From Hyalangium versicolor (GTDB taxonomy: Bacteria; Myxococcota; Myxococcia; Myxococcales; Myxococcaceae), in NCBI RefSeq assembly GCF_020103695.1, contig NZ_JAHXBF010000014.1:108297-172296 (forward strand): a DNA stretch of 64,000 nucleotides, in the 5' to 3' direction. A model generated the notes under the pieces. The model searched no databases. It was not told where the DNA came from and saw nothing but the letters and a program-made list of their open reading frames with translations. Position 1 is the stretch's first letter; every line of letters starts with the position of its first letter. The translations under genes were made by a program, and so were the position numbers. This document shows, one piece after another, positions 1-64,000 of the stretch.

Positions 1-580
1 CCTCGTGCACCTTGGTCAGCTCCCGGGCCACGCATGCGCGGCGATCGCCCCAGGCCTCCTGCAGATCCGCCAGCGTCTCTCCCAACCGGCGCGGGGACTC
101 GTAGAGCACAAGCGTGGCCGACAGCTGCGCCACTTCCTCCAGCATGGCGCGGCGCTCGGGGCCCTTGCGCGGCAGGAAGCCCAGGAAGTGGAAGCGCCCC
201 GTGGGCAGCCCGGATGCGCTCAGCGCCGCGACCAGGGCCGTGGCCCCCGGTACCGGCACCACAGACAAGCCACGCTCGAGCGCCTCGGCCACCAGGCGCT
301 CTCCCGGATCGCTGATGCCAGGGCTGCCGGCGTCGGTGAGGAGGGCGCAGTCCTCGCCCGCGGCGATCCGGTCGAGGATGCGCCCGGCGCGCTGGCCCTC
401 GGCGAAGGCGGGCAGGCTCACGGTCTCCGGATTGAGGCCGAAGTGCTCCAGCAACACCCGGGAGTGCCGCGTGTCCTCACACGCGACGAAGGCCACGCGC
501 CGAAGGATTTCGAGCGCCCGGGAAGTCATATCCCCCAGGTTCCCGATGGGCGTGGCGACGAGGTAGAGCGTCCCGGACAT
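1..580 (-). CDS. rsmI: 16S rRNA (cytidine1402-2'-O)-methyltransferase RsmI, C-terminally truncated by the window edge
   Basis: Hand translation of the reverse strand from ATG at 580 gives MSGTLYLVATPIGNLGDMTSRALEILRRV..., the canonical RsmI/tetrapyrrole-methylase N-terminus. It is not in the ORF track because it runs off the window. The 5..991 + ORF is its antisense artefact. Confidence 0.7.
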   Translation of the reverse strand, partial: MSGTLYLVATPIGNLGDMTSRALEILRRVAFVACEDTRHSRVLLEHFGLNPETVSLPAFAEGQRAGRILDRIAAGEDCALLTDAGSPGISDPGERLVAEALERGLSVVPVPGATALVAALSASGLPTGRFHFLGFLPRKGPERRAMLEEVAQLSATLVLYESPRRLGETLADLQEAWGDRRACVARELTKVHE

Positions 581-583
581 GCG

Positions 584-976
584 TCACATCCCCGCGTCGA
601 AGGCGTTCGGAATGTGCTCCACGGAGGCCTTCTCTCCGTGGCCCACGACCGAGACGACGTCGAAGCGCATCATCTTCTCGCGCAGGTCATGCGCGAAGAG
701 ATAGTGCAGCGCGGCTTTCACAACCCGACGCTGCTTGGCAAACGACACCGTGTGGGAGGGATCTCCCCAGACGGCCGTGGAGCGCATCCGCACCTCAACG
801 AAGCACACGGTGTCTCCGTGCTCGGCCACGATGTCCAGTTCCCCATAGCGGCACCTGAAGTTGCGAGCGTGGATGCGATAGCCCCGCGCCTCCAGGAAGC
901 GGACCACCGCCGCCTCGGCCTCATTCCCATACCCCCGCCTGTCCACCGCCGCCCGAGCCATCCGCCCTCCTCCCAT
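584..976 (-). CDS. yraN: YraN/UPF0102 family endonuclease-like protein
   Basis: The 130 aa ORF has the conserved YraN core (GYRIHARNFRCRYGELDIVAEHGDTVCFVEVRMR). Its stop is 3 nt before the rsmI start, the usual yraN-rsmI neighbourhood. An alternative start at M6 (961) is possible. Confidence 0.7.
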   Translation of the reverse strand: MGGGRMARAAVDRRGYGNEAEAAVVRFLEARGYRIHARNFRCRYGELDIVAEHGDTVCFVEVRMRSTAVWGDPSHTVSFAKQRRVVKAALHYLFAHDLREKMMRFDVVSVVGHGEKASVEHIPNAFDAGM

Positions 977-1074
977 CCACCCACGCCCTGAACCGGGAGG
1001 ACCTCTATCACAGGACAGTGGGGCGTGCGCCAGACAGGACCCGTGCGCCTCGAAGCCTCGCGATGTCCTGAGAC

Positions 1075-2241
1075 TCAGGTGAGGGCGGCCGTCGCGTTCT
1101 CCGCGTCATAGAAGCGCCGGGCCTGGCGGATCATGAACCCGTCGGGCATCCACGCGAGCGCCGCATCCCTCACGGCCGCGCGCACCCGGCTGCGTCCGAG
1201 GACGAATCCCCGCATCTTCCCCGCGCTCTCCTGATAGCGGGCGTTGAGGGGCTGGATGGCCGCCTCGTAGCTCGCCAGTGCACGGGGCACGTCCGAGCGG
1301 TGTTCCGCGATCGCCCTGGCGAGCAGATCGGCCCCCTGGATCGCCAGCGCGCTTCCCATCCCCGAGAGGAAGGTGGGACACCCGCCCGCATCCCCGAGCA
1401 GCGCCACCCTGCCCTTCACCACGTGCGGCATGCGAACCTGGGTGATGACGTCGGTGAAGACGTAGCCACGTTCGTCGATGGCCTCGAAGGCCCGCGACAC
1501 GGGAGCGGCGAAGTGACGGTATTCCCGCAGGAGGAAGGCGCGCAGCGCTCCGGGCTCGCGAGACTCGGGCCACTGGCCGACCTCGCCGTGGTAGACGACG
1601 AGCGACACGACGCGAGGGCTCATCGGGAGGAAGATCACCATCTGGCCTCGGCCCAGATAGGCAACCCCGCACTGTAGCTCCAACCCGTGGTCATACTCGA
1701 GGGTCAGGGCGACGTAGTGGCCGCCGAAAGGCACCTCGAGGCCCTTGCCGAAGACGCGCTCACGCGTGGGCGAATGGACGCCGTCCGCGCCCACGAGCAG
1801 ATCAAACGTCTCCGTGCGGCCACCCCGGAAGCGGACCTCGACCCGCTCCCCAGCGGTCTCGCTCTCTTCCACCTCCGTGCCCAGACGCAGCTCCACCTTC
1901 CCGGAGATCGCCTCGTGGAGAGCCGCATGGAGATCAGCCCGCCGGAAGGCGATCAGGCCCCCCAGCTCCCTGTCGAGACTCGCCGTCGAGTCCTCTCGCA
2001 AGAGCCGCCCCGTGGATGTCACGTAGCGGAGGCTGTCAATCGGCGCCTCCCGAGCGCGACAGGCCTCGATCAGCCCCATGCGGCGGATCACCCGCACACC
2101 GTTACCCTTCAAGGCGATGTAGTGCCCGAGCGGTTTGAACTCCCGGGCACGCTCGGCCACCACGGTCTCGATGCCCAGGCGCTCGAGCCAGAACGCGAGG
2201 GCCAGTCCTGCGATGCCTCCTCCCGAGACAAGGACACGCAT
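1075..2241 (-). CDS. FAD-dependent monooxygenase (flavin hydroxylase family)
   Basis: N-terminal dinucleotide-binding motif VLVSGGGIAGLALA, a DG motif (LLVGADGVHS) and a GD motif (ALLGDAGG) typical of PHBH-fold monooxygenases. ATG at 2241 was verified by hand. Confidence 0.8.
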   Translation of the reverse strand: MRVLVSGGGIAGLALAFWLERLGIETVVAERAREFKPLGHYIALKGNGVRVIRRMGLIEACRAREAPIDSLRYVTSTGRLLREDSTASLDRELGGLIAFRRADLHAALHEAISGKVELRLGTEVEESETAGERVEVRFRGGRTETFDLLVGADGVHSPTRERVFGKGLEVPFGGHYVALTLEYDHGLELQCGVAYLGRGQMVIFLPMSPRVVSLVVYHGEVGQWPESREPGALRAFLLREYRHFAAPVSRAFEAIDERGYVFTDVITQVRMPHVVKGRVALLGDAGGCPTFLSGMGSALAIQGADLLARAIAEHRSDVPRALASYEAAIQPLNARYQESAGKMRGFVLGRSRVRAAVRDAALAWMPDGFMIRQARRFYDAENATAALT

Positions 2242-2244
2242 GCT

Positions 2245-2904
2245 TCACCTCCTGTTGGGGAATGCCGGACGCCAGCTCAGCTCCGAGGCGGGTGCGAGCA
2301 GACGTCGTATCGAGTCCACCACCAGCGCCATGTGGCGCAGGATCGCCTCGGGATCTCCGGAGTCACTCCGGGCCAGAAAGGCCGCATCGAGCACCTCATC
2401 GAGGGCTTCGAGCAGCTCCGTGAGCAGTTCGATCCCCAGATCGTCGCGCACACAGCCCAGTTCCTTCCCGCGTCGCAGGAACGCCTGATACACGCCCCGA
2501 CTCTCGGCCAGCACCGATGCGAAGCGCTGGGGAGCCTCGCGGCGCAGGGAGCCCTGGAAGCTGCGGAAGGCGTGGTACTGGGTGGGCCTGGACAGGGCGC
2601 TCTGGCTCCAGCGCCGGGTGAAGTCTCCGAGCTGCTCCCAGAAGTTCTCGGCAGTCAGGGCCTCGAGCGGGACCGGCCCCACATCGCGGAACATCTCCTG
2701 GATGGCTCGGATCAGGACCGTGGCGTACAGGTCATCCTTGTCCGCGAAGTAGTAGTAGAGCGCGCCTTTGCTGAAGCCCGCCTCCTCCAGGATGCGATTG
2801 AGCGAAGCCTCCTCGTAGCCGTGACGAGCGAACTCCTCGGTCGCCGCGTCCAGCAGCCGAGCCTGCTTCTGCGCCTCCAGCTTCTCGAACCGGGCAAGCG
2901 GCAT
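2245..2904 (-). CDS. TetR/AcrR family transcriptional regulator
   Basis: N-terminal TetR helix-turn-helix (LLDAATEEFARHGYEEASLNRILEEAGFSKGALYYYFADKDDLY). The real ATG is at 2904 (MPLARFEKLE). Its stop is 3 nt upstream of the monooxygenase start codon, so the two are probably co-transcribed. Confidence 0.8.
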   Translation of the reverse strand: MPLARFEKLEAQKQARLLDAATEEFARHGYEEASLNRILEEAGFSKGALYYYFADKDDLYATVLIRAIQEMFRDVGPVPLEALTAENFWEQLGDFTRRWSQSALSRPTQYHAFRSFQGSLRREAPQRFASVLAESRGVYQAFLRRGKELGCVRDDLGIELLTELLEALDEVLDAAFLARSDSGDPEAILRHMALVVDSIRRLLAPASELSWRPAFPNRR

Positions 2905-3030
2905 GACCCACATCCTCCAGACCTTGGTCCAAACCATCGTTTAGACCAGTGGTCTAAACGGAGGATTAACCAGGGTGTGGGCCGATTGCAAGCCCCTTCC
3001 CCTCCAGGCCTGGGCAGTCCCCAGCCGCGA

Positions 3031-4983
3031 TCAGATGTTCACGGTTCCCTCGGCCAGCTGCGCCAGGCCGGGGTGGTTCGTCACGAGCAGCACCTGCGTC
3101 AGCGTCCCCAGGTGCTTGAGCATCCGCCCGATGAGCGGCAGCTTCACCTCATCCATGCCGACAAACGGGTGCTCCAGGATGAACGGATACTTCACCCGAG
3201 CGCTGATCTTCTCCACCACCGTCATCCGCAGCGCCAGGTAGTACATGTCCATGTCTCGAGGCGGGATCTCCCCCACCCCGAGTTGCTGGCCCGGCACGTA
3301 CACCGAGCCCAACCCATCCTTGTCCCACTCGACGCCCAGGTAGCGCCGATCCGTCAGGGCGCTCAGGTACTGGGTGCAGCGATCCCGCAGCAGCCCCGCC
3401 AACGTGGACACGTCCATGGACAACAGGTCCGCGGCCACCTTCATCACGATGGGAGACGGATCCTCCATCGGCCCCGAGGGCGCGGCGCCAGCGGGATCCA
3501 TGCCCCCCGCCGCCACGGGAACCGCCCCAGACTTCGCCAGGACAATGGACTCCTTCGTCCGGGAGAGCTCTCGCTCCACCTCGCGAAGATCACGCACGAA
3601 CGAGCCCTTCTTCCCGATGTCCCCGTTGAGCTGCTCGATCTGCTCCTTGATGGCGTCCCGCTGCTGCCCGGCGGCCACGAACTCTGGATCGGACTCCATC
3701 GCCGTGAGCTGATCGCGCAGCTCGTTGAGGCGCTGCTCCAGCAGCCCCTTGCGCTCGAACATCGTGGGGATCTCCTCGGGAGTCTCCACATCGAGCGCCT
3801 TGAGCGCCTTGCGCACCGGCGCGGCCTCGGACTCGAACTCCTCGAGGATCTTCTTCTCGCGCGCGGAGAACATGCCCTCCTTGCTGCGCACGTTCGTCGT
3901 CTTCGACAAATCGTCCACGTACCGCAGCGCCACCATCGCCGCCCAACCGAAGAACGGAATGTCCACGAGCGTCAGGTAGCGCCACGCCGAGTCCACCGCA
4001 GAGCCCAGGATGATGCCCAGCAGCAGGAACAGCACCCCCGCGCCCAACCCCGCCCAGAAGACCGCGCTTTTCTTCAGCGGCTCCACGGCCACGGGGGCCG
4101 CCTGAGCCTCCTGCTCCCGCTCCGCCTGCAGCCGGTTCAGCGCATCCTCCCGGCGGGCCATGGCCCTCGGGTAGCGCTCCACGCGCGTCAGGATGTCGTC
4201 CGGCAGCCCCAGCGACGCGGGCGTAGGCGCGGCGTTCCACGCGTTCTCCGCGTCTCGCAAGGCCACCCGGAGGCCCTCGGTGCTCTTCAGCTTCCGCTCC
4301 ACCTCGAAGAGGTTCGAGTTGAGCCCGTCCAGCTTGAACTGGAGCTCCTCCATCACGCGCGACTTGACGAGCTCCTCTTCCAGCTCCTTGACCCTCGCCT
4401 CGGCCGCGGGGATGTCCTCCGCGGGAGCCACGGCCTGGGTGCTGGCCAGCACGGGCATGGACGGGTTGCTCGACAGTCCATGCATGCCGGGATGACTCGT
4501 GGAGCCGGGCAGCGACGGCCGCTTCAGATCCGGCTTGGAAGTGCGAACCCGCGGCCTGCGCGAAGGCAGTTGGCCCGGAGCCAGCGCGTATACGTGCTCC
4601 CAGGCAGTACGCGACGGAAGGCCCACCTGCGAGCGCAGGAACTGGGCAATCTCCGCCGAGTCCTGGGACACCAGCTCCGGCGGCTGGCCCGGCACCGTCT
4701 GCTTGTGCAGCGATCCCACGCCTCCGAGTTCACGCAGCAGCCGGTACGTGAAGTTGTCCTGGCCCAGCATGGTGAAGGCCGCCTTGCCCGCCTTCTGCCC
4801 CTGGACCGCGAACTTCGCGTCCTCGCCTCGGCCGTCGGCGTACAGCAGCGCCAGCGACAGCGACGCCAGCGGGCTCATCTCACCGCCGGGCGGCTTGAGG
4901 ACGAGAAAGCCCTGCTTGAAGGGGAAGCGGCCCTGCGGGGAGAAACCCCGGACGTTCTGGACGGCGACCTCGGTGAAGTGCAT
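3031..4983 (-). CDS. SMC/YhaN-like ABC-ATPase-fold membrane protein with degenerate catalytic motifs (predicted pseudo-ATPase)
   Basis: The N-terminus (HFTEVAVQNVRGFSPQGRFPFKQGFLVLKPPGGEMSPLASLSLALLY) aligns with the Rad50/SbcC/YhaN head, but Walker A reads PPGGEMSPL with no Lys-Ser/Thr. The C-terminal lobe (YPFILEHPFVGMDE...VLLVTNHP) has Walker-B/H-loop-like spacing with the acidic catalytic residues replaced. The middle carries long coiled-coil-like heptads and two hydrophobic helices (SAVFWAGLGAGVLFLLLGIILGSAV; IPFFGWAAMVALRYV). Confidence 0.6.
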   Translation of the reverse strand: MHFTEVAVQNVRGFSPQGRFPFKQGFLVLKPPGGEMSPLASLSLALLYADGRGEDAKFAVQGQKAGKAAFTMLGQDNFTYRLLRELGGVGSLHKQTVPGQPPELVSQDSAEIAQFLRSQVGLPSRTAWEHVYALAPGQLPSRRPRVRTSKPDLKRPSLPGSTSHPGMHGLSSNPSMPVLASTQAVAPAEDIPAAEARVKELEEELVKSRVMEELQFKLDGLNSNLFEVERKLKSTEGLRVALRDAENAWNAAPTPASLGLPDDILTRVERYPRAMARREDALNRLQAEREQEAQAAPVAVEPLKKSAVFWAGLGAGVLFLLLGIILGSAVDSAWRYLTLVDIPFFGWAAMVALRYVDDLSKTTNVRSKEGMFSAREKKILEEFESEAAPVRKALKALDVETPEEIPTMFERKGLLEQRLNELRDQLTAMESDPEFVAAGQQRDAIKEQIEQLNGDIGKKGSFVRDLREVERELSRTKESIVLAKSGAVPVAAGGMDPAGAAPSGPMEDPSPIVMKVAADLLSMDVSTLAGLLRDRCTQYLSALTDRRYLGVEWDKDGLGSVYVPGQQLGVGEIPPRDMDMYYLALRMTVVEKISARVKYPFILEHPFVGMDEVKLPLIGRMLKHLGTLTQVLLVTNHPGLAQLAEGTVNI

Positions 4984-5091
4984 GCGCGCCCCCCATCCTA
5001 GCGCACAAAAGCAGAGAGGAGCGTCCCGGAACGGACACTCCCCTCGATGCTGAGAAGTCTGTGAAAGTGGGGCCGAGAGGACCCCGGGAGA

Positions 5092-5484
5092 CTAGGCCTT
5101 GGGGGCCTTCTTGCCCTCGGCAGAGGCCGGAGTGACGTCCTCCTGGACGTCCACGCGGGACGCCTTGCCCTTGAGGTTGCGGAGATAGAAGAGGCGGTTG
5201 CGGTTCACGCTGCCGCGCGAGAGGATCTCGATCTTCTCGTAGCGGGGGCTGTGCAGCGGGAAGATGCGCTCCACGCCGACGCCGAAGGACACCTTGCGCA
5301 CGGTGAAGCTGGCGCGGTTGTTGCCCTTCTTCTTGCGGATGACGACGCCCTCGAAAGCCTGGACGCGCTCCTTCTCACCCTCCTTCACCTTCCAGTGAAC
5401 CCGAACCGAGTCGCCGGTCCGGAAGTCGGCCAGCTCCTTGCGCAGGTGCTTGGCTTCGACGTACTCGATGGCGCTGTGACGCAT
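5092..5484 (-). CDS. rplS: 50S ribosomal protein L19
   Basis: MRHSAIEYVEAKHLRK...VQAFEGVVIRKKKGNNRASFTVRKVSFGVGVERIFPLHSP aligns with bacterial L19. The tracked ORF (to 5562) has a 26 aa N-terminal artefact, so the ATG at 5484 is used. There is a short Lys/Ala-rich C-terminal tail. Confidence 0.85.
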   Translation of the reverse strand: MRHSAIEYVEAKHLRKELADFRTGDSVRVHWKVKEGEKERVQAFEGVVIRKKKGNNRASFTVRKVSFGVGVERIFPLHSPRYEKIEILSRGSVNRNRLFYLRNLKGKASRVDVQEDVTPASAEGKKAPKA

Positions 5485-5621
5485 GACGGACTCCAGAAAT
5501 CTTGTGGTGCGTAAAGACCAGTAAGAGGGGCGCCTAGTAGCAGAGAGAGGCGAGTCGGACAAGTCCGCAGATCATCCGGTGTTTTCCGCCCTGCCCCTTC
5601 CCGGAGGTCCAACCCCCAGCG

Positions 5622-6356
5622 CTACAGCTCTTCCTCCCCCCGCGAGAGCAGCTTCTGGTCCGCTGGCCCGACTTCCAGGCGGGCGAAGAGGTCCGGCCGG
5701 CGCTCCTGGGTGAGCTTCAGGGCCTTCCAGCGCCTCCAGCGGGCGATCCGGGCGTGATCCCCGGACTGGAGCACCGCGGGCACCTCCGCGCCCCGGAACA
5801 CCGGAGGCCGGGTGTACTGAGGGTGCTCCAGCAGTCCCTCCTCGAAGCTCTCGCTCACGTGGGACGCCTGGTTGCCCAGCACCCCAGGGAGCAGCCGGGC
5901 GACCGCATCCACCACCGCCAGCGCCGCGATCTCCCCACCCGTGAGGATGAAGTCTCCCAGGGACAGCTCGCCGTCCAGGTATGTCATCACCCGCTCGTCC
6001 ACGCCCTCGTAGCGGCCGCAGACCAGGATCAGGCCCGCCGTGTGGCTGACCAGCTCGCGCGCTCGCGCCTGGGTGAAGGCAGGGCCTCGGGGGCTCATCA
6101 GCAGCACCTTGGCGCCTGGGAGCCGGACCCGCGCCGCCTCGATGGCCGCCACCAACGGCTCCACCTTCATCACCATGCCCGCGCCGCCCCCATAGGGCGT
6201 GTCGTCCGTGACGCGGTGCTTGCCCTCGGCGTACTCGCGGATGTCCGTGGCGGAGACGGACAGCTTGCCCCGCTCCTGCGCCTTGCCGAGGATGCTCTCC
6301 CCCACGTACCCGGACACCATGCCCGGAAAGAGCGTGAGGATCTCCACCGGGTACAT
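5622..6356 (-). CDS. trmD: tRNA (guanine37-N1)-methyltransferase
   Basis: Full-length TrmD signature (ILTLFPGM..., [21 protein letters not shown]). The start ATG overlaps the rimM stop as ATGA at 6354-6358. Confidence 0.9.
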
Positions 6357-6877
6357 CAGCGTTCCTCCTCGAACTCGGGAGGCTTGATGACAATCCGCCC
6401 TCCCGGCACATCCACCGAGGGCACGAATTCATCGGCGAACGGGACGATCACCTCGGGCTTCCCAGGGCCGCGGATGACCAGGTTGGGCACCTCGCTGGTG
6501 GCCCAGATCTCCACCACCTTGCCCAATTCCTGGCCGGCCTCGTCCACGGCGGTGAGCCCCACCAGATCGCCCTGGAAGTACTCACCGTCAGCCGGCGGCT
6601 CAAGATCCTCGCGGTAGACGAACACCTTGGAGCCGACCAGGCCCTCGGCGTCCTCCCGAGTCTCCACCCCCTCGAAGGCGACGATGTCCTCCTTGGGGGT
6701 GGGCCGCAACGACTCGATGGCCAGATCGCGCTCCTGGCCCGCGCGGGTTCGCACCCGCACCCGCTCGACGGCGGCGAGCGTCTCGGAGCCCGGATCAAAC
6801 GGGCGCACCGCCACCTCGCCCCGGATGCCATGGGCCCGAGCCACATAGCCAAGCTCCAGGAGAGGCGAGGGCGTCAC
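6356..6877 (-). CDS. rimM: 16S rRNA processing protein RimM
   Basis: RimM N-terminus ([23 protein letters not shown]) and PRC-barrel C-terminus. It has a GTG start overlapping the upstream KH-protein stop (GTGA) and sits at the conserved position between rpsP/KH and trmD. Confidence 0.85.
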
Positions 6878-7167
6878 TGGGCGTCAGGGGCGGGAGGTGC
6901 CACGGGAGCCGCCACCGGAACCGGTGCGGCACGCCGATCGTCGAGGATCTCGAGGCGAACCTTCTGCCCCTGCTTCTGGGCCGCGGCGCTCAGCAGCGTC
7001 CGGAGGGCATTCACGGTCCGCCCGTCACGGCCGATGACCTTGCCGACGTCCTCGGGGGCAACCTTCAGCTCATAGAGCCGGGCGCCGTCCACCTCGGACA
7101 CGCGCAGCCCCACCTGGTCCGGTTGGTCGACCAGGGCCCGCGCCAGATAAGTAAGGAGTTGCTCCAC
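6874..7167 (-). CDS. KH-domain RNA-binding protein (YlqC/UPF0109 family)
   Basis: KH GXXG core (VGKVIGRDGRTVNALRTL) plus a Pro/Ala-rich tail. It sits at the conserved rpsP-KH-rimM position. Confidence 0.75.
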   Translation of the reverse strand: MEQLLTYLARALVDQPDQVGLRVSEVDGARLYELKVAPEDVGKVIGRDGRTVNALRTLLSAAAQKQGQKVRLEILDDRRAAPVPVAAPVAPPAPDAQ

Positions 7168-7187
7168 GTCCGGTCAGGCCAGCTGAC

Positions 7188-7445
7188 TCAGGCAGTGGGG
7201 GGCGTGGCCTTGGCCGCGCGCTTGATGAGGTCAGCCACCGTCTCAGAGGGCGTCGCGCCCGTCTTCAGCCAGTACTCCAGCCGCTCCTTGTTGAACTCCA
7301 CCTTCGGGGGGCTCAGGTTCGGATCGTAGGCGCCCACGGCCTCGATGAACTTGCCGTCCCGGGGGTTCCGGGAGTCGGTGGCAACCACGTGGTAGTACGG
7401 CTTCTTCTTGGCGCCCGCGCGGGCGAGACGGAGAACGACGGCCAT
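7188..7445 (-). CDS. rpsP: 30S ribosomal protein S16
   Basis: MAVVLRLARAGAKKKPYYHVVATDSRNPRDGKFIEAVGAYDP is canonical S16. There is a GGAG Shine-Dalgarno 9 nt upstream of the ATG at 7445. Confidence 0.9.
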   Translation of the reverse strand: MAVVLRLARAGAKKKPYYHVVATDSRNPRDGKFIEAVGAYDPNLSPPKVEFNKERLEYWLKTGATPSETVADLIKRAAKATPPTA

Positions 7446-7476
7446 TGAACTGACTCCAGTGAAAACAACCGGTAAC

Positions 7477-7513
7477 GAAAAATAAAGGAGGGGCGCGCTA
7501 TTAGCGTCCCTCC
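7477..7513 (-). terminator. Intrinsic (Rho-independent) terminator downstream of rlmN
   Basis: On the transcribed (minus) strand: GGAGGGACGC-uaauagc-GCGCCCCUCC followed by UUUAUUUUU. That is a 10 bp GC-rich stem with one G-U pair and a 7 nt loop, starting 10 nt after the rlmN stop. The U-tract ends about 30 nt before the rpsP ATG. Confidence 0.55.
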
Positions 7514-7523
7514 CTCGGGATTG

Positions 7524-8669
7524 TCAAGGAAGCTCGGGAGCTTGCGTTGCCTGCGAGGCAGCCTCCCCGCTCCTGTTGGCAAGCTGTCCACAGGCGCCGG
7601 CGATGTCTCGGCCCCGGTTCTGTCGGATGAAGGCGGCGATGTGACCGTCAGCGAGGATGGCGCGGAAGGCCTCGGCGCGCTCCTCCATGGTCGTGTGGAA
7701 CCCCAGACCCGGGTTCTCGTTGTAGGGAATGAGGTTCACCTTGGCGGGGATGTCCTTCAACAGCTCGATGAGCCGGAAGGCGTCCTCGTCCGAGTCGTTG
7801 AAGCCCCGGAGGAGCACGTACTCGAAGGTGATGCGGCGGCCCTGGCGCAGGGGGAACTTGCGGCACGCCTCCAAGAGCGCGGCGATGTTCCACTTGCGGT
7901 TGACGGGCATCGTCTTGCTGCGCTGCTCGTCCGTGCTGGCGTTGAGCGAGATGGCCAGCTTGACGTCCGTCTCCTGGCCGAACCGCTCGATCATGGGCAC
8001 CAGGCCCACGGTGGAAACGGTGATGTGGCGATGGGAGAAGTTGGGCCCGTCCTCGGACTGGAGGATGGAGAGCGCCGTCTTGAGGTTCTCGAAGTTGTGC
8101 AGCGGCTCGCCCATGCCCATGAACACCAGGTTGCTGAGCGGGCGATAGGTCTCCAGGCCCTCGAGCTGGCGCACCTCGCGGTTCACCGTGTGCACCTGGG
8201 CGACGATCTCACCAGGGGTGAGGTTGCGCTTGAGGCCCAGGGTGCCCGTCATGCAGAACGAGCACGCCATGGCGCAGCCCACCTGGGTGGAGACGCACAG
8301 CGTCTTCCGATCCTCGGAGGGCATGTAGACGGACTCGATGTAGCGCCCGTCCCGCGTCTTGAAGCGGTACTTGATGGTGCCGTCCACCGAGCGCTGCTCG
8401 AGATCCTTCACGAGCGGGACGATCTCGGCGCGCTCCTTGAGCTTCTGGCGCAGCACCTTGGACAGGTCCGTCATCTCGTCGAACGAGCGGACGCCGCGCT
8501 GGTGGATCCAGCGGTAGACCTGCCCGGCGCGGAACGCGCGCTCGCTGAGCTGCTCGGTGAGGAAGCGGGTCAGCCCCTCCAGCGTGAGGCTGGACACGTC
8601 GACGAGCTTCGCCGGCGCGGGCGCAGGCAGCGGCGTGGTGTCAGGAGTGGCGACAGAGGGCTCGGACAT
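7524..8669 (-). CDS. rlmN: 23S rRNA/tRNA m2A methyltransferase RlmN (radical SAM)
   Basis: Radical-SAM CxxxCxxC (CAMACSFC), an RlmN/Cfr-family C-terminal Cys (GQLANRS...AGACGQL) and the conserved MGMGEPL motif. Confidence 0.9.
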   Translation of the reverse strand: MSEPSVATPDTTPLPAPAPAKLVDVSSLTLEGLTRFLTEQLSERAFRAGQVYRWIHQRGVRSFDEMTDLSKVLRQKLKERAEIVPLVKDLEQRSVDGTIKYRFKTRDGRYIESVYMPSEDRKTLCVSTQVGCAMACSFCMTGTLGLKRNLTPGEIVAQVHTVNREVRQLEGLETYRPLSNLVFMGMGEPLHNFENLKTALSILQSEDGPNFSHRHITVSTVGLVPMIERFGQETDVKLAISLNASTDEQRSKTMPVNRKWNIAALLEACRKFPLRQGRRITFEYVLLRGFNDSDEDAFRLIELLKDIPAKVNLIPYNENPGLGFHTTMEERAEAFRAILADGHIAAFIRQNRGRDIAGACGQLANRSGEAASQATQAPELP

Positions 8670-8890
8670 CTGCGGTTTCTAACGGGAGGTAGAGGGGGGA
8701 GCCTTCCCACATCTCGGGGCGGCAAGTCAAAGGCGCGCTCGCTCTGCTGCTAGGACTCCAGGTGAACTACATCGGCGCCCCCTACTCTCCTACGAGCTCC
8801 TCTCGCCGGCTGAGCGCCCGCAAGCACACGGCCCGGCCCCACGCACGAGGCGCAGGCACCGGGCCGCATGAAGCCGAGCAAGCGCTCTGC

Positions 8891-9334
8891 TTACTTCTTG
8901 CCCTGGTACTCGTACGAGTGGATCTCGGTCTCGCGGAAGAAGTAGGCGACCTCGTTCTTGGCGTTCTCGAGGCTGTCCGAGCCGTGCACCGTGTTCTTGT
9001 CGATGCTGGTGGCGAACTCCTTGCGGATGGTGCCCGGGGCGGCGTTGGCCGGGTTGGTGGCGCCCATGATCTCGCGGTTGGCGGCCACGGCGTTCTCACC
9101 CTCCAGCACCATGAGCACCACGGGGCCGGAGATCATGAAGCTGACCAGGTCCTTGAAGAAGGGGCGCGCCTTGTGGACGGCGTAGAAGCCCTCGGCCTGC
9201 GCCTGGGACAGGTGCTGCAGGCGGATGGCAACGGGCTTCAGGTTCTTCTCCTCGAACTTGGAGATGATCTTCCCGATGATGCCCTTCTCCAGCCCGTCCG
9301 GCTTGATGATGGAAAGCGTACGCTCGATGGCCAT
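8891..9334 (-). CDS. ndk: nucleoside diphosphate kinase
   Basis: [14 protein letters not shown]...NTVHGSD with the catalytic His loop. The length (147 aa) is typical. Confidence 0.9.
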
Positions 9335-9380
9335 GTGTCTTCGGTCCTCGTGAGTCTTGAGTATGTGAAAGGTGGAACAG

Positions 9381-10283
9381 CTAGCGGCTCTTCTTCGGGG
9401 CGCCGCGCTTGAGCGCCTCCTGGAGCGTGGTGCCCAGCTCCGTGGGGCTCGCGGCCATCAGGAAGCCCGCTGCCTCCATCGCCTTGATCTTCTCCGCGGC
9501 GGTGCCCTTGCCACCGGAGATGATGGCGCCCGCGTGGCCCATGCGCTTGCCCGGAGGAGCGGACTGGCCCGCGATGAAGCCGGCGATGGGCTTGGTGAAC
9601 TCGCGCGCCACGTACTCGGCGGCGGACTCCTCGGCGTTGCCGCCGATCTCGCCGATCATGATGACCGCGTCCGTCTCCGGATCGGCGTTGAACAGCTTGA
9701 GGCAGTCGATGAAGTCCGTGCCGTTGACCGGATCGCCACCGATACCCACCGCCGTGCTCTGGCCCAGGCCGAGCTGCGTGAGCTGGTGCACGGCCTCATA
9801 CGTCAGCGTGCCCGAGCGGGACACCACGCCGATGCGGCCCGGCTTGTGGATGTGGCCCGGCATGATGCCGATCTTGCACTTGGCGCCCGGGGTGATGACG
9901 CCGGGGCAGTTGGGGCCGATGAGGCGCACGCCCGGCTTGCCCTGGAGGTAGCGCTTGGCGCGGACCATGTCGTTGACGGGGATGCCCTCGGTGATGGTGA
10001 TGATGAGGGAGATGCCCGCGTCAGCGGCCTCCATGATGGAGTCCGCGGCGAACGGCGGCGGCACGAAGATGACCGAGGTGTTGACGCCGGCCTGCTTCAC
10101 CGCGTCGGCCACGGTGTTGAAGATGGGGACCTTGCCCTCGAAGTCGGTACCGCCCTTGCCCGGGGTGACGCCGGCGACGAGCTTGGTGCCATACTCCAGC
10201 ATCTGCTTGGCGTGGAACGAGCCCGCCGAGCCCGTGATGCCCTGACAGAGGACCTTGGTGTTCTCGTTGACGAGGATGCTCAT
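9381..10283 (-). CDS. sucD: succinyl-CoA synthetase alpha subunit
   Basis: [18 protein letters not shown]..., CoA-binding GxTGxxG, and the phosphohistidine loop ([12 protein letters not shown]). The tracked ORF carries a 152 aa His/Arg/Gly-rich artefact upstream. The ATG at 10283 was verified. Confidence 0.9.
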
Positions 10284-10318
10284 GGGTAGCTCTCGGAAGA
10301 AGTGGGTGACGGACCTGG

Positions 10319-11479
10319 CTACTTGACGGCGGCGACGGCCTTCTCCGCCGCCTGCCGCAGGTTGTCCGCGGGGGTGATGGCCAGGCCGGAGTTGCGCAGC
10401 AGCTCCTTGCCCTTCTCCACGTTGGTGCCCTCGAGCCGCACCACGAGAGGCACCTTGAGCTGGACCTCCTTCGCCGCGGCGATGATGCCCTCGGCGATGA
10501 CGTCGCACTTCATGATGCCGCCGAAGATGTTCACCAGCACCGCCTTCACGAGCGGGTCGGCGAGAATGAGCTTGAAGGCCGCCGTCACCTTCTCCTTGCT
10601 CGCGCCGCCGCCCACGTCCAGGAAGTTGGCCGGGCTGCCGCCCACCAGCTTGATGGTGTCCATGGTGGCCATGGCGAGGCCCGCACCGTTCACCATGCAG
10701 CCGATGTTGCCCTCGAGCGCGATGTAGGCCAGATCCCACTCCTTGGCCTGCGTCTCACGGGGCTCCTCCTCGGCCAGGTCGCGGTACGCCAGCAGATCCT
10801 TGTGCCGGTAGAGCGCGTTCTCGTCGAAGTTCACCTTCGCGTCGAGCGCCACCACGCCGCCATCCTTGAGGATGACCAGCGGGTTGACCTCGACCAGCGA
10901 GGCATCCGTCTCCACGAACATCTTGTAGAGCGCGGTGCAGAACTGGACGAACTTGTTCACGGTGGGGCCGGAGAGGCCCAGCCCGAAGGCCAGCTTGCGG
11001 CCCTGGAAGTCCAGGAAGCCGACAGCCGGATCCACCGCCTCGCGGAGGATCTTCTCGGGGTGGTGGGCGGCGACCTCCTCGATCTCCACGCCTCCCTCCT
11101 TGGAGGCCATGAAGGTGATGCGCGAGGTGGCGCGGTCCAGCGTCACGCCGAGGTACAACTCCTGGGCGATCGCGAGGCCCTCTTCGATGTAGACCTTGTG
11201 GACCTCCTGACCCTCGGGACCGGTCTGGATGGTCTTCAGCTTCATGCCGAGCATGGCCTTGGCGAGGTCCTTCGCCTCGGCGGGGCTCTTGGCGAGCTTC
11301 ACTCCGCCGCCCTTGCCACGACCGCCGGCGTGAATCTGTGCCTTGACGACCACGACGGGGGTGGCCAGCTCCTTGGCAGCGGCCTCCGCATCCTTGGGAG
11401 ACAGCGCGAGAATGCCCCGGGGAGTGGGGACACCGTACTTCCGGAAGAGTTCCTTGCCCTGGTACTCGTGGATCTTCAT
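10319..11479 (-). CDS. sucC: succinyl-CoA synthetase beta subunit
   Basis: [18 protein letters not shown]..., ATP-grasp fold and a conserved C-terminus. The ATG at 11479 was verified. Confidence 0.9.
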
Positions 11480-11701
11480 CGAGGCTCCGGGTGAACAACC
11501 ATGGCTTGAGGCGTCAAGCGCGGGCAGCGTATTCGCGCAATACGCGCCTGAGTGCAAGGACGTTCACGGGCCTGGGGTGACAGCAACCCCTATGTAGGCA
11601 TGAGCGAAGCTTCAGCTCGCCGCCTCCGCACATGACACGGCCCTGCCTCGGGCGCATGGGCTCCGAGTGCAGGGCCGATTGAAGCCAGGCTGGCCTTTCG
11701 G

Positions 11702-12505
11702 TCACCCCGGACCGGAGCTCGCCTTGCGCTCCTCTTCCTTGAAGAAGATGTCCTTCACCAGCACCTTCGTCACCTCGCGGTTCATCACCGCGATGGACGA
11801 GGTGAGCGGGATCTCCTTCGGGCACACCTTCACGCAGTTCTGGGCCTTGCCGCAGTCCTGCACGCCACCCGGGCCCATCAGCGCCCGCGTGCGCTCCTCG
11901 GAGTTCATCTTCCCCGTGGGGTTCATGTTGAACAGGCGCGCCTGGCTGATCGCCGCCGCTCCCACGAAGTCGTTGTCGATCGTCACCTGCGGGCACGCCT
12001 CCAGGCAGCTGCCGCAGGTGATGCACGTGGAGAGCACGTACATGAGGGACTGATCATGAGGAGACTGTCGCGGGCCCGGCCCCAGGTTGTGCGTCCCATC
12101 CACCGGGATCCAACCCTTCACCCGCTTGAGCGCCTCGAACATCCGGTTGCGGTCCACCGTGAGATCCCGCACCACCGGGAACTTCTTCAGCGGATCCAGG
12201 GTGATCGGCTGCTCCAGCTTGTCGATCAGCGCCGAGCAGGCCATCCGCACCCGCCCGTTGATGTTCATCGCGCAGCTGCCACACACCTCCTCGAGGCATG
12301 CCGCGTCCCACACCACCGGGGCCACCTTCTTGCCCTGCACCGTGGTGGGGTTGCGCTGGATCTCCATCAAGCACGACACGACGTTCGCGCCCTTGCGATA
12401 GGGGATCCGGAACTCGTCATAGTGGCCCTCGTTGCCCGGCCCGTCCTGGCGCCAGATACGAAAGGTCACGGTCTGCGTGGTAGCGCCTGCCTGTGCGTTA
12501 TCCAT
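11702..12505 (-). CDS. sdhB: succinate dehydrogenase/fumarate reductase iron-sulfur subunit
   Basis: Three Cys clusters: [2Fe-2S] (CLEEVCGSCAMNINGRVRMAC), [4Fe-4S] (CITCGSCLEACP) and [3Fe-4S] (CGKAQNCVKVCP). Confidence 0.9.
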   Translation of the reverse strand: MDNAQAGATTQTVTFRIWRQDGPGNEGHYDEFRIPYRKGANVVSCLMEIQRNPTTVQGKKVAPVVWDAACLEEVCGSCAMNINGRVRMACSALIDKLEQPITLDPLKKFPVVRDLTVDRNRMFEALKRVKGWIPVDGTHNLGPGPRQSPHDQSLMYVLSTCITCGSCLEACPQVTIDNDFVGAAAISQARLFNMNPTGKMNSEERTRALMGPGGVQDCGKAQNCVKVCPKEIPLTSSIAVMNREVTKVLVKDIFFKEEERKASSGPG

Positions 12506-12520
12506 GATGCGTTCCCTTGA

Positions 12521-14398
12521 CTACGCGTACCAACGAGGCTCCGGCTCGAGCACCGGGGTGGCGATGTTCTCGTAGGAGATCTGCGGCCCCTCCACCGAGT
12601 ACTTCGCGATCGTCGTCTTCGCCCACTTCTCGTGGCGCTGCTTCCAGAGATCCATCCACTGCGGATCCTCGCGCGGATCCTTCGACTTCGGCTCCGGCAG
12701 CGAGGCGTCCGGCTTGTAATGAGCGCCGCGGCTCTCGTCGCGCATGAGCGCGCCGGTGGCGATCACCTCGCCCAGCTCCAACATGTTCCACAGCTGGTTG
12801 GTGAAGGACAGCGCGCGGTTGGCCACGTTGCCCGTATCGAGCACGTTGCAGTTCTTCCAGCGCTCCTTCATCTCGCGGATCTTCTCGACCGTCTTCTTGA
12901 GCCGATCGTTGTAGCGGACGACGGTGCAGTTCTCCGTCATCAGCTCGCCCAGCTCCTTCGAGATCTGGTACGGGTTCTCCGCGCCCGCCATCTTCTTGAT
13001 CGTGGCGAAGCGATCATCCCAGTACTTCTTCGCGTCCGTGAAGTGCCTGGCGCTCTGGGCCTCGGCGGACTTCGCGTTGTTCTTCGCGTACGCCACCATC
13101 GCCGGCCCGCCGATCTGCCCCGAGTAGATGCAGGACAGCAGCGAGTTGGCGCCCAGCCGGTTCGCGCCGTGGAAGGCGTAGTCGGCCTCGCCCGCCGCGT
13201 ACAGGCCGGGGATGTTGGTGGACTGGTTCTTCGGGCTGCCGTCGGCCGGCGTGAGCGTCTTCGGATCCGCCTCGAAGTTCACATACAGGCCGCCCATCGA
13301 GTAGTGCATGCCCGGGAAGATGACCATCGGCGTGTGGCGCGGGTCGTCTCCCACGAACTTCTCGTAGATCTCCATCACGCCCTTGATCTTCGCGTCGAGC
13401 GTGGGAGCCGGGATATGCGTCACGTCCAGGTACACGCCGTCCCGTCCGCCGATGCCCATGCCCAGATCGCGGCAGACCATGAAGATCTCGCGGGTGGCCA
13501 CATCGCGCGGAACCAGGTTCTTGTACTTGGGGTACTTCTCCTCGAGGAAGTACCAGCGCTCGCCCTCGGGGATCTCCCGCGGCGCTCGCGTGTCGCCCTT
13601 CTTCTTCGGCACCCAGACGCGGCCACCCTCGCCGCGCACCGACTCGCTCATCAGGCGCAGCTTGTCCTCGCCCGGGATCGACGTCGGGTGCACCTGGATG
13701 AACTCGCCGTTGGCGTAGATCGCGCCCTCCATATAGGCGCGGCCCGCCGCGGTGCCCGTGTTGATGATGGAGTTCGTCGAACGCCCGAAGACGATGCCCG
13801 GGCCACCCGTCGCCAGGCACACCGCCTCGGCGGGGAACGTGCGGATCTCCATGGTGCGCAAGTCCAGCGCCACGCTGCCGATGCACCGGCCGGACTCGTC
13901 CTTCACCGTGCCGAGCCACTCCCAGTACTCGTACTTGGTGACCTTGCCCTCGGCCTCGTAGCGGCGCACCTGCTCGTCCAGCGCGTAGAGCAACTGCTGG
14001 CCAGTGGTGGCGCCCGCGAAGGCCGTGCGGTGGTGGAGCGTGCCGCCGAAGCGCCGGAAGTCCAGCAGGCCCTCGGCGGTGCGGTTGAACGTCACGCCCA
14101 TGCGGTCGAGCATGTAGATGATGCCCGGGGCCGCGTAGCACATGCCCTTCACTGACACCTGCTCGGCCAGGAAGTCGCCGCCGCGCAGCGTGTCCTTCAC
14201 GTGGATGTCCGGGTGATCGCCCTCACCCTTGGTGTTCACCGCGCCGTTGATGCCGCCCTGCGCACAGACCGAGTGCGAGCGCTTCACCGGCACGATCGAG
14301 AGGACGTCGACCTGGTGGCCAGCCTCGGCCAGCTTGATGGTCGTCATCAACCCCGCCAGCCCACCACCCACCACTGTGAACCGCGCTGCTGCTGCCAT
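12521..14398 (-). CDS. sdhA: succinate dehydrogenase/fumarate reductase flavoprotein subunit
   Basis: N-terminal FAD fold (VVGGGLAGLM), the covalent-FAD His region (RSHSVCAQGGINGA) and a conserved capping domain. 625 aa. Confidence 0.9.
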   Translation of the reverse strand: MAAAARFTVVGGGLAGLMTTIKLAEAGHQVDVLSIVPVKRSHSVCAQGGINGAVNTKGEGDHPDIHVKDTLRGGDFLAEQVSVKGMCYAAPGIIYMLDRMGVTFNRTAEGLLDFRRFGGTLHHRTAFAGATTGQQLLYALDEQVRRYEAEGKVTKYEYWEWLGTVKDESGRCIGSVALDLRTMEIRTFPAEAVCLATGGPGIVFGRSTNSIINTGTAAGRAYMEGAIYANGEFIQVHPTSIPGEDKLRLMSESVRGEGGRVWVPKKKGDTRAPREIPEGERWYFLEEKYPKYKNLVPRDVATREIFMVCRDLGMGIGGRDGVYLDVTHIPAPTLDAKIKGVMEIYEKFVGDDPRHTPMVIFPGMHYSMGGLYVNFEADPKTLTPADGSPKNQSTNIPGLYAAGEADYAFHGANRLGANSLLSCIYSGQIGGPAMVAYAKNNAKSAEAQSARHFTDAKKYWDDRFATIKKMAGAENPYQISKELGELMTENCTVVRYNDRLKKTVEKIREMKERWKNCNVLDTGNVANRALSFTNQLWNMLELGEVIATGALMRDESRGAHYKPDASLPEPKSKDPREDPQWMDLWKQRHEKWAKTTIAKYSVEGPQISYENIATPVLEPEPRWYA

Positions 14399-14627
14399 GC
14401 ATCGTCTCCTTCACTGCCAGGAGCCAGGGGGCCGCCAGCCCGCCAAGCTCGGCGCTCGGCGAGCGCACCACCCCAACCCCTCGGTGCGGGTTCTCCAGGC
14501 TAGATAACTTGGCGAAACTCCGCTGCAATCTCGGAGGCACGCGCGATAAGCGCGCGCCATTCACGACATAAGGCCCGCCCTACCCGGGAAGTCCCGAGCG
14601 GGGCAGGCCTGGTTTCAAGGCACCGGA

Positions 14628-16887
<2,260 letters not shown>

Positions 16888-17055
16888 GAGAGAGAGCTCC
16901 TGGATAGGTGTGACCGTGTATGCAGGGGGGCGGATAGTCCGGAACCCGCTCCCTCCAGTCAAGCTGTTTGGCCACTGATCAGGCGCCTCTGACTTATCGA
17001 AGCCAGAGCCTCAGCAAGGGTTGAACCGTCCTCCCTCCCAAGCTTCCGTGGTTTC

Positions 17056-17595
17056 ATGCGCCCGGGAGGAATGATGCTGAACCGTACACCTGTCTCCGGG
17101 CCCTACGTGGCCCTCGTCCTGTCTCTCATGCTGGCTCCCGTAGCGGCCCTCGCTGACGAGCCCCGCAATCCGGAGGAAACCACCCTCCGCCAGCTCATCG
17201 CCGCGCAGACCGAGGCGTGGAACCGCCACGACGCCGCGCAGTGGAGCAAGGACTTCGCCCCGGACGCCGACTTCGTCAACATCGCGGGGACCGTCTTCCA
17301 GGGCCGCGCGGAGATCGAGAAGCGCCACGCCGGCATCTTCGCCAGCATCTTCAAGAACAGCCGGACCCAGGTGACCGTCCGCCGGCTCGTGTTCCTCGGC
17401 CCGGACATCGCCGTGGTTGATACCGATCACGAGGTGACCGGCCATGAGGGGCTCCCCCCGGGAGTGCAGAACACGGAGGACGGCGTGCTCCGGACCCGGA
17501 TGAGGTACGTGATGCGCAAGGCAGAGGGGAAGTGGCTGATCGCCGCGGGGCAGAACACGGATGTGAAGCCTGCGCCCAAGGCCCCCAAGAAATAG
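17056..17595 (+). CDS. secreted SgcJ/EcaC-type (DUF4440, NTF2-like fold) protein
   Basis: N-terminal signal peptide (PYVALVLSLMLAPVAALA) followed by an NTF2-like/SnoaL-like core (TEAWNRHDAAQWSKDFAPDADFVNIAG...). The start may be the internal Met at 17071. Confidence 0.6.
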   Translation: MRPGGMMLNRTPVSGPYVALVLSLMLAPVAALADEPRNPEETTLRQLIAAQTEAWNRHDAAQWSKDFAPDADFVNIAGTVFQGRAEIEKRHAGIFASIFKNSRTQVTVRRLVFLGPDIAVVDTDHEVTGHEGLPPGVQNTEDGVLRTRMRYVMRKAEGKWLIAAGQNTDVKPAPKAPKK

Positions 17596-17782
17596 TCCGG
17601 GATTTTCGCGGTGCGTCATCGGACCCGAGGGCACGGTGTTCGGCAGCCTGCCCAGGGAACGTCTGGAAGGTGTCAGCCCATTCGGGTGTTTACGCGCGGC
17701 GTCGTGATTTCCGGAGATCCTGGGATCATCATGGCGCGCTCACGTGTTCTATACGTGGGGTCTCCAACGGGGGTGCAGTGCC

Positions 17783-17977
17783 ATGGAATGGCTCGAGTTC
17801 AATCGGTGGTCCCAGGAGGTGCAGAAGCGCCTCGCGCTCCAGGCCGCGCGCCTGCATGAAGTCTCGCAGAGCCTTCCCAAGCCCACGGTCACCGCCGCGC
17901 AGGCCTACCATCTGCAGGCCATGTTGCGGCGGCAACCGTCCACCAACCCCTGGGGGCACCCAAACGCCGAGCGCTGA
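17783..17977 (+). CDS. small hypothetical protein (64 aa)
   Basis: ATG at 17783 (MEWLEFNRWSQEVQKRLALQAARLHEV...) with GC-rich third codon positions like the surrounding genes. There is no recognisable domain. It lies in a roughly 395 bp gap between convergent genes. Confidence 0.3.
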   Translation: MEWLEFNRWSQEVQKRLALQAARLHEVSQSLPKPTVTAAQAYHLQAMLRRQPSTNPWGHPNAER

Positions 17978-17990
17978 ACTGTCTGGGTGA

Positions 17991-19433
17991 TCAGGCAGCG
18001 GTGGAGCGCTGGCGAAGCACCGTGCGCTCCACCTTGCCCATCGCGTTGCGCGGCAGCGCGTCGATGGGCAGGAAGCGCGACGGGACCTTGAAGCCCGCCA
18101 ACGAGCGCCGGCACCAGCCGTCGAGATCCTCCGGGAAGGCATGGCCGGAGCGGAGCACGACGAAGGCCACGGGCACCTCGCCCCAACGCGCGTCCGGTAT
18201 TCCCACCACCGCGACCTCCTGCACTGCGGGGTGTGAGGCGATCACCGTCTCGATCTCCATCGGGTAGAGGTTCTCTCCGCCTCGGAGGATCAGATCGGTG
18301 CGTCGGGAGAGCACTGTCAGGCGCCCGCGCTCGTCCAGCATCCCCACATCGCGGGTGCGCAGCCAGCCGTCCCGGAGCGTCTCGCGGGTGGCGTCGGGCC
18401 GGTTCAGGTAGCCCGCCATCACCGTGGGGCCTCGGACCTCGATGTCCCCTTCCCTCCCCGCTCCAAGCACCTCTCCCTCGGGTCCGACGATCCGTATCGA
18501 CAGGCCAGGCAGCGCGGGCCCCGCCGTGCGCCCGTCGGCCTCGGAGGGACGCTCCGTGGCCACCTGCGAGCACGCCTCCGTCAGTCCGTAGGTCTGCAGC
18601 GCCAGCAGCTTCGCGGCTCGGGCCCGTTCCAACAGCGGCGTCGGCACCGGGCCTCCGCCGATCAGCGCCAGGCGGAAGGTCTCTGGGAGCCGACGGTCCT
18701 GGCGATCATCGAGGACCCGTTCCAGCGTAGTGGCCACGAAGCTCGCGTGCGTGACGCCCTCGGCGTCGATGGCTCGGTTCACGGCCCCCGCGTCGAAGCG
18801 ATCGTGCAGGATGAGGCACCCACCCTCGTAGGCACAGCGCGTGAGCATCGCCAGCCCGCCGACATGGAAGAGCGGCAACGTGCCGAGCCAGCGCGGCGCC
18901 GGGTATGCCCCAAGGTTCGCCGCCGAGCACTGGCAGGACGCGCGGAAGTTGCCCTCCGTGATCACCGCGCCCTTGGGCCGCCCCGTGGTGCCAGACGTGA
19001 ACAGCACGACGCGCGGCGCCGAGTCCTCCAGCGACTCACAGGTCGCCGAGGGCTCCTGCACGGCATCCGCCCACGTCTCCAGGAGTTCGGCTCCAGGGAG
19101 GCGATCTCTCAGCGCGCCCAGGGCCAGCATCAGGCGCGGAGACACATCCTGGAGGAGCGGCGCGAGTTCCGCGGAGGTCAGCCGGGCATTGAGCGGCGCG
19201 AGCAGCGCTCCCAGTCGGCCGAGCGCGAAGAAGAGGAACACACAGGCCGCGTGGTTGGTCGAGAGCACCACGACGCGGTCTCCCGCTCCAATGCTCCGAG
19301 CCTGGAGCGCAGCCACCCAGCGGCCAACCTCCACATCCAGCGTCCGGTAGGTCCAGCGTCGTCCGGCGAAGGTCAGGGCCTCGGCGTCAGGCCAGCGTGA
19401 GGCGCCCTCCCGGATGGGACAGCTCTGAGTCAT
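17991..19433 (-). CDS. menE: o-succinylbenzoate--CoA ligase (acyl-CoA synthetase family)
   Basis: AMP-binding motifs (LFTSGTTGRPKGAV; YGLTE; GWLRTRDVG). The tracked ORF has a 62 aa artefact. The ATG at 19433 lies 4 nt downstream of the menC stop. The MenE assignment rests on family membership plus the men-cluster context. Confidence 0.75.
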   Translation of the reverse strand: MTQSCPIREGASRWPDAEALTFAGRRWTYRTLDVEVGRWVAALQARSIGAGDRVVVLSTNHAACVFLFFALGRLGALLAPLNARLTSAELAPLLQDVSPRLMLALGALRDRLPGAELLETWADAVQEPSATCESLEDSAPRVVLFTSGTTGRPKGAVITEGNFRASCQCSAANLGAYPAPRWLGTLPLFHVGGLAMLTRCAYEGGCLILHDRFDAGAVNRAIDAEGVTHASFVATTLERVLDDRQDRRLPETFRLALIGGGPVPTPLLERARAAKLLALQTYGLTEACSQVATERPSEADGRTAGPALPGLSIRIVGPEGEVLGAGREGDIEVRGPTVMAGYLNRPDATRETLRDGWLRTRDVGMLDERGRLTVLSRRTDLILRGGENLYPMEIETVIASHPAVQEVAVVGIPDARWGEVPVAFVVLRSGHAFPEDLDGWCRRSLAGFKVPSRFLPIDALPRNAMGKVERTVLRQRSTAA

Positions 19434-19437
19434 CGCA

Positions 19438-20577
19438 TCATCCTGGCAACCCGAGTCCCGGCGCATCCGGCAATTGGATGCGGCCTCCCACAGGGCGGTA
19501 GAGATCCTCCGCCGGATCATCCACCTTGAAGAGCTTCCCCACTCCGAGCCCCGAGGCGAGCTTCCCCGAAGGCAGCGCCGCAGCCAGGTGGGCCGCGCCC
19601 GCTCGCGAGACGATCCCATCCAGCGAACTCGTCACGAAAGCCTCCAGCCCTCGCTGATGCGCCTCCCGCGCGAACATCAGCGCGGGCAGCAGCCCTCCGA
19701 GCACCATGGGCTTGAGCACGAAGGCCCGCGCGGCCGGCATGCGATCGGCGGTGCCTCCGAGCAGCACGGGGATGGCTTCGGGTAAGGCAAGAGATTCATC
19801 CGCGGCCAGGGGGAATGGCGCACGCCGCTGGAGCCGCCAGAGCCCTCGAAGATCTTCCGGCGCCACAGGCTGCTCACACAGCTCGAGCCCGTACCAGCCC
19901 AGCCGATCCACCGCGTGCACCGCCTCGCGCTCCGACCAGCCCCCGTTCGCATCCACCCGGATGTTCACCTCGGAGCCCACCGCCTCGCGAACCGCTCGGA
20001 GCCGTGCCTCGTCCGCGTCGAGCGGCCGGCCTGCCACCTTCAGCTTGACCGTCCGATAGCCCTCTGCCACCGCCTGGCGAGCCTCCTCGGCCAGCTCCCG
20101 CGGATCCTCCGCCGTGAGCAGCGCGTTCACCAGGACCTCCGAGCGCGAAGCCCGGTTGAGCAGCCGGCTCAGGGGGATCTCCCGACGCTGCGAGAGCAGA
20201 TCCAGCAGCGCCAGCTCCACCGCATGGTCCGCCGCAGGGGCCTCGGGCAGATCATCCTCGACTCGCAGCTGCGCGCCTCTCCACTGTGACGGATCCCCTC
20301 GGGGAGCGGCGAAGGCATCCTCGATAGCATCCAGGCTGTCGCTGAGCACCTGGTCCCTCAGCGCCTTGAGGTGGCTGCGAATCACCTGCTCACAGGTGTC
20401 CAGGGACTCGGTGCCGAACTCCGGCAGCGGCATGGCCTCGCCCTGCCCCACCCGGCCCTCTTCATCCACGAGCTTCACGAGGAAGCCCTCTCGCGCCGCG
20501 TACGTCGCCCGAGCCGTCTTCAGCGGGCGCACGAGCTCCAGCCGCGAGGGCGTCAGCCTCGTCTCGGTGATGTGCAT
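19438..20577 (-). CDS. menC: o-succinylbenzoate synthase (enolase superfamily, MLE/MenC subgroup)
   Basis: Enolase-superfamily barrel with metal-ligand spacing (..VKLKVAG.., ..IRVDANGGW.., ..LCEQPV..). It sits between menE and menA. Confidence 0.7.
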   Translation of the reverse strand: MHITETRLTPSRLELVRPLKTARATYAAREGFLVKLVDEEGRVGQGEAMPLPEFGTESLDTCEQVIRSHLKALRDQVLSDSLDAIEDAFAAPRGDPSQWRGAQLRVEDDLPEAPAADHAVELALLDLLSQRREIPLSRLLNRASRSEVLVNALLTAEDPRELAEEARQAVAEGYRTVKLKVAGRPLDADEARLRAVREAVGSEVNIRVDANGGWSEREAVHAVDRLGWYGLELCEQPVAPEDLRGLWRLQRRAPFPLAADESLALPEAIPVLLGGTADRMPAARAFVLKPMVLGGLLPALMFAREAHQRGLEAFVTSSLDGIVSRAGAAHLAAALPSGKLASGLGVGKLFKVDDPAEDLYRPVGGRIQLPDAPGLGLPG

Positions 20578-20584
20578 GCGCTCT

Positions 20585-21532
20585 TCACCTCAGGTAGAGA
20601 CCCAAGGCGAAGAGTAGCCCGAACACGAGCTGCAGGCGCGCCGTTCCCCCGAGTGCCGGGTTCAACGCCGCCCCCTCGGCTCCGAGCACGAGTCGCAACG
20701 GCCCCACGGCCAGCGGCGCGCTCAGGAGTGAGAGAAACACCCACGCGCTGGAGAGCCCGAAGGTGTAGAGGATGAACGGGGTGGCGTAAGAGGCCACCAG
20801 CAACACGATGTACTCCGCCTTGCCGGCCCCCGTGCCGAAGCGGACGATCAAGGTGCGCTTGTTGGCCTTCACGTCCGTCTTCGCATCGCGCAGGTTGTTG
20901 ACGACGAGGAGCGCCGTGCCCAGCGCGCCCACCGGAATGGCGGCGAGCCACGCGGCCGAGCTCACCGTGAGCGCCTGCACGTAATAGGTGCCCATCACCG
21001 CCACGAGCCCGAAGAACACGAAGACGAACACGTCTCCCAGCCCATGGTAGGCCAGAGGGGCGGGCCCACCCGTATAGGCATAGCCGCACAGCACCGAGGA
21101 CAGGCCGATGATCACGATGGGCCAGCCTCCCACCCACACCAGATAGGAACCCGAGAGGATGGCCAGGCCGAAGCACGCCATGGCTCCCGCCAGCACCGTG
21201 CTCGGAGCGATGAGCCCGCTCTGGGTGACGCGCACGGGCCCGAGGCGCTCCTCGGTGTCGGCGCCCTTCTTGAAGTCGTAGTAGTCGTTGGTGAAGTTGG
21301 TGCCGATCTGGATCAGCAGCGCCCCCACGAGCGCCGCGATCGCCGGCAGCCAGCGGCCCACCTGCTCGCCGAACGCCAGGCCCGTGCCCACCGCCACCGG
21401 CACCAACGAGGCCGTGAGCGTCTTGGGCCGGACGGCCATCAACCAGACCTTGAGCGAGGGACGAGGACGGGCCTCACCTCCCGGGACGGGAGCGGCGGGG
21501 CTCAGAGAGGGCGAGGCGGCATCGGGCTTCAT
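20585..21532 (-). CDS. menA: 1,4-dihydroxy-2-naphthoate polyprenyltransferase (UbiA superfamily)
   Basis: Multi-TM UbiA-family protein with an Asp-rich motif (NDYYDFKKGAD). The start at ATG 21532 (MKPDAASPS) was verified. The upstream 36 aa of the tracked ORF is an artefact. Confidence 0.8.
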   Translation of the reverse strand: MKPDAASPSLSPAAPVPGGEARPRPSLKVWLMAVRPKTLTASLVPVAVGTGLAFGEQVGRWLPAIAALVGALLIQIGTNFTNDYYDFKKGADTEERLGPVRVTQSGLIAPSTVLAGAMACFGLAILSGSYLVWVGGWPIVIIGLSSVLCGYAYTGGPAPLAYHGLGDVFVFVFFGLVAVMGTYYVQALTVSSAAWLAAIPVGALGTALLVVNNLRDAKTDVKANKRTLIVRFGTGAGKAEYIVLLVASYATPFILYTFGLSSAWVFLSLLSAPLAVGPLRLVLGAEGAALNPALGGTARLQLVFGLLFALGLYLR

Positions 21533-21539
21533 GGGGAAC

Positions 21540-22364
21540 TCACAGGTGGACTTCGAACTCGGGGGCTTCGTACCAGGGCGTGTGCAGGAAGGAGAGCACT
21601 TCGCGCGCGTAGTCCTCCGGCACCTCCAGGTGCGGCACATGCCCGCAGTCCGGGAACGTGTGCCGCCAGACCACGGGCAGCTCGGTGGCCATCTTGCGCG
21701 CGATCTGCGTGAACTTCTCGTCCAGCGCTCCGGTGAGCAGCAGCGTGGGCAGGCGCTGGCGGTGCAGCTCCGGCCAGTAGTCCGGCTGGAACCCGAGCCC
21801 CAGCCGCCCCAACGCGCCCATCAGACCATCGGCCGTGCAGCTCTTGCGGCGCTCTCGCAGGCCGGCGATCCGCTCGGGAGGCAGGCGCTGGAGGCTCTGG
21901 AACAGGGGCAACGACTCCCAATGATCCACGAAGGCGTCCAGCCCCTTGGTGCGCAGCAGGGTGCCGAGCCGGCCGTCCGCCTCCCGCCGCTCCGCGCGCT
22001 CGATGCGCCGGTGCAGGCCGGGCGAACCACTCTCCAGGATGAGGCGTCCGAAGCGCTCTGGCTTGTGGAGCGCGGCCCCGAGCGCGATCCGGGCACCCAT
22101 CGAGTAGCCCAGCAGATCCACAGAGGGCAACCCGAGCTTCTCCACCAGTTGGACCACCGCCTCCACCGTCTCGATGAAGCCCTCGCGGCCCTTGCGCTGG
22201 GGCAGCGGCGTCTCTCCATGTCCCGGCAGATCGATCGCGATCGCCTTCACCGCGCTGTGCAGCAACGGGCGCAGGTGATCGAACGACGAGCGGTTGCCGG
22301 TGAAGCCGTGCAACATCAACAGCGGCCGGGTTCCCTCTCCCCAGGTGCTGTAGGCCAGCGTCAC
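21540..22364 (-). CDS. menH: 2-succinyl-6-hydroxy-2,4-cyclohexadiene-1-carboxylate synthase (alpha/beta hydrolase)
   Basis: LMLHGFTGN oxyanion region, the nucleophile elbow GYSMGA and a C-terminal catalytic His (DCGHVPHLE). The tracked 512 aa ORF is a fusion artefact running antisense through the menD 3' end. The real start is proposed as GTG at 22364, overlapping the menD stop as GTGA and giving the E. coli-like 16 aa lead before LHGF. Confidence 0.7.
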   Translation of the reverse strand: MTLAYSTWGEGTRPLLMLHGFTGNRSSFDHLRPLLHSAVKAIAIDLPGHGETPLPQRKGREGFIETVEAVVQLVEKLGLPSVDLLGYSMGARIALGAALHKPERFGRLILESGSPGLHRRIERAERREADGRLGTLLRTKGLDAFVDHWESLPLFQSLQRLPPERIAGLRERRKSCTADGLMGALGRLGLGFQPDYWPELHRQRLPTLLLTGALDEKFTQIARKMATELPVVWRHTFPDCGHVPHLEVPEDYAREVLSFLHTPWYEAPEFEVHL

Positions 22365-24118
22365 GCCCAAGGTCCATCTCCCAGCGCAGCCGCCATCCGC
22401 GCGAAGAGTTGCCGATGCTCCTCCACGTTGCGCGCCCGATCGGTCCGGACCTCGATGAGGTGCAGCCCGCCCTCCAGCCCGACCTTCACCGAGGCGCGCA
22501 GCGCCGGAGCGGAATCCGGACGGTGGAACTCCGCGCCGTAGAGCGACGCCGCGTGCGACAGGTCCACGCCGTGCGGCGTGCCGAAGAGCGGCTCGAAGTG
22601 CTCTGTCGTCCCGGCCAGCGGCAGGAAGGAGAAGATGCCGCCTCCGTCGTTGTTCACCACCACCACGGTGAGCGAGAGATCGTGCCGACGCGCGGTGAGC
22701 AGTCCGCCCACGTCGTGCAGGAAGGCCAGGTCTCCGGTGAGCAACACCGTGGGCCGCCCCGAGGCCGCCGCCATCCCGAGCGCGCTGGAGATGATCCCGT
22801 CGATGCCGTTGGCGCCCCGGTTGGCGAGCACCCGGAGCGGCATGGCGCTGCCCGGCGCAAAGGCGTCCACGTCCCGGATGGGCATGCTGCTGGAGACGAA
22901 GAGGTTCGCACCCGACGGGAGCGCGGCGACCACCTCGCGGGCAATGCGTGGCTCGGTCAGCGAGACATCCTCGGCGAACGCGGCCTCGAGCACGTTCCGG
23001 ATGAGGCCCTCCGCGCGGAGGAAGCCCTGAGCCCAGCTCCCCAGCCCGCGAGACAACCCCCGAGAGAGCGCCTCGCACACGGCCACGGCCGAGCCCTCGA
23101 TGGCCTGCGCCGCTCGATGAGCGGGATCGAAGAGCGCACCGTCATCGCTGAAGAGCACCGTGTGCGCGCCCGATGCGTCGAGCCACTGCTGCGGCACCTT
23201 GGGCGTCAGGCCTCCACCGAAGCGCAGCACCAGCTCCGGCCGCTGCGCCTGGGCAAAGGGAGCGTGGCGCAGCATCGCGTCATAGAAGGAGAGCATTCCG
23301 GCCCCTCCTCCGTAACGGGCCTGGGAAGCGGCCTCGGCGATGACCGGATAGCCCGTGGCGTGCGAGAGCGCGGTGATGGCCTCCGCGAAGCCGTCCTCCT
23401 CGTCCCGAGGGCCGCAGACGATGAGCCCTCGCTCGGTATCGGAGATCCGCCGGCGGACCTCGTCCAGCGCGTGCGGAGCCGGCTGACGCGCAGCCGGGGC
23501 AATGGTGATGATCCCCTTGCCGGCTCGGCCCTCTCGGACAATCGCGGACAGCTTCTCTTCGCCAAAGTCCTGGGGCACGGGAGCCAGCGGCTCCCGGAAC
23601 GGAACGTTGAGGTGCACGGCCCCACGAGGCGCTCGCAGCGCCACTCCCACGGCCCGAGCCGCTGTGGCGCGCAGGTGGGCCAGGGCCACATCGCTCGCCT
23701 CGGGCAGTCCCACGTCCGCGAAGAAGTGGGAGAACTCTCCGAAGAGGCGCCCCTGAGGAATCGTCTGCGGCGCGCCCCACCCTTGCAGCTCCAGCGGCCG
23801 GTCCGCGGTGAGCACCACGAGCGGCACGTTCGACATCGCCGCCTCGATCACCGCAGGATAGAAGTGCGCCCCTGCCGTCCCGCTGGTCGCCACCACCACC
23901 GCTGGCGTGCGCGTCTGCTTGCCCACGCCCAACGCGAAGAAGCCAGCGCTGCGCTCGTCGATGACGGACCAGACCTTCAGCCCTTCCACCCGAGCGCATG
24001 CGAGCGCCAACGGCGTGGAGCGTGACCCCGGGCACACCACGACGTGCCGGACGCCACCATGCACCAGCTCCTCCAACAGAGCCCGTGCCCACAACTGATT
24101 GAGGTTCACGTCCGCCAT
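22361..24118 (-). CDS. menD: 2-succinyl-5-enolpyruvyl-6-hydroxy-3-cyclohexene-1-carboxylate synthase (ThDP-dependent)
   Basis: MenD-specific N-terminus (WARALLEELVHGGVRHVVVCPGSRSTPL) and a ThDP-binding GDLAFLHD...NNDGGG motif. 585 aa. Confidence 0.85.
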   Translation of the reverse strand: MADVNLNQLWARALLEELVHGGVRHVVVCPGSRSTPLALACARVEGLKVWSVIDERSAGFFALGVGKQTRTPAVVVATSGTAGAHFYPAVIEAAMSNVPLVVLTADRPLELQGWGAPQTIPQGRLFGEFSHFFADVGLPEASDVALAHLRATAARAVGVALRAPRGAVHLNVPFREPLAPVPQDFGEEKLSAIVREGRAGKGIITIAPAARQPAPHALDEVRRRISDTERGLIVCGPRDEEDGFAEAITALSHATGYPVIAEAASQARYGGGAGMLSFYDAMLRHAPFAQAQRPELVLRFGGGLTPKVPQQWLDASGAHTVLFSDDGALFDPAHRAAQAIEGSAVAVCEALSRGLSRGLGSWAQGFLRAEGLIRNVLEAAFAEDVSLTEPRIAREVVAALPSGANLFVSSSMPIRDVDAFAPGSAMPLRVLANRGANGIDGIISSALGMAAASGRPTVLLTGDLAFLHDVGGLLTARRHDLSLTVVVVNNDGGGIFSFLPLAGTTEHFEPLFGTPHGVDLSHAASLYGAEFHRPDSAPALRASVKVGLEGGLHLIEVRTDRARNVEEHRQLFARMAAALGDGPWA

Positions 24119-24416
24119 CTGCTCCTCAGCGTGTTCGCCGCCTCCACGCCAGAGACTGCGCCGCCGCTCCTGCTGGCCCGACGATCGTGTTCTACGTCAG
24201 TTTGGTCGAACATCCACACGGAGTTCAAAACCGCGTGAATTCCGCTGACGCACTGTGTGTCCTGAACCTGGACTGTAAGTGTTCCTCCGAGGTGCCCTAC
24301 TCGGCCGTTTCAGCCCATAGAGCCCTCAAGATTTACCGTACTGTCACGTTTTTACTTCCTTCATAGAGGGGGGCTTCATCTATCGTACCCGCCTCCCTTT
24401 TCACCCGGAGGATGAC

Positions 24417-24827
24417 ATGGAGCAGGCAGCTGCAGAGGCGAACCGGATCGTCGACGAGCACTTCAAGGCCGAGGGGTCCATGAACATCGACGCCATCATG
24501 GCGACCTACACGGATGACATCGAATTCGATGTGGGCGGGATGCCGGAGACGTTGCGTGGCAAGCAGGCCGCGGCCGGCTTCTACAAGCAGCTCTTCTCGG
24601 ATCTGCTGACGGACAAGGTGACGCCGCTGCGCCGCCTGGTCTCGCCGACCTTCGTGATCGATGACGCCATCTACGAGTGTCGCGCGGTGGGTCGGCCGTT
24701 TGGCATCGAGGGCAAGGGCCGGCCGGTGAAGTTCCGCTTGATGCACATCTTCGAGATTCGCGACGGCCGCATCTCGCGCGAGAACGCCTGGCTGGACGTG
24801 GGCGCCATCCAGCAGCAGCTCGCCTAG
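24417..24827 (+). CDS. SnoaL-like / NTF2-fold protein (ketosteroid-isomerase-like)
   Basis: 136 aa with the typical SnoaL pattern (IVDEHFKAEGSMNIDAIMATYTDDIEFD...RISRENAWLD). Transcribed divergently from menD. Confidence 0.7.
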   Translation: MEQAAAEANRIVDEHFKAEGSMNIDAIMATYTDDIEFDVGGMPETLRGKQAAAGFYKQLFSDLLTDKVTPLRRLVSPTFVIDDAIYECRAVGRPFGIEGKGRPVKFRLMHIFEIRDGRISRENAWLDVGAIQQQLA

Positions 24828-24844
24828 CGTTCGTCGGAAATCTC

Positions 24845-24871
24845 CGGGGCCTGGCTCACTCCCAGGCCCCG
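24845..24871. terminator. Perfect 10 bp GC hairpin between convergent genes (candidate bidirectional terminator)
   Basis: CCGGGGCCUGG-cucacuc-CCAGGCCCCG, positions 24845-24854 pairing with 24862-24871. It lies between the SnoaL-like gene end (24827, +) and the lipoprotein gene end (24934, -). There is no U-tract, which is common in high-GC genomes. Confidence 0.4.
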
Positions 24872-24933
24872 CGTCGCGGCGAGCCACTGTGCCCTGGAGC
24901 ATCCTGGCTCCAGAGCACGGGCCACGGCCGGAA

Positions 24934-25986
24934 CTACTGCGGCAGGCAGAGATACGGCGGCGTCGGCCCCGCGGGACCGTTCGGCTCATCCGCGCGCCAG
25001 AGCTGGGTCGACGAGTAGTTGATGACGGTCGGCGTCGGCGGAGCATCGATGGGAGGGAAGAACCAGGGGTGGCCAGTCACCGGATCCGCCGGAGCCGTGT
25101 CCTTGAACTCGTAGTGGATCACGGGAGGAGGAGTCCCACTGGCCGCCAGCAGGACCACGGTGATGCCCAGGGGGCTGGTCGCCGCATCGGTCACGATGTA
25201 GCCGCGCGTGGAGCGCAGGTTCGCGGGCGGAGTTCCCGGAGGAGCCCAGTCGATGTGCAGCACCCGTCCGGCGGAGGCCTCGACCGTCGTGTCACCCGCG
25301 GGTCCACGCAGCAGCGGCGAACCGGGCTGGAAGAGCCAGAAGACAGCCACGTTCGCGAACCGGCCCGGATTGAGCAGATCCGTCACGAGAGTCGGCGTCC
25401 CATCCACCACGGACAGGTGCTTGGCCACCGCCTCGAGAATACCAACGGTGCTCAGGCTGGCCGCCTCCTGCACGGCGCAGATGCTGTTGTGCGTGAAGAC
25501 CGGGCGCAGCGTCACGGTCGGCACGTAGCCGCCCGACGGAATGGCCGGCAGCGGAGGGCCAAAGGGCGGCGGGTTCAGCGTGCCCGTCGGCAGCGCGGTG
25601 ATGAAGTACGGCGCGTACGTCCGGCTGGCGACAGACGGAAGCGTCCACAAGCCCCCGTCGTCCGCCTGGACGGGATCCGCCGCGGGAGCGCCCGTGGTGG
25701 GATCGAACGGAAGAACGGTGGCTCCCTTCAACGACGAGCGCAGGAAGAGCGGGCTGTTGTCGAGGATGAAGGGCGGGATGCCGCAGTTGCCGCAGTTGGC
25801 CACGTTCATGAACCAGGCCTCGGGGTCCCACGCGAACCCGGAGACGCGCGAGGTCCTCGGCTGGTACTGGGTGACCTTGGGAACCGGGATGAAGGGGGAC
25901 TCCGGCGGACCCGCGTTGTCTGAGGTGCAGCCGGCTCCCAGCAGGAGCCCTCCCAGCAGGGCTGCTTTGCGAAAGGTTCGGTTCAT
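24934..25986 (-). CDS. Pro-rich lipoprotein, last gene of the cytochrome operon
   Basis: Signal peptide plus lipobox-like LLLGAGC|T. Many PP/PxxP tracts and a single CGNCG pair. No recognisable domain. It starts 9 nt after the multihaem cytochrome stop. Confidence 0.6.
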   Translation of the reverse strand: MNRTFRKAALLGGLLLGAGCTSDNAGPPESPFIPVPKVTQYQPRTSRVSGFAWDPEAWFMNVANCGNCGIPPFILDNSPLFLRSSLKGATVLPFDPTTGAPAADPVQADDGGLWTLPSVASRTYAPYFITALPTGTLNPPPFGPPLPAIPSGGYVPTVTLRPVFTHNSICAVQEAASLSTVGILEAVAKHLSVVDGTPTLVTDLLNPGRFANVAVFWLFQPGSPLLRGPAGDTTVEASAGRVLHIDWAPPGTPPANLRSTRGYIVTDAATSPLGITVVLLAASGTPPPVIHYEFKDTAPADPVTGHPWFFPPIDAPPTPTVINYSSTQLWRADEPNGPAGPTPPYLCLPQ

Positions 25987-25994
25987 GGCGGCGC

Positions 25995-27929
25995 TTACAA
26001 CCCTTCGGTGGAGGGAAGGATGTGGGACTTCGGAGGAGTGTTCACGTGGCAGGCCTGCGCGCAGTTACCGAAACGGTTGGGCTCGCCAGTGCTGGAGAAC
26101 TTCGCCTGGAAGAACTGGTTGTCATGCGCCGAGGGGTGGCACGAGGCGCACAGGGTGATGCTCGGCCGCAGCGTGCTCCGCTTCGTCAGGTGGCACATGG
26201 TGCAGTCGCTCTTGTTCGCCGGGTAGCGCGACGACGTCATGTGGATCTTGTGAATGAACTCCTGCGGGCGGTTGTACAAGTCGTTGTTGAACATGTGGCA
26301 CACCTTGCAGCTCTCCACGTGATCCACCGAGAGGCCGTGGCGCAGGTTGTCCAGCGACAGCACGCCTCGGTGGCAGATCTGGCAGTTGCCCACGTCGCCC
26401 GGGTAGGAGGTGCGCTCGGACTGCCCCACCTGGAAGAAGAAGGCGTTGAGCTTGGAGGTGCGCTCACCCATGAAGTAGCGGTTGTTCTTCACCAGGGCCA
26501 CGTAGGTGCCGGCCTTGGCGTCCTTGGGCAGCGTCTTCGAGATGCGCGTGGGCCACTTCATGGTGTTCATGCCCGTGGGCAGGTGCACCGTGGCCGGCTC
26601 ATCCGCCAGCGCGTAGAAGAAGTCCGGACCGAAGTACTGCGCCGGAGCGGTCGGATCGCTGCGCACCCGCATGTCCTGGAGCGGGCCGGCGATCTGCACC
26701 GCGGGCACCATGTCGTAGTCCATCACCGTGTCCAGCAGGGGGATGAGCGCGTAGAGCAAGCCGTTGGCGTTGTTGCTCGACACCTCGGCACCGCTGGGCA
26801 ACGTGTCCGCCGGGTGGAGGCGGTTGCCCTCGCCGTCGCGCACGTCCACGAACAGATCCAGCAGCTCACCCGGCTGGTAGTAGTCCAGGCCGTTGACGGG
26901 GGCCGCCATGGTCAGGCGCGGCGCCAGACCGAAGCCACACGGCTTGGCGTTGCCCGAGTCATCGGTGCACGTGGCCGGCACGTCCTGCGGGTTGACGTAG
27001 GTGACTGGGAAGTAGAACGGGGAGTCCTTCATCTGGCTCCACGTGATCTTGATGGTGCCGTCACCGCGCAGATCGCCCACCTTGAACGTCTTGAAGGGGT
27101 TGGTGCTACCAATGGCGTCCATGCGCACCATGGTGCGGAACAGCGGCGGCTCCGGCGGCCAGCCGGGCACCTGCGGAATCGGGCGCGCCACCTGATCGCC
27201 AGGGGCCACCGGCGGCATCACCTTCTCCATGCGCCACATGATGCGCGAGTGGCCCGCGGACCAGGAGTCCGCGAGGAACTCGGAGCGCGCGTACGTCACC
27301 GGCTCGCCACGCACCACACCATCGAAGTCGAGGATCTCGATGGTGAAGGAGTCATCCGTGGCGGTGCGCCAGTTGGCGTTGTCAAACAGCACCTGGCGCG
27401 CCCAGGAGTCGTGGGTGGCGCCAGGGACCGCCGGGAGGAACTTCCACTCGTCCGACACCTGGCTGAGGTTGCTCCAGTCCAGCTTCTTGAAGACCGACTC
27501 GTTCTTCATCCACGAGATCGCGGCGGACAGATCGCCGGGCGTCGTGTGCTTGTCGACGACCGTGTCCGTGACGGTGAACTGGTTGAGGAAGTACGTCGTG
27601 TTCGCCTGGATCTGGATCCGGCCGGTGGGATCCACCAGCGTCTTGGTGGGCTCATCCAGGGGCGAGGCCAGCGACGGGCACTTGTCCGGATAGGGGAAGA
27701 AGGTGGCGGAGTTCTTCGCCGCCATCTGCCCGTTGGGCAGGATGGCGCAGCCGTTGAACATCTGGAGGCTGAGGCGAATGGCTCCCGAGGCCGCCGACTG
27801 GTAGGGGTCGAACACCTTGGCCCCTCGTCCGCCGGTGCTCTCTGAGTCAGACACCTTGAGCAAATCGCACCCCAACATCGGTACCAGGAGTGCGCACACT
27901 GCGGCTTGGAACAGAATGGATCGCTTCAT
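25995..27929 (-). CDS. multihaem c-type cytochrome lipoprotein (4 CxxCH + 1 CxxxCH) with a large N-terminal non-haem domain
   Basis: Real start ATG at 27929 (MKRSILFQAAVCALLVPMLGC, lipoprotein signal). The C-terminal ~150 aa carry CQICH, CKVCH, CTMCH, CASCH and CAQACH. The preceding ~480 aa have no haem motifs. Confidence 0.7.
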   Translation of the reverse strand: MKRSILFQAAVCALLVPMLGCDLLKVSDSESTGGRGAKVFDPYQSAASGAIRLSLQMFNGCAILPNGQMAAKNSATFFPYPDKCPSLASPLDEPTKTLVDPTGRIQIQANTTYFLNQFTVTDTVVDKHTTPGDLSAAISWMKNESVFKKLDWSNLSQVSDEWKFLPAVPGATHDSWARQVLFDNANWRTATDDSFTIEILDFDGVVRGEPVTYARSEFLADSWSAGHSRIMWRMEKVMPPVAPGDQVARPIPQVPGWPPEPPLFRTMVRMDAIGSTNPFKTFKVGDLRGDGTIKITWSQMKDSPFYFPVTYVNPQDVPATCTDDSGNAKPCGFGLAPRLTMAAPVNGLDYYQPGELLDLFVDVRDGEGNRLHPADTLPSGAEVSSNNANGLLYALIPLLDTVMDYDMVPAVQIAGPLQDMRVRSDPTAPAQYFGPDFFYALADEPATVHLPTGMNTMKWPTRISKTLPKDAKAGTYVALVKNNRYFMGERTSKLNAFFFQVGQSERTSYPGDVGNCQICHRGVLSLDNLRHGLSVDHVESCKVCHMFNNDLYNRPQEFIHKIHMTSSRYPANKSDCTMCHLTKRSTLRPSITLCASCHPSAHDNQFFQAKFSSTGEPNRFGNCAQACHVNTPPKSHILPSTEGL

Positions 27930-27970
27930 GGATGGTGGGTGACTCGGAGGTTCCGGGAAAGGACCATGCC

Positions 27971-29176
27971 TCAGGGAATGTTGGCGGCCTGCTGCTGCAC
28001 CCACGAGGCCAGGGAGACGGCCTGCGGCTCATCGAGCAGCTGCTCATAGGTGGGCATCTGGGTCCCCGGGAGGATCTTCTCCGGGTTGCGGATCCACTTG
28101 GCCACCTCCTCGCTGGACTTGCCGCGAGACTGCTTCAGCATGGCCCGGTACTTCGCGCCCTCACCGTGGCACAGCGCGCAGCCCAGCTGGACGAAGAGCA
28201 CCTCGGGCTTCTCGCTCTGGGGCGCGGCCTTCACGCGCGGCGCCGCGTCATCCGGCAGGGTCGCGTCGGACTTGGGAACGCTCTGCAGGTACTTGTAGAG
28301 GGCCTCCGCGTCCACGTCGTCCAGGCCGCGCACCCGGATCATCGGAGCGCGCAGCGCGAAGCCGTCGCGGGTGATGCCATCGCGCAGCGCGCGGCCGAAC
28401 TCCGGCAGCGTGTACGCGCCCAGCGCCTTCTCGTGGAAGGTGATGTTGGTGGAGTAGATGCCACCCTGCGGTGTGTCGAAGAACTTGAAGCCGCCCTTGA
28501 AGGCGTCCGGCCCGCGGGCCTTGTCGCCGTCGTGGCCCGGCGTGTGGCACTCGGAGCACACGTACACATCGTTGGCCAGGTAGGAGCCGTACTCCACCGT
28601 GGGGCCCTTGGGGGGCGCCTGGATGCCCGAGGCCGGCCAGTTCGGGACGGGCGCCAGGCCCATGCCCAGGGCGAACTTGCCCAGCGGCGTGGTCTGCGGG
28701 GTCGGCTGTGGCCGCTCGTCCGGGGTGAAGAGCGGGTCATTCGACCGGATGAAGCCGATCACGGCCGACAGATCCTCGTCGGACATCTTGAAGGGGGGCA
28801 TGACGACCAGGCGACGGCCATCGCGGGCGACGCCGAAGCGGACCGCGCGCGCGATCTTCTCGTCCGGGACGTCCTTGATGCCCGCGGTCGGGTGACCCGT
28901 CAGGTTGGCCGAGGTGATGTTGCCGAAGGGCTTGGGCAGGTCCGGCATGGTGCCGCCCGCCGCGTGGTTGCTGCTGTCCTGGACGTGGCAGTCGTAGCAG
29001 ATGTTCTTGAAGATGTGCTCGCCACGAGCAATCGCCTGGGGATCGGTCGCCGCATGAATCGGAGGAAGCGGCGTGTCATCCACCAAAGTCGAGAGCTTGG
29101 AGCTGGCCTTCAAGAACAAGCCGCCTGCCGCTGCTACGACAAGAACGACGAGCCCAATCAGGATTTTTTTCAGCAC
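27971..29176 (-). CDS. membrane-anchored tri-haem cytochrome c (alcohol/gluconate-dehydrogenase cytochrome-subunit-like)
   Basis: N-terminal TM helix (ILIGLVVLVVAAAGGLFL). Three class-I haem sites: CYDCH, CSECH and CALCH, the last with a downstream Met region (PGTQMP). Confidence 0.75.
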   Translation of the reverse strand: MLKKILIGLVVLVVAAAGGLFLKASSKLSTLVDDTPLPPIHAATDPQAIARGEHIFKNICYDCHVQDSSNHAAGGTMPDLPKPFGNITSANLTGHPTAGIKDVPDEKIARAVRFGVARDGRRLVVMPPFKMSDEDLSAVIGFIRSNDPLFTPDERPQPTPQTTPLGKFALGMGLAPVPNWPASGIQAPPKGPTVEYGSYLANDVYVCSECHTPGHDGDKARGPDAFKGGFKFFDTPQGGIYSTNITFHEKALGAYTLPEFGRALRDGITRDGFALRAPMIRVRGLDDVDAEALYKYLQSVPKSDATLPDDAAPRVKAAPQSEKPEVLFVQLGCALCHGEGAKYRAMLKQSRGKSSEEVAKWIRNPEKILPGTQMPTYEQLLDEPQAVSLASWVQQQAANIP

Positions 29177-29241
29177 TGTTCGTGTCCTTGAGCCGTGAGA
29201 GTGGGAGGAGGGGGTCGCACACCCGTCCCCTATGTTCCTCA

Positions 29242-29265
29242 GGTAACAAAGCCGATTACATTACC
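29242..29265. promoter_or_regulatory. Inverted repeat GGTAA-N14-TTACC in the promoter region of the cytochrome operon
   Basis: GGTAAcaaagccgattacaTTACC, with an internal ATTAC direct repeat. It sits in a locally AT-richer patch 66-89 nt upstream of the cytochrome start codon (29176), between menF and the cytochrome gene. Confidence 0.2.
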
Positions 29266-29393
29266 GAATGCGAGCGAGTCAAGTAAGGCCCCCCCTACCC
29301 AGACTCCGCCGCAGGGCCTCCGCCCAAGGGCAACGGGAGAGCAACAGCACGGTGCGCCCGCATGCCCGCCTCCCCCGATCCGCACCACCCGCG

Positions 29394-30713
29394 TTAGCGC
29401 TTTGCACTCGAGCCCGAGAGGGCCTGAAGCATGGCCAGGCTCTTGATTTCCGTCTCGCGCCACTCGGACTCGGGGCTCGACCCCTGAACGATCCCCGCTC
29501 CCACGAAGAGCCGGGCGTGGGAGCCCCGGACCAGCGCCGAGCGCAAGGCCACCGCCATATGGGCTCCGGCTGGCCCTACCCAACCCACCGGCCCCGCGTA
29601 CCAACCCCGATCCAGTGCCTCGGCCTGGCGCAGGAACCCCAGCGCCGCCTCTCGGGGGACGCCCCCTACCGCAGGGGTCGGGTGCAGCGCCTGGACCACA
29701 TGGGCCGGGCTCACCGAGTTGCGCAGCTCGGCGCGGATGCCGGTCCGCAGGTGCACCACATTCTTCAGCGGCAGAAGCGACGGGGAGGAGTCAGCGGAGA
29801 CCCGGACCGCCAGGGGCCTGAGGGCCGAGAGGATGTAGTCCACCACGGCCTCGTGCTCGCGGCGGTCCTTGTCACTGCCGCCCAGCCCCTCGGCCAGCGT
29901 CGGCGCCGCGGAACCCGCCAGGGCCTCCGTCTCCAGCGTCCGCCGGTCCACTCGGCACAACGTCTCGGGCGTGGCGCCCAGGAATGCCACGCCTCCCGGC
30001 GCGTGGAACATGAATGTGACACAGCGCGGATTCTGCTCGCGCAGGCGCGCCACCACGTCCACCCGGTTGAAGGGCCGAGAGCCCTCGGCCTCCACCGCCC
30101 GGGCCATGACCACCTTGCGCAGCCGCCCGGAGGCGATCTCTTCCAGCGCGCCGCCGACACGGGCCTCGAAGTCCTCGCGAGAGGCCGACAGCTCGAGCGA
30201 GACCGGCTCGCTCCGCGGATGGTAGTAGCGGGTCGGAAAGCTGTCGCACACCTGCTTCAGCCGGGCGCTCACCCCAGCCTCCTCCCCTCCCCCTCGCCAC
30301 GGCGCCAGCACCATCACCGCGAGCTGCTTGCCCACGCGCCACACCAGCAGCTCGGGCAGCGTCCAGCGCGCCACGCCGTGCGCCTTCCACGGCTCACTGC
30401 TGGGGGAAGTCAGATCGAAGCGCATCCCGCCAAACCACGGGCCGGGGATCCACTCGGGGCTCTGCCCGATCCACCGCAGCTCCATGCTCGAGCCCAGCAT
30501 CCCGAGGATGTGGATGGCCTCGGCCGCGTCGTGGGCTTGCAGCACGGACAGCTCGCCCCACCCCGCCACCGCTTCCTGCGTCTGAGAACGCTCCCAATAG
30601 AACGAGGGCTCGCCCAGCACCGCGGCGCCCGCCAGCGGATCGGCCGCATCCAGCAGGGCCATTTCCGCCACCCAGCGCTCGGCCTGATCAGCGTGGAGCT
30701 TCATTATCGGCAC
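29394..30713 (-). CDS. menF: isochorismate synthase
   Basis: Chorismate-utilising enzyme fold with the conserved C-terminal motif block (...PTPAVGGVPREAALGFLRQAEALDRGWYAGPVGWV...) and MST-family length. It is divergent from the aro operon and colinear with the cytochrome and men genes. The start could be the Met at 30704. Confidence 0.8.
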   Translation of the reverse strand: MPIMKLHADQAERWVAEMALLDAADPLAGAAVLGEPSFYWERSQTQEAVAGWGELSVLQAHDAAEAIHILGMLGSSMELRWIGQSPEWIPGPWFGGMRFDLTSPSSEPWKAHGVARWTLPELLVWRVGKQLAVMVLAPWRGGGEEAGVSARLKQVCDSFPTRYYHPRSEPVSLELSASREDFEARVGGALEEIASGRLRKVVMARAVEAEGSRPFNRVDVVARLREQNPRCVTFMFHAPGGVAFLGATPETLCRVDRRTLETEALAGSAAPTLAEGLGGSDKDRREHEAVVDYILSALRPLAVRVSADSSPSLLPLKNVVHLRTGIRAELRNSVSPAHVVQALHPTPAVGGVPREAALGFLRQAEALDRGWYAGPVGWVGPAGAHMAVALRSALVRGSHARLFVGAGIVQGSSPESEWRETEIKSLAMLQALSGSSAKR

Positions 30714-30741
30714 GTTCTCCGTGAATGCCGCAAACCTTGCG

Positions 30742-30810
30742 TTGACCTCGGTGTCTCTCGTAATACTCGATTTCTTACAAATGTGTATACGCAGTGGACT
30801 TGTATCAGCG
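30742..30810. promoter_or_regulatory. AT-richer divergent intergenic region (menF and aro operon) with TTGACC, TAATAC and GTATAC/TTGTATC elements
   Basis: TTGACC (30742-47) and TAATAC (30761-66) are hexamer-like but spaced 13 nt apart. This is followed by TGTATAC (palindromic GTATAC) and TTGTATC 17 nt later. Codon usage at 30794-30840 is atypical for coding, so the aro-operon start is probably downstream of here. Confidence 0.2.
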
Positions 30811-31729
30811 AGCTTTTCTCCGTGGAGGCCATGTGGGCGGAAGGGGGACTGATCAGGGCGTTCAGGGTGCCTCCAAGACGGGGCCGAATCGCGCGCGGAG
30901 AGAGGTGCGCCCCGAGGGCACGCGTATCACCGTGGGCCGGGTGGAGATCGGCGGCCCCGGCTTCGTGGTGATGGCGGGCCCTTGTGCCGTCGAGGACGCG
31001 GAGCAGACGGAGCAGTCGGCAGCGGCGGTGGCGGCGGCAGGAGCCCATGTGCTGCGCGGCGGCGCCTTCAAGCCCCGCACCAGTCCGTATGCGTTCCAAG
31101 GGCTGGGTGAACCCGGGCTGCATTTGCTGGCCGAGGCGGGCCGGCGCCACGGGCTGCCGCTGATCAGCGAGGTGATGGATACGGCCCAGATCCCGCTGCT
31201 GATGGAGTACTCGGACATCCTCCAGGTGGGCGCGCGGAACATGCAGAACTTCAGCCTGCTGCGCGCGCTGGGCAAGGTGCGCAAGCCGGTGCTGGTCAAG
31301 CGCGGGCTGGCCGCCACCATCGAGGAGTGGTTGCTGGCGGCGGAGTACGTGCTGGACGGCGGCAACGAGCAGGTCCTCTTGTGCGAGCGCGGCATTCGCA
31401 CCTTCGAGACCGCGATGCGTAACACATTGGATCTGGCGGCGGTGACGTATGTGAAGCAGCGCTCGCACCTGCCCGTCATCGTGGATCCCTCGCACGCGAC
31501 GGGGCATCCGGGGCTGGTGGTGCCCATGTCCCTGGCGGCGGCGGCAGCGGGCGCGGACGGGCTGCTGGTAGAGGTACACCCGTGGCCCGAGCGAGCGCTG
31601 TGTGACGGCGCCCAGGCGCTCACGCCCGAGCGCTTCCAGGACTTGATGAATCGGCTCCCCGCCGTGCTGGGCGCCGTGGACCGCTTCCTCTGGAAGGATT
31701 CGCCCGTCCCAGCTGTGGGAACGCGATGA
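30794..31729 (+). CDS. aroG: 3-deoxy-7-phosphoheptulonate (DAHP) synthase, type I-beta (KDO8PS-like) core-only form
   Basis: The core aligns with Thermotoga/Pyrococcus-type DAHPS ([24 protein letters not shown]...[20 protein letters not shown]...VDPSHATG). There is no N-terminal ACT/CM domain. The tracked start at 30794 is a GTG in a region of poor codon usage. The true start is probably an internal GTG, for example near 30905. Confidence 0.75.
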
Positions 31730-31768
31730 GCACCAACTTGCGACAATGGGTAGCCCATCCGACGACGC

Positions 31769-32386
31769 TTGGGACATCCTACGCCCATGTCGGAACAGTC
31801 CGCTGATGCGCGGCGCCTCATCCTCGTAGAAGTCCTCGACAACCTCGATCCGCGCCTGCGCCACCAGTTGCACGCGGCGCTCACCCAGGAGGCGCCGGGC
31901 ACGCTCCCCGCGCCTGGGCAGACCGTCGTGATCGCGGGACACCGCGCCGCGGGAAAGACCCGGGTGCTCCCCCTGCTCTCGCGGCTGCTCGGACGAGAAG
32001 GGATAGACCTCGACAAGAGCCTGGAGAAGTCCTCGGGGCGCTCGCTGCGCACCTGGGTGGCCGAGGATCCGAAAGCGTTCCGAGCCGCCGAGCGCCAGGC
32101 CCTCCTGGGAATCGCTCCTGGGAGCCTGGTGTCCGTGGGCGGAGGGTTTCTGTCCCACCACCCGGACGCCCTGGAAGGCATGTTCACCCTCGTCGTGCCG
32201 ATCTCCTTCGAGACGTACCGGGAGCGCCTGCTGGCCGACAGCTCCCGTCCCCGGCTGAGGCCCGGCGTCTCCTTGGATGAGGAGATCGCTTCAGTGTTCC
32301 ATGAGCGCGAGGCCCTGCACGCCCGTGTCCCCTCCATTCCTCTTGTGGACTTCCTCCGCGGTTTCTGGCGTGAGGAAGGTTCATGA
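31769..32386 (+). CDS. aroK: shikimate kinase
   Basis: P-loop VVIAGHRAAGKT followed by the shikimate-kinase-style DLD..., at ~200 aa. It sits between DAHPS and aroDE. The start may be Met 31787. Confidence 0.6.
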   Translation: MGHPTPMSEQSADARRLILVEVLDNLDPRLRHQLHAALTQEAPGTLPAPGQTVVIAGHRAAGKTRVLPLLSRLLGREGIDLDKSLEKSSGRSLRTWVAEDPKAFRAAERQALLGIAPGSLVSVGGGFLSHHPDALEGMFTLVVPISFETYRERLLADSSRPRLRPGVSLDEEIASVFHEREALHARVPSIPLVDFLRGFWREEGS

Positions 32387-33627
32387 GTTCCGCCCTTCGA
32401 GTGGTGACGCTGCCTCCCACGCTCTCCGGAGCCGAAGCGGTGCGCTTTGCTCAAGAGATCCGCCACCGGGGCGCCAACGTCCTCGAGATCCGGACGGATC
32501 TGCACGCGCCCACGGCCGTGGACATCCCGGCACTGGCCCGGGAGCTGCCGCTGCTCGTCTCCGAGCGGGGACAGCCTCTTCCCCCGCTCTGGGTCGAAGC
32601 CTCCACCTACGTGGACCGGGATGTGACCGTGTCCGTCGATGCGCCTCCGACGAAGCTGGTGGCCTCGCACCACGCCGAGCGCCCGCTCTCCACTGCGGAG
32701 GCCCTCGCGCTCTGGAACCAGGATCTGCCCAGGAACGCCTTCGTCAAGCATGTCGAGCCGCTCGGCTCCCTGGCGCGGATCCCGGAGCTGTTGGAGACCC
32801 AGGCCCGGCTGATCGAGCGCTTCGGCGCCGGCCGGGTGACGGTGCTCGGAATGGGGCCGGTGGCGCTCCCGGTGCGCGCCGTGCTCGCCCAGCGCAATGC
32901 CCTCGACTACCTGGCGGCCGGAGGCAACTGGAACTCGGCTCCCGGACAGCGGCTCCTGGATGATGCGGTCCGCGAGGCTCGCGCCGCGGGAACAGCCACG
33001 AGCCTGCGCCGAGGCATCCTGGGGACCTCGATCGTCCACTCGCGATCGCCCCGCATCCACAGGCAGCCCTTCGATCGCATCGACATCCCCGAGGAGGGTC
33101 CCGTCGAGGAGCTGGTCGACGCGCTGATCCCCCACTACGCCGGCTTCGCCGTCACCAGCCCCTTCAAGCTGCGCCTGGCCAGGCACACCCGCTCTCCGCT
33201 GGAGGCCATCAACACGCTCGTGCGCCGGGGCACCCGCTGGGAGTCCTTCAACACCGACGTTGAGGGGGCACGCGCTGTCCTGAAGCGGCTCGGGGTGCGA
33301 GAGGCGTTCGTGCTCGGGGATGGAGGCTCCACCGCGGCCCTGCGCTCCGTGGCGGGAGACGTAGGATGCCAGCTGCGCATCCTCAAACGCGCGGACATCC
33401 GTGAGCCGCTTTCGGGCGCTGGCGTGTGGACCTGGCCGGACCGGATCCCCGCCCCCGAGGAACTGCGTTTCGACGGGGCCCGCGTAGCGGTGATTGCTTA
33501 TGGAGCCCCCGGCCGGCGCGTGGCCAAGGAGATCTCGCGCCGAGGAGGCACACCCGTCATGCTGGGGGCTGCGTGGTTCATCGCGCAGGCCCGACGCCAG
33601 CGCGAACTCTGGGAGACTGCGACATGA
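32383..33627 (+). CDS. aroDE: bifunctional 3-dehydroquinate dehydratase (type I) / shikimate 5-dehydrogenase fusion
   Basis: N-terminal half has the type-I DHQase pattern (VLEIRTDL...). C-terminal half is AroE (GILGTSIVHSRSPRIH, NTDVEG, VLGDGGSTAA Rossmann). Its ATG overlaps the aroK stop. Confidence 0.75.
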   Translation: MSSALRVVTLPPTLSGAEAVRFAQEIRHRGANVLEIRTDLHAPTAVDIPALARELPLLVSERGQPLPPLWVEASTYVDRDVTVSVDAPPTKLVASHHAERPLSTAEALALWNQDLPRNAFVKHVEPLGSLARIPELLETQARLIERFGAGRVTVLGMGPVALPVRAVLAQRNALDYLAAGGNWNSAPGQRLLDDAVREARAAGTATSLRRGILGTSIVHSRSPRIHRQPFDRIDIPEEGPVEELVDALIPHYAGFAVTSPFKLRLARHTRSPLEAINTLVRRGTRWESFNTDVEGARAVLKRLGVREAFVLGDGGSTAALRSVAGDVGCQLRILKRADIREPLSGAGVWTWPDRIPAPEELRFDGARVAVIAYGAPGRRVAKEISRRGGTPVMLGAAWFIAQARRQRELWETAT

Positions 33628-34643
33628 ATACTCTGGGAATCCTCTTCCGCCTCACCACCTTCGGTGAGAGCCACGGCGTCGCGCTGGGCTCGATCATCGA
33701 TGGCTGTCCCGCCGGCGTTCCGCTGACCCGGGATCAGATCCAGGCCGCGCTGGACCGCCGCCGTCCGGGACAGTCCTCCATCACCACCGCCCGCGCCGAG
33801 CCGGATCAGGTGGAGATTCTCTCGGGAGTCTTCGAGGACAAGACGCTGGGCACGCCGATCGCAGCCATCGTGCGCAACACGAACCAGCGCTCGGGGGACT
33901 ACGACAAGCTGAAGACGGTGGACCGCCCGGGCCACGCGGACGCCGTGTGGCGCGAGCGCTACAAGCACCGCGATCACCGGGGCGGCGGCCGCACGAGCGG
34001 GCGCGAGACGCTCTGCCGCGTCATCGGCGGCGCGGTGGCCGAGGCCTTCCTGGCGCGCGATCTGCCTCGGGTGAGCACGGTGGCCTGGGTGTCGCAGGTG
34101 GGAGACCTCGTCGCCGCGGTGCCGGAGCCCGGTATCACGCGGGCGCAGGTCGACGCGCACGCCACACGCTGCGCGGATCCGGTGGTGCGCGAGGAGATGT
34201 CCAAGCGCATCCTGGCGGCCAAGGAGGCCGGAGACAGCCTGGGCGGCTCCATCGACATCCGCGTCGAGGGTCTGCCCGTGGGGCTCGGTGAGCCCATCTT
34301 CGGCAAGCTCAAGGCGCTCATCGCGCAAGCGCTCGGGAGCGTGGGCGCGGTGACAGGCGTCGTGTGGGGCCCGCCGGATCTGCTGGCTCGCATCGAGCAG
34401 CCCGGCAGCGTCTTCCACTCGCAGAAGGAGATGTACGGCGGCATCCAGGGAGGCCTGGCCAACGGCGAGCCGATGCAGTTGCGCGCCTTCTTCAAGCCTC
34501 CCGCCACGCTCGCGGAGCACGCCAAGGGCGGCCGTCATGATCCGTGCATCATGCCGCGCGCGGTGCCGGTGCTCGAGGCGATGGTCTCCATGGTGATCGC
34601 CGATCTCGTCCTGCAGATGAACGCCTTCCACCACACCGCATGA
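33624..34643 (+). CDS. aroC: chorismate synthase
   Basis: MNTLGILFRLTTFGESHG...GGRTSGRET...GRHDPC are canonical AroC motifs. The ATG at 33624 overlaps the aroDE stop (ATGA). The tracked ORF has a 66 aa artefact upstream. Confidence 0.9.
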   Translation: MNTLGILFRLTTFGESHGVALGSIIDGCPAGVPLTRDQIQAALDRRRPGQSSITTARAEPDQVEILSGVFEDKTLGTPIAAIVRNTNQRSGDYDKLKTVDRPGHADAVWRERYKHRDHRGGGRTSGRETLCRVIGGAVAEAFLARDLPRVSTVAWVSQVGDLVAAVPEPGITRAQVDAHATRCADPVVREEMSKRILAAKEAGDSLGGSIDIRVEGLPVGLGEPIFGKLKALIAQALGSVGAVTGVVWGPPDLLARIEQPGSVFHSQKEMYGGIQGGLANGEPMQLRAFFKPPATLAEHAKGGRHDPCIMPRAVPVLEAMVSMVIADLVLQMNAFHHTA

Positions 34644-35710
34644 GCTTCCTTCCTCCCGGCGCGTACAAGCCCGCAGTCGATCACTGGGGTTCCTTCCAGA
34701 AGCTGTCGAAGCGCCTGCCCGAGGGCAGCCTGGCCGTCGTAGACAAGACGGTGGTCGGGTTCCACCCGGGCCTCATCCCCGCTCTCGAAGCGCGCAACCC
34801 CCGCGCCATCGTCCAGATCACCGGCGGCGAGCGGGCGAAGAACTTCGCCTCCCTGGAGAAGGTGCTCTCCGAGAGCCTGTCCCTGCCCCGCTCCGGCACG
34901 CTGGTGGTGGTGGGCGGAGGCACCCTCGGAGACGTAGCCACGGTGGCCGCGCACCTGCTCAAGCGGGGCGTGCGGCTGGTGCAGGTCCCCACCACCCTGC
35001 TGGCGGCGGTGGACAGCAGCCTCGGCGGCAAGGGAGCGGTGGATCTCACCCTGCGCGGGCGCGTGGTGAAGAACCCGGTGGGTGTCTTCCACTACGCGGA
35101 CGAGTCGTGGATCTGCCCGGAGCTGTTCACCTCGCTCTCCGAGGATCAGCACCGCGAGGGCGCCATCGAGGCCTGGAAGATGGTGGTCTGCCTCGACGGT
35201 CCCCTCTTCCGCCGCTACATGCGCAAGGCGCCCGCTCTGGACAAGCTGGTGAAGGACGCGCGCCGGCTCAAGGAGAGCGTCTGCTCGCAGGATCCTTATG
35301 AGCAGACAGGCCTGCGCCGGGTGCTCAACTTCGGTCACAGCTTCGGCCACGTGCTGGAGAGCCTGTCCCGATTCAAGCTGTCCCACGGAGATGCCGTGGG
35401 CCTGGGCATGCTCTGCGCGCTGGATGTCGGCCGCGCCATGGGCGTGACGCCCGAGAAGGTGGCCACCCAGGTCGAAGAGGCGCTGAAGCAAGGCCCCGGC
35501 GTGCTCGGCCGGGACCGAATCGCCTCACTCATCCGCCGCACGCCGCTGGGCGATGTGGTGGAGCTGCTCGCCGCCGACAAGAAGGCCGGCAAGTCCGGCG
35601 AGCTGCGCATGATCCTCCTCACCGCCATCGGTAGCTTCGAGATCCTGGACGTCTCCGAAGCCACCTGGCGCAACCTCTGGCCCGCCTGGAAGCAGGGAAT
35701 CCGCCCATGA
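34640..35710 (+). CDS. aroB: 3-dehydroquinate synthase
   Basis: DHQS NAD-binding (VVGGGTLGDVATVAA) and metal-ligand His (GHSFGHVLE). The ATG at 34640 overlaps the aroC stop (ATGA). Confidence 0.85.
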   Translation: MSFLPPGAYKPAVDHWGSFQKLSKRLPEGSLAVVDKTVVGFHPGLIPALEARNPRAIVQITGGERAKNFASLEKVLSESLSLPRSGTLVVVGGGTLGDVATVAAHLLKRGVRLVQVPTTLLAAVDSSLGGKGAVDLTLRGRVVKNPVGVFHYADESWICPELFTSLSEDQHREGAIEAWKMVVCLDGPLFRRYMRKAPALDKLVKDARRLKESVCSQDPYEQTGLRRVLNFGHSFGHVLESLSRFKLSHGDAVGLGMLCALDVGRAMGVTPEKVATQVEEALKQGPGVLGRDRIASLIRRTPLGDVVELLAADKKAGKSGELRMILLTAIGSFEILDVSEATWRNLWPAWKQGIRP

Positions 35711-36969
35711 GCCAGCTGCACGTCGACCCCTCCCACCTCAAGCCCGCGAGCCTCACTCCCCCGGTGTCCAAGTCGGACGCGCAGCGGGCGCTGGTGCTCG
35801 CGCACCACACGGGCCACTGGCCCCTCGCCGCGCTCCAGTCCGAGCCCGAGTCCGATCTGCCCGCCGACGTCCGCGTCCTCAAACGAGGCGTGGACGCCCT
35901 GCGCCTGCCCGCCGGCCCCGTCCGGGACGTGGACTGCGCGGACGGCGGCGCCCCGTTCCGCATCCTCGTCACCCAGTCCGCGGTGACTCCGGGTGTCCAC
36001 GTGCGCCTCACCGGCACGCCGCGCCTGGGCGAGCGTCCCCATGGCCCGCTCTTCAAGTCGCTCCAGGAGGCCCTGGGGCCCGCGGGCCTGAAGCTGACCG
36101 AGGGCAAGCCCTGGCCCGTGGAGATCCAGGCCCCCACCCGCACCGCCGATCCCGTGTTCCGGGTCCCCGGCGACCAGAGCAGCCAGTACGCCTCCAGCCT
36201 GCTGCTGGGCTGCGCGGCCCTGTTCCTGCGTGAACACCGCCCCTGGAGCGTGGAGATCCAGGGCACGCTCACGAGCGCCGGCTACCTGGAGCTCACCGTC
36301 TCCTGGCTGCGCCGCTTCGGCTTCACCGTGGAGGAGACCGGCTCGCGCTTTACCGTCACGGCCCACCAGGCCTCCAAGAGCGCTCCGCCGATGCCGGGAG
36401 ACTGGTCCTCGCTGGGCTACCTGCTCCTCATCGCCTGGCGCACGGGCGGCAGCGTGGAGCGCGCGGATCCCTCCAGCGCCCACCCGGACCAGGCCATCCT
36501 GTGCCTCGTCCAGCCCGCGGGCCTCACGCCCGTCCCAGGGCCGGACCTCACCATGCGCATGGAGGGCAAGGCCCGCGCCGGGCTGGTCGCCTCCGGCAAG
36601 GAGTGCCCGGACCTGCTGCCCACCCTCGCCGCGCTTGCCTGTGTGCTCCCGGGCCCCTCCACGCTCACGGATGTGGGCATCCTCCGCCTCAAGGAGAGCG
36701 ATCGGCTGGAGGGCATCCGGACGCTCGTGGCCGCCTACGGAGGCACTACCACTCTGGACGGAGAGACGCTGACCCTCACCCCGCCCGCCGCCCCGCCTGC
36801 CCACTTCGCCATGGACAGCAAGGGCGACCACCGGCTCGCCATGGTGTCCGCCACCCTCGCCATCCTCTCTGGGGCGAAGCTGACACTCACCGGCCCCGAG
36901 TGCGTGGAGAAGAGTTTTCCGGGCTTCTGGCGGCAGGTGGAACGGGTGGGTGTACGCCTAACTGAATGA
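35707..36969 (+). CDS. aroA: 3-phosphoshikimate 1-carboxyvinyltransferase (EPSP synthase)
   Basis: EPSPS fold motifs (LPGSKS-like region KSDAQRALVLA, ...SAGYLELTVSWL..., ...RLKESDRL...). The ATG overlaps the aroB stop (ATGA). An A/T-run (tatcttttttg) follows the stop. Confidence 0.9.
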   Translation: MSQLHVDPSHLKPASLTPPVSKSDAQRALVLAHHTGHWPLAALQSEPESDLPADVRVLKRGVDALRLPAGPVRDVDCADGGAPFRILVTQSAVTPGVHVRLTGTPRLGERPHGPLFKSLQEALGPAGLKLTEGKPWPVEIQAPTRTADPVFRVPGDQSSQYASSLLLGCAALFLREHRPWSVEIQGTLTSAGYLELTVSWLRRFGFTVEETGSRFTVTAHQASKSAPPMPGDWSSLGYLLLIAWRTGGSVERADPSSAHPDQAILCLVQPAGLTPVPGPDLTMRMEGKARAGLVASGKECPDLLPTLAALACVLPGPSTLTDVGILRLKESDRLEGIRTLVAAYGGTTTLDGETLTLTPPAAPPAHFAMDSKGDHRLAMVSATLAILSGAKLTLTGPECVEKSFPGFWRQVERVGVRLTE

Positions 36970-37052
36970 TCCTTCAAGTCGCAGTGTCGGGGGCATGCCA
37001 GGGCCTATCTTTTTTGTTGAAAGCACTCTGTTCCCCGTGAAATCTCCTGCCC

Positions 37053-38354
37053 ATGCCCAAGGACACGCTGACGATCACGGACAACCGGACCGGGAAGACG
37101 TACGAGGTCCCGATCGAGAATGGCTGTATTCGCACCCACGCGCTCAGGCAGATCAAGGCCAGTGACGAAGACTTCGGTCTGATGGGTTACGACCCAGCGT
37201 TCCTCAACACGGCCAATTGTCGCAGCGCCATCACGTACATCGACGGCGACAAGGGCATCCTCGAGTACCGCGGCTACCCCATCGAGCAGTTGGCCGAGAA
37301 GTCCTCGTTCCTCGAGGTGGCCTACCTGCTGCTCAACGGCGAGCTGCCCACCCCCAAGGAGCTCGAGCAGTTCATCCACCTCGTGACGCACCACACGTAC
37401 GTGCACGAGAACATCAAGACCTTCATGGACGGGTTCCGCTACGACGCGCACCCCATGTCCATGCTGGCCTCCACGGTGGCGGCGCTCTCCGGCTTCTACC
37501 CGGACGCCAAGAACACCAAGGACGAGCAGAGCCGCCGCATCCAGATCACCCGGCTCATCGCCAAGCTGCCCACCATCGCGGCGTTCTCCTTCCGCCACAG
37601 CATGGGCCTGCCGTACATCTACCCGGACAATGATCTGTCCTACGTCGCCAACTTCCTGGCGATGATCCGCCGCATCGGCACGGCCACCTACAGGGTGCAC
37701 CCCACGCTGGAGCGCGCCCTCGATCTGCTCTTCATCCTCCACGCCGACCACGAGCAGAACTGCTCCACCACGTCGGTGCGCACGGTGGGCTCGTCCGAGG
37801 TGGATCCGTACTCGGCGGTGAGCGCGGGCATCGGCGCCCTCTACGGCCCGCTGCACGGCGGCGCCAACGAGGCCGTGCTCCGCATGCTGCGCGAGATCGG
37901 CCACGTGTCGAAGATCCCCGACTTCATCAAGGCGGTGAAGAGCGGCGAGGGTGAGAAGAAGCTCATGGGCTTCGGCCACCGCGTCTACAAGTCGTACGAT
38001 CCGCGCGCCAAGGTCATCAAGCGCGTGGCCGACGAGGTGTTCGAGATCACGGGCAAGAACCCGCTGCTGGACATCGCCCTGGAGCTGGAGCGCATCGCCC
38101 TGCAGGACGAGTACTTCGTCAAGCGCAAGCTCTACCCGAACGTCGACTTCTACTCGGGCCTCATCTACGAGGCCATGGGCTTCCCGGTGGAGATGTTCCC
38201 CGTCCTCTTCGCCATTCCGCGCACGGTGGGCTGGTGCGCGCAGTGGGAGGAGATGGTGAAGGATCCGGAGCAGAAGATCGCCCGTCCGCGCCAGATCTAC
38301 ACCGGCTCCAAGCGCCGCGAGTACGTCCCCATGGACAAGCGCGCCGCCAAGTAG
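37053..38354 (+). CDS. gltA: citrate synthase (type II, hexameric-type)
   Basis: Catalytic His/Asp regions (GPLHGGANE; GFGHRVYKSYDPRA; NVDFYSG). Confidence 0.9.
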   Translation: MPKDTLTITDNRTGKTYEVPIENGCIRTHALRQIKASDEDFGLMGYDPAFLNTANCRSAITYIDGDKGILEYRGYPIEQLAEKSSFLEVAYLLLNGELPTPKELEQFIHLVTHHTYVHENIKTFMDGFRYDAHPMSMLASTVAALSGFYPDAKNTKDEQSRRIQITRLIAKLPTIAAFSFRHSMGLPYIYPDNDLSYVANFLAMIRRIGTATYRVHPTLERALDLLFILHADHEQNCSTTSVRTVGSSEVDPYSAVSAGIGALYGPLHGGANEAVLRMLREIGHVSKIPDFIKAVKSGEGEKKLMGFGHRVYKSYDPRAKVIKRVADEVFEITGKNPLLDIALELERIALQDEYFVKRKLYPNVDFYSGLIYEAMGFPVEMFPVLFAIPRTVGWCAQWEEMVKDPEQKIARPRQIYTGSKRREYVPMDKRAAK

Positions 38355-38441
38355 TCCCGGCGCGCCACACCGTGGCCTGAGGCATTCGAGGGGCGAGGGA
38401 CTTCAGTCCCCCGCCCCTTTTGCTTTCCCCTCCCCTCCCGC

Positions 38442-40262
38442 TCAGCCCGACTGGGCCTCGGCGGAGTGGGCGGCGCCCTCCGCGTACAGCGCGTCGATGA
38501 CGGAGGCGTACTTCTTCTCCACCGCCGTGCGGCGGACCTTCAGCGTGGGCGTCATCTCCCCCTCATCGATGCTGAAGTCCCGCGGGAGGATGGAGATGCG
38601 CTTGATCGTCTCGAAGCGGGCCAGGAGCGGGTTGACGTCCCGCTCGATGGCCTGCTCCAGGTACTGGCGCAGACGGGGATCGCTGGCCAGGGCCTGGACA
38701 TCCTCGGGCCAGCCCTTCTCCCGAGCCAGCTTCTTGGCCGCCTCCGCCTCCAGCGTCAGCAGCGCCACCAGGTAGTTGCGCCGATCGCCGATGACGACCG
38801 CCTGGCTGACCGGGGAGATGCCCTTGAGCAACGCCTCGATGGTGGCGGGCGCCGTCTTCTTGCCGCCGGAGGTGACGATGATCTCCTTCTTGCGGCCGGT
38901 GATGTGCGCGAAGCCCTCGCCGTCCAGCATGCCCACATCCCCCGTGTGCAACCAGCCATCCTCCAGCAGCTGCGCGGTGGCGGCGGCCTCGCGGTAGTAG
39001 CCTTGGCACACGTTGCCGCCCTTCACGAGGATCTCCCCATCCTCGGCGATGCGGACCTCCACCCCCACCATGGGCCGGCCAATGCTGCCCAGTTGGGTGG
39101 CCTCCACCGTGTTGAGCGTCCCCGGTCCAGTCAGCTCCGACATGCCCCACACCTCGCGGAGGATGAGATCCAGCGAGGCAAAGAAATCCAGCACGTCCTT
39201 CCCGATCGGCGCCGCGCCCACGGAGAAGTACTCCACCTTGTCGAAGCCGATGCGCTCATGGAGCGGCGCGAACACGAGCTTGCGGGCCAGCTGGTACTGC
39301 GCCTCCAACAGCACGGGCACCTTCTCGTGGCGCAGCGCCAGCGTGTGGTACTGCGTGGCCACCCCTCTCGCCCACGCCACCACCTTCTGGCGCAGCGCGG
39401 GCTGAGCGCGGAAGCCCTCCTCCGCCTTCGCCTTGAACTTCTCGTAAACCCGAGGCACGCCGAAGAAGAAGGTAGGCCGCACCTCCTTCAGGTTCTGCGG
39501 CACCGAGTCGAACGACTCGGCGAAGAACACCTGTCCCCCCAAGAGCAGCGGACCGTGGATCGACAGGACCTGCTCGGCGATGTGCGACAGCGGCAGATAC
39601 GACAGCAGCCGCCGCTCCTCGCCAAAGTGCACGGCCTGGATCAGCTTCTCCGTCGTCCACACCAGGTTGTGGTGGCTGAGCATCACCCCCTTGGGATTCC
39701 CCGTAGTCCCCGAGGTGTAGATGAGTGTCGCCAACCCGTCCGTCCGCAGCGCATTGACGCGCTCCCAGTAGGGGCCCTCGTCCGCGCCAGTGCCCAATTC
39801 CAGCACGTCCACGTAGCGCAGCACGCCCTCGGGCAGCTTCTCGGGCGGATCCATGACGATGATGTGACGCAACCGGGGCAGCCGCTCCTGGAGCGCCATC
39901 ACCCCGGAGAGGTACTTCTCGTTCTCCACAAGGACGAACTCCGCCTCGCAGTGCTCGAGGATGTACTGGATCTGCTCCCCGCTGCTGGTGGTGTAGATGC
40001 CCACCGGCGCGCCCCCCAGCGCCATGGCCGCCAGATCCGCCACCACCCACTCCTCGCGGTTGAAGCTCTGGATGGCGAACACGCCCTGGGCCTTGAAGCC
40101 CAGCTTGAGCAGCCCGAGCGCGAACCGGGTGACGCGCTGGGCGTACTCGCGCCAGGAGGTGGGAACGTACGTCTTGCCCCGCCGCCTCCAGAGCGCCGGC
40201 CGGTGCTCGTGCCGCGTGGCCTGCTCGTGGAGGACATGCACCATCGTCTTGGCCTGTTCCAT
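38442..40262 (-). CDS. long-chain-fatty-acid--CoA ligase (AMP-dependent synthetase, FadD/FACL-like)
   Basis: AMP-binding core YTSGTTGNPKGVMLSH, YGMSE and GWLHTGDVG. The start is taken as ATG 40262 (MEQAKT). An alternative Met lies 18 nt downstream. Confidence 0.8.
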   Translation of the reverse strand: MEQAKTMVHVLHEQATRHEHRPALWRRRGKTYVPTSWREYAQRVTRFALGLLKLGFKAQGVFAIQSFNREEWVVADLAAMALGGAPVGIYTTSSGEQIQYILEHCEAEFVLVENEKYLSGVMALQERLPRLRHIIVMDPPEKLPEGVLRYVDVLELGTGADEGPYWERVNALRTDGLATLIYTSGTTGNPKGVMLSHHNLVWTTEKLIQAVHFGEERRLLSYLPLSHIAEQVLSIHGPLLLGGQVFFAESFDSVPQNLKEVRPTFFFGVPRVYEKFKAKAEEGFRAQPALRQKVVAWARGVATQYHTLALRHEKVPVLLEAQYQLARKLVFAPLHERIGFDKVEYFSVGAAPIGKDVLDFFASLDLILREVWGMSELTGPGTLNTVEATQLGSIGRPMVGVEVRIAEDGEILVKGGNVCQGYYREAAATAQLLEDGWLHTGDVGMLDGEGFAHITGRKKEIIVTSGGKKTAPATIEALLKGISPVSQAVVIGDRRNYLVALLTLEAEAAKKLAREKGWPEDVQALASDPRLRQYLEQAIERDVNPLLARFETIKRISILPRDFSIDEGEMTPTLKVRRTAVEKKYASVIDALYAEGAAHSAEAQSG

Positions 40263-40374
40263 AGGGTGGGTGAGGCTACAGAAACCCAGCGGCGGGAACC
40301 ATGCCATCCAGGCCACCTGAAGCGTCTCGGGCGTTGACAGGTGACTGGGGGGCTATGTATTCCGCGCAGCGACC

Positions 40375-40734
40375 ATGAGCATCGACTTCACCTGTCAGAA
40401 GTGCGAGGCGAGCTTCGAGTTGGACGCGCAGGATCTCATCGAGGGCACCGAGAAGCTGGTCTGCCCCCACTGCGACGCGAAGGCTCCCGCCAACCTCTCC
40501 GAGGACTTCGTCGCGGCGCTTACGGAGATGCGCGCTCAGATCGCCGTGATGAGCAAGAAGTTCTCCGTCAGCATGACGCTCGAGTCCGAGGACCTCGAGG
40601 ACGAACTCGAGGAGGAGGACGACGACGAGGAGGACGACGAGTCCGAAGAGGACGATGACGATCTCGACGAGGACGAGGACGAGGACGTCGAGGACGACGA
40701 GGACTACGACGAGGACGAGGACGACGAGCGCTGA
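40375..40734 (+). CDS. MJ0042-type zinc-ribbon protein with a polyacidic (D/E-rich) C-terminal tail
   Basis: N-terminal CxxC-N17-CxxC (TCQKCEASF...LVCPHCDAKAP). The C-terminal ~60 aa is almost exclusively Asp/Glu (EDLEDELEEEDDDEEDDESEEDDDDLDEDEDEDVEDDEDYDEDEDDE). Confidence 0.6.
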   Translation: MSIDFTCQKCEASFELDAQDLIEGTEKLVCPHCDAKAPANLSEDFVAALTEMRAQIAVMSKKFSVSMTLESEDLEDELEEEDDDEEDDESEEDDDDLDEDEDEDVEDDEDYDEDEDDER

Positions 40735-40847
40735 GCGCCGCGTCTGCCTGCCTGCCCTCCTGCCCGGGGGGCTGGCTAAGTGGCCGTCGAGCGGCCGGGC
40801 ATATTCCCAGGCCTCGCCGTCTACGACCCGGTGCGTACGTTTGGTGA

Positions 40848-41561
40848 GTGAAAACACCGAACCGCGCCGGTCTCTTTCTTGCTCCCATCTCCGCCGTCGT
40901 GCTGGCGCTGGTGGGGTTGTTGTTCCTCCCCGCATTCTCGGCCCAGCCGGCGTTTGCTGCGCCTCGGCCCCTGGCTGCTGTCGGTCCTGAACCCTGCGTC
41001 ACGGAGGAAGGCGGCGATCCCGCCGCGTGCAAGGAGCTCATCGAGCTCATCGTCCGGGACGTCGTCCCGCTGGAAGAGGCGCAGACGCACGCCGTCGTGC
41101 TGACCACGGCGGACGGCACGATCGTCCTGCCCGTCTTCGTGGACGAGGCGGCGGCCGTGGCCATCGCCTTCCGTCTGGCTCACATGGAGCCCCCGCAGCC
41201 GCTCGCCCAGGATCTGCTGGACGACGTGGTGGTGAAGCTGGGCGCCCACGTCACCGAGGTCCGCATCGACGACCTGCGAGGCGACATCTACACCGGCCGC
41301 GTGTTCCTCCAGCAGGGCAAGAAGCGCCTGGAGCTGGATGCTCGCCCCGCGGACTCCATCGCCATGGCGCTGGACGGCAACGCCCGCATCCGCGTCACGC
41401 GCAAGGTGCTGACGCAGGCCGGCATCAACCGCGATGACATCGACGCGCTGCACGGTAACGAGGGCCCGGGCGTGGGCGGCAGTGGTCCGGCCGAGACCGA
41501 GTCCGAGGCGGAGCCCGTCCCCATGGGCCACCCGACCCGGCACAAGGAGATCAGCCTCTAG
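40848..41561 (+). CDS. secreted bifunctional-nuclease (BFN/DUF151) domain protein
   Basis: GTG start, signal peptide (LFLAPISAVVLALVGLLFLPAFSAQPAFA), then a BFN-domain core (VVLTTADGTIVLPVFVDEAAAVAIAFRL...GDIYTGRVFL). It has an acidic C-terminus. Confidence 0.6.
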   Translation: MKTPNRAGLFLAPISAVVLALVGLLFLPAFSAQPAFAAPRPLAAVGPEPCVTEEGGDPAACKELIELIVRDVVPLEEAQTHAVVLTTADGTIVLPVFVDEAAAVAIAFRLAHMEPPQPLAQDLLDDVVVKLGAHVTEVRIDDLRGDIYTGRVFLQQGKKRLELDARPADSIAMALDGNARIRVTRKVLTQAGINRDDIDALHGNEGPGVGGSGPAETESEAEPVPMGHPTRHKEISL

Positions 41562-41590
41562 CCGGCGCCATCCGAGCGGCTCGACACGTG

Positions 41591-41626
41591 AAAGCCCGGC
41601 CCCCCCTCCCAGGGTAGCCGGGCTTT
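41591..41626 (+). terminator. Candidate intrinsic terminator after the BFN gene
   Basis: AAAGCCCGGC...(16 nt loop)...GCCGGGCUUU followed by CUUGUG. A 10 bp stem, 30 nt after the stop. The loop is large, so this is tentative. Confidence 0.3.
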
Positions 41627-41707
41627 CTTGTGCCGCGCGGGCAACACATTCGCCTCGGAGGATCGTGGCTGTCAAGGGACCCTCCCCCCGCCTAGGATGA
41701 GCCGCCC

Positions 41708-43111
41708 ATGCACAAGGCGAAAATCATCTGCACGTTGGGCCCTGCTTCGGACACTTCGGAGGTCATCGAAGGGCTCATCCGGGCCGGCATGAACGTGGCG
41801 CGGCTCAACTTCTCCCACGGGACGCAAGAGGATCACCGCAGACGGGTGAACACGATTCGCAAGGTGTCCCGCAAGCTCGGGATTCCCGTCGCCGTCCTCC
41901 AGGACGTGCAGGGGCCGAAGATCCGCCTGGGCAACTTCGAGGGCGGCCAGCTCGTCGTGAAGACGGGGCAGACGGTCACGGTGACGACTCGCGCCGTCCT
42001 GGGCCAGGGGACGATCATCCCGACGCCCGTGCGCTCGCTGCCGAAGGATGTGAAGCGCGGGGATGCCATCCTGCTGGATGACGGGCGCGTGCGACTGCGG
42101 GTGCTGCGCGTATCAGGGCGGGATGTCACCGCGAAGGTGGAGGTGGGCGGGCTGCTGAAGGACCACAAGGGGCTCAACCTCCCGGGCGCGGCGATCTCGG
42201 TGCCCACCATCACGGAGAAGGACGCGGCGGACCTGGCGTTCGGCCAGGAGCTGGGCGTGGACTACGTGGCGCTCTCGTTCGTGCGCTCGGCGGCCGACAT
42301 CAAGGAGGCGCGCGAGCACGTGGCCAAGCGCAACACGCCCCTCATCGCGAAGATCGAGAAGCCTCAGGCGGTGGAGAACCTGGAGGCCATCGCCTCCGTG
42401 GCGGACGGGGTGATGATCGCCCGCGGGGACCTGGGCGTGGAGATGCCCCTGGAGCAATTGCCGGGCATCCAGAAGCGAGCGGTGGCCGAGGTCAACCGCA
42501 TGGGCGGCCTGGTCATCGTCGCCACGGAGATGCTGGAGAGCATGGTGGGCAACCCCCGCCCCACGCGTGCCGAGGTCTCGGACGTGGCCAACGCGATCCT
42601 GGACGGCGCGGATGCGGTAATGCTGTCGGGCGAGACGGCTGCGGGGCGCTACCCCATCGACGCGGCGGCCACCATGGCGCGCATCGTGGAGGAGACCGAG
42701 CGAGGGTCAGCCTCCAGCCTGCGGCCCTCGTTGCTGCTCGAGCGCAAGGAGGATTTGTCCACGGGCGTGGCGGCGGCGGCGGTGGCGGCGGCCGAGCAAC
42801 TCGGCATCGACACCATCATCACCTACACCGAGCGAGGCCATACCGCGCGGCTCATCTCCGAGTTCCGCCCCCGGGCGCAGATCATCGGCCTGACGCCCAA
42901 CCCGGAGATGGTGAACCGGATGGCGCTCTACTGGGGCGTGAAGGGACTGCAGGTGGGGCGGCTGCAGAGCACGGATGCGATGCTCAAGCAGGTGCGCCGG
43001 CTGTGCCGCGAAGAGGGCCTCTGCAAGGTGGGACAGCCCGTGATCATCGTCGCCGGGGTGCCGCTGAACGAGCCCGGGCGGACGAACATGATGTCGATCC
43101 ACCGCATCTGA
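41708..43111 (+). CDS. pyk: pyruvate kinase
   Basis: MHKAKIICTLGPAS..., K+/Mg2+ site motifs (NFSHG; MIARGDLGVE) and a C-terminal effector domain. 467 aa. Confidence 0.9.
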   Translation: MHKAKIICTLGPASDTSEVIEGLIRAGMNVARLNFSHGTQEDHRRRVNTIRKVSRKLGIPVAVLQDVQGPKIRLGNFEGGQLVVKTGQTVTVTTRAVLGQGTIIPTPVRSLPKDVKRGDAILLDDGRVRLRVLRVSGRDVTAKVEVGGLLKDHKGLNLPGAAISVPTITEKDAADLAFGQELGVDYVALSFVRSAADIKEAREHVAKRNTPLIAKIEKPQAVENLEAIASVADGVMIARGDLGVEMPLEQLPGIQKRAVAEVNRMGGLVIVATEMLESMVGNPRPTRAEVSDVANAILDGADAVMLSGETAAGRYPIDAAATMARIVEETERGSASSLRPSLLLERKEDLSTGVAAAAVAAAEQLGIDTIITYTERGHTARLISEFRPRAQIIGLTPNPEMVNRMALYWGVKGLQVGRLQSTDAMLKQVRRLCREEGLCKVGQPVIIVAGVPLNEPGRTNMMSIHRI

Positions 43112-43116
43112 CCGAG

Positions 43117-43141
43117 GGCCACGGGAGCTGTTCCCGTGGCC
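43117..43141. terminator. Perfect 10 bp hairpin between convergent pyk and downstream gene (candidate bidirectional terminator)
   Basis: GGCCACGGGA-gcugu-UCCCGUGGCC, positions 43117-43126 pairing with 43132-43141. It starts 6 nt after the pyk stop and ends 10 nt before the stop of the minus-strand gene. Confidence 0.45.
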
Positions 43142-43150
43142 ACCGCTGCA

Positions 43151-43819
43151 TCACAACGTCTTATTCTGGAAGTCGTAGAGCTTCTCGACGGCGATCTGCC
43201 GGTAGCGCTCGACCTTGAGCGCCCGCATCGCGCAGTCCCAGACCAGCTCCTTGGCGGGGCGGTCCGGCTCCTTCTTCTTGCGCCGCTTCACCTCGGCCTT
43301 GATGGCCTTCACCGCCACCTTCGGGTGGTAGCAGAAGGCCGCCGAGAACAGCAGGTGCCCTCCGAAGGGAATCAGCCGCGCCTCGATGACGTCCCCGGAC
43401 TCCAGGCCGGCGATGGTGCGCCGCTCGGTGACGTCGAAGTCCTTGCCAGAGAACAGCTCGCGCAGGCGGATGACGCCCTTGCCCAGCTTGCGGACCTCGA
43501 ACAGCCCGTGCACCGTCTCCGTGAAGCTGCGGAAGGCGTTGGCCTCCTCGGGGGGCGCGGACTGCAGCCGCTGCTCGTAGAGCTCGGTGGCCGGCGTCTT
43601 CCCGGTGAACGGCGAGACGCGATCGTAGAGGTAGTAGTCCAGGAAGGACGCCATGCGGAGCTCGAAGATCTTGTCGTCCTCGAACACCTCGCCGGTGAGG
43701 CGGAAGTACTCCGCCTTGGCCTCGAGGAGGTCCGCCTTGCGCGGCTCCTGGCTCCCGAAGGCGATGAGCTGGTCCAGGTACGGCTGATACGACAGCGGTG
43801 AGGCGGAAGGAGCGTCCAT
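43151..43819 (-). CDS. conserved hypothetical protein, last gene of the carA-pyrC-pyrB string
   Basis: 222 aa with high coding potential and a Lys-rich patch (KRRKKKEPDRPAK). No motif recognised. It starts 14 nt after the carA stop. Confidence 0.5.
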   Translation of the reverse strand: MDAPSASPLSYQPYLDQLIAFGSQEPRKADLLEAKAEYFRLTGEVFEDDKIFELRMASFLDYYLYDRVSPFTGKTPATELYEQRLQSAPPEEANAFRSFTETVHGLFEVRKLGKGVIRLRELFSGKDFDVTERRTIAGLESGDVIEARLIPFGGHLLFSAAFCYHPKVAVKAIKAEVKRRKKKEPDRPAKELVWDCAMRALKVERYRQIAVEKLYDFQNKTL

Positions 43820-43833
43820 GGGGCGCGGAGATC

Positions 43834-44946
43834 CTACTCTGCCATCAGCCGGGCGAAACGCTTGAAGAGATAGCGCGCGTCGTGAGGGCCGGGAGAAGAC
43901 TCTGGGTGGTACTGGACGCTGAAGGCCCGAGCGTCGGGAATGGACAACCCCTCCACCGTGCCATCATTCAGGTTGATGTGGGTGACCACGGCCCGGCCCT
44001 TGAGGCTGGCATCGTCCACGGCGAAGCCGTGGTTCTGCGCGGTGATCTCCACCTTCCCGGTTGTCAGATCCTTCACGGGTTGGTTGGCGCCGCGGTGGCC
44101 GAACTTCATCTTGTACGTGCGGCCACCCAGCGCGAGCGCGAGGATCTGGTGCCCCAGGCAGATGCCGAAGATGGGCACCTTGCCGAGCAGCGAGGCCACC
44201 GTCTTGTCCGCGCCCTTCACGGCGGCCGGATCGCCCGGGCCGTTGGCGAGGAAGACGCCGTGCGGCTTGCGCGCGAGCACCTCGTCAGCGGACGTGTTGG
44301 CGGGGACCACGGTGACGCGCATGCCCTCGTCCACGAGGAACTGGAGCATGGAGCGCTTGAGGCCGTAGTCGTAGGCCACCACGTCGAAGCGCATCTGCGG
44401 CGCGGGCTTCGTGCCACCGAACACGTCCGGGGACGGAGTGGTGAAGGCGTAGGCTTGCTTCGTGGAGACGCCGGTGGCCAGGTCCAGGCCCTCCATGCCG
44501 TGCGCGTTCTTGGCGCGCTCGACGAGGGCCGCGGTGGAGTGGTTCTCGCTGGAGATGACGCCCATCTGCGCGCCGTGCGTGCGCAGGTGGCGCACGAGCC
44601 GCCGGGTGTCGAGCCCCTCGATGCCGCCCACGTTGTGGCGCTTCAGGTACGCATCCAGCGACTCCTTGGAGCGCCAGTTGGAGGGTTGCGGGGTGTAGGA
44701 GCGCACCACCATGCCCACCGCGTGCGGGTGGACGGACTCCTCGTCCTCGGGGTTCGCACCGATGTTCCCCATCTCGGGGTACGCCATGGTGACGATCTGC
44801 CCCACGTACGAGGGATCCGTGAGGATCTCCTGGTAGCCGAACATCGACGTGTTGAAGACGACTTCGCCGACCATCTCACCCGTGGCGCCAAAGGAGCGCC
44901 CCTCGAAGATGGTGCCATCCGCCAGCGCGAGCACTGCCCGCTTCAT
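43834..44946 (-). CDS. carA: carbamoyl-phosphate synthase small (glutaminase) subunit
   Basis: [21 protein letters not shown]... and the class-I GATase triad region (GICLGHQ). The ATG at 44946 overlaps the pyrC stop (ATGA). The tracked ORF has a 47 aa artefact. Confidence 0.9.
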
Positions 44947-46253
44947 CACCGGGCCTCCTTGATCTGACCGTCCGAGAAAACGAGCCTTCCGCCCACCCAG
45001 GTCTGGGTGACGCGCCCCTTGAGCAATCGTCCGTTGAAGGGGGTATTCCGACTCTTGGAGAAGAACCGCTCCGCGTCCACCGCCCACTCCGTCTCCGGGT
45101 CGACGAGCACGACGTCCGCCGGAGCCCCAGCCGCCAGGTGGCCGCCCGGCAGGCCGAATGCTCTGGCCGGGCCATCCGTGAGCAACTCCACGGCCTTGCT
45201 CGGGCTGAGCACGCCGTCGTGGACCAGGGCCAACGTCAAGCCGAGCGCCGTCTCCAGGCCGACCACGCCGTTGATGCCCTTCTCGAACTCCACCTGCTTG
45301 TCGAGCACCCCGTGCGGGGCGTGGTCCGTGGCGATGGCGTCAATCGTGCCGTCGGCCAGGGCCTCGCGAAGAGCTTCCACGTCGCGGCGCAGGCGCAGCG
45401 GTGGGTTCATCTTGGCGTGGGTGTCGTACTGGGCCACCGCCGTGTCATCGATCGTGAAGTGGTGCGGCGTGGCCTCTGCGGTGACGCGCAGGCCGCGCTT
45501 CTTGGCCTCGCGGACCAGACGCACGCTGCCCTCGCAGGAGAGGTGCGCGATGTGCAGGCGCCCTCCCGTCTCCTCGAGCAGGACGATGTCCCGCGCCACC
45601 ATCGCGACCTCAGCGGAGGGAGGAATGGGCAGCAACCCGAGCCGCGTGGCCGTGGGGCCCTCCGTCATCGCGCCCTTGCCCGAGAGCGTGAGGTCCTCCT
45701 CGTGGACCATGACGGGGATGTCGAAGAGCGTGGCGTACTGGAGCGAGCGCCGCATGAGGGCGGCATTCATGACGGGGCGCCCGTCGTCGGTGATGCAGAC
45801 GCAGCCGGCGGAGACCAGCTCGCCCATCTCGGCGAGCTCCTCGCCCTTGAGGCCCTTGGTGATGGCTCCCGCGGGGTAGACGTGGCAGAGCCCAGCGCTG
45901 CGAGCGCGGGAAAGCACCAACTCCGTCACCAGCGCGCTGTCATTGACGATCTTGGTGTTGGGCATGGCCACCACCCCAGTGAAGCCTCCCGCCACGGCGG
46001 CGCGGCACCCGGTGAGGATGGTCTCCTTCCCCTCCTCGCCCGGCTCGCGCAGGTGCACATGCAGATCGATGAAGCCCGGCAACACCCAGCGGCCCTGAGC
46101 CTCCACCACCTGCGCACCGGAAACCTGGAGCGGGGCCTCGGAGACCTGGGCCACCTTCCCGTCCCGGACGAGCACATCGCGCACACCGTCGACGCCGTTG
46201 CGCGGATCGATGACCCGGCCACGGCGGAAGAGCACCAGGCCGCTCACGAGCAC
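44946..46253 (-). CDS. pyrC: dihydroorotase (multifunctional-complex type)
   Basis: Amidohydrolase metal ligands ([10 protein letters not shown]; ...HHFT...; DHAPH). 435 aa. Confidence 0.85.
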
Positions 46254-47134
46254 ACCTCCAGGATGGCCCGGCGCACGGCGACCCCGTTGGCCACCTGCTC
46301 CAGGATGACGCTGCGAGCCCCGTCCGCCACCGCGGGCGCCAGCTCCACACCGCGATTGATGGGGCCCGGGTGCATGATCAGCGCCCCAGGCTTCATCCGG
46401 TCAGAGCGGGCCGGGTTGAGCCCGAAGAGCCGGGCGAACTCGCGCGTGGAGGGAAAGAAAGACTCCGTCTGACGCTCGACCTGGAGCCGCAGACACATCA
46501 CCGCGTCCGCGTGAGGCAGTGCCTCGTCCAGCTTCGTCGTCACCTCCGCGCCCATGTCCTTCAAGCCCACGGGCAGCAGCGTGGGCGGGCCACACACGAC
46601 CACGCGGGCCCCGAGCGCCGTGAGGCACAGGATGTTCGAGCGCGCCACGCGGCTGTGGAGGATGTCCCCGACGATGAGCACGGTGCGGCCATCCAGCGGG
46701 CCCCAGTGCCGGCGCAGCGTGAAGGCATCCAGCAAGGCCTGCGAAGGGTGCTCGTGGGTGCCATCCCCGGCGTTGATGACGGCGCAGCGCACGTGGCGCG
46801 CGGCCAGGTGCGGAGCACCCGAGGAGCGGTGGCGGATGACGAGCGCCACGGGACCAGTGGCCTCGATGTTCCGCACGGTGTCCAGGAGCGTCTCTCCCTT
46901 GGACACCGAGGATCCCTGAGCCGTCCAGTTGAGCACCTGGGCGCCGAGTGACTTGGCGGCGATCTCGAAGGAAGTACGGGTGCGGGTGGAGTCCTCGAAG
47001 AAGAGGTTGGCCACCACCTTGCCCTGAAGAATGGAGGAGCTGGCCGAGCCGCCCGGTAGATGGGCCTCAGCCCGATCGAGCAGCGTCTCGATCTCCTCCC
47101 GCCGCCAGCCGTCGATTCCGAGCAGGTGTCGCAT
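46244..47134 (-). CDS. pyrB: aspartate carbamoyltransferase catalytic subunit
   Basis: STRTR carbamoyl-phosphate motif (FFEDSTRTRTSFE) and HPGP/HxLP regions. 296 aa. Confidence 0.9.
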   Translation of the reverse strand: MRHLLGIDGWRREEIETLLDRAEAHLPGGSASSSILQGKVVANLFFEDSTRTRTSFEIAAKSLGAQVLNWTAQGSSVSKGETLLDTVRNIEATGPVALVIRHRSSGAPHLAARHVRCAVINAGDGTHEHPSQALLDAFTLRRHWGPLDGRTVLIVGDILHSRVARSNILCLTALGARVVVCGPPTLLPVGLKDMGAEVTTKLDEALPHADAVMCLRLQVERQTESFFPSTREFARLFGLNPARSDRMKPGALIMHPGPINRGVELAPAVADGARSVILEQVANGVAVRRAILEVCS

Positions 47135-47192
47135 AGAGCCGGGGCTGCGCCCTAGCAGTGCCGACGCGGAGGGTCAAGCATCAGCGGCTTTC

Positions 47193-48428
47193 TCACCGAA
47201 CAGGCTCGAAGAACCGGTCGAGTCGCAGGCCGGTTCCGTCGAAGAGGCCACTCAACACGCCTCCGTAACCCAGGGACAACCACACCACCATGGCCTTGCC
47301 CTTGATGTTGCCGTAGGGGACGTAGGCCGGCGGGTGACCCTGGCCGACGAAGCCGACGCGACTGTCGGAGCTGTTGTCGCGGTTGTCGCCCATGACGAAG
47401 ACGTGACCCTCGGGGACGATGAACGGGCCCTCGTTGCGCGGGGTGACGGGGCGCGGACTCTGGAGCACCGCGTGGTTCACGCCGTCCAGGGTCTCCCGGT
47501 AGTAGACCACCTCGTCATCGGCCCACTGCCCTCCCTCCAGGTTGTGGACGATGAAGTCCTTGGACACGAGGTCGCGGCGCTGCGGCACACCGTTGACGTA
47601 GACCTGCTCGTTGACGAGCTCGATGCGGTCGCCGGGGATGCCGACGATGCGCTTGATGAAGTCCTTGTCCGTCTCGATGGGGTTGTTGAAGACGATCACG
47701 TCCCCGCGAGCCGGCGCCCGGACGATCTGGAACGGGACCTTGTTCATGAACGGGATGCGCACCCCGTAGATGAACTTGTTGACGAAGACCTGGTCACCGA
47801 TCTCCAGCGTGGGGAGCATGGAGCCCGAGGGGATGCGGTACGGCTCGATGAAGATGGTGCGGATGAGCAGCGCGATGAGCAGCGCCTTCACGAAGCCGGA
47901 CACCGTCTCCCAGCCGGACTGCTTGCGGTAGGCACCCAGCAGCTCCTCGTGGAGCTTGTCGAGTGCTTTGACTTCCTTCTCCAGCCGGGGCACGTCCGCG
48001 GCCAGGGAGGCGTCCTCCACCCGCATGGCCTGCTCAGCGATGCGCTCGGTGGTGCCATCCAGGAGCTTGCCGGGCACGCGCGCGAAGATGCGCTCGGCCT
48101 CGTGGAACAGCTCGCGCGCCTCGTGGCGACACTTGCGCAGCGCCTGCTCGCGCTTGGAGGACAGGCGCCAGCCGAGCAGCGCTACCCAGTAGAAGAACAT
48201 GGCCGCGCCGAAGAACTGCATGGCGGGCTTGGCCCAGCTGGCGGCGGCCGGAGAGCTCTCGATGACGAACAGGTACGGGATGAACATGATCCCGACGAGC
48301 GTCAGCGGAGCCCAGAGGCTGGTGAGCAGTTGCCGCCAGGCCAGCAGCCGCCGGGCCCGGAGCTGCTCCGGGGTGCGGCGGGCGGTGATCGCCTCTCCCA
48401 GCTTGATCGGCGTGGACGCGGCGGTCAT
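47193..48428 (-). CDS. lepB: signal peptidase I with an extended N-terminal membrane/cytoplasmic region
   Basis: Catalytic Ser box (IPSGSMLPTL), Lys box and GDNRDNSSDSR box. A ~170 aa N-terminal extension with two TM helices and a long helical loop. Confidence 0.8.
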   Translation of the reverse strand: MTAASTPIKLGEAITARRTPEQLRARRLLAWRQLLTSLWAPLTLVGIMFIPYLFVIESSPAAASWAKPAMQFFGAAMFFYWVALLGWRLSSKREQALRKCRHEARELFHEAERIFARVPGKLLDGTTERIAEQAMRVEDASLAADVPRLEKEVKALDKLHEELLGAYRKQSGWETVSGFVKALLIALLIRTIFIEPYRIPSGSMLPTLEIGDQVFVNKFIYGVRIPFMNKVPFQIVRAPARGDVIVFNNPIETDKDFIKRIVGIPGDRIELVNEQVYVNGVPQRRDLVSKDFIVHNLEGGQWADDEVVYYRETLDGVNHAVLQSPRPVTPRNEGPFIVPEGHVFVMGDNRDNSSDSRVGFVGQGHPPAYVPYGNIKGKAMVVWLSLGYGGVLSGLFDGTGLRLDRFFEPVR

Positions 48429-50240
<1,812 letters not shown>

Positions 50241-50393
50241 GGATTCAGGGCTCTTCGGTGTGCGTCGAAGCGCGCGTCAGTAACACTGAACCCGTACAAA
50301 ATCCATGCATCCGCGCGTCCGCTGACCAGACTTCCAGTCAGCGGAGTGCCTGTCATGTCGGGCACTTGGCTCGCTGCGGCGTAGCCAGACGCC

Positions 50394-51371
50394 CTACCCG
50401 GCCGCCCGGGAAGGCTCACGGGCCTTGGCGCGGAAGTACTCCACCGTCTTGCGGAGCCCGTCGGCCAGGGCCACGGTCGGCCGCCAGCCGAGCACCTTCT
50501 GCGCGAGCGCCGGAGTGATGCACGAGCGGCGCTGCTCGCCCGGCTTGCCCGGAGCGTGGGTGACGGGAGTGGTGGAGCCAGCGCCCTCGGCCAGCAGGGC
50601 GTAGAGGCGGTTGATGTCCGTCTCGATGCCGGTGCCGATGTTGATCGCGCCCACGTAGTCCTTCTCGAAGGCCAGCAGGTTGGCCCGGGCCACATCCGGC
50701 CCGAAGACGAAGTCGCGCGTCTGCCCGCCGTCACCGAAGATGGTGCACTCGCGGCCGGCGACGAGGCGCTGGGCGAAGATGGCCACCACGCCAGCCTCGC
50801 CGTGCGGATTCTGCCGGGGACCGTAGACGTTGGCGTAGCGCAGGGCCACGTAGTCCAGCCCGTATTGGGCCTTGTAGTAGCCCAGGTAGAGCTCGCCCGA
50901 AGCCTTGGACACACCGTACGGAGACACGGGGCGCGTCGGATGGGACTCGGGCGCGGGGAAGATGTCCTGCTCGCCGTAGATGGCGCCGCCGGTGGAACTG
51001 AAGATGACCTTCTTCACGCCGGCGGTGCGCGCGGCCTCCAGGAGATTGAGGAAGCCCAGGATGTTGGCGTCGGCGTCGAAGCGGGGATCCTCCACGCTGC
51101 GACGCACGTCCATCTGCGCGGCCAGGTGGCAGATGGCCTGTGGGCGCTCGGAGCGGATGAGCTCAGCGGCCTCGGGGCTGCGGATATCCAGCACCGCCAG
51201 CTTCACGCGAGGGTCCAGGTTCTCCCGTCGACCACTCGACAGGTTGTCGAGGGCGACCACCTCGTGTCCCGCGCGCAGGAACTCATCGCACACGTGGGAT
51301 CCGATGAAACCCGCACCTCCCGTCACCAGCACTTTCACGCTGACACTCCCGCCACCGCCCGTGGCTCTCAA
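50394..51371 (-). CDS. NAD-dependent nucleotide-sugar epimerase/dehydratase (GalE-like SDR)
   Basis: VLVTGGAGFIGSH Rossmann motif and YxxxK (SPYGVSKASGE). The start may be an internal GTG just before VKVLVTGG. Confidence 0.75.
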   Translation of the reverse strand: MRATGGGGSVSVKVLVTGGAGFIGSHVCDEFLRAGHEVVALDNLSSGRRENLDPRVKLAVLDIRSPEAAELIRSERPQAICHLAAQMDVRRSVEDPRFDADANILGFLNLLEAARTAGVKKVIFSSTGGAIYGEQDIFPAPESHPTRPVSPYGVSKASGELYLGYYKAQYGLDYVALRYANVYGPRQNPHGEAGVVAIFAQRLVAGRECTIFGDGGQTRDFVFGPDVARANLLAFEKDYVGAINIGTGIETDINRLYALLAEGAGSTTPVTHAPGKPGEQRRSCITPALAQKVLGWRPTVALADGLRKTVEYFRAKAREPSRAAG

Positions 51372-51392
51372 AAGTCCAGAATCGTCGCCAAC

Positions 51393-52358
<966 letters not shown>

Positions 52359-52365
52359 CCGCCCC

Positions 52366-52551
52366 TTACTCCGTGAGCTCGTCGAACGTGGCCTGGCCGG
52401 GCAGCTGCGCCTTGTACTTGTCGAGCACCAGATCGATCCCCTGCCGGATGTACTCGGCCACGGGCACCTTGGTCTTCTGGTTCAACGCCTTGAGGCGCTC
52501 GTTCTGCTCGGGGGTGATGTAGATGGTGGTGCTGATCTTCTTTCGAGCCAT
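52366..52551 (-). CDS. ribbon-helix-helix (CopG/Arc/MetJ-family) DNA-binding protein
   Basis: 61 aa. N-terminal beta-strand plus two helices ([40 protein letters not shown]). The stop is 8 nt upstream of the UXS start. Confidence 0.6.
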
Positions 52552-52644
52552 GGCGATATGTGAAAATATATGGAATGACGTGGCCCGTGAAGGAAACGGC
52601 TGCGCCCCCCGTGGGTGGGCCGATCGAGCCCTCCGGGAGCAGGC

Positions 52645-53271
52645 ATGTCATCAATGAAATCGTGGGCTTACGCGAGCCTCTGGGCACTCGCCGTGCTGGC
52701 TGGGTGCTCGGGGGACAAGGCCGGAAAACGGCCTGCGACGGAGGCCGAACCGATCGGAAACCAGCCCACCGCGCGCGAGTCGATCCGGCCGCCGCGGGAC
52801 AAGAACGAGAAGGTGAAGGAGCTGGATCTCAACCGGGACTACAAGCCGGATGTGTGGCTGTACACGGTGGAGGACAAGGGTCCGGACGGGCAGCCGCGCG
52901 AGCGCAAGGTGCGCAAGGAGATCGACTTCAACGGGGACGGCCGGGTGGACATCACCCAGTACTTCAACGAGCGCGAGGAGAAGGTCCGCGAGACGATGGA
53001 CCAGGACTTCGACGGCAAGGTGGACTCGACGCTGCTGTACGAGAAGGGCGTGAACGTGCGCACCGAGCGGGACGTGGACGGCAACGGCCGCACGGACGTG
53101 TGGCTCTACTACGAGAAGGGAAAGCTGGCCCGCAAGGAGCGCGACACGAACGGCGACGGCAAGGTGGACAACTGGGAGTACTGGGAGAACGGCCAGGTGG
53201 ATCGGATTGGCGATGACCTGGACAGCGACGGGAACGTGGATCGCTGGACGAAGAACCCCAACGCTCAGTAG
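52645..53271 (+). CDS. lipoprotein with five tandem EF-hand-like DxDGDG calcium-binding repeats
   Basis: Lipobox LAVLAGC|SG. Five repeats ~23-27 aa apart: DFNGDGRVD, DQDFDGKVD, DVDGNGRTD, DTNGDGKVD and DLDSDGNVD, each followed by a W/Y-x-Y-x-E aromatic patch. The start could be 52654. Confidence 0.6.
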   Translation: MSSMKSWAYASLWALAVLAGCSGDKAGKRPATEAEPIGNQPTARESIRPPRDKNEKVKELDLNRDYKPDVWLYTVEDKGPDGQPRERKVRKEIDFNGDGRVDITQYFNEREEKVRETMDQDFDGKVDSTLLYEKGVNVRTERDVDGNGRTDVWLYYEKGKLARKERDTNGDGKVDNWEYWENGQVDRIGDDLDSDGNVDRWTKNPNAQ

Positions 53272-53328
53272 GTCGCGAGGGCCCTCCCCCACTCCGAACA
53301 ACGGGAGGGCCTGCGCACCGGGCTGTGG

Positions 53329-53691
53329 CTACGGCTTGCTGGTGCCGACGCGGCCGTACGAATCCTCGAGCCGGACGACGTCATCGAGCTCGGGGGTGCT
53401 GACCTCGAGGATGTCGCAGTCGGTGAGGGCGACCATGCGGTGCTTCATGAGCGGCTTGATGTGGTAGCTGTCTCCGGGATTCATCTCCTTCTCGATGAGC
53501 CCCTGGCCCTCGTCGACGACGAAGAGCAGCTTGCCGCTCTGGACGTGGATCGTCTCGTCCTTCTTGTTGTGGTACTGCAAGCTGAGCTTGTGCCCCTGCT
53601 TCACGTGCAGGAGCTTGCCTACGTAGCGCTCGGTGTGAGCCCAGATCAGCTCATGGCCCCAGGGCTTCTCCACCCGCCTCGTCGCTGTCAT
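53329..53691 (-). CDS. cupin-domain protein
   Basis: 120 aa, single RmlC-like cupin barrel (G(X)5HXH-like region QYHNKKDETIHVQSG...PGDSYHIKP). Confidence 0.6.
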   Translation of the reverse strand: MTATRRVEKPWGHELIWAHTERYVGKLLHVKQGHKLSLQYHNKKDETIHVQSGKLLFVVDEGQGLIEKEMNPGDSYHIKPLMKHRMVALTDCDILEVSTPELDDVVRLEDSYGRVGTSKP

Positions 53692-53718
53692 GTCGCTTCT
53701 CGTTCTTCCTGTCCCGCT

Positions 53719-54669
53719 CTAGTTCGCTCCGGCCACGAACGCATCGAGCTGGGTTTCACGCTTGAAGTCCGCCAGGTACCGCGTTGCAGCATCCTTGGAA
53801 GGAAAGCTGCCCATGCGGACACGGTACCATGTGCCCTTGTGGGGCACCTCGGCGGCGACGATATAGGGGGCATAGCCCCTGTCGCGCAACCGGGCGGCGA
53901 AGCGATCAGCCTCCGCCTTGGTCTGGAAGGCGGAGAGCTGGAGCGTGAAAGCGCCTCCAGGAGCGGCCTCCGCGGGACGCTGCGTGGCCCGGGCAATGGC
54001 CTCCTTCAGGCCCCCGCTCGGCGGCGGAGTGGTCGTCCGGGTGGGAACGGACTCCTCGGCCGCCGGACCGGGAGCAGGCTTGGAAGCGGCGGCGGCGGCG
54101 GCGGTGGGAGCAGGCTTCTCGGCGGGAGCGGGCTTCTCAGCGGCGGCAGGGGCCGCGGGCTGCGGGCGCTTCACCGCGGCGAGCGCGGCGAGCTCTTCAT
54201 CCGCGGGGTTGAGAGCAATCTCGGAGTTGCCGGCGGGCTTGTCCGCGGGCTTCTCGGCAGCGGGAGCAGGCTTCGGGGCTGGAGGCGTGGGAGCGGCGGC
54301 CGTGGCCGTAGGCTTCGCCGCCGGAGCAGCGGCGGGAGCAGCGGCCGCTGCGGCGGGCTTCGGCGCGGGAGCCTTTGCGGGCTTGGGCTCGGGCTCAGCG
54401 GGCGTGGCGGACTTGCGGGTCAGCTCGTCCTGGAACGTGAGCGGAGGCTCCTTCTGGACCTCCTGGAGCGCCTGGGCATTGGCGTCGAGCGCCGAGAGCA
54501 GGTCGGGCGCCTCGGAGGCCTGGGCGTTGCCAGCGAGCTTCTTGCCCACGACGACGCCGAGCACGAAGACGGCACCCATCACGACGATCCCGGCGATCAA
54601 CAGGCTGACGATCTGCCGGTTGTCGAGGGAGACGTCGAACTTCTCCTTCATCCGATGAGTATCCCGCAT
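53719..54669 (-). CDS. SPOR-domain membrane protein with a Pro/Ala-rich linker
   Basis: Start ATG 54669 (MRDTHRMKEK...). TM helix (IVSLLIAGIVVMGAVFVLGVVVG), a long (A/P/K)-rich low-complexity linker, and a C-terminal SPOR fold (FTLQLSAFQTKAEADRFAARLRDRGYAPYIV...YRVRMGSFPSKDAA). Confidence 0.7.
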   Translation of the reverse strand: MRDTHRMKEKFDVSLDNRQIVSLLIAGIVVMGAVFVLGVVVGKKLAGNAQASEAPDLLSALDANAQALQEVQKEPPLTFQDELTRKSATPAEPEPKPAKAPAPKPAAAAAAPAAAPAAKPTATAAAPTPPAPKPAPAAEKPADKPAGNSEIALNPADEELAALAAVKRPQPAAPAAAEKPAPAEKPAPTAAAAAASKPAPGPAAEESVPTRTTTPPPSGGLKEAIARATQRPAEAAPGGAFTLQLSAFQTKAEADRFAARLRDRGYAPYIVAAEVPHKGTWYRVRMGSFPSKDAATRYLADFKRETQLDAFVAGAN

Positions 54670-54769
54670 GGTCGTGGCGTTCCTCGTGCGCTGGCGATCG
54701 GCCGGGCTGATCCCGTGTTGCGGCCTGTAGCGCCAACGGTTCGGAAGGTACGCTCCACCTCCGGGTCGG

Positions 54770-55168
54770 TCAAATTCGCGGAGCCTCCCCACCCGTTACG
54801 CCCGGGTGCGTATTGAGCGCCGAGGCCCCCATCACGGAGGTGGAAGGCAAACGGAGGGGGAGGCGCGAGACAGGCTCTGGAGCTGGAAGGGCGCGGTTGA
54901 TGCGCTCACGCAGTTCCTTGCCGGCGGCGAACGACACGGCGAACCTGCGCGAAAGCGCCACGGGAGCCCCCGTCTTGGGGTTGCGGCCGATCCGGGCGGG
55001 GCGAGCCTTGAGACAGAAGCAGCCGAACCCGCGCAGCTCGATGCGCTCTCCAGCCTTCAGGGCCTGGGTCATCTGTTCGAAGATGGCGTTGACGACCGCC
55101 TCGATCTGCCGAGGATGGAGCTGAGGCGCCTTCTGCGCGATGCGTTCGACGAGCTGGCTCTTGGTCAT
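54770..55168 (-). CDS. ihfB: integration host factor beta subunit (HU/IHF family) with a C-terminal extension
   Basis: MTKSQLVERIAQ...GERIELRGFGCFCLKARPARIGRNPKTGAPV matches IHF-beta. About 35 extra C-terminal residues relative to the E. coli protein. Confidence 0.8.
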   Translation of the reverse strand: MTKSQLVERIAQKAPQLHPRQIEAVVNAIFEQMTQALKAGERIELRGFGCFCLKARPARIGRNPKTGAPVALSRRFAVSFAAGKELRERINRALPAPEPVSRLPLRLPSTSVMGASALNTHPGVTGGEAPRI

Positions 55169-55220
55169 GTTCCCCCACTCTACAAACCCGGGGTGACACG
55201 ACTCCGCGCCCCACGGCGGA

Positions 55221-55991
55221 TCAGCGCAGGCGCAGATCCATGGGGCCCTCGATCTTCAGGGCGTTGCCCGCGGCCGTGTGGATCATCACCTCGGCGTCAT
55301 CGGGGAGGATGAGGCGCACGGTGCGCCCGAGCGGAATCTGTCGGTCCTCGAGCAGCACCGCGGTGGTGAGATCATCTGTCTCGGCGACCGCGAAGCCGTC
55401 GGTCACCTCGACCGTGATCCCGTCATCTCCGAGCGGCCCCGCATGGATGTACGGGACCTTGGGGCGAAAGGGAGGCGCGGGCAGCGGCTTGGAGGGGCCG
55501 TCGGGCCGGGGACCCGAGGTGAGCTTCTCCATGCCGTTGGGAGTGAAGAAGGCCTTGAAGTAGTCGCTCGTGGTGAGTTGGGTGTTGGCCTTGGGCGGGG
55601 TGATCTCGACGTTGGTGTAGCGCGCCGCCACGAGCCGCTGCGCGGGAGGGATTTCCTGGAAGATGCCCTCGGTCCACCGCCGGGTGGGGAGGTTGGACCC
55701 GAGCAGCTTCGCCTCATCCGCATCGCCCACGTCGAGCTCGTCCCCGTTGTCGAGGAAGCGCAAGCCCCCGCCGAAGAACTCGAGGAGCGCGGGGCCCGTG
55801 GCGAGGATGTGCTCATCCGCGCGGAGGTGCGAGCCCACGGGGATGGGGCGCTTGTCCTTGCCGACGACACGCAGCACAGGGGCCCCCGCGGCGTGCAGTC
55901 CCGCGATGGGCTTGTCCGATGGCTTCTTGCAACCTCCGGCGAGTGCGAGCACCGCGATCACGAGAAGGACGGGTCGACGCGCCATGCTCAC
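55221..55991 (-). CDS. hypothetical lipoprotein
   Basis: Signal peptide plus Cys (LLVIAVLALAGGC|KK). No recognisable domain. It starts 12 nt after the mnmA stop. Confidence 0.5.
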   Translation of the reverse strand: MSMARRPVLLVIAVLALAGGCKKPSDKPIAGLHAAGAPVLRVVGKDKRPIPVGSHLRADEHILATGPALLEFFGGGLRFLDNGDELDVGDADEAKLLGSNLPTRRWTEGIFQEIPPAQRLVAARYTNVEITPPKANTQLTTSDYFKAFFTPNGMEKLTSGPRPDGPSKPLPAPPFRPKVPYIHAGPLGDDGITVEVTDGFAVAETDDLTTAVLLEDRQIPLGRTVRLILPDDAEVMIHTAAGNALKIEGPMDLRLR

Positions 55992-56002
55992 CTCCTGCCG
56001 GA

Positions 56003-57049
56003 TCAGACGATCCAGCCTCCGCCGAGCACGCGGTCTCGATCGTAGACCACGGCGGCCTGGCCGGGAGTGACGGCGCGAGCCGGCTCATCGAGCTTCACGG
56101 AGACCAACCCGTGAGGAGAGATCTCCACGCGACCCGGAGCGCCCGCGTGACGGTGGCGGATGCGGACCTCGACGGTCTGCTCCGGCGGCGGAGGCGCATC
56201 TACCCAGTGCGGCTGGAGCAACCCGAACGAGTCCCTCCCGGAGGCGGCAGCGGAGCCGACGACGACACGGTGGGTCTCGGGCTCAATGCGCTGGACGTAA
56301 CGGGCCTCCCCTCCTCCGAGGTTCAGGCCGCGGCGCTGGCCGACGGTGAACCGGTGGATCCCATTGTGGCTGCCGAGCACCTGGCCCTCGGTGTCGACGA
56401 TCTCTCCAGCAGGCTGCGGCCCAGCCACTTTCTCCACGAAGCCTGCGTAGTCACCATCCGGCACGAAGCAGATCTCCATGCTCTCGGGCTTGTGGCTGGT
56501 GGGCAGGGAGTGGCGCTCGGCGACGGCGCGGACCTCGGCCTTGGTCATGTCACCGACGGGGAAGAGGACGTCGGACAGCTCGTTCTGGCCAAGCGTGAAG
56601 AGGAAGTAGCTCTGGTCCTTGGCGAGATCACGCGCTCGGCGGAGTACGAAGCGCTCGCCCTGCTGCTCCACCTGGGCGTAATGGCCGGTGGCCAATCGGG
56701 CGCCAAGCGCACGTGCACGCTTGAGGAGGAAGTTGAACTTCACGTCCCGGTTGCAGCCCACGCAGGGGATGGGGGTGCGGCCACCGAGGTAGGACTGAAC
56801 AAAGGGGTTGATGACGCGGTCCTTGAAGATCTCCTCGGCGTTGGCAACGTAGAAGGGAATGCCGAGTGTCTGGGCGACGGCGCGCGCGTCATCGATATCA
56901 TCGGGACTGCAGCAACTGCCGCACTGGGCCTTGCCCTCATAGGACCAGACCCGCAGGGTGATGCCGATCACCTCGTGACCCTGCTCCTTGAGGAGCGCGG
57001 CGGCGGCCGAGGAGTCCACTCCACCGCTCATGGCAACGACGACTCGCAT
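56003..57049 (-). CDS. mnmA: tRNA-specific 2-thiouridylase
   Basis: PP-loop ([12 protein letters not shown]), catalytic Cys pair and conserved domains. The ATG at 57049 was verified. Confidence 0.9.
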
Positions 57050-57223
57050 GACGTCCTTCCTACACACCGGCCCATCCGGTTGCGAGGCTTCGACGAGAGC
57101 CTCGAAGGCTTCCAGACAGAGCGCACACCCGCACCTCTCTGAAGAGAGGGCTGGAAAGAGGGTTTAGCGCCACTGTGCTCCTCCGGGAAGAGGAGAACAC
57201 GGATCCTCGGGGCCAGGGTGGGC

Positions 57224-58492
57224 TCAGCGGCCCTTCCCTGCCTGCCAGGAACGCAGCAGTTCCTTCAACCTCTCGGATTGGTTGAGGGAGGGATCGTCGA
57301 GTACGGACTCGAGGAGATACCGGGTGGCCTCTCCGACCACCTTCGAGGGCCCGACACCCAGCGTGGCCATGATGTCCCCGCCCGTGAGCGCGAGTTCCTT
57401 GGCACTGAGCGGAGGCCTCGCAGCGGCCAGGGTCCGAAGCCGCTCCTGGAGCCGCAGGAAGTCGGGGAGCCGTTCCGGTGCACGCACCTGGATACGGGCG
57501 TGGGCGACCGAGAGCAGGGGCTCGACATACTCGAGCCCTAGCCGGGCGAGCAGGCGCCGGAGCGCGGGAGCGGAGTCTGCTGTGCGCTTCTCCAGGGCAG
57601 CGTGCTCCACGAGGAGCCCCACCGTATCGGCGACCTTGTTGGGGAACTTCAGCCGGATGCCGATGTCACGAGCTTGAGGACCAGTGACGAGATCGGCCAG
57701 TAGTGCGGCGAGCCGGAGTTCCACCTCTGCGGGAGCCACATGGGCTGCGGCACGGGCCTGACGTGCGGCATCGGCATCCGCTCGCGCCAACTCGGGGAGG
57801 AAGACCTCCAGGAGTCCCGTCTCCGAGAGCAGCACGAGACCGGACTCAGCGCGTGGGGAGAGGAGCAGCTTGACGAACTCCTCGCGGACACGCTCGAGGG
57901 CGACCTTGCGGAACACGGGGAGCGTGGGAGGAATGGCGGCTCGGGTGGCGGGCTCGAGCGTGAAGCCGAGCACGGCAGCAAAGCGCACGGCCCGCATGGG
58001 ACGCAGACCGTCCTCGGAGAAGCGCTCGTGGGGGTCGCGGACACACCGGATGACGTGGGCCTGGAGATCCGCCTGTCCGCCGAACGGGTCGACGAGCTCC
58101 TTGCTGAGGGGATCGTAGGCCATCGCATTGATGGTGAAGTCGCGGCGCGAGAGATCCTCGGTGATGTCGCTCTCGAACTTGACGGAGCTGGGGCGGCGGC
58201 CGTCGTGATAGTCGCCCTCGCTGCGGAAGGTGGTGACCTCCACGTGGGTGCCACCACTGAGGACGGTGACGGTGCCGTGCTGGATGCCGGTGGGAATGAC
58301 CTTCTTGAACGCGCCCTGGACCTCGTGAGGGTGCGCGCTGGTGGTCACATCGAAGTCCTTGGGAGGGACGCCTCGGACCATGTCGCGGACGCAGCCGCCG
58401 ACGAGGAAGACGGCGAAGCCCAGCTCGCGGAGACGGCGGAGGACATCAAGGACCGGGCGCGGGATGTCCGCGTTGTGGAGATTCGCGAGCAT
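57224..58492 (-). CDS. cca: CCA-adding tRNA nucleotidyltransferase (head-domain GG...D.D type)
   Basis: FLVGGCVRDMVRGVPPKDFDVTT polymerase-beta-type head, RRDFTINAMAY motif, and a C-terminal tRNA-binding region. Confidence 0.8.
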   Translation of the reverse strand: MLANLHNADIPRPVLDVLRRLRELGFAVFLVGGCVRDMVRGVPPKDFDVTTSAHPHEVQGAFKKVIPTGIQHGTVTVLSGGTHVEVTTFRSEGDYHDGRRPSSVKFESDITEDLSRRDFTINAMAYDPLSKELVDPFGGQADLQAHVIRCVRDPHERFSEDGLRPMRAVRFAAVLGFTLEPATRAAIPPTLPVFRKVALERVREEFVKLLLSPRAESGLVLLSETGLLEVFLPELARADADAARQARAAAHVAPAEVELRLAALLADLVTGPQARDIGIRLKFPNKVADTVGLLVEHAALEKRTADSAPALRRLLARLGLEYVEPLLSVAHARIQVRAPERLPDFLRLQERLRTLAAARPPLSAKELALTGGDIMATLGVGPSKVVGEATRYLLESVLDDPSLNQSERLKELLRSWQAGKGR

Positions 58493-58518
58493 CAGTCACG
58501 CCGCAGGAGAAAACGAAG

Positions 58519-58592
58519 TGACCCCGACAGGAATCGAACCTGTGGCCTGCGGTTTAGGAAACCGCCGCTCTATCCAACTGAGCTACGGGGCC
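58519..58592 (-). tRNA. tRNA-Arg (anticodon CCT), no genomically encoded CCA end
   Basis: A manual fold of the reverse complement gives a 7 bp acceptor stem (GGCCCCG/CGGGGUC, one G-U pair), a D-arm (GCUCAGUUGGAUAGAGC), an anticodon stem GCGGU/ACCGC with loop UUCCUAA, a T-arm (ACAGG-UUCGAUU-CCUGU) and discriminator A. The 3' end is followed by AAG, not CCA. Confidence 0.85.
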
Positions 58593-58722
58593 AGATGACG
58601 GGCGGTTTATAGCAGGTCGACCGATCGGCGCAACGAAAGCCAGATCTCCACAACCGAGCCCTGTCCGCTACCACGGGGCTCTGGCATGTCAGCGTCTCGG
58701 AGACAACGTTCTACTCCTCGGG

Positions 58723-60090
58723 TCACTGCTGGCTGGACTCCGCCGTGACTCCCGCATCACTCCCCAGCCGCCGCTTGAGTGCGTCCAAACCCTTGCCCCC
58801 CGTCTCGCGGACTCTGTCCAGCAGGCCGTCGGCCTCGTGCGAAACCTTCTCGGGAGTGATCTCCCCAACACCCTGGCGCACCCGGTCCATCCAGACAATG
58901 GGGGCGTAGATCTGCTTCGCCTTCTCCGGCCCTAGCACGGTGACAAGGATGTTCTCTACCCCACCCGCCCGCGCGATCAGCGCCTGCCCCAGAATCACCG
59001 CTGCACGTTGTTGCTGTAACACGGGCAGCGAATCCCCGTGCCGACGCATCTCCTCGGCGCTGGCTCGCATCTCCTCGCGCTCCTTCTCGCCGAGGTAGGA
59101 ACTGCCCGCCAGCTTGTCGAGGTACTTCGCCGACTCTTCATAACGCTCGCGCCGGAAGTGGATGAAGGCCCAGCCCCACCACGTCAACTCGTTCTCCACT
59201 CCCAGCTTCTCCAGCGAACTCAGGCCCCTCTCGATGTCCTCCTCGGCGGCACGCTCCCGCTTGAGCCCCATGCGGTTCCAGGCCCGCAGGAAGTAGCCCG
59301 CGGCGAGCAGCGTCTCTCGCGACTGCTCTCGGGTGGCCCCTCGGACCGCGGGAAAATCTTCCGCCGGAATCGCCTCCGCCTCGGAGAGAAAGGCATTCAG
59401 CTCCTCCTCGGCCGCGTAGTGATACCCCGCCTCGCAGAATGACAAGCCCCGGTTGGCTCGGACGGCCACGCGCAGCACGGGCGACCATGAGGGCTGGGGC
59501 GTCGCACGCGACAGCTCGTAGAACACCAGCTCCGAGGCGGGCAGCCGGTTGCCCCGGTCGGCGCTGTCCAGCACGATCCAGATGCTTGCCATGAGGGCGT
59601 GTTCCTGTCCTGCGTCGTAACCCGGCAACAGTGGCGACTGATTCGGCATCCACTTCGACCAGATCAGGGGGAACTCGTCCTCGTCGCGCTTCTGCAGCGT
59701 CTTGCGCGCCTTGTAGAACGCGATGCCCAGGTCGAGGTAGCTCTGGGCCGCACGCCGGGTCTCCTCATCCGTCAGTGGCTTCTCGGGCAGCGCACGCGTC
59801 TCGGCCAGTGCCTTCCAGAGCAGCGCGATCTCTTCCGGCGCGTTCGGTTCACCCTGCGCCCGTATCGTCAGCTTGAGGGCACGGTAGGGCACGAGCGTCA
59901 CGGAGTCTCGAATGCGCTTCTCGATCTCTGCCCGCTCCTTCGCAGCTCGTTCGGCGTCCGAGGCTCGGCAGCCCCCGCACGCACTGAGGAACACGAGCAC
60001 GAGCGCGGCGACGCGGGTCCGCACACGGTGCGGGGAGGAGCATGGGCGCAGCAAGCCCTGATCAGACGACATCTCGGTAGGTGTCCTCAT
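58723..60090 (-). CDS. hypothetical lipoprotein (helical, possibly TPR-like)
   Basis: Signal peptide plus lipobox (VAALVLVFLSAC|GGC), probably starting at an internal Met near 60072. The rest is a helical repeat-like sequence with no catalytic motif. Confidence 0.5.
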   Translation of the reverse strand: MRTPTEMSSDQGLLRPCSSPHRVRTRVAALVLVFLSACGGCRASDAERAAKERAEIEKRIRDSVTLVPYRALKLTIRAQGEPNAPEEIALLWKALAETRALPEKPLTDEETRRAAQSYLDLGIAFYKARKTLQKRDEDEFPLIWSKWMPNQSPLLPGYDAGQEHALMASIWIVLDSADRGNRLPASELVFYELSRATPQPSWSPVLRVAVRANRGLSFCEAGYHYAAEEELNAFLSEAEAIPAEDFPAVRGATREQSRETLLAAGYFLRAWNRMGLKRERAAEEDIERGLSSLEKLGVENELTWWGWAFIHFRRERYEESAKYLDKLAGSSYLGEKEREEMRASAEEMRRHGDSLPVLQQQRAAVILGQALIARAGGVENILVTVLGPEKAKQIYAPIVWMDRVRQGVGEITPEKVSHEADGLLDRVRETGGKGLDALKRRLGSDAGVTAESSQQ

Positions 60091-60175
60091 CGGGTTCTCC
60101 CCAGCAGGCTACCTCACCTTCGAGTGATTCAATGCCTGCCTGCTCCAGTGGTGGAGCATCCGCAGGGGGGACAGC

Positions 60176-61564
60176 ATGAGCATGAGAATCGGGGGTTCTT
60201 CCTTCTCCAGGCCGGCCGAGGTTCGCTCGGAGCCACAGAAGGTGCAGCAAAAGGCCGAGCAGCCCCAGCCTTCTTCTTCCTTCCAGAACGGCGCCTCGAG
60301 CTTCGAGTCTGGACGCCGCGCCCCCGTGGCGCTGAACGTTCCACCCCCTCCCCCACCCGTGCAGACTCCGCAGGCCAGCTCCCTGCGCACCGAGCGCCTG
60401 GGAGACGGACGAAGCAACTGTCTGGAGAAGGCCGCCACCCTGGCCCGGCCCGGCGACAGTGTGGTGCTCTTCAGCGACAAGCGCGACAGCGTGGGCCACG
60501 CGGTGGTGCAGCACCCGGACGGCTCGGTGACGGATCCCAACCGCCCCACGCAGAACTACTCGAGCATGCAGGCATGGCAGCAGGCCAATCCGCAGTACCA
60601 GTCACCCGTCTCGGTGCCGCAGGAGACGCTGTCACGTGTGCTCTCACTGCCTCCCGGAGCCCAGCGCGATCAGGCCCTGAAGGAGGCAGGATTGAGCGCC
60701 GTGGCGGGCCGCAACGTGGCCGATGGGCCCGCCCCCGGGACGCTGGGCGAGCTGGGCTACCTCACCGTTACCGTCTCCGGCGGCCTCAACATCCGCTCCA
60801 ACCCCCAGGTGTCTGATCAGACATGGTTGGGCAAAATCCCTGCCGGTACCGTGCTGGTCGTCCAGCCTCCTCCGCCGGGCGTGACTCCCCCAGACGACGG
60901 GAAGAACTGGACCTATGTCCGAAGCCCTCCGCTGCAACCCAACGGTCAGCCCATCGAAGGCTGGGTCAGCGCCGATGCTCAATACGTCGAGAAGAAGGGC
61001 CCTCCCTCTCCCAGCACCACAGGCACCACGCCATCCACAGGCAACACCACCCCCGTGACCACTCCGACCCCGGTCACCTCCGTGCCCGTGACGGCAGGCA
61101 CTCCCGCGGAGACCGCCGCAGCCATGTTCACGGAGGCCCAGGGCCGTCTCAATACCGAAGCCCCCCCAGACACCACGTGGGACTACAGGTGCCTGCCGTT
61201 CGTCTCCGACGTCGCGCAGGCCACCGGCATCAAGGATCCGGCGCTCACCTACTCCCAGACTCCCAAGGACGTGATCGCCACCCTGCAGAGCGAGGGCAGG
61301 CTCCATCCCATGAGCGAACCGCCTCCCCCAGGCGCCATCGTCCTCTGGGACAAGGGAGGGTACCCAGACACCAACGGTAACTACGTCCAGACTGGCCATG
61401 CAGCCATTGCCACTGGCGATCCCTCCAAGCCCTACATCACCACGAAGGTCTCGGACGAGAGCGGAGTGACCCAGCGCGGCATCAACTCGCTCGAGGCGGA
61501 TGCCCAAGGCAACTGGTCTCCGACTCCTCCCGTGGGCTGGTTCATCCCCGAGAACCCGAGCTGA
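60176..61564 (+). CDS. SH3b-domain protein with a C-terminal CHAP/NlpC-P60-like Cys-His peptidase/amidase domain (putative peptidoglycan hydrolase); no N-terminal signal peptide
   Basis: Central bacterial SH3-like segment (GYLTVTVSGGLNIRSNPQVSDQTWLGKIPAGTVLVV). C-terminal Cys ... GAIVLWDKGG ... GHAAIATGD spacing matches CHAP/NlpC-P60. A shorter N-terminal Cys/His pair (NCLEKA...GDSVVLF...GHAVVQ). Ser/Thr/Pro-rich linkers. The first ~60 aa are polar and disordered-looking. Confidence 0.55.
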   Translation: MSMRIGGSSFSRPAEVRSEPQKVQQKAEQPQPSSSFQNGASSFESGRRAPVALNVPPPPPPVQTPQASSLRTERLGDGRSNCLEKAATLARPGDSVVLFSDKRDSVGHAVVQHPDGSVTDPNRPTQNYSSMQAWQQANPQYQSPVSVPQETLSRVLSLPPGAQRDQALKEAGLSAVAGRNVADGPAPGTLGELGYLTVTVSGGLNIRSNPQVSDQTWLGKIPAGTVLVVQPPPPGVTPPDDGKNWTYVRSPPLQPNGQPIEGWVSADAQYVEKKGPPSPSTTGTTPSTGNTTPVTTPTPVTSVPVTAGTPAETAAAMFTEAQGRLNTEAPPDTTWDYRCLPFVSDVAQATGIKDPALTYSQTPKDVIATLQSEGRLHPMSEPPPPGAIVLWDKGGYPDTNGNYVQTGHAAIATGDPSKPYITTKVSDESGVTQRGINSLEADAQGNWSPTPPVGWFIPENPS

Positions 61565-62144
61565 CCTCGCGCTCGTCAGGCACCAGCAGCGCGAGCAGCG
61601 TCGAGAGCGGCACCTGCTCCCGGTCCTCCTGGCCTTCCCGAATGAAGACCAGGGGGTCGCTCGGCTCCGGAGAATCCAGTCGGATGACCAGCCACGCGCC
61701 GCCCTCGCCCAGCATGGCCGCGCCGAACTCCTCCGCTTTCGACAGAGGCGTCGGCATGAACTTCAGCTGGGAGATGTCGCGCATCAGGTCGCCTCCCCGG
61801 AAGCGCGCGTCCGGCCACCGGATGTCATACAAGAAGGCGCGAATAGGCTCCGGGAGATGCCGGCCCGCGAGGCGCTGAGGCTTGACGAAAACCGGCTTCC
61901 GGTAGACTCCGCCGAGCCGCCCCACCTGCCGAAGGACAGCGGGAGCCGGGCGGCCGGTGGCGCTCGAAACGGGCGGGCTCAGGGTGGGCTCGCTTCGGTC
62001 GACGAACGTCTGCAGCATTCCCAACATCGTGCTCGCAACGCCCAGCAGCACCCCAGCGAACAGACCTGCCGCATTCCACCGATTGGCCCCGTCCCAGAAC
62101 GAGAGGAGAAAGAGCGCACCGCTGACGACTGCCAGGATCAACAT
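61542..62144 (-). CDS. membrane-anchored SUKH (SMI1/KNR4)-like protein, candidate immunity protein
   Basis: Two N-terminal hydrophobic helices (LILAVVSGALFLLSF; LFAGVLLGVASTMLGML). C-terminal region resembles the SUKH-1 core (FGAAMLGEGGAWLVIRLDSPEPSDPLVFI). Its 3' end overlaps the CHAP gene 3' end by 23 nt, convergently. The frame and start are uncertain. Confidence 0.4.
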   Translation of the reverse strand: MLILAVVSGALFLLSFWDGANRWNAAGLFAGVLLGVASTMLGMLQTFVDRSEPTLSPPVSSATGRPAPAVLRQVGRLGGVYRKPVFVKPQRLAGRHLPEPIRAFLYDIRWPDARFRGGDLMRDISQLKFMPTPLSKAEEFGAAMLGEGGAWLVIRLDSPEPSDPLVFIREGQEDREQVPLSTLLALLVPDEREVSSGSRG

Positions 62145-62272
62145 GGCCGAGCCTCAATCACGGAAAAGAGGCTGGGGATTCACCCAGATCCCAGCGATCA
62201 TGTCCAAGCCCTGCCAAGGAAGAGAGCCCTTACCTCCCTCGCCGATGTGCATTCCGTTCGGTGAGCCCTCCC

Positions 62273-63064
62273 TCAGTCCCGAGCCTCCATCACCTCCGCC
62301 GGCTCCTCCAGTCCGAGGGGCACCACGCGCTGGCACCGCACTTGGAGTGACTGTCCCCGAGGCCGGCACACCGCCAACGCCGCCTGGTGCCGCGCCGAGG
62401 GCCGAAGCTGGACGAACTGCCACCGCTCAGGCTCGTCTCGCAACCGAGGATCGAAGGAGATCGTCGGAAGCCGCCCGGGCCGCAACTCGAACGCGAAATG
62501 CGCCAGCGGCAGCGAGAGTCCCATCCCTCGCGCCTTGATGTACGCCTCCTTCAGGGTCCAGTACTCGAAGAAGCGCTCCTGCTGGCGCTCCACCGGCAGC
62601 GCTCGGAGCGCCTGCGCCTCGGAGGGCGCGAAGTAGTGGTCCGCCAGGCTCACCGTCTCGCCCGGGCGCAGCGCATCCTCCACATCCACGCCCACCTCCG
62701 CCCCATGCGCCACCGCCACCACCGCCATCCCGTCCGTATGGGAGAGATTGAAGTGGAGCCTCGGTAACCCCTCTCCGTGCACCTCCGGCCGGCCGTACTC
62801 GTTGGTGCGGAAGGACCACGCCTCCGGCGCCACGGGCGCGTACCGGCTCAACGTCAGCCGTACCAGCGCATGTGAGACCAGGTACTGCCTGCGGTGCTTT
62901 TCGAAGTGGAACCTTCGCTGCTTCTCACGCTCCTCGGGGTTCAGCAGCCCCAGGTACGCCTCGAGCAGCCGAGGCTCGGAAATCTGCTCGGGTTCCACGA
63001 TCCAGACGTGGACCTCGTCTGGGGCCAGGGACATCAACGCCGACGGCGAAGGACTCGACGACAT
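62273..63064 (-). CDS. 4'-phosphopantetheinyl transferase (Sfp/EntD type)
   Basis: PPTase motifs FNLSHTDGMAVVAV and WTLKEAYIKARG. The start may be Met 63034. Confidence 0.75.
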   Translation of the reverse strand: MSSSPSPSALMSLAPDEVHVWIVEPEQISEPRLLEAYLGLLNPEEREKQRRFHFEKHRRQYLVSHALVRLTLSRYAPVAPEAWSFRTNEYGRPEVHGEGLPRLHFNLSHTDGMAVVAVAHGAEVGVDVEDALRPGETVSLADHYFAPSEAQALRALPVERQQERFFEYWTLKEAYIKARGMGLSLPLAHFAFELRPGRLPTISFDPRLRDEPERWQFVQLRPSARHQAALAVCRPRGQSLQVRCQRVVPLGLEEPAEVMEARD

Positions 63065-63248
63065 GGCGGCCTAGCGAAGCAGGCTCCCCGCCTGCTTGTC
63101 ATCTCCGAGCAATCATTCGGTTTTTCCGATGTAATCCAGCCAAATTTCCTATTTGCCGAATATTCAGCCGGTTCCTATTTCCAAGGTTGGCCCTCACCTT
63201 TCAACGGTGCCCCGTTGACTGGCCCCCGTATCCGGAGACGCATCGACC

Positions 63249-64000
63249 ATGGAAATTCAGAGTGTTGGCAGCCCATTGCTCTGGGCGGGGTTCATCGCCT
63301 TCGTCCTCGCCATGCTTGCCCTGGACCTGGGCGTGTTCCACCGCCAATCCCATGAGGTGCGCTTCAAGGAGGCGCTCGTCTGGAGCGGCGTCTGGGTGTC
63401 GCTCGCCCTGCTCTTCAACCTGGGAATCTGGTGGCACTTCGGCACCGAGCCGGGCGTGCAGTTCCTCACCGGCTACCTGATCGAGAAATCACTCTCGATC
63501 GACAACATCTTCGTCTTCGTCATCGTCTTCTCGTCGCTGCGGATCCCCGCCATCTACCAGCACCGGGTGCTCTTCTGGGGCATCCTCAGCGCGCTGGTGC
63601 TCCGCGCGATCATGATCTTCGCCGGCGTGGCGATGCTCCAGCGCTTCCACTGGCTCATCTACGTCTTCGGCGCGTTCCTCATCTTCACGGGCGTGAAGCT
63701 CTTCCTCAACCGCAACAAGGAAGAGCATCCGGAGAACAGCGCCGCCATGCGCTGGGCCCGCCGCGTCATCCCCTCCACCAGCCAGTTCCACGGCCACCAC
63801 TTCTTCACCCGGGACAATGGCCGCTGGCTGGCCACCCCGCTGCTCATGGCCCTGCTCCTCGTCGAGGTGACGGACGTCATCTTCGCCCTCGACTCCATCC
63901 CCGCCATCTTCGCCGTCACCCAGGACCCGTTCCTCGTCTTCACCTCCAACATCTTCGCCATCCTCGGCCTGCGCTCCCTGTTCTTCCTGGTCGCCGGCAT
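63249..64000 (+). CDS. TerC-family integral membrane protein, 3'-truncated by the window edge
   Basis: Hand-translated from ATG 63249 (MEIQSVGSPLLWAGFIAFVLAMLALDLGVF...FLTGYLIEKSLSIDNIFVFVIVF...). Multiple TM helices and TerC hallmark motifs. It is absent from the ORF track because no stop falls within the window. Confidence 0.8.
   Translation, partial: MEIQSVGSPLLWAGFIAFVLAMLALDLGVFHRQSHEVRFKEALVWSGVWVSLALLFNLGIWWHFGTEPGVQFLTGYLIEKSLSIDNIFVFVIVFSSLRIPAIYQHRVLFWGILSALVLRAIMIFAGVAMLQRFHWLIYVFGAFLIFTGVKLFLNRNKEEHPENSAAMRWARRVIPSTSQFHGHHFFTRDNGRWLATPLLMALLLVEVTDVIFALDSIPAIFAVTQDPFLVFTSNIFAILGLRSLFFLVAG

Follow-up and report, generated by a model that had tools for sequence, protein, structure and literature searches.

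A tri-haem cytochrome and two lipoproteins lie between menF and menDHACE

We analysed a 64-kb stretch of Hyalangium versicolor DNA (the window), in which three open reading frames on the minus strand lie between menF and the block menD, menH, menA, menC and menE. This arrangement had been described in a first-pass annotation, and the reading frames and the families of the flanking genes bear it out. The features of the locus are as follows:

29394–30713, minus strand: menF, isochorismate synthase (Pfam Chorismate_bind; TIGR00543, 297.6 bits, above the cut-off)
29255–29282, minus strand: promoter-like TTGACT-N16-TGTAAT, read from the sequence
27971–29176, minus strand: gene 1 (cyt3), TM-anchored tri-haem class I cytochrome c, 401 aa (translation; Pfam Cytochrome_CBB3/Cytochrom_C)
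25995–27929, minus strand: gene 2 (G2), 644-aa lipoprotein with a linker, Ig-like beta-sandwich domains and a C-terminal penta-haem domain
24934–25986, minus strand: gene 3 (G3), 350-aa Pro-rich lipoprotein (lipobox LLLGAG followed by Cys20)
24835–24933, minus strand: two strong GC-rich hairpins directly 3' of the gene 3 stop (folding MFE)
24417–24827, plus strand: SnoaL-like gene, 136 aa, convergent to gene 3 (Pfam SnoaL_2, 1.4e-13)
17991–24118, minus strand: the men block, made up of the next five genes
22361–24118, minus strand: menD (Pfam and NCBIfam)
about 21552–22370, minus strand: menH (tblastn with MenH from locus L008)
20585–21640, minus strand: menA (Pfam and NCBIfam)
19438–20577, minus strand: menC (Pfam and NCBIfam)
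17991–19619, minus strand: menE (Pfam and NCBIfam)

A divergent shikimate/chorismate operon occupies 30794–36969. Immediately upstream of gene 1 and in the same direction lies menF, and the 217-nt spacer between them holds the TTGACT-N16-TGTAAT element, which is a promoter candidate only and was not reported by a stricter consensus scan. Within the module, only 41 nt and 8 nt separate the genes. The hairpin region, which separates the converging ends of gene 3 and the SnoaL-like gene, has an MFE of -61.3 kcal/mol (z -4.1; 0 of 200 shuffles folded as well) and probably marks the end of the three-gene transcription unit. As the SnoaL-like gene sits between gene 3 and menD on the opposite strand, the cytochrome genes and menDHACE cannot form one transcription unit; both the intervening gene and the hairpins speak against an insertion into an operon with menD.

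Gene 1 is related to the cytochrome subunits of membrane dehydrogenases

Gene 1 begins with a hydrophobic helix, VLKKILIGLVVLVVAAAGGLFL, predicted to span the membrane at about aa 4–22 (nt ~29111–29167). The deposited NCBI model is 380 aa long and starts 21 codons downstream, cutting off this helix; homologues are 399–404 aa long and keep it. The haem sites are:

28985–28999, minus strand: CYDCH, aa 60
28544–28558, minus strand: CSECH, aa 207
28166–28180, minus strand: CALCH, aa 333

All three CxxCH sites are invariant among 22 homologues, as are the candidate axial ligands M279 and M374, while M131 is kept in at least 90%. Searched against the PDB, the family profile returned the cytochrome subunit of fructose dehydrogenase (4e-33), glucose dehydrogenase beta (2.8e-31, colinear over 44–398 against 24–409) and the cytochrome subunit of alcohol dehydrogenase (9e-26), upholding the resemblance to membrane dehydrogenase cytochromes noted in the first-pass annotation. 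These subunits outscore every non-dehydrogenase PDB chain by 11 orders of magnitude or more, and CcoP or bc1 cytochromes, to which similarity is weak, by about 29. Judged by sequence, cyt3 is therefore homologous to the membrane-bound dehydrogenase cytochrome subunits and colinear with them over three haem domains. In contrast to those subunits, it lacks a C-terminal membrane-binding tail, so their quinone reactivity cannot be transferred to it by homology.

G2 carries a divergent MtrC/MtrF-type penta-haem domain

The mechanical reading frame of gene 2 starts at a GTG at 28004 (669 aa), and the ATG at 27929 gives a 644-aa lipoprotein whose signal, MKRSILFQAAVCALLVPMLG, is followed directly by the lipid-modified Cys21; this form is 100% identical to an NCBI hypothetical protein of H. 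versicolor. Its two regions and five haem sites are:

26418–27809, minus strand: non-haem region, aa 41–504, stacked beta-sandwich (Ig, macroglobulin or FN3-like) domains
25998–26417, minus strand: penta-haem domain, aa 505–644 (conserved sites; PF22113, MtrF and MtrC matches)
26370–26384, minus strand: CQICH, aa 516
26295–26309, minus strand: CKVCH, aa 541
26190–26204, minus strand: CTMCH, aa 576
26136–26150, minus strand: CASCH, aa 594
26046–26063, minus strand: CAQACH (CX3CH), aa 623

The first-pass annotation had read four CxxCH motifs and one CxxxCH in G2; these sites, confined to the last 130 aa, are invariant in 46 homologues, the CxxxCH included. In 20,000 composition-preserving shuffles, two or more CxxCH never occurred together in the final 150 aa. 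Five additional His (H531, H560, H563, H602 and H636) are likewise invariant in the 46 homologues, and the five haems are probably bis-His coordinated. The domain matches the MtrC/MtrF domain II/IV family PF22113 at E 9e-5 (22.5 bits, under the Pfam gathering threshold of 30), a family matched by 41 of the 46 G2 members at E ≤ 0.01 (best, 1.2e-7). A profile search of the PDB found MtrF (3pmq, 0.0077). In the AF2 model (pLDDT 80, pTM 0.82) confidence is lowest in the haem domain (pLDDT 50–75). Foldseek matched the domain to MtrC (6qyc_B, 2.4e-6, probability 1.0), with MtrC/OmcA the only cytochromes returned. We conclude that G2 ends in a divergent MtrC/MtrF-type penta-haem domain, related to that of the metal-reducing cytochromes.

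A substrate-binding or catalytic role had been suggested for the N-terminal region of about 480 aa. The region is a stack of Ig-like sandwiches, with no catalytic fold or cofactor motif found; four of the region's Cys (Cys61, Cys84, Cys321 and Cys331) are invariant.

G3 and the predicted sorting of both lipoproteins

G3 (15.1% Pro) had been described as having no recognisable domain, and indeed has no Pfam or NCBIfam match. It is made of transthyretin/CarboxypepD_reg/CnaB-like beta-sandwiches, with Cys170 and Cys347 invariant; a cofactor motif or catalytic fold was not found in it. The reported inner-membrane retention signal of M. xanthus lipoproteins is Lys at +2, a rule based on 8 of 12 proteins (PMC3222651). 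Lys is never seen at this position in G2 or G3 lipoproteins, and G2 is predicted from its sequence to be anchored in the outer membrane rather than kept in the inner one.

Neighbourhoods of related loci

All 117 G2 homologues come from Myxococcaceae/Archangiaceae. In 76 of 78 loci the gene that directly follows G2 is G3; the two are an obligate pair found only in these families, often in several paralogues per genome. Of 82 loci, 53 have a class I cytochrome no more than 8 kb away, before or after the pair. The partner varies, being tri-haem with a TM helix, a di-haem lipoprotein (M. xanthus) or absent, and since about one third of loci have no nearby cytochrome, G2–G3 can work without cyt3. 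The M. xanthus homologues MXAN_1610–1613 were mentioned in no paper found by a literature search, and MXAN_1611–1613 were not among the proteins of two membrane/OMV proteome supplements.

Linkage to men genes, proposed from the window, holds in part. It is present here and in the closest relative (L008, 77% identity), and recurs within the same clade in three other forms, cyt3-G2-G3-menF (L011), menA(reverse)-cyt3-G2-G3(-menF) (L029 and L084) and menA-G2-G3-cyt3 (11 Corallococcus loci), a total of four arrangements, spread over three places in the tree of clade A. Across all loci, a men gene lies within 8 kb in 16 of 82 and is absent from the other 66. A Glyoxalase/O-methyltransferase/SnoaL trio travels with the module in L008 and L011, SnoaL stands alone at a contig end in L071, and L009 and L090 have Glyoxalase and O-methyltransferase without SnoaL. 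The SnoaL-like gene of the window is a remnant of this trio; unlike in L008, the Glyoxalase, O-methyltransferase and MenG/UbiE genes were not found in the window.

In the next closest relatives, Stigmatella (L009, G2 69% identity), and in Hyalangium rubrum, the same three genes stand behind a TonB-dependent receptor block. Ten loci have such a receptor next to the module. In L050, L053, L057 and L059 the receptor ORF touches or overlaps that of G2 or G3, and in Stigmatella, H. rubrum and L014 the receptor leads a block of genes that run in one direction. CCP_MauG genes adjoin G2 in four loci, and other copies lie beside a putative outer-membrane barrel. Type B paralogues are embedded in a RiPP-like/Rieske/TldD cluster with an ammosamide/lymphostin-type leader peptide (55 bits, cut-off 30), a Rieske oxygenase and TldD/PmbA.

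A possible route from the quinone pool to the outer membrane

As the first-pass annotation had it, the module matches no characterised respiratory complex. We tentatively propose, as a reading that falls somewhat short of being probable, that the three genes form a myxobacteria-specific extracytoplasmic electron-transfer module linking the quinone pool to an outer-membrane-tethered cytochrome, without a catalytic subunit. In myxobacteria the reported respiratory quinone is menaquinol. Anchored by its single N-terminal helix in the inner membrane, with three His/Met class I haems facing the periplasm, cyt3 would receive electrons from menaquinol or a membrane cytochrome and pass them to the haem wire of G2, a C-terminal five-haem chain on an Ig-like stalk, which would deliver them to an acceptor in the outer membrane or close to it. 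G3 is probably complexed with G2 as a scaffold, docking or substrate-contact subunit. An outer-membrane barrel or periplasmic shuttle is not encoded in the three-gene module. The invariance of the haem sites and matching axial-ligand candidates, in the three domains of cyt3 and at the five sites of G2, supports a function in electron transfer.

An ordinary periplasmic respiratory branch is unlikely. There, cyt3 would be a membrane-tethered carrier resembling CcoP or cytochrome cy, fed by bc1 or alternative complex III, G2–G3 would supply periplasmic di-haem peroxidases or oxidases, and men adjacency would be a historical accident. The weak similarity to CcoP and bc1 cytochrome c subunits, the four CCP_MauG loci, a cytochrome partner as variable as is typical of interchangeable carriers and the 66 loci without men linkage all suit it, but cyt3 is by far most similar to the dehydrogenase subunits, the signal for retention in the inner membrane is missing from both lipoproteins, and operon fusion with TonB-dependent receptors is left unexplained.

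Rather less probable is a reaction of the module, as reductant or oxidant, with a soluble or specialised naphthoquinone. Such a compound would come from the neighbouring men pathway by way of DHNA and be tailored by the SnoaL-like, O-methyltransferase and glyoxalase-family products, with G2 resembling MtrC/OmcA acting on flavin or quinone shuttles. Men adjacency in four arrangements favours this, as do the Glyoxalase/Methyltransf_2/SnoaL genes next to the module on one side or the other (Glyoxalase and O-methyltransferase also in L009 and L090, which lack a nearby men gene), and the placing of type B paralogues in another small-molecule cluster; the products linked to ammosamide/lymphostin-type leader peptides, pyrroloquinoline alkaloids, are of the quinone type. 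A precedent is the DHNA-derived shuttle ACNQ used by Shewanella (PMC6687433). Against it, the window has lost the three additional genes of its closest relative, no transporter or shuttle-specific enzyme was identified, many paralogues have no such neighbours and the men linkage may be gene order inherited within one bacterial suborder.

We regard a reversed flow as more doubtful again. Here G2–G3 would accept electrons from a donor outside the cell or in the periplasm, such as Fe(II), Mn(II), reduced humics or a compound imported through TonB, and cyt3 would hand them on to the quinone pool or an oxidase, like its counterparts in alcohol, fructose and glucose dehydrogenases. All characterised homologues of cyt3, such as subunit II of alcohol and fructose dehydrogenases, carry electrons from a partner subunit through three haems to quinone, and an oxidative role would suit the Myxococcaceae, which are aerobes; yet thermodynamics disfavours transfer from c-type haems to low-potential menaquinone, except with a strongly reducing donor, and neither G2 nor G3 shows an evident metal centre or site for binding a donor.

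That G2 is instead a known nitrite, hydroxylamine or sulfite reductase-type enzyme was named in the first-pass annotation as an outcome that would refute it; this is very improbable and effectively refuted at the level of sequence and fold: beyond several haem sites nothing speaks for it, G2 matches no enzyme family, including NrfA, HAO, MccA and Otr, in Pfam, NCBIfam or the PDB, it has no CxxCK site, its five extra invariant His match five haems with no obviously open coordination site, and its fold search leads only to MtrC/OmcA among cytochromes.

For the proposed route from the quinone pool to the outer membrane, the substrate is borrowed from the paralogues, as no TonB-dependent receptor, CCP gene or putative barrel lies in the window. 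The fusion of paralogues into operons that also encode TonB-dependent receptors resembling haem receptors, and di-haem peroxidases of the MauG/CCP type, suggests that the putative substrate would be a metal or metal chelate, and points most to the reduction of Fe or Cu, free or chelated, handled by an outer-membrane transporter.

The cytochrome genes form a transcription unit of their own

The gene map drawn in the first-pass annotation proved correct: menF, the three open reading frames (ORFs) of the cytochrome module and menDHACE all lie where it placed them. Divergent from menF runs a shikimate/chorismate operon encoding DAHP synthase, shikimate kinase, chorismate synthase, DHQ synthase and EPSP synthase. 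The module and its immediate surroundings comprise the following features.

29394-30713, minus strand: menF, 217 nt upstream of gene 1
29255-29282, upstream of gene 1: promoter-like TTGACT-N16-TGTAAT
27971-29176, minus strand: gene 1 (cyt3), ORF for a tri-haem cytochrome c
25995-27929, minus strand: gene 2 (G2), ORF for a penta-haem lipoprotein of 644 aa, 41 nt after gene 1
24934-25986, minus strand: gene 3 (G3), ORF for a Pro-rich lipoprotein of 350 aa, 8 nt after gene 2
24417-24827, plus strand: SnoaL-like gene between gene 3 and menD

The proposal that these three genes share one operon with menDHACE was not borne out. Folding revealed two GC-rich hairpins directly 3' of the gene 3 stop codon (MFE -61.3 kcal/mol, z -4.1), followed by the SnoaL-like gene, which is convergent with the module, and then by menD, menH, menA, menC and menE. 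On the basis of these intervening elements, we rejected a single men-cytochrome operon; the cytochrome genes are a separate unit that is not co-transcribed with menDHACE, possibly receiving read-through from menF. The promoter-like site and the hairpins come from direct reading and folding of the sequence rather than from consensus scans, which yielded neither a sigma-70 promoter nor a convincing intrinsic terminator, and Rfam gave zero matches in 24000-31000.

Among the men genes, the longest-ORF calls for menE (17991-19619) and menC (19438-20577) overlap by 180 nt, and menH (about 21552-22370) is in the frame of a long ORF at 21540-23078, not in that of a 282-aa ORF at 21529-22377. The true starts in these regions (17991-20577 and 21529-23078) lie downstream of the mechanical ORF starts.

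Gene 1 is related to dehydrogenase cytochrome subunits

The cyt3 protein has a conserved N-terminal transmembrane (TM) helix, and its three CxxCH sites, M279 and M374 are invariant across 22 homologues, at least 90% of which also keep M131. For gene 1, NCBI has a 380-aa model that begins 21 codons 3' of the GTG at 29176 and so, in the region 29111-29176, loses the TM helix; because homologues of 399-404 aa keep this helix, the annotated start is probably wrong.

Comparison with structures in the PDB was run with the family profile and also with the single sequence. The profile matched the fructose dehydrogenase cytochrome subunit (FdhC, 7w2j_C) at 4e-33, glucose dehydrogenase beta (8hdd_B) at 2.8e-31, with residues 44-398 colinear against 24-409, alcohol dehydrogenase subunit II (8gy2_B) at 9e-26 and aldehyde dehydrogenase (8gy3_A) at 3e-22. 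Like these subunits, which join a periplasmic redox partner to the membrane quinone pool, cyt3 has three haem c domains, all class I with His/Met ligands, in matching order and colinear over aa 44-398. Unlike them, it has an N-terminal TM anchor and is without their C-terminal membrane-binding tail of about 70 aa: it stops at aa 401, three residues beyond the third aligned domain, and the PDB chains are longer, reaching 444-486 aa. Its partner also differs, being a multihaem lipoprotein instead of a PQQ or FAD catalytic subunit. No PQQ/FAD dehydrogenase subunit lies beside cyt3, whose neighbours in the window are menF, G2 and G3, and there were no dehydrogenase genes in any related locus examined. 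The host quinone is menaquinone, in contrast to the ubiquinone of membrane-bound dehydrogenase systems. With no dehydrogenase and another kind of membrane anchor, cyt3 falls outside the dehydrogenase cytochrome subunits.

G2 carries a single penta-haem domain and is paired with a second lipoprotein

G2 is 100% identical to a deposited Hyalangium versicolor hypothetical protein. It has the lipoprotein signal MKRSILFQAAVCALLVPMLG before a lipobox Cys (C) that is invariant in 46 homologues, as are its haem sites (four CxxCH and one CAQACH) and five extra His. With one such His for each haem site, all five haems are predicted to be bis-His, which would leave no site open for catalysis. The N-terminal 480 aa form Ig or macroglobulin-like beta-sandwiches, and all five haem sites lie in one C-terminal domain.

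Pfam and NCBIfam scans of the proteins of genes 1, 2 and 3 found no enzyme family. The first-pass annotation had allowed that G2 might turn out to belong to a known nitrite or hydroxylamine reductase family; we looked for such a relationship and no HMM of these reductase families matched. Multihaem reductases of this kind are marked by a catalytic haem whose ligand is open or unusual (CxxCK, Tyr cross-link, CX15CH). NrfA, HAO/Otr and MccA reductases were rejected as candidates on the lack of any Pfam, NCBIfam or PDB match and on the presence of five His for five haems.

The haem domain bears some resemblance to part of the Shewanella outer-membrane multihaem cytochromes. It matched PF22113 (MtrC/MtrF domains II/IV) at 22.5 bits (E 9e-5), below the gathering score of 30, and 41 of 46 G2 family members matched the same model at E ≤ 0.01 (best 1.2e-7). 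Foldseek aligned the haem domain with MtrC at 2.4e-6, and the family profile searched against the PDB gave only a marginal match to MtrF (E 0.0077). With MtrC, OmcA, MtrF and UndA, G2 has in common a lipoprotein signal, non-haem domains rich in beta structure and a compact unit in which each of five haem sites is matched by an invariant extra His, the predicted second ligand of a bis-His haem. G2, from an aerobic myxobacterium, has one penta-haem domain with 5 sites, whereas the MtrC type of Shewanella has two such domains and 10-11 haems; its beta domains are Ig/macroglobulin-like sandwiches rather than the split beta-barrels I and III; and its CX3CH fifth site and obligate second lipoprotein, G3, are unlike the MtrC type. 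MtrC systems are encoded with an MtrA-like periplasmic decahaem protein and an MtrB-like porin, and the three-gene module has neither. On these grounds (a single penta-haem domain, other beta domains, no MtrAB genes), the module lies outside the Mtr family proper. Its predicted mode of action is that of a cytochrome of the MtrC/OmcA type with an electron connection to the quinone pool.

G3 is a lipoprotein with 15.1% Pro, and its predicted model is confident (pLDDT 85.8), with transthyretin, CarboxypepD_reg or CnaB-like sandwiches. Alignment of homologues revealed no conserved His/Met/Cys cluster save one probable disulfide. As a soluble-type beta-sandwich lipoprotein, G3 was rejected as an MtrB-like porin. 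Pcc/MtrAB porin-cytochrome conduits, which cross the outer membrane, share the general scheme proposed for the module, with electrons passing from the quinone pool via c-type haems towards the outer membrane, but the module has no porin and no periplasmic multihaem component, and G3 is not a barrel. In M. xanthus, the inner-membrane retention signal described for lipoproteins is Lys at position +2 (PMC3222651). This residue is never present there in the G2 or G3 families, and because the signal is absent both proteins are tentatively predicted to be outer-membrane lipoproteins.

The G2-G3 pair is a conserved, lineage-specific core

G2 has 117 close homologues, all from Myxococcaceae/Archangiaceae and all labelled hypothetical, and the distribution of G3 is the same. 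An exhaustive profile search extended the G2 set to 216 proteins at E ≤ 1e-3. Second-tier relatives (P0181-P0201) are lipoproteins of 590-670 aa, for example in Pendulispora albinea, that have in common with G2 the last beta-sandwich and the domain of four CxxCH and one CX3CH; farther out in the family, the fifth site reads CX4CH or CxxCH. Thus, the unusual fifth site is old and has been conserved. Several genomes hold more than one G2 copy: H. minutum has two unlinked copies (loci L006 and L007), and loci L043 and L079 each have two copies inside one 20-kb locus, with an NRPS gene between the copies in L043. The G2 family therefore expands by within-genome duplication. Our searches found no paper mentioning MXAN_1610-1613, no relevant literature on myxobacterial multihaem lipoproteins and no publication on any family member; among the M. 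xanthus homologues, MXAN_1611-1613 do not occur in the supplements of the membrane and OMV proteome papers on that species.

Synteny was counted over 82 loci that encode a full-length G2 and that came from searches of genomes and metagenomes and from look-ups. G3 is directly downstream of G2 in 76 of the 78 loci with enough flank, and 53 loci have a class I cytochrome no more than 8 kb from the pair, on its upstream or downstream side. In the window's clade (clade A), this cytochrome has three haem sites and a TM helix; in M. xanthus it is a di-haem lipoprotein. The conserved core is G2 plus G3: a stalk of beta-sandwiches that bears a haem wire, and a partner that has no cofactor. In most loci a class I cytochrome accompanies this core. 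Its contexts fall into four groups: men-linked loci, loci linked to a TonB-dependent receptor (TBDR), the type B loci of distant paralogues, and loci without these neighbours.

The first-pass annotation asked whether the three genes always sit inside the men locus. Linkage to men genes recurs in 16 of the 82 loci, and the remainder have other contexts. The order menF-cyt3-G2-G3-...-menDHACE is found in the window and in L008, its closest relative; L011 has cyt3-G2-G3-menF, L029 and L084 have menA(reverse)-cyt3-G2-G3(-menF), and eleven Corallococcus loci have menA-G2-G3-cyt3, their UbiA-family gene scoring 189 bits against TIGR00751 menA, above its cut-off of 102. On a neighbour-joining tree, men-linked loci occupy three separate positions within the window's clade.

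Ten of the 82 loci (L050, L053, L054, L057, L059, L082, L009, L014, L090 and L091) have a TBDR adjoining G2-G3, and in L050, L053, L057 and L059 the ORF of the receptor either overlaps G2 or G3 or directly adjoins one of them. In Stigmatella aurantiaca, L009 (Stigmatella hybrida according to its cyt3) and H. rubrum, a co-directional block encoding a TPR protein, a PhnD-like binding protein, the TBDR, a 286-aa protein and a STAS/Ser-Thr kinase precedes cyt3-G2-G3; L014 has the block and no cyt3. The best model for these TBDRs is the haem/haemoglobin receptor subfamily, at 142-215 bits, below its cut-off of 317. Four of the ten loci also encode a CCP_MauG di-haem peroxidase. The window itself has no TBDR, peroxidase or barrel gene anywhere in its 64 kb, and no paralogues were found in it.

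About 27 loci, from Myxococcus (MXAN_1612), Pyxidicoccus, Archangium, Vitiosangium and Citreicoccus, are of type B. Their G2 and G3 are distant paralogues (41-44% identity), arranged in the order 57-60-aa ORF, Rieske/VanA_C oxygenase, an optional cytochrome (a di-haem lipoprotein), G2-G3 and a pair of TldD/PmbA protease genes; an NRPS lies upstream. The short ORF scored 55 bits against the NCBIfam ammosamide/lymphostin RiPP leader model (cut-off 30), placing the multihaem lipoprotein pair inside a RiPP-like cluster. Type B loci also have a divergent protein of 650-740 aa. Taken over type B and two Corallococcus loci, the proteins of this sort encoded near G2 span 470-740 aa and belong to no firm family; with a weak DUF1302 match (E 3.6e-4), they may be outer-membrane beta-barrel partners. 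Recurrent neighbours in the G2-bearing loci are located as follows.

L001:7719-7901 (M. xanthus): RiPP leader-like ORF, with the same arrangement in about 26 loci, e.g. L003, L030-L049, L080 and L081
L001:5824-7242, minus strand; L003:5771-7744, minus strand; L015:5344-7575, plus strand; about 23 other loci: 470-740-aa protein with the weak DUF1302 match
Window 24417-24827, plus strand; L008:13038-15072; L009:13227-14794; L011:6293-8353; L071:27-419: all or part of the glyoxalase, O-methyltransferase and SnoaL-like set
L014:13448-20890; L091:14465-21209; also L012, L015, L016, L019, L056 and L069: SLOG/LDcluster4-cyclase-radical SAM block

Glyoxalase-family, Methyltransf_2 O-methyltransferase and SnoaL-like genes accompany the module on either side, on the opposite strand. 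The window retains only the SnoaL-like gene of this set; L009, which has no men genes, has the glyoxalase and O-methyltransferase beside the module and no SnoaL. In L008, a UbiE/MenG-type methyltransferase gene (5633-6322) also separates DAHP synthase from shikimate kinase. All that the window retains of it is a 22-aa remnant match (31729-31803), so this gene has been lost from the locus. A conserved block 3' of G3 in several clade A loci encodes a SLOG/LDcluster4 protein, a small ORF, a 1,430-aa adenylate/guanylate cyclase-AAA-TPR protein and a radical SAM protein.

A candidate electron-transfer module between the quinone pool and the outer membrane

No part of the module has the look of a catalytic subunit, and the function with the best support is therefore electron transfer between an inner-membrane redox pool and an outer-membrane-associated site. 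A menaquinol link is plausible for the window's copy, judging from the homology of cyt3 to quinone-coupled subunits and the position of the module within the menaquinone locus. Elsewhere, the fusion of paralogue operons with haem-receptor-like TBDRs and MauG-type peroxidases suggests that the family acts together with systems that transport metals or their chelates across the outer membrane. The ten receptor-linked loci resemble TbpAB/HpuAB, SusCD and TBDR-linked MbnH/MbnP systems in encoding a TBDR with lipoprotein genes; the peroxidase and TBDR of four loci recall the MbnH/MbnP type, and the transthyretin/CarboxypepD_reg-type fold of G3 is common among receptor-associated lipoproteins. No homology of G2 or G3 to TbpB, HpuA, SusD or MbnP was found, and we know of no covalent multihaem lipoprotein partner in any of these systems.

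Three rival explanations bear on this reading. The redox partner of the module could be a DHNA-derived quinone shuttle, for which ACNQ in Shewanella provides a precedent (PMC6687433). The module could also be an ordinary periplasmic electron carrier, which would make the finding itself ordinary if that carrier were merely redundant, or electrons could run through it in the reverse direction. A more far-reaching proposal, to which we give a low probability, is that Myxococcaceae and Archangiaceae hold an unrecognised family of trans-periplasmic conduits. Each would combine three parts, namely a tri-haem cytochrome linked to menaquinol, a penta-haem lipoprotein amounting to a 'half-MtrC' and a second lipoprotein as its dedicated partner, with paralogues plugged into TBDR metal uptake, MauG-type peroxidases and quinone/RiPP-type clusters. 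The H. versicolor men/shikimate copy would then use menaquinol made next door to reduce a metal chelate or a DHNA-derived naphthoquinone shuttle, the acceptor being outside the cell or at the outer membrane.

The module is well conserved, lineage-specific and genetically accessible. Myxococcaceae and Archangiaceae are regarded as strict aerobes, and a true conduit would give these social, predatory and nominally aerobic myxobacteria an MtrC-like electron route to the cell envelope, which could aid reductive iron or copper acquisition, survival in low-oxygen swarms and fruiting bodies, or redox cycling of secreted quinones. The MtrC/OmcA family would also gain a protein made of one 'beta-domain + penta-haem' unit, bearing on the origin of the duplicated decahaem proteins. 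MXAN_1611-1613 of M. xanthus, together with the copies in Stigmatella and Corallococcus, would offer a genetically tractable target for a family of more than 100 conserved 'hypothetical proteins'.
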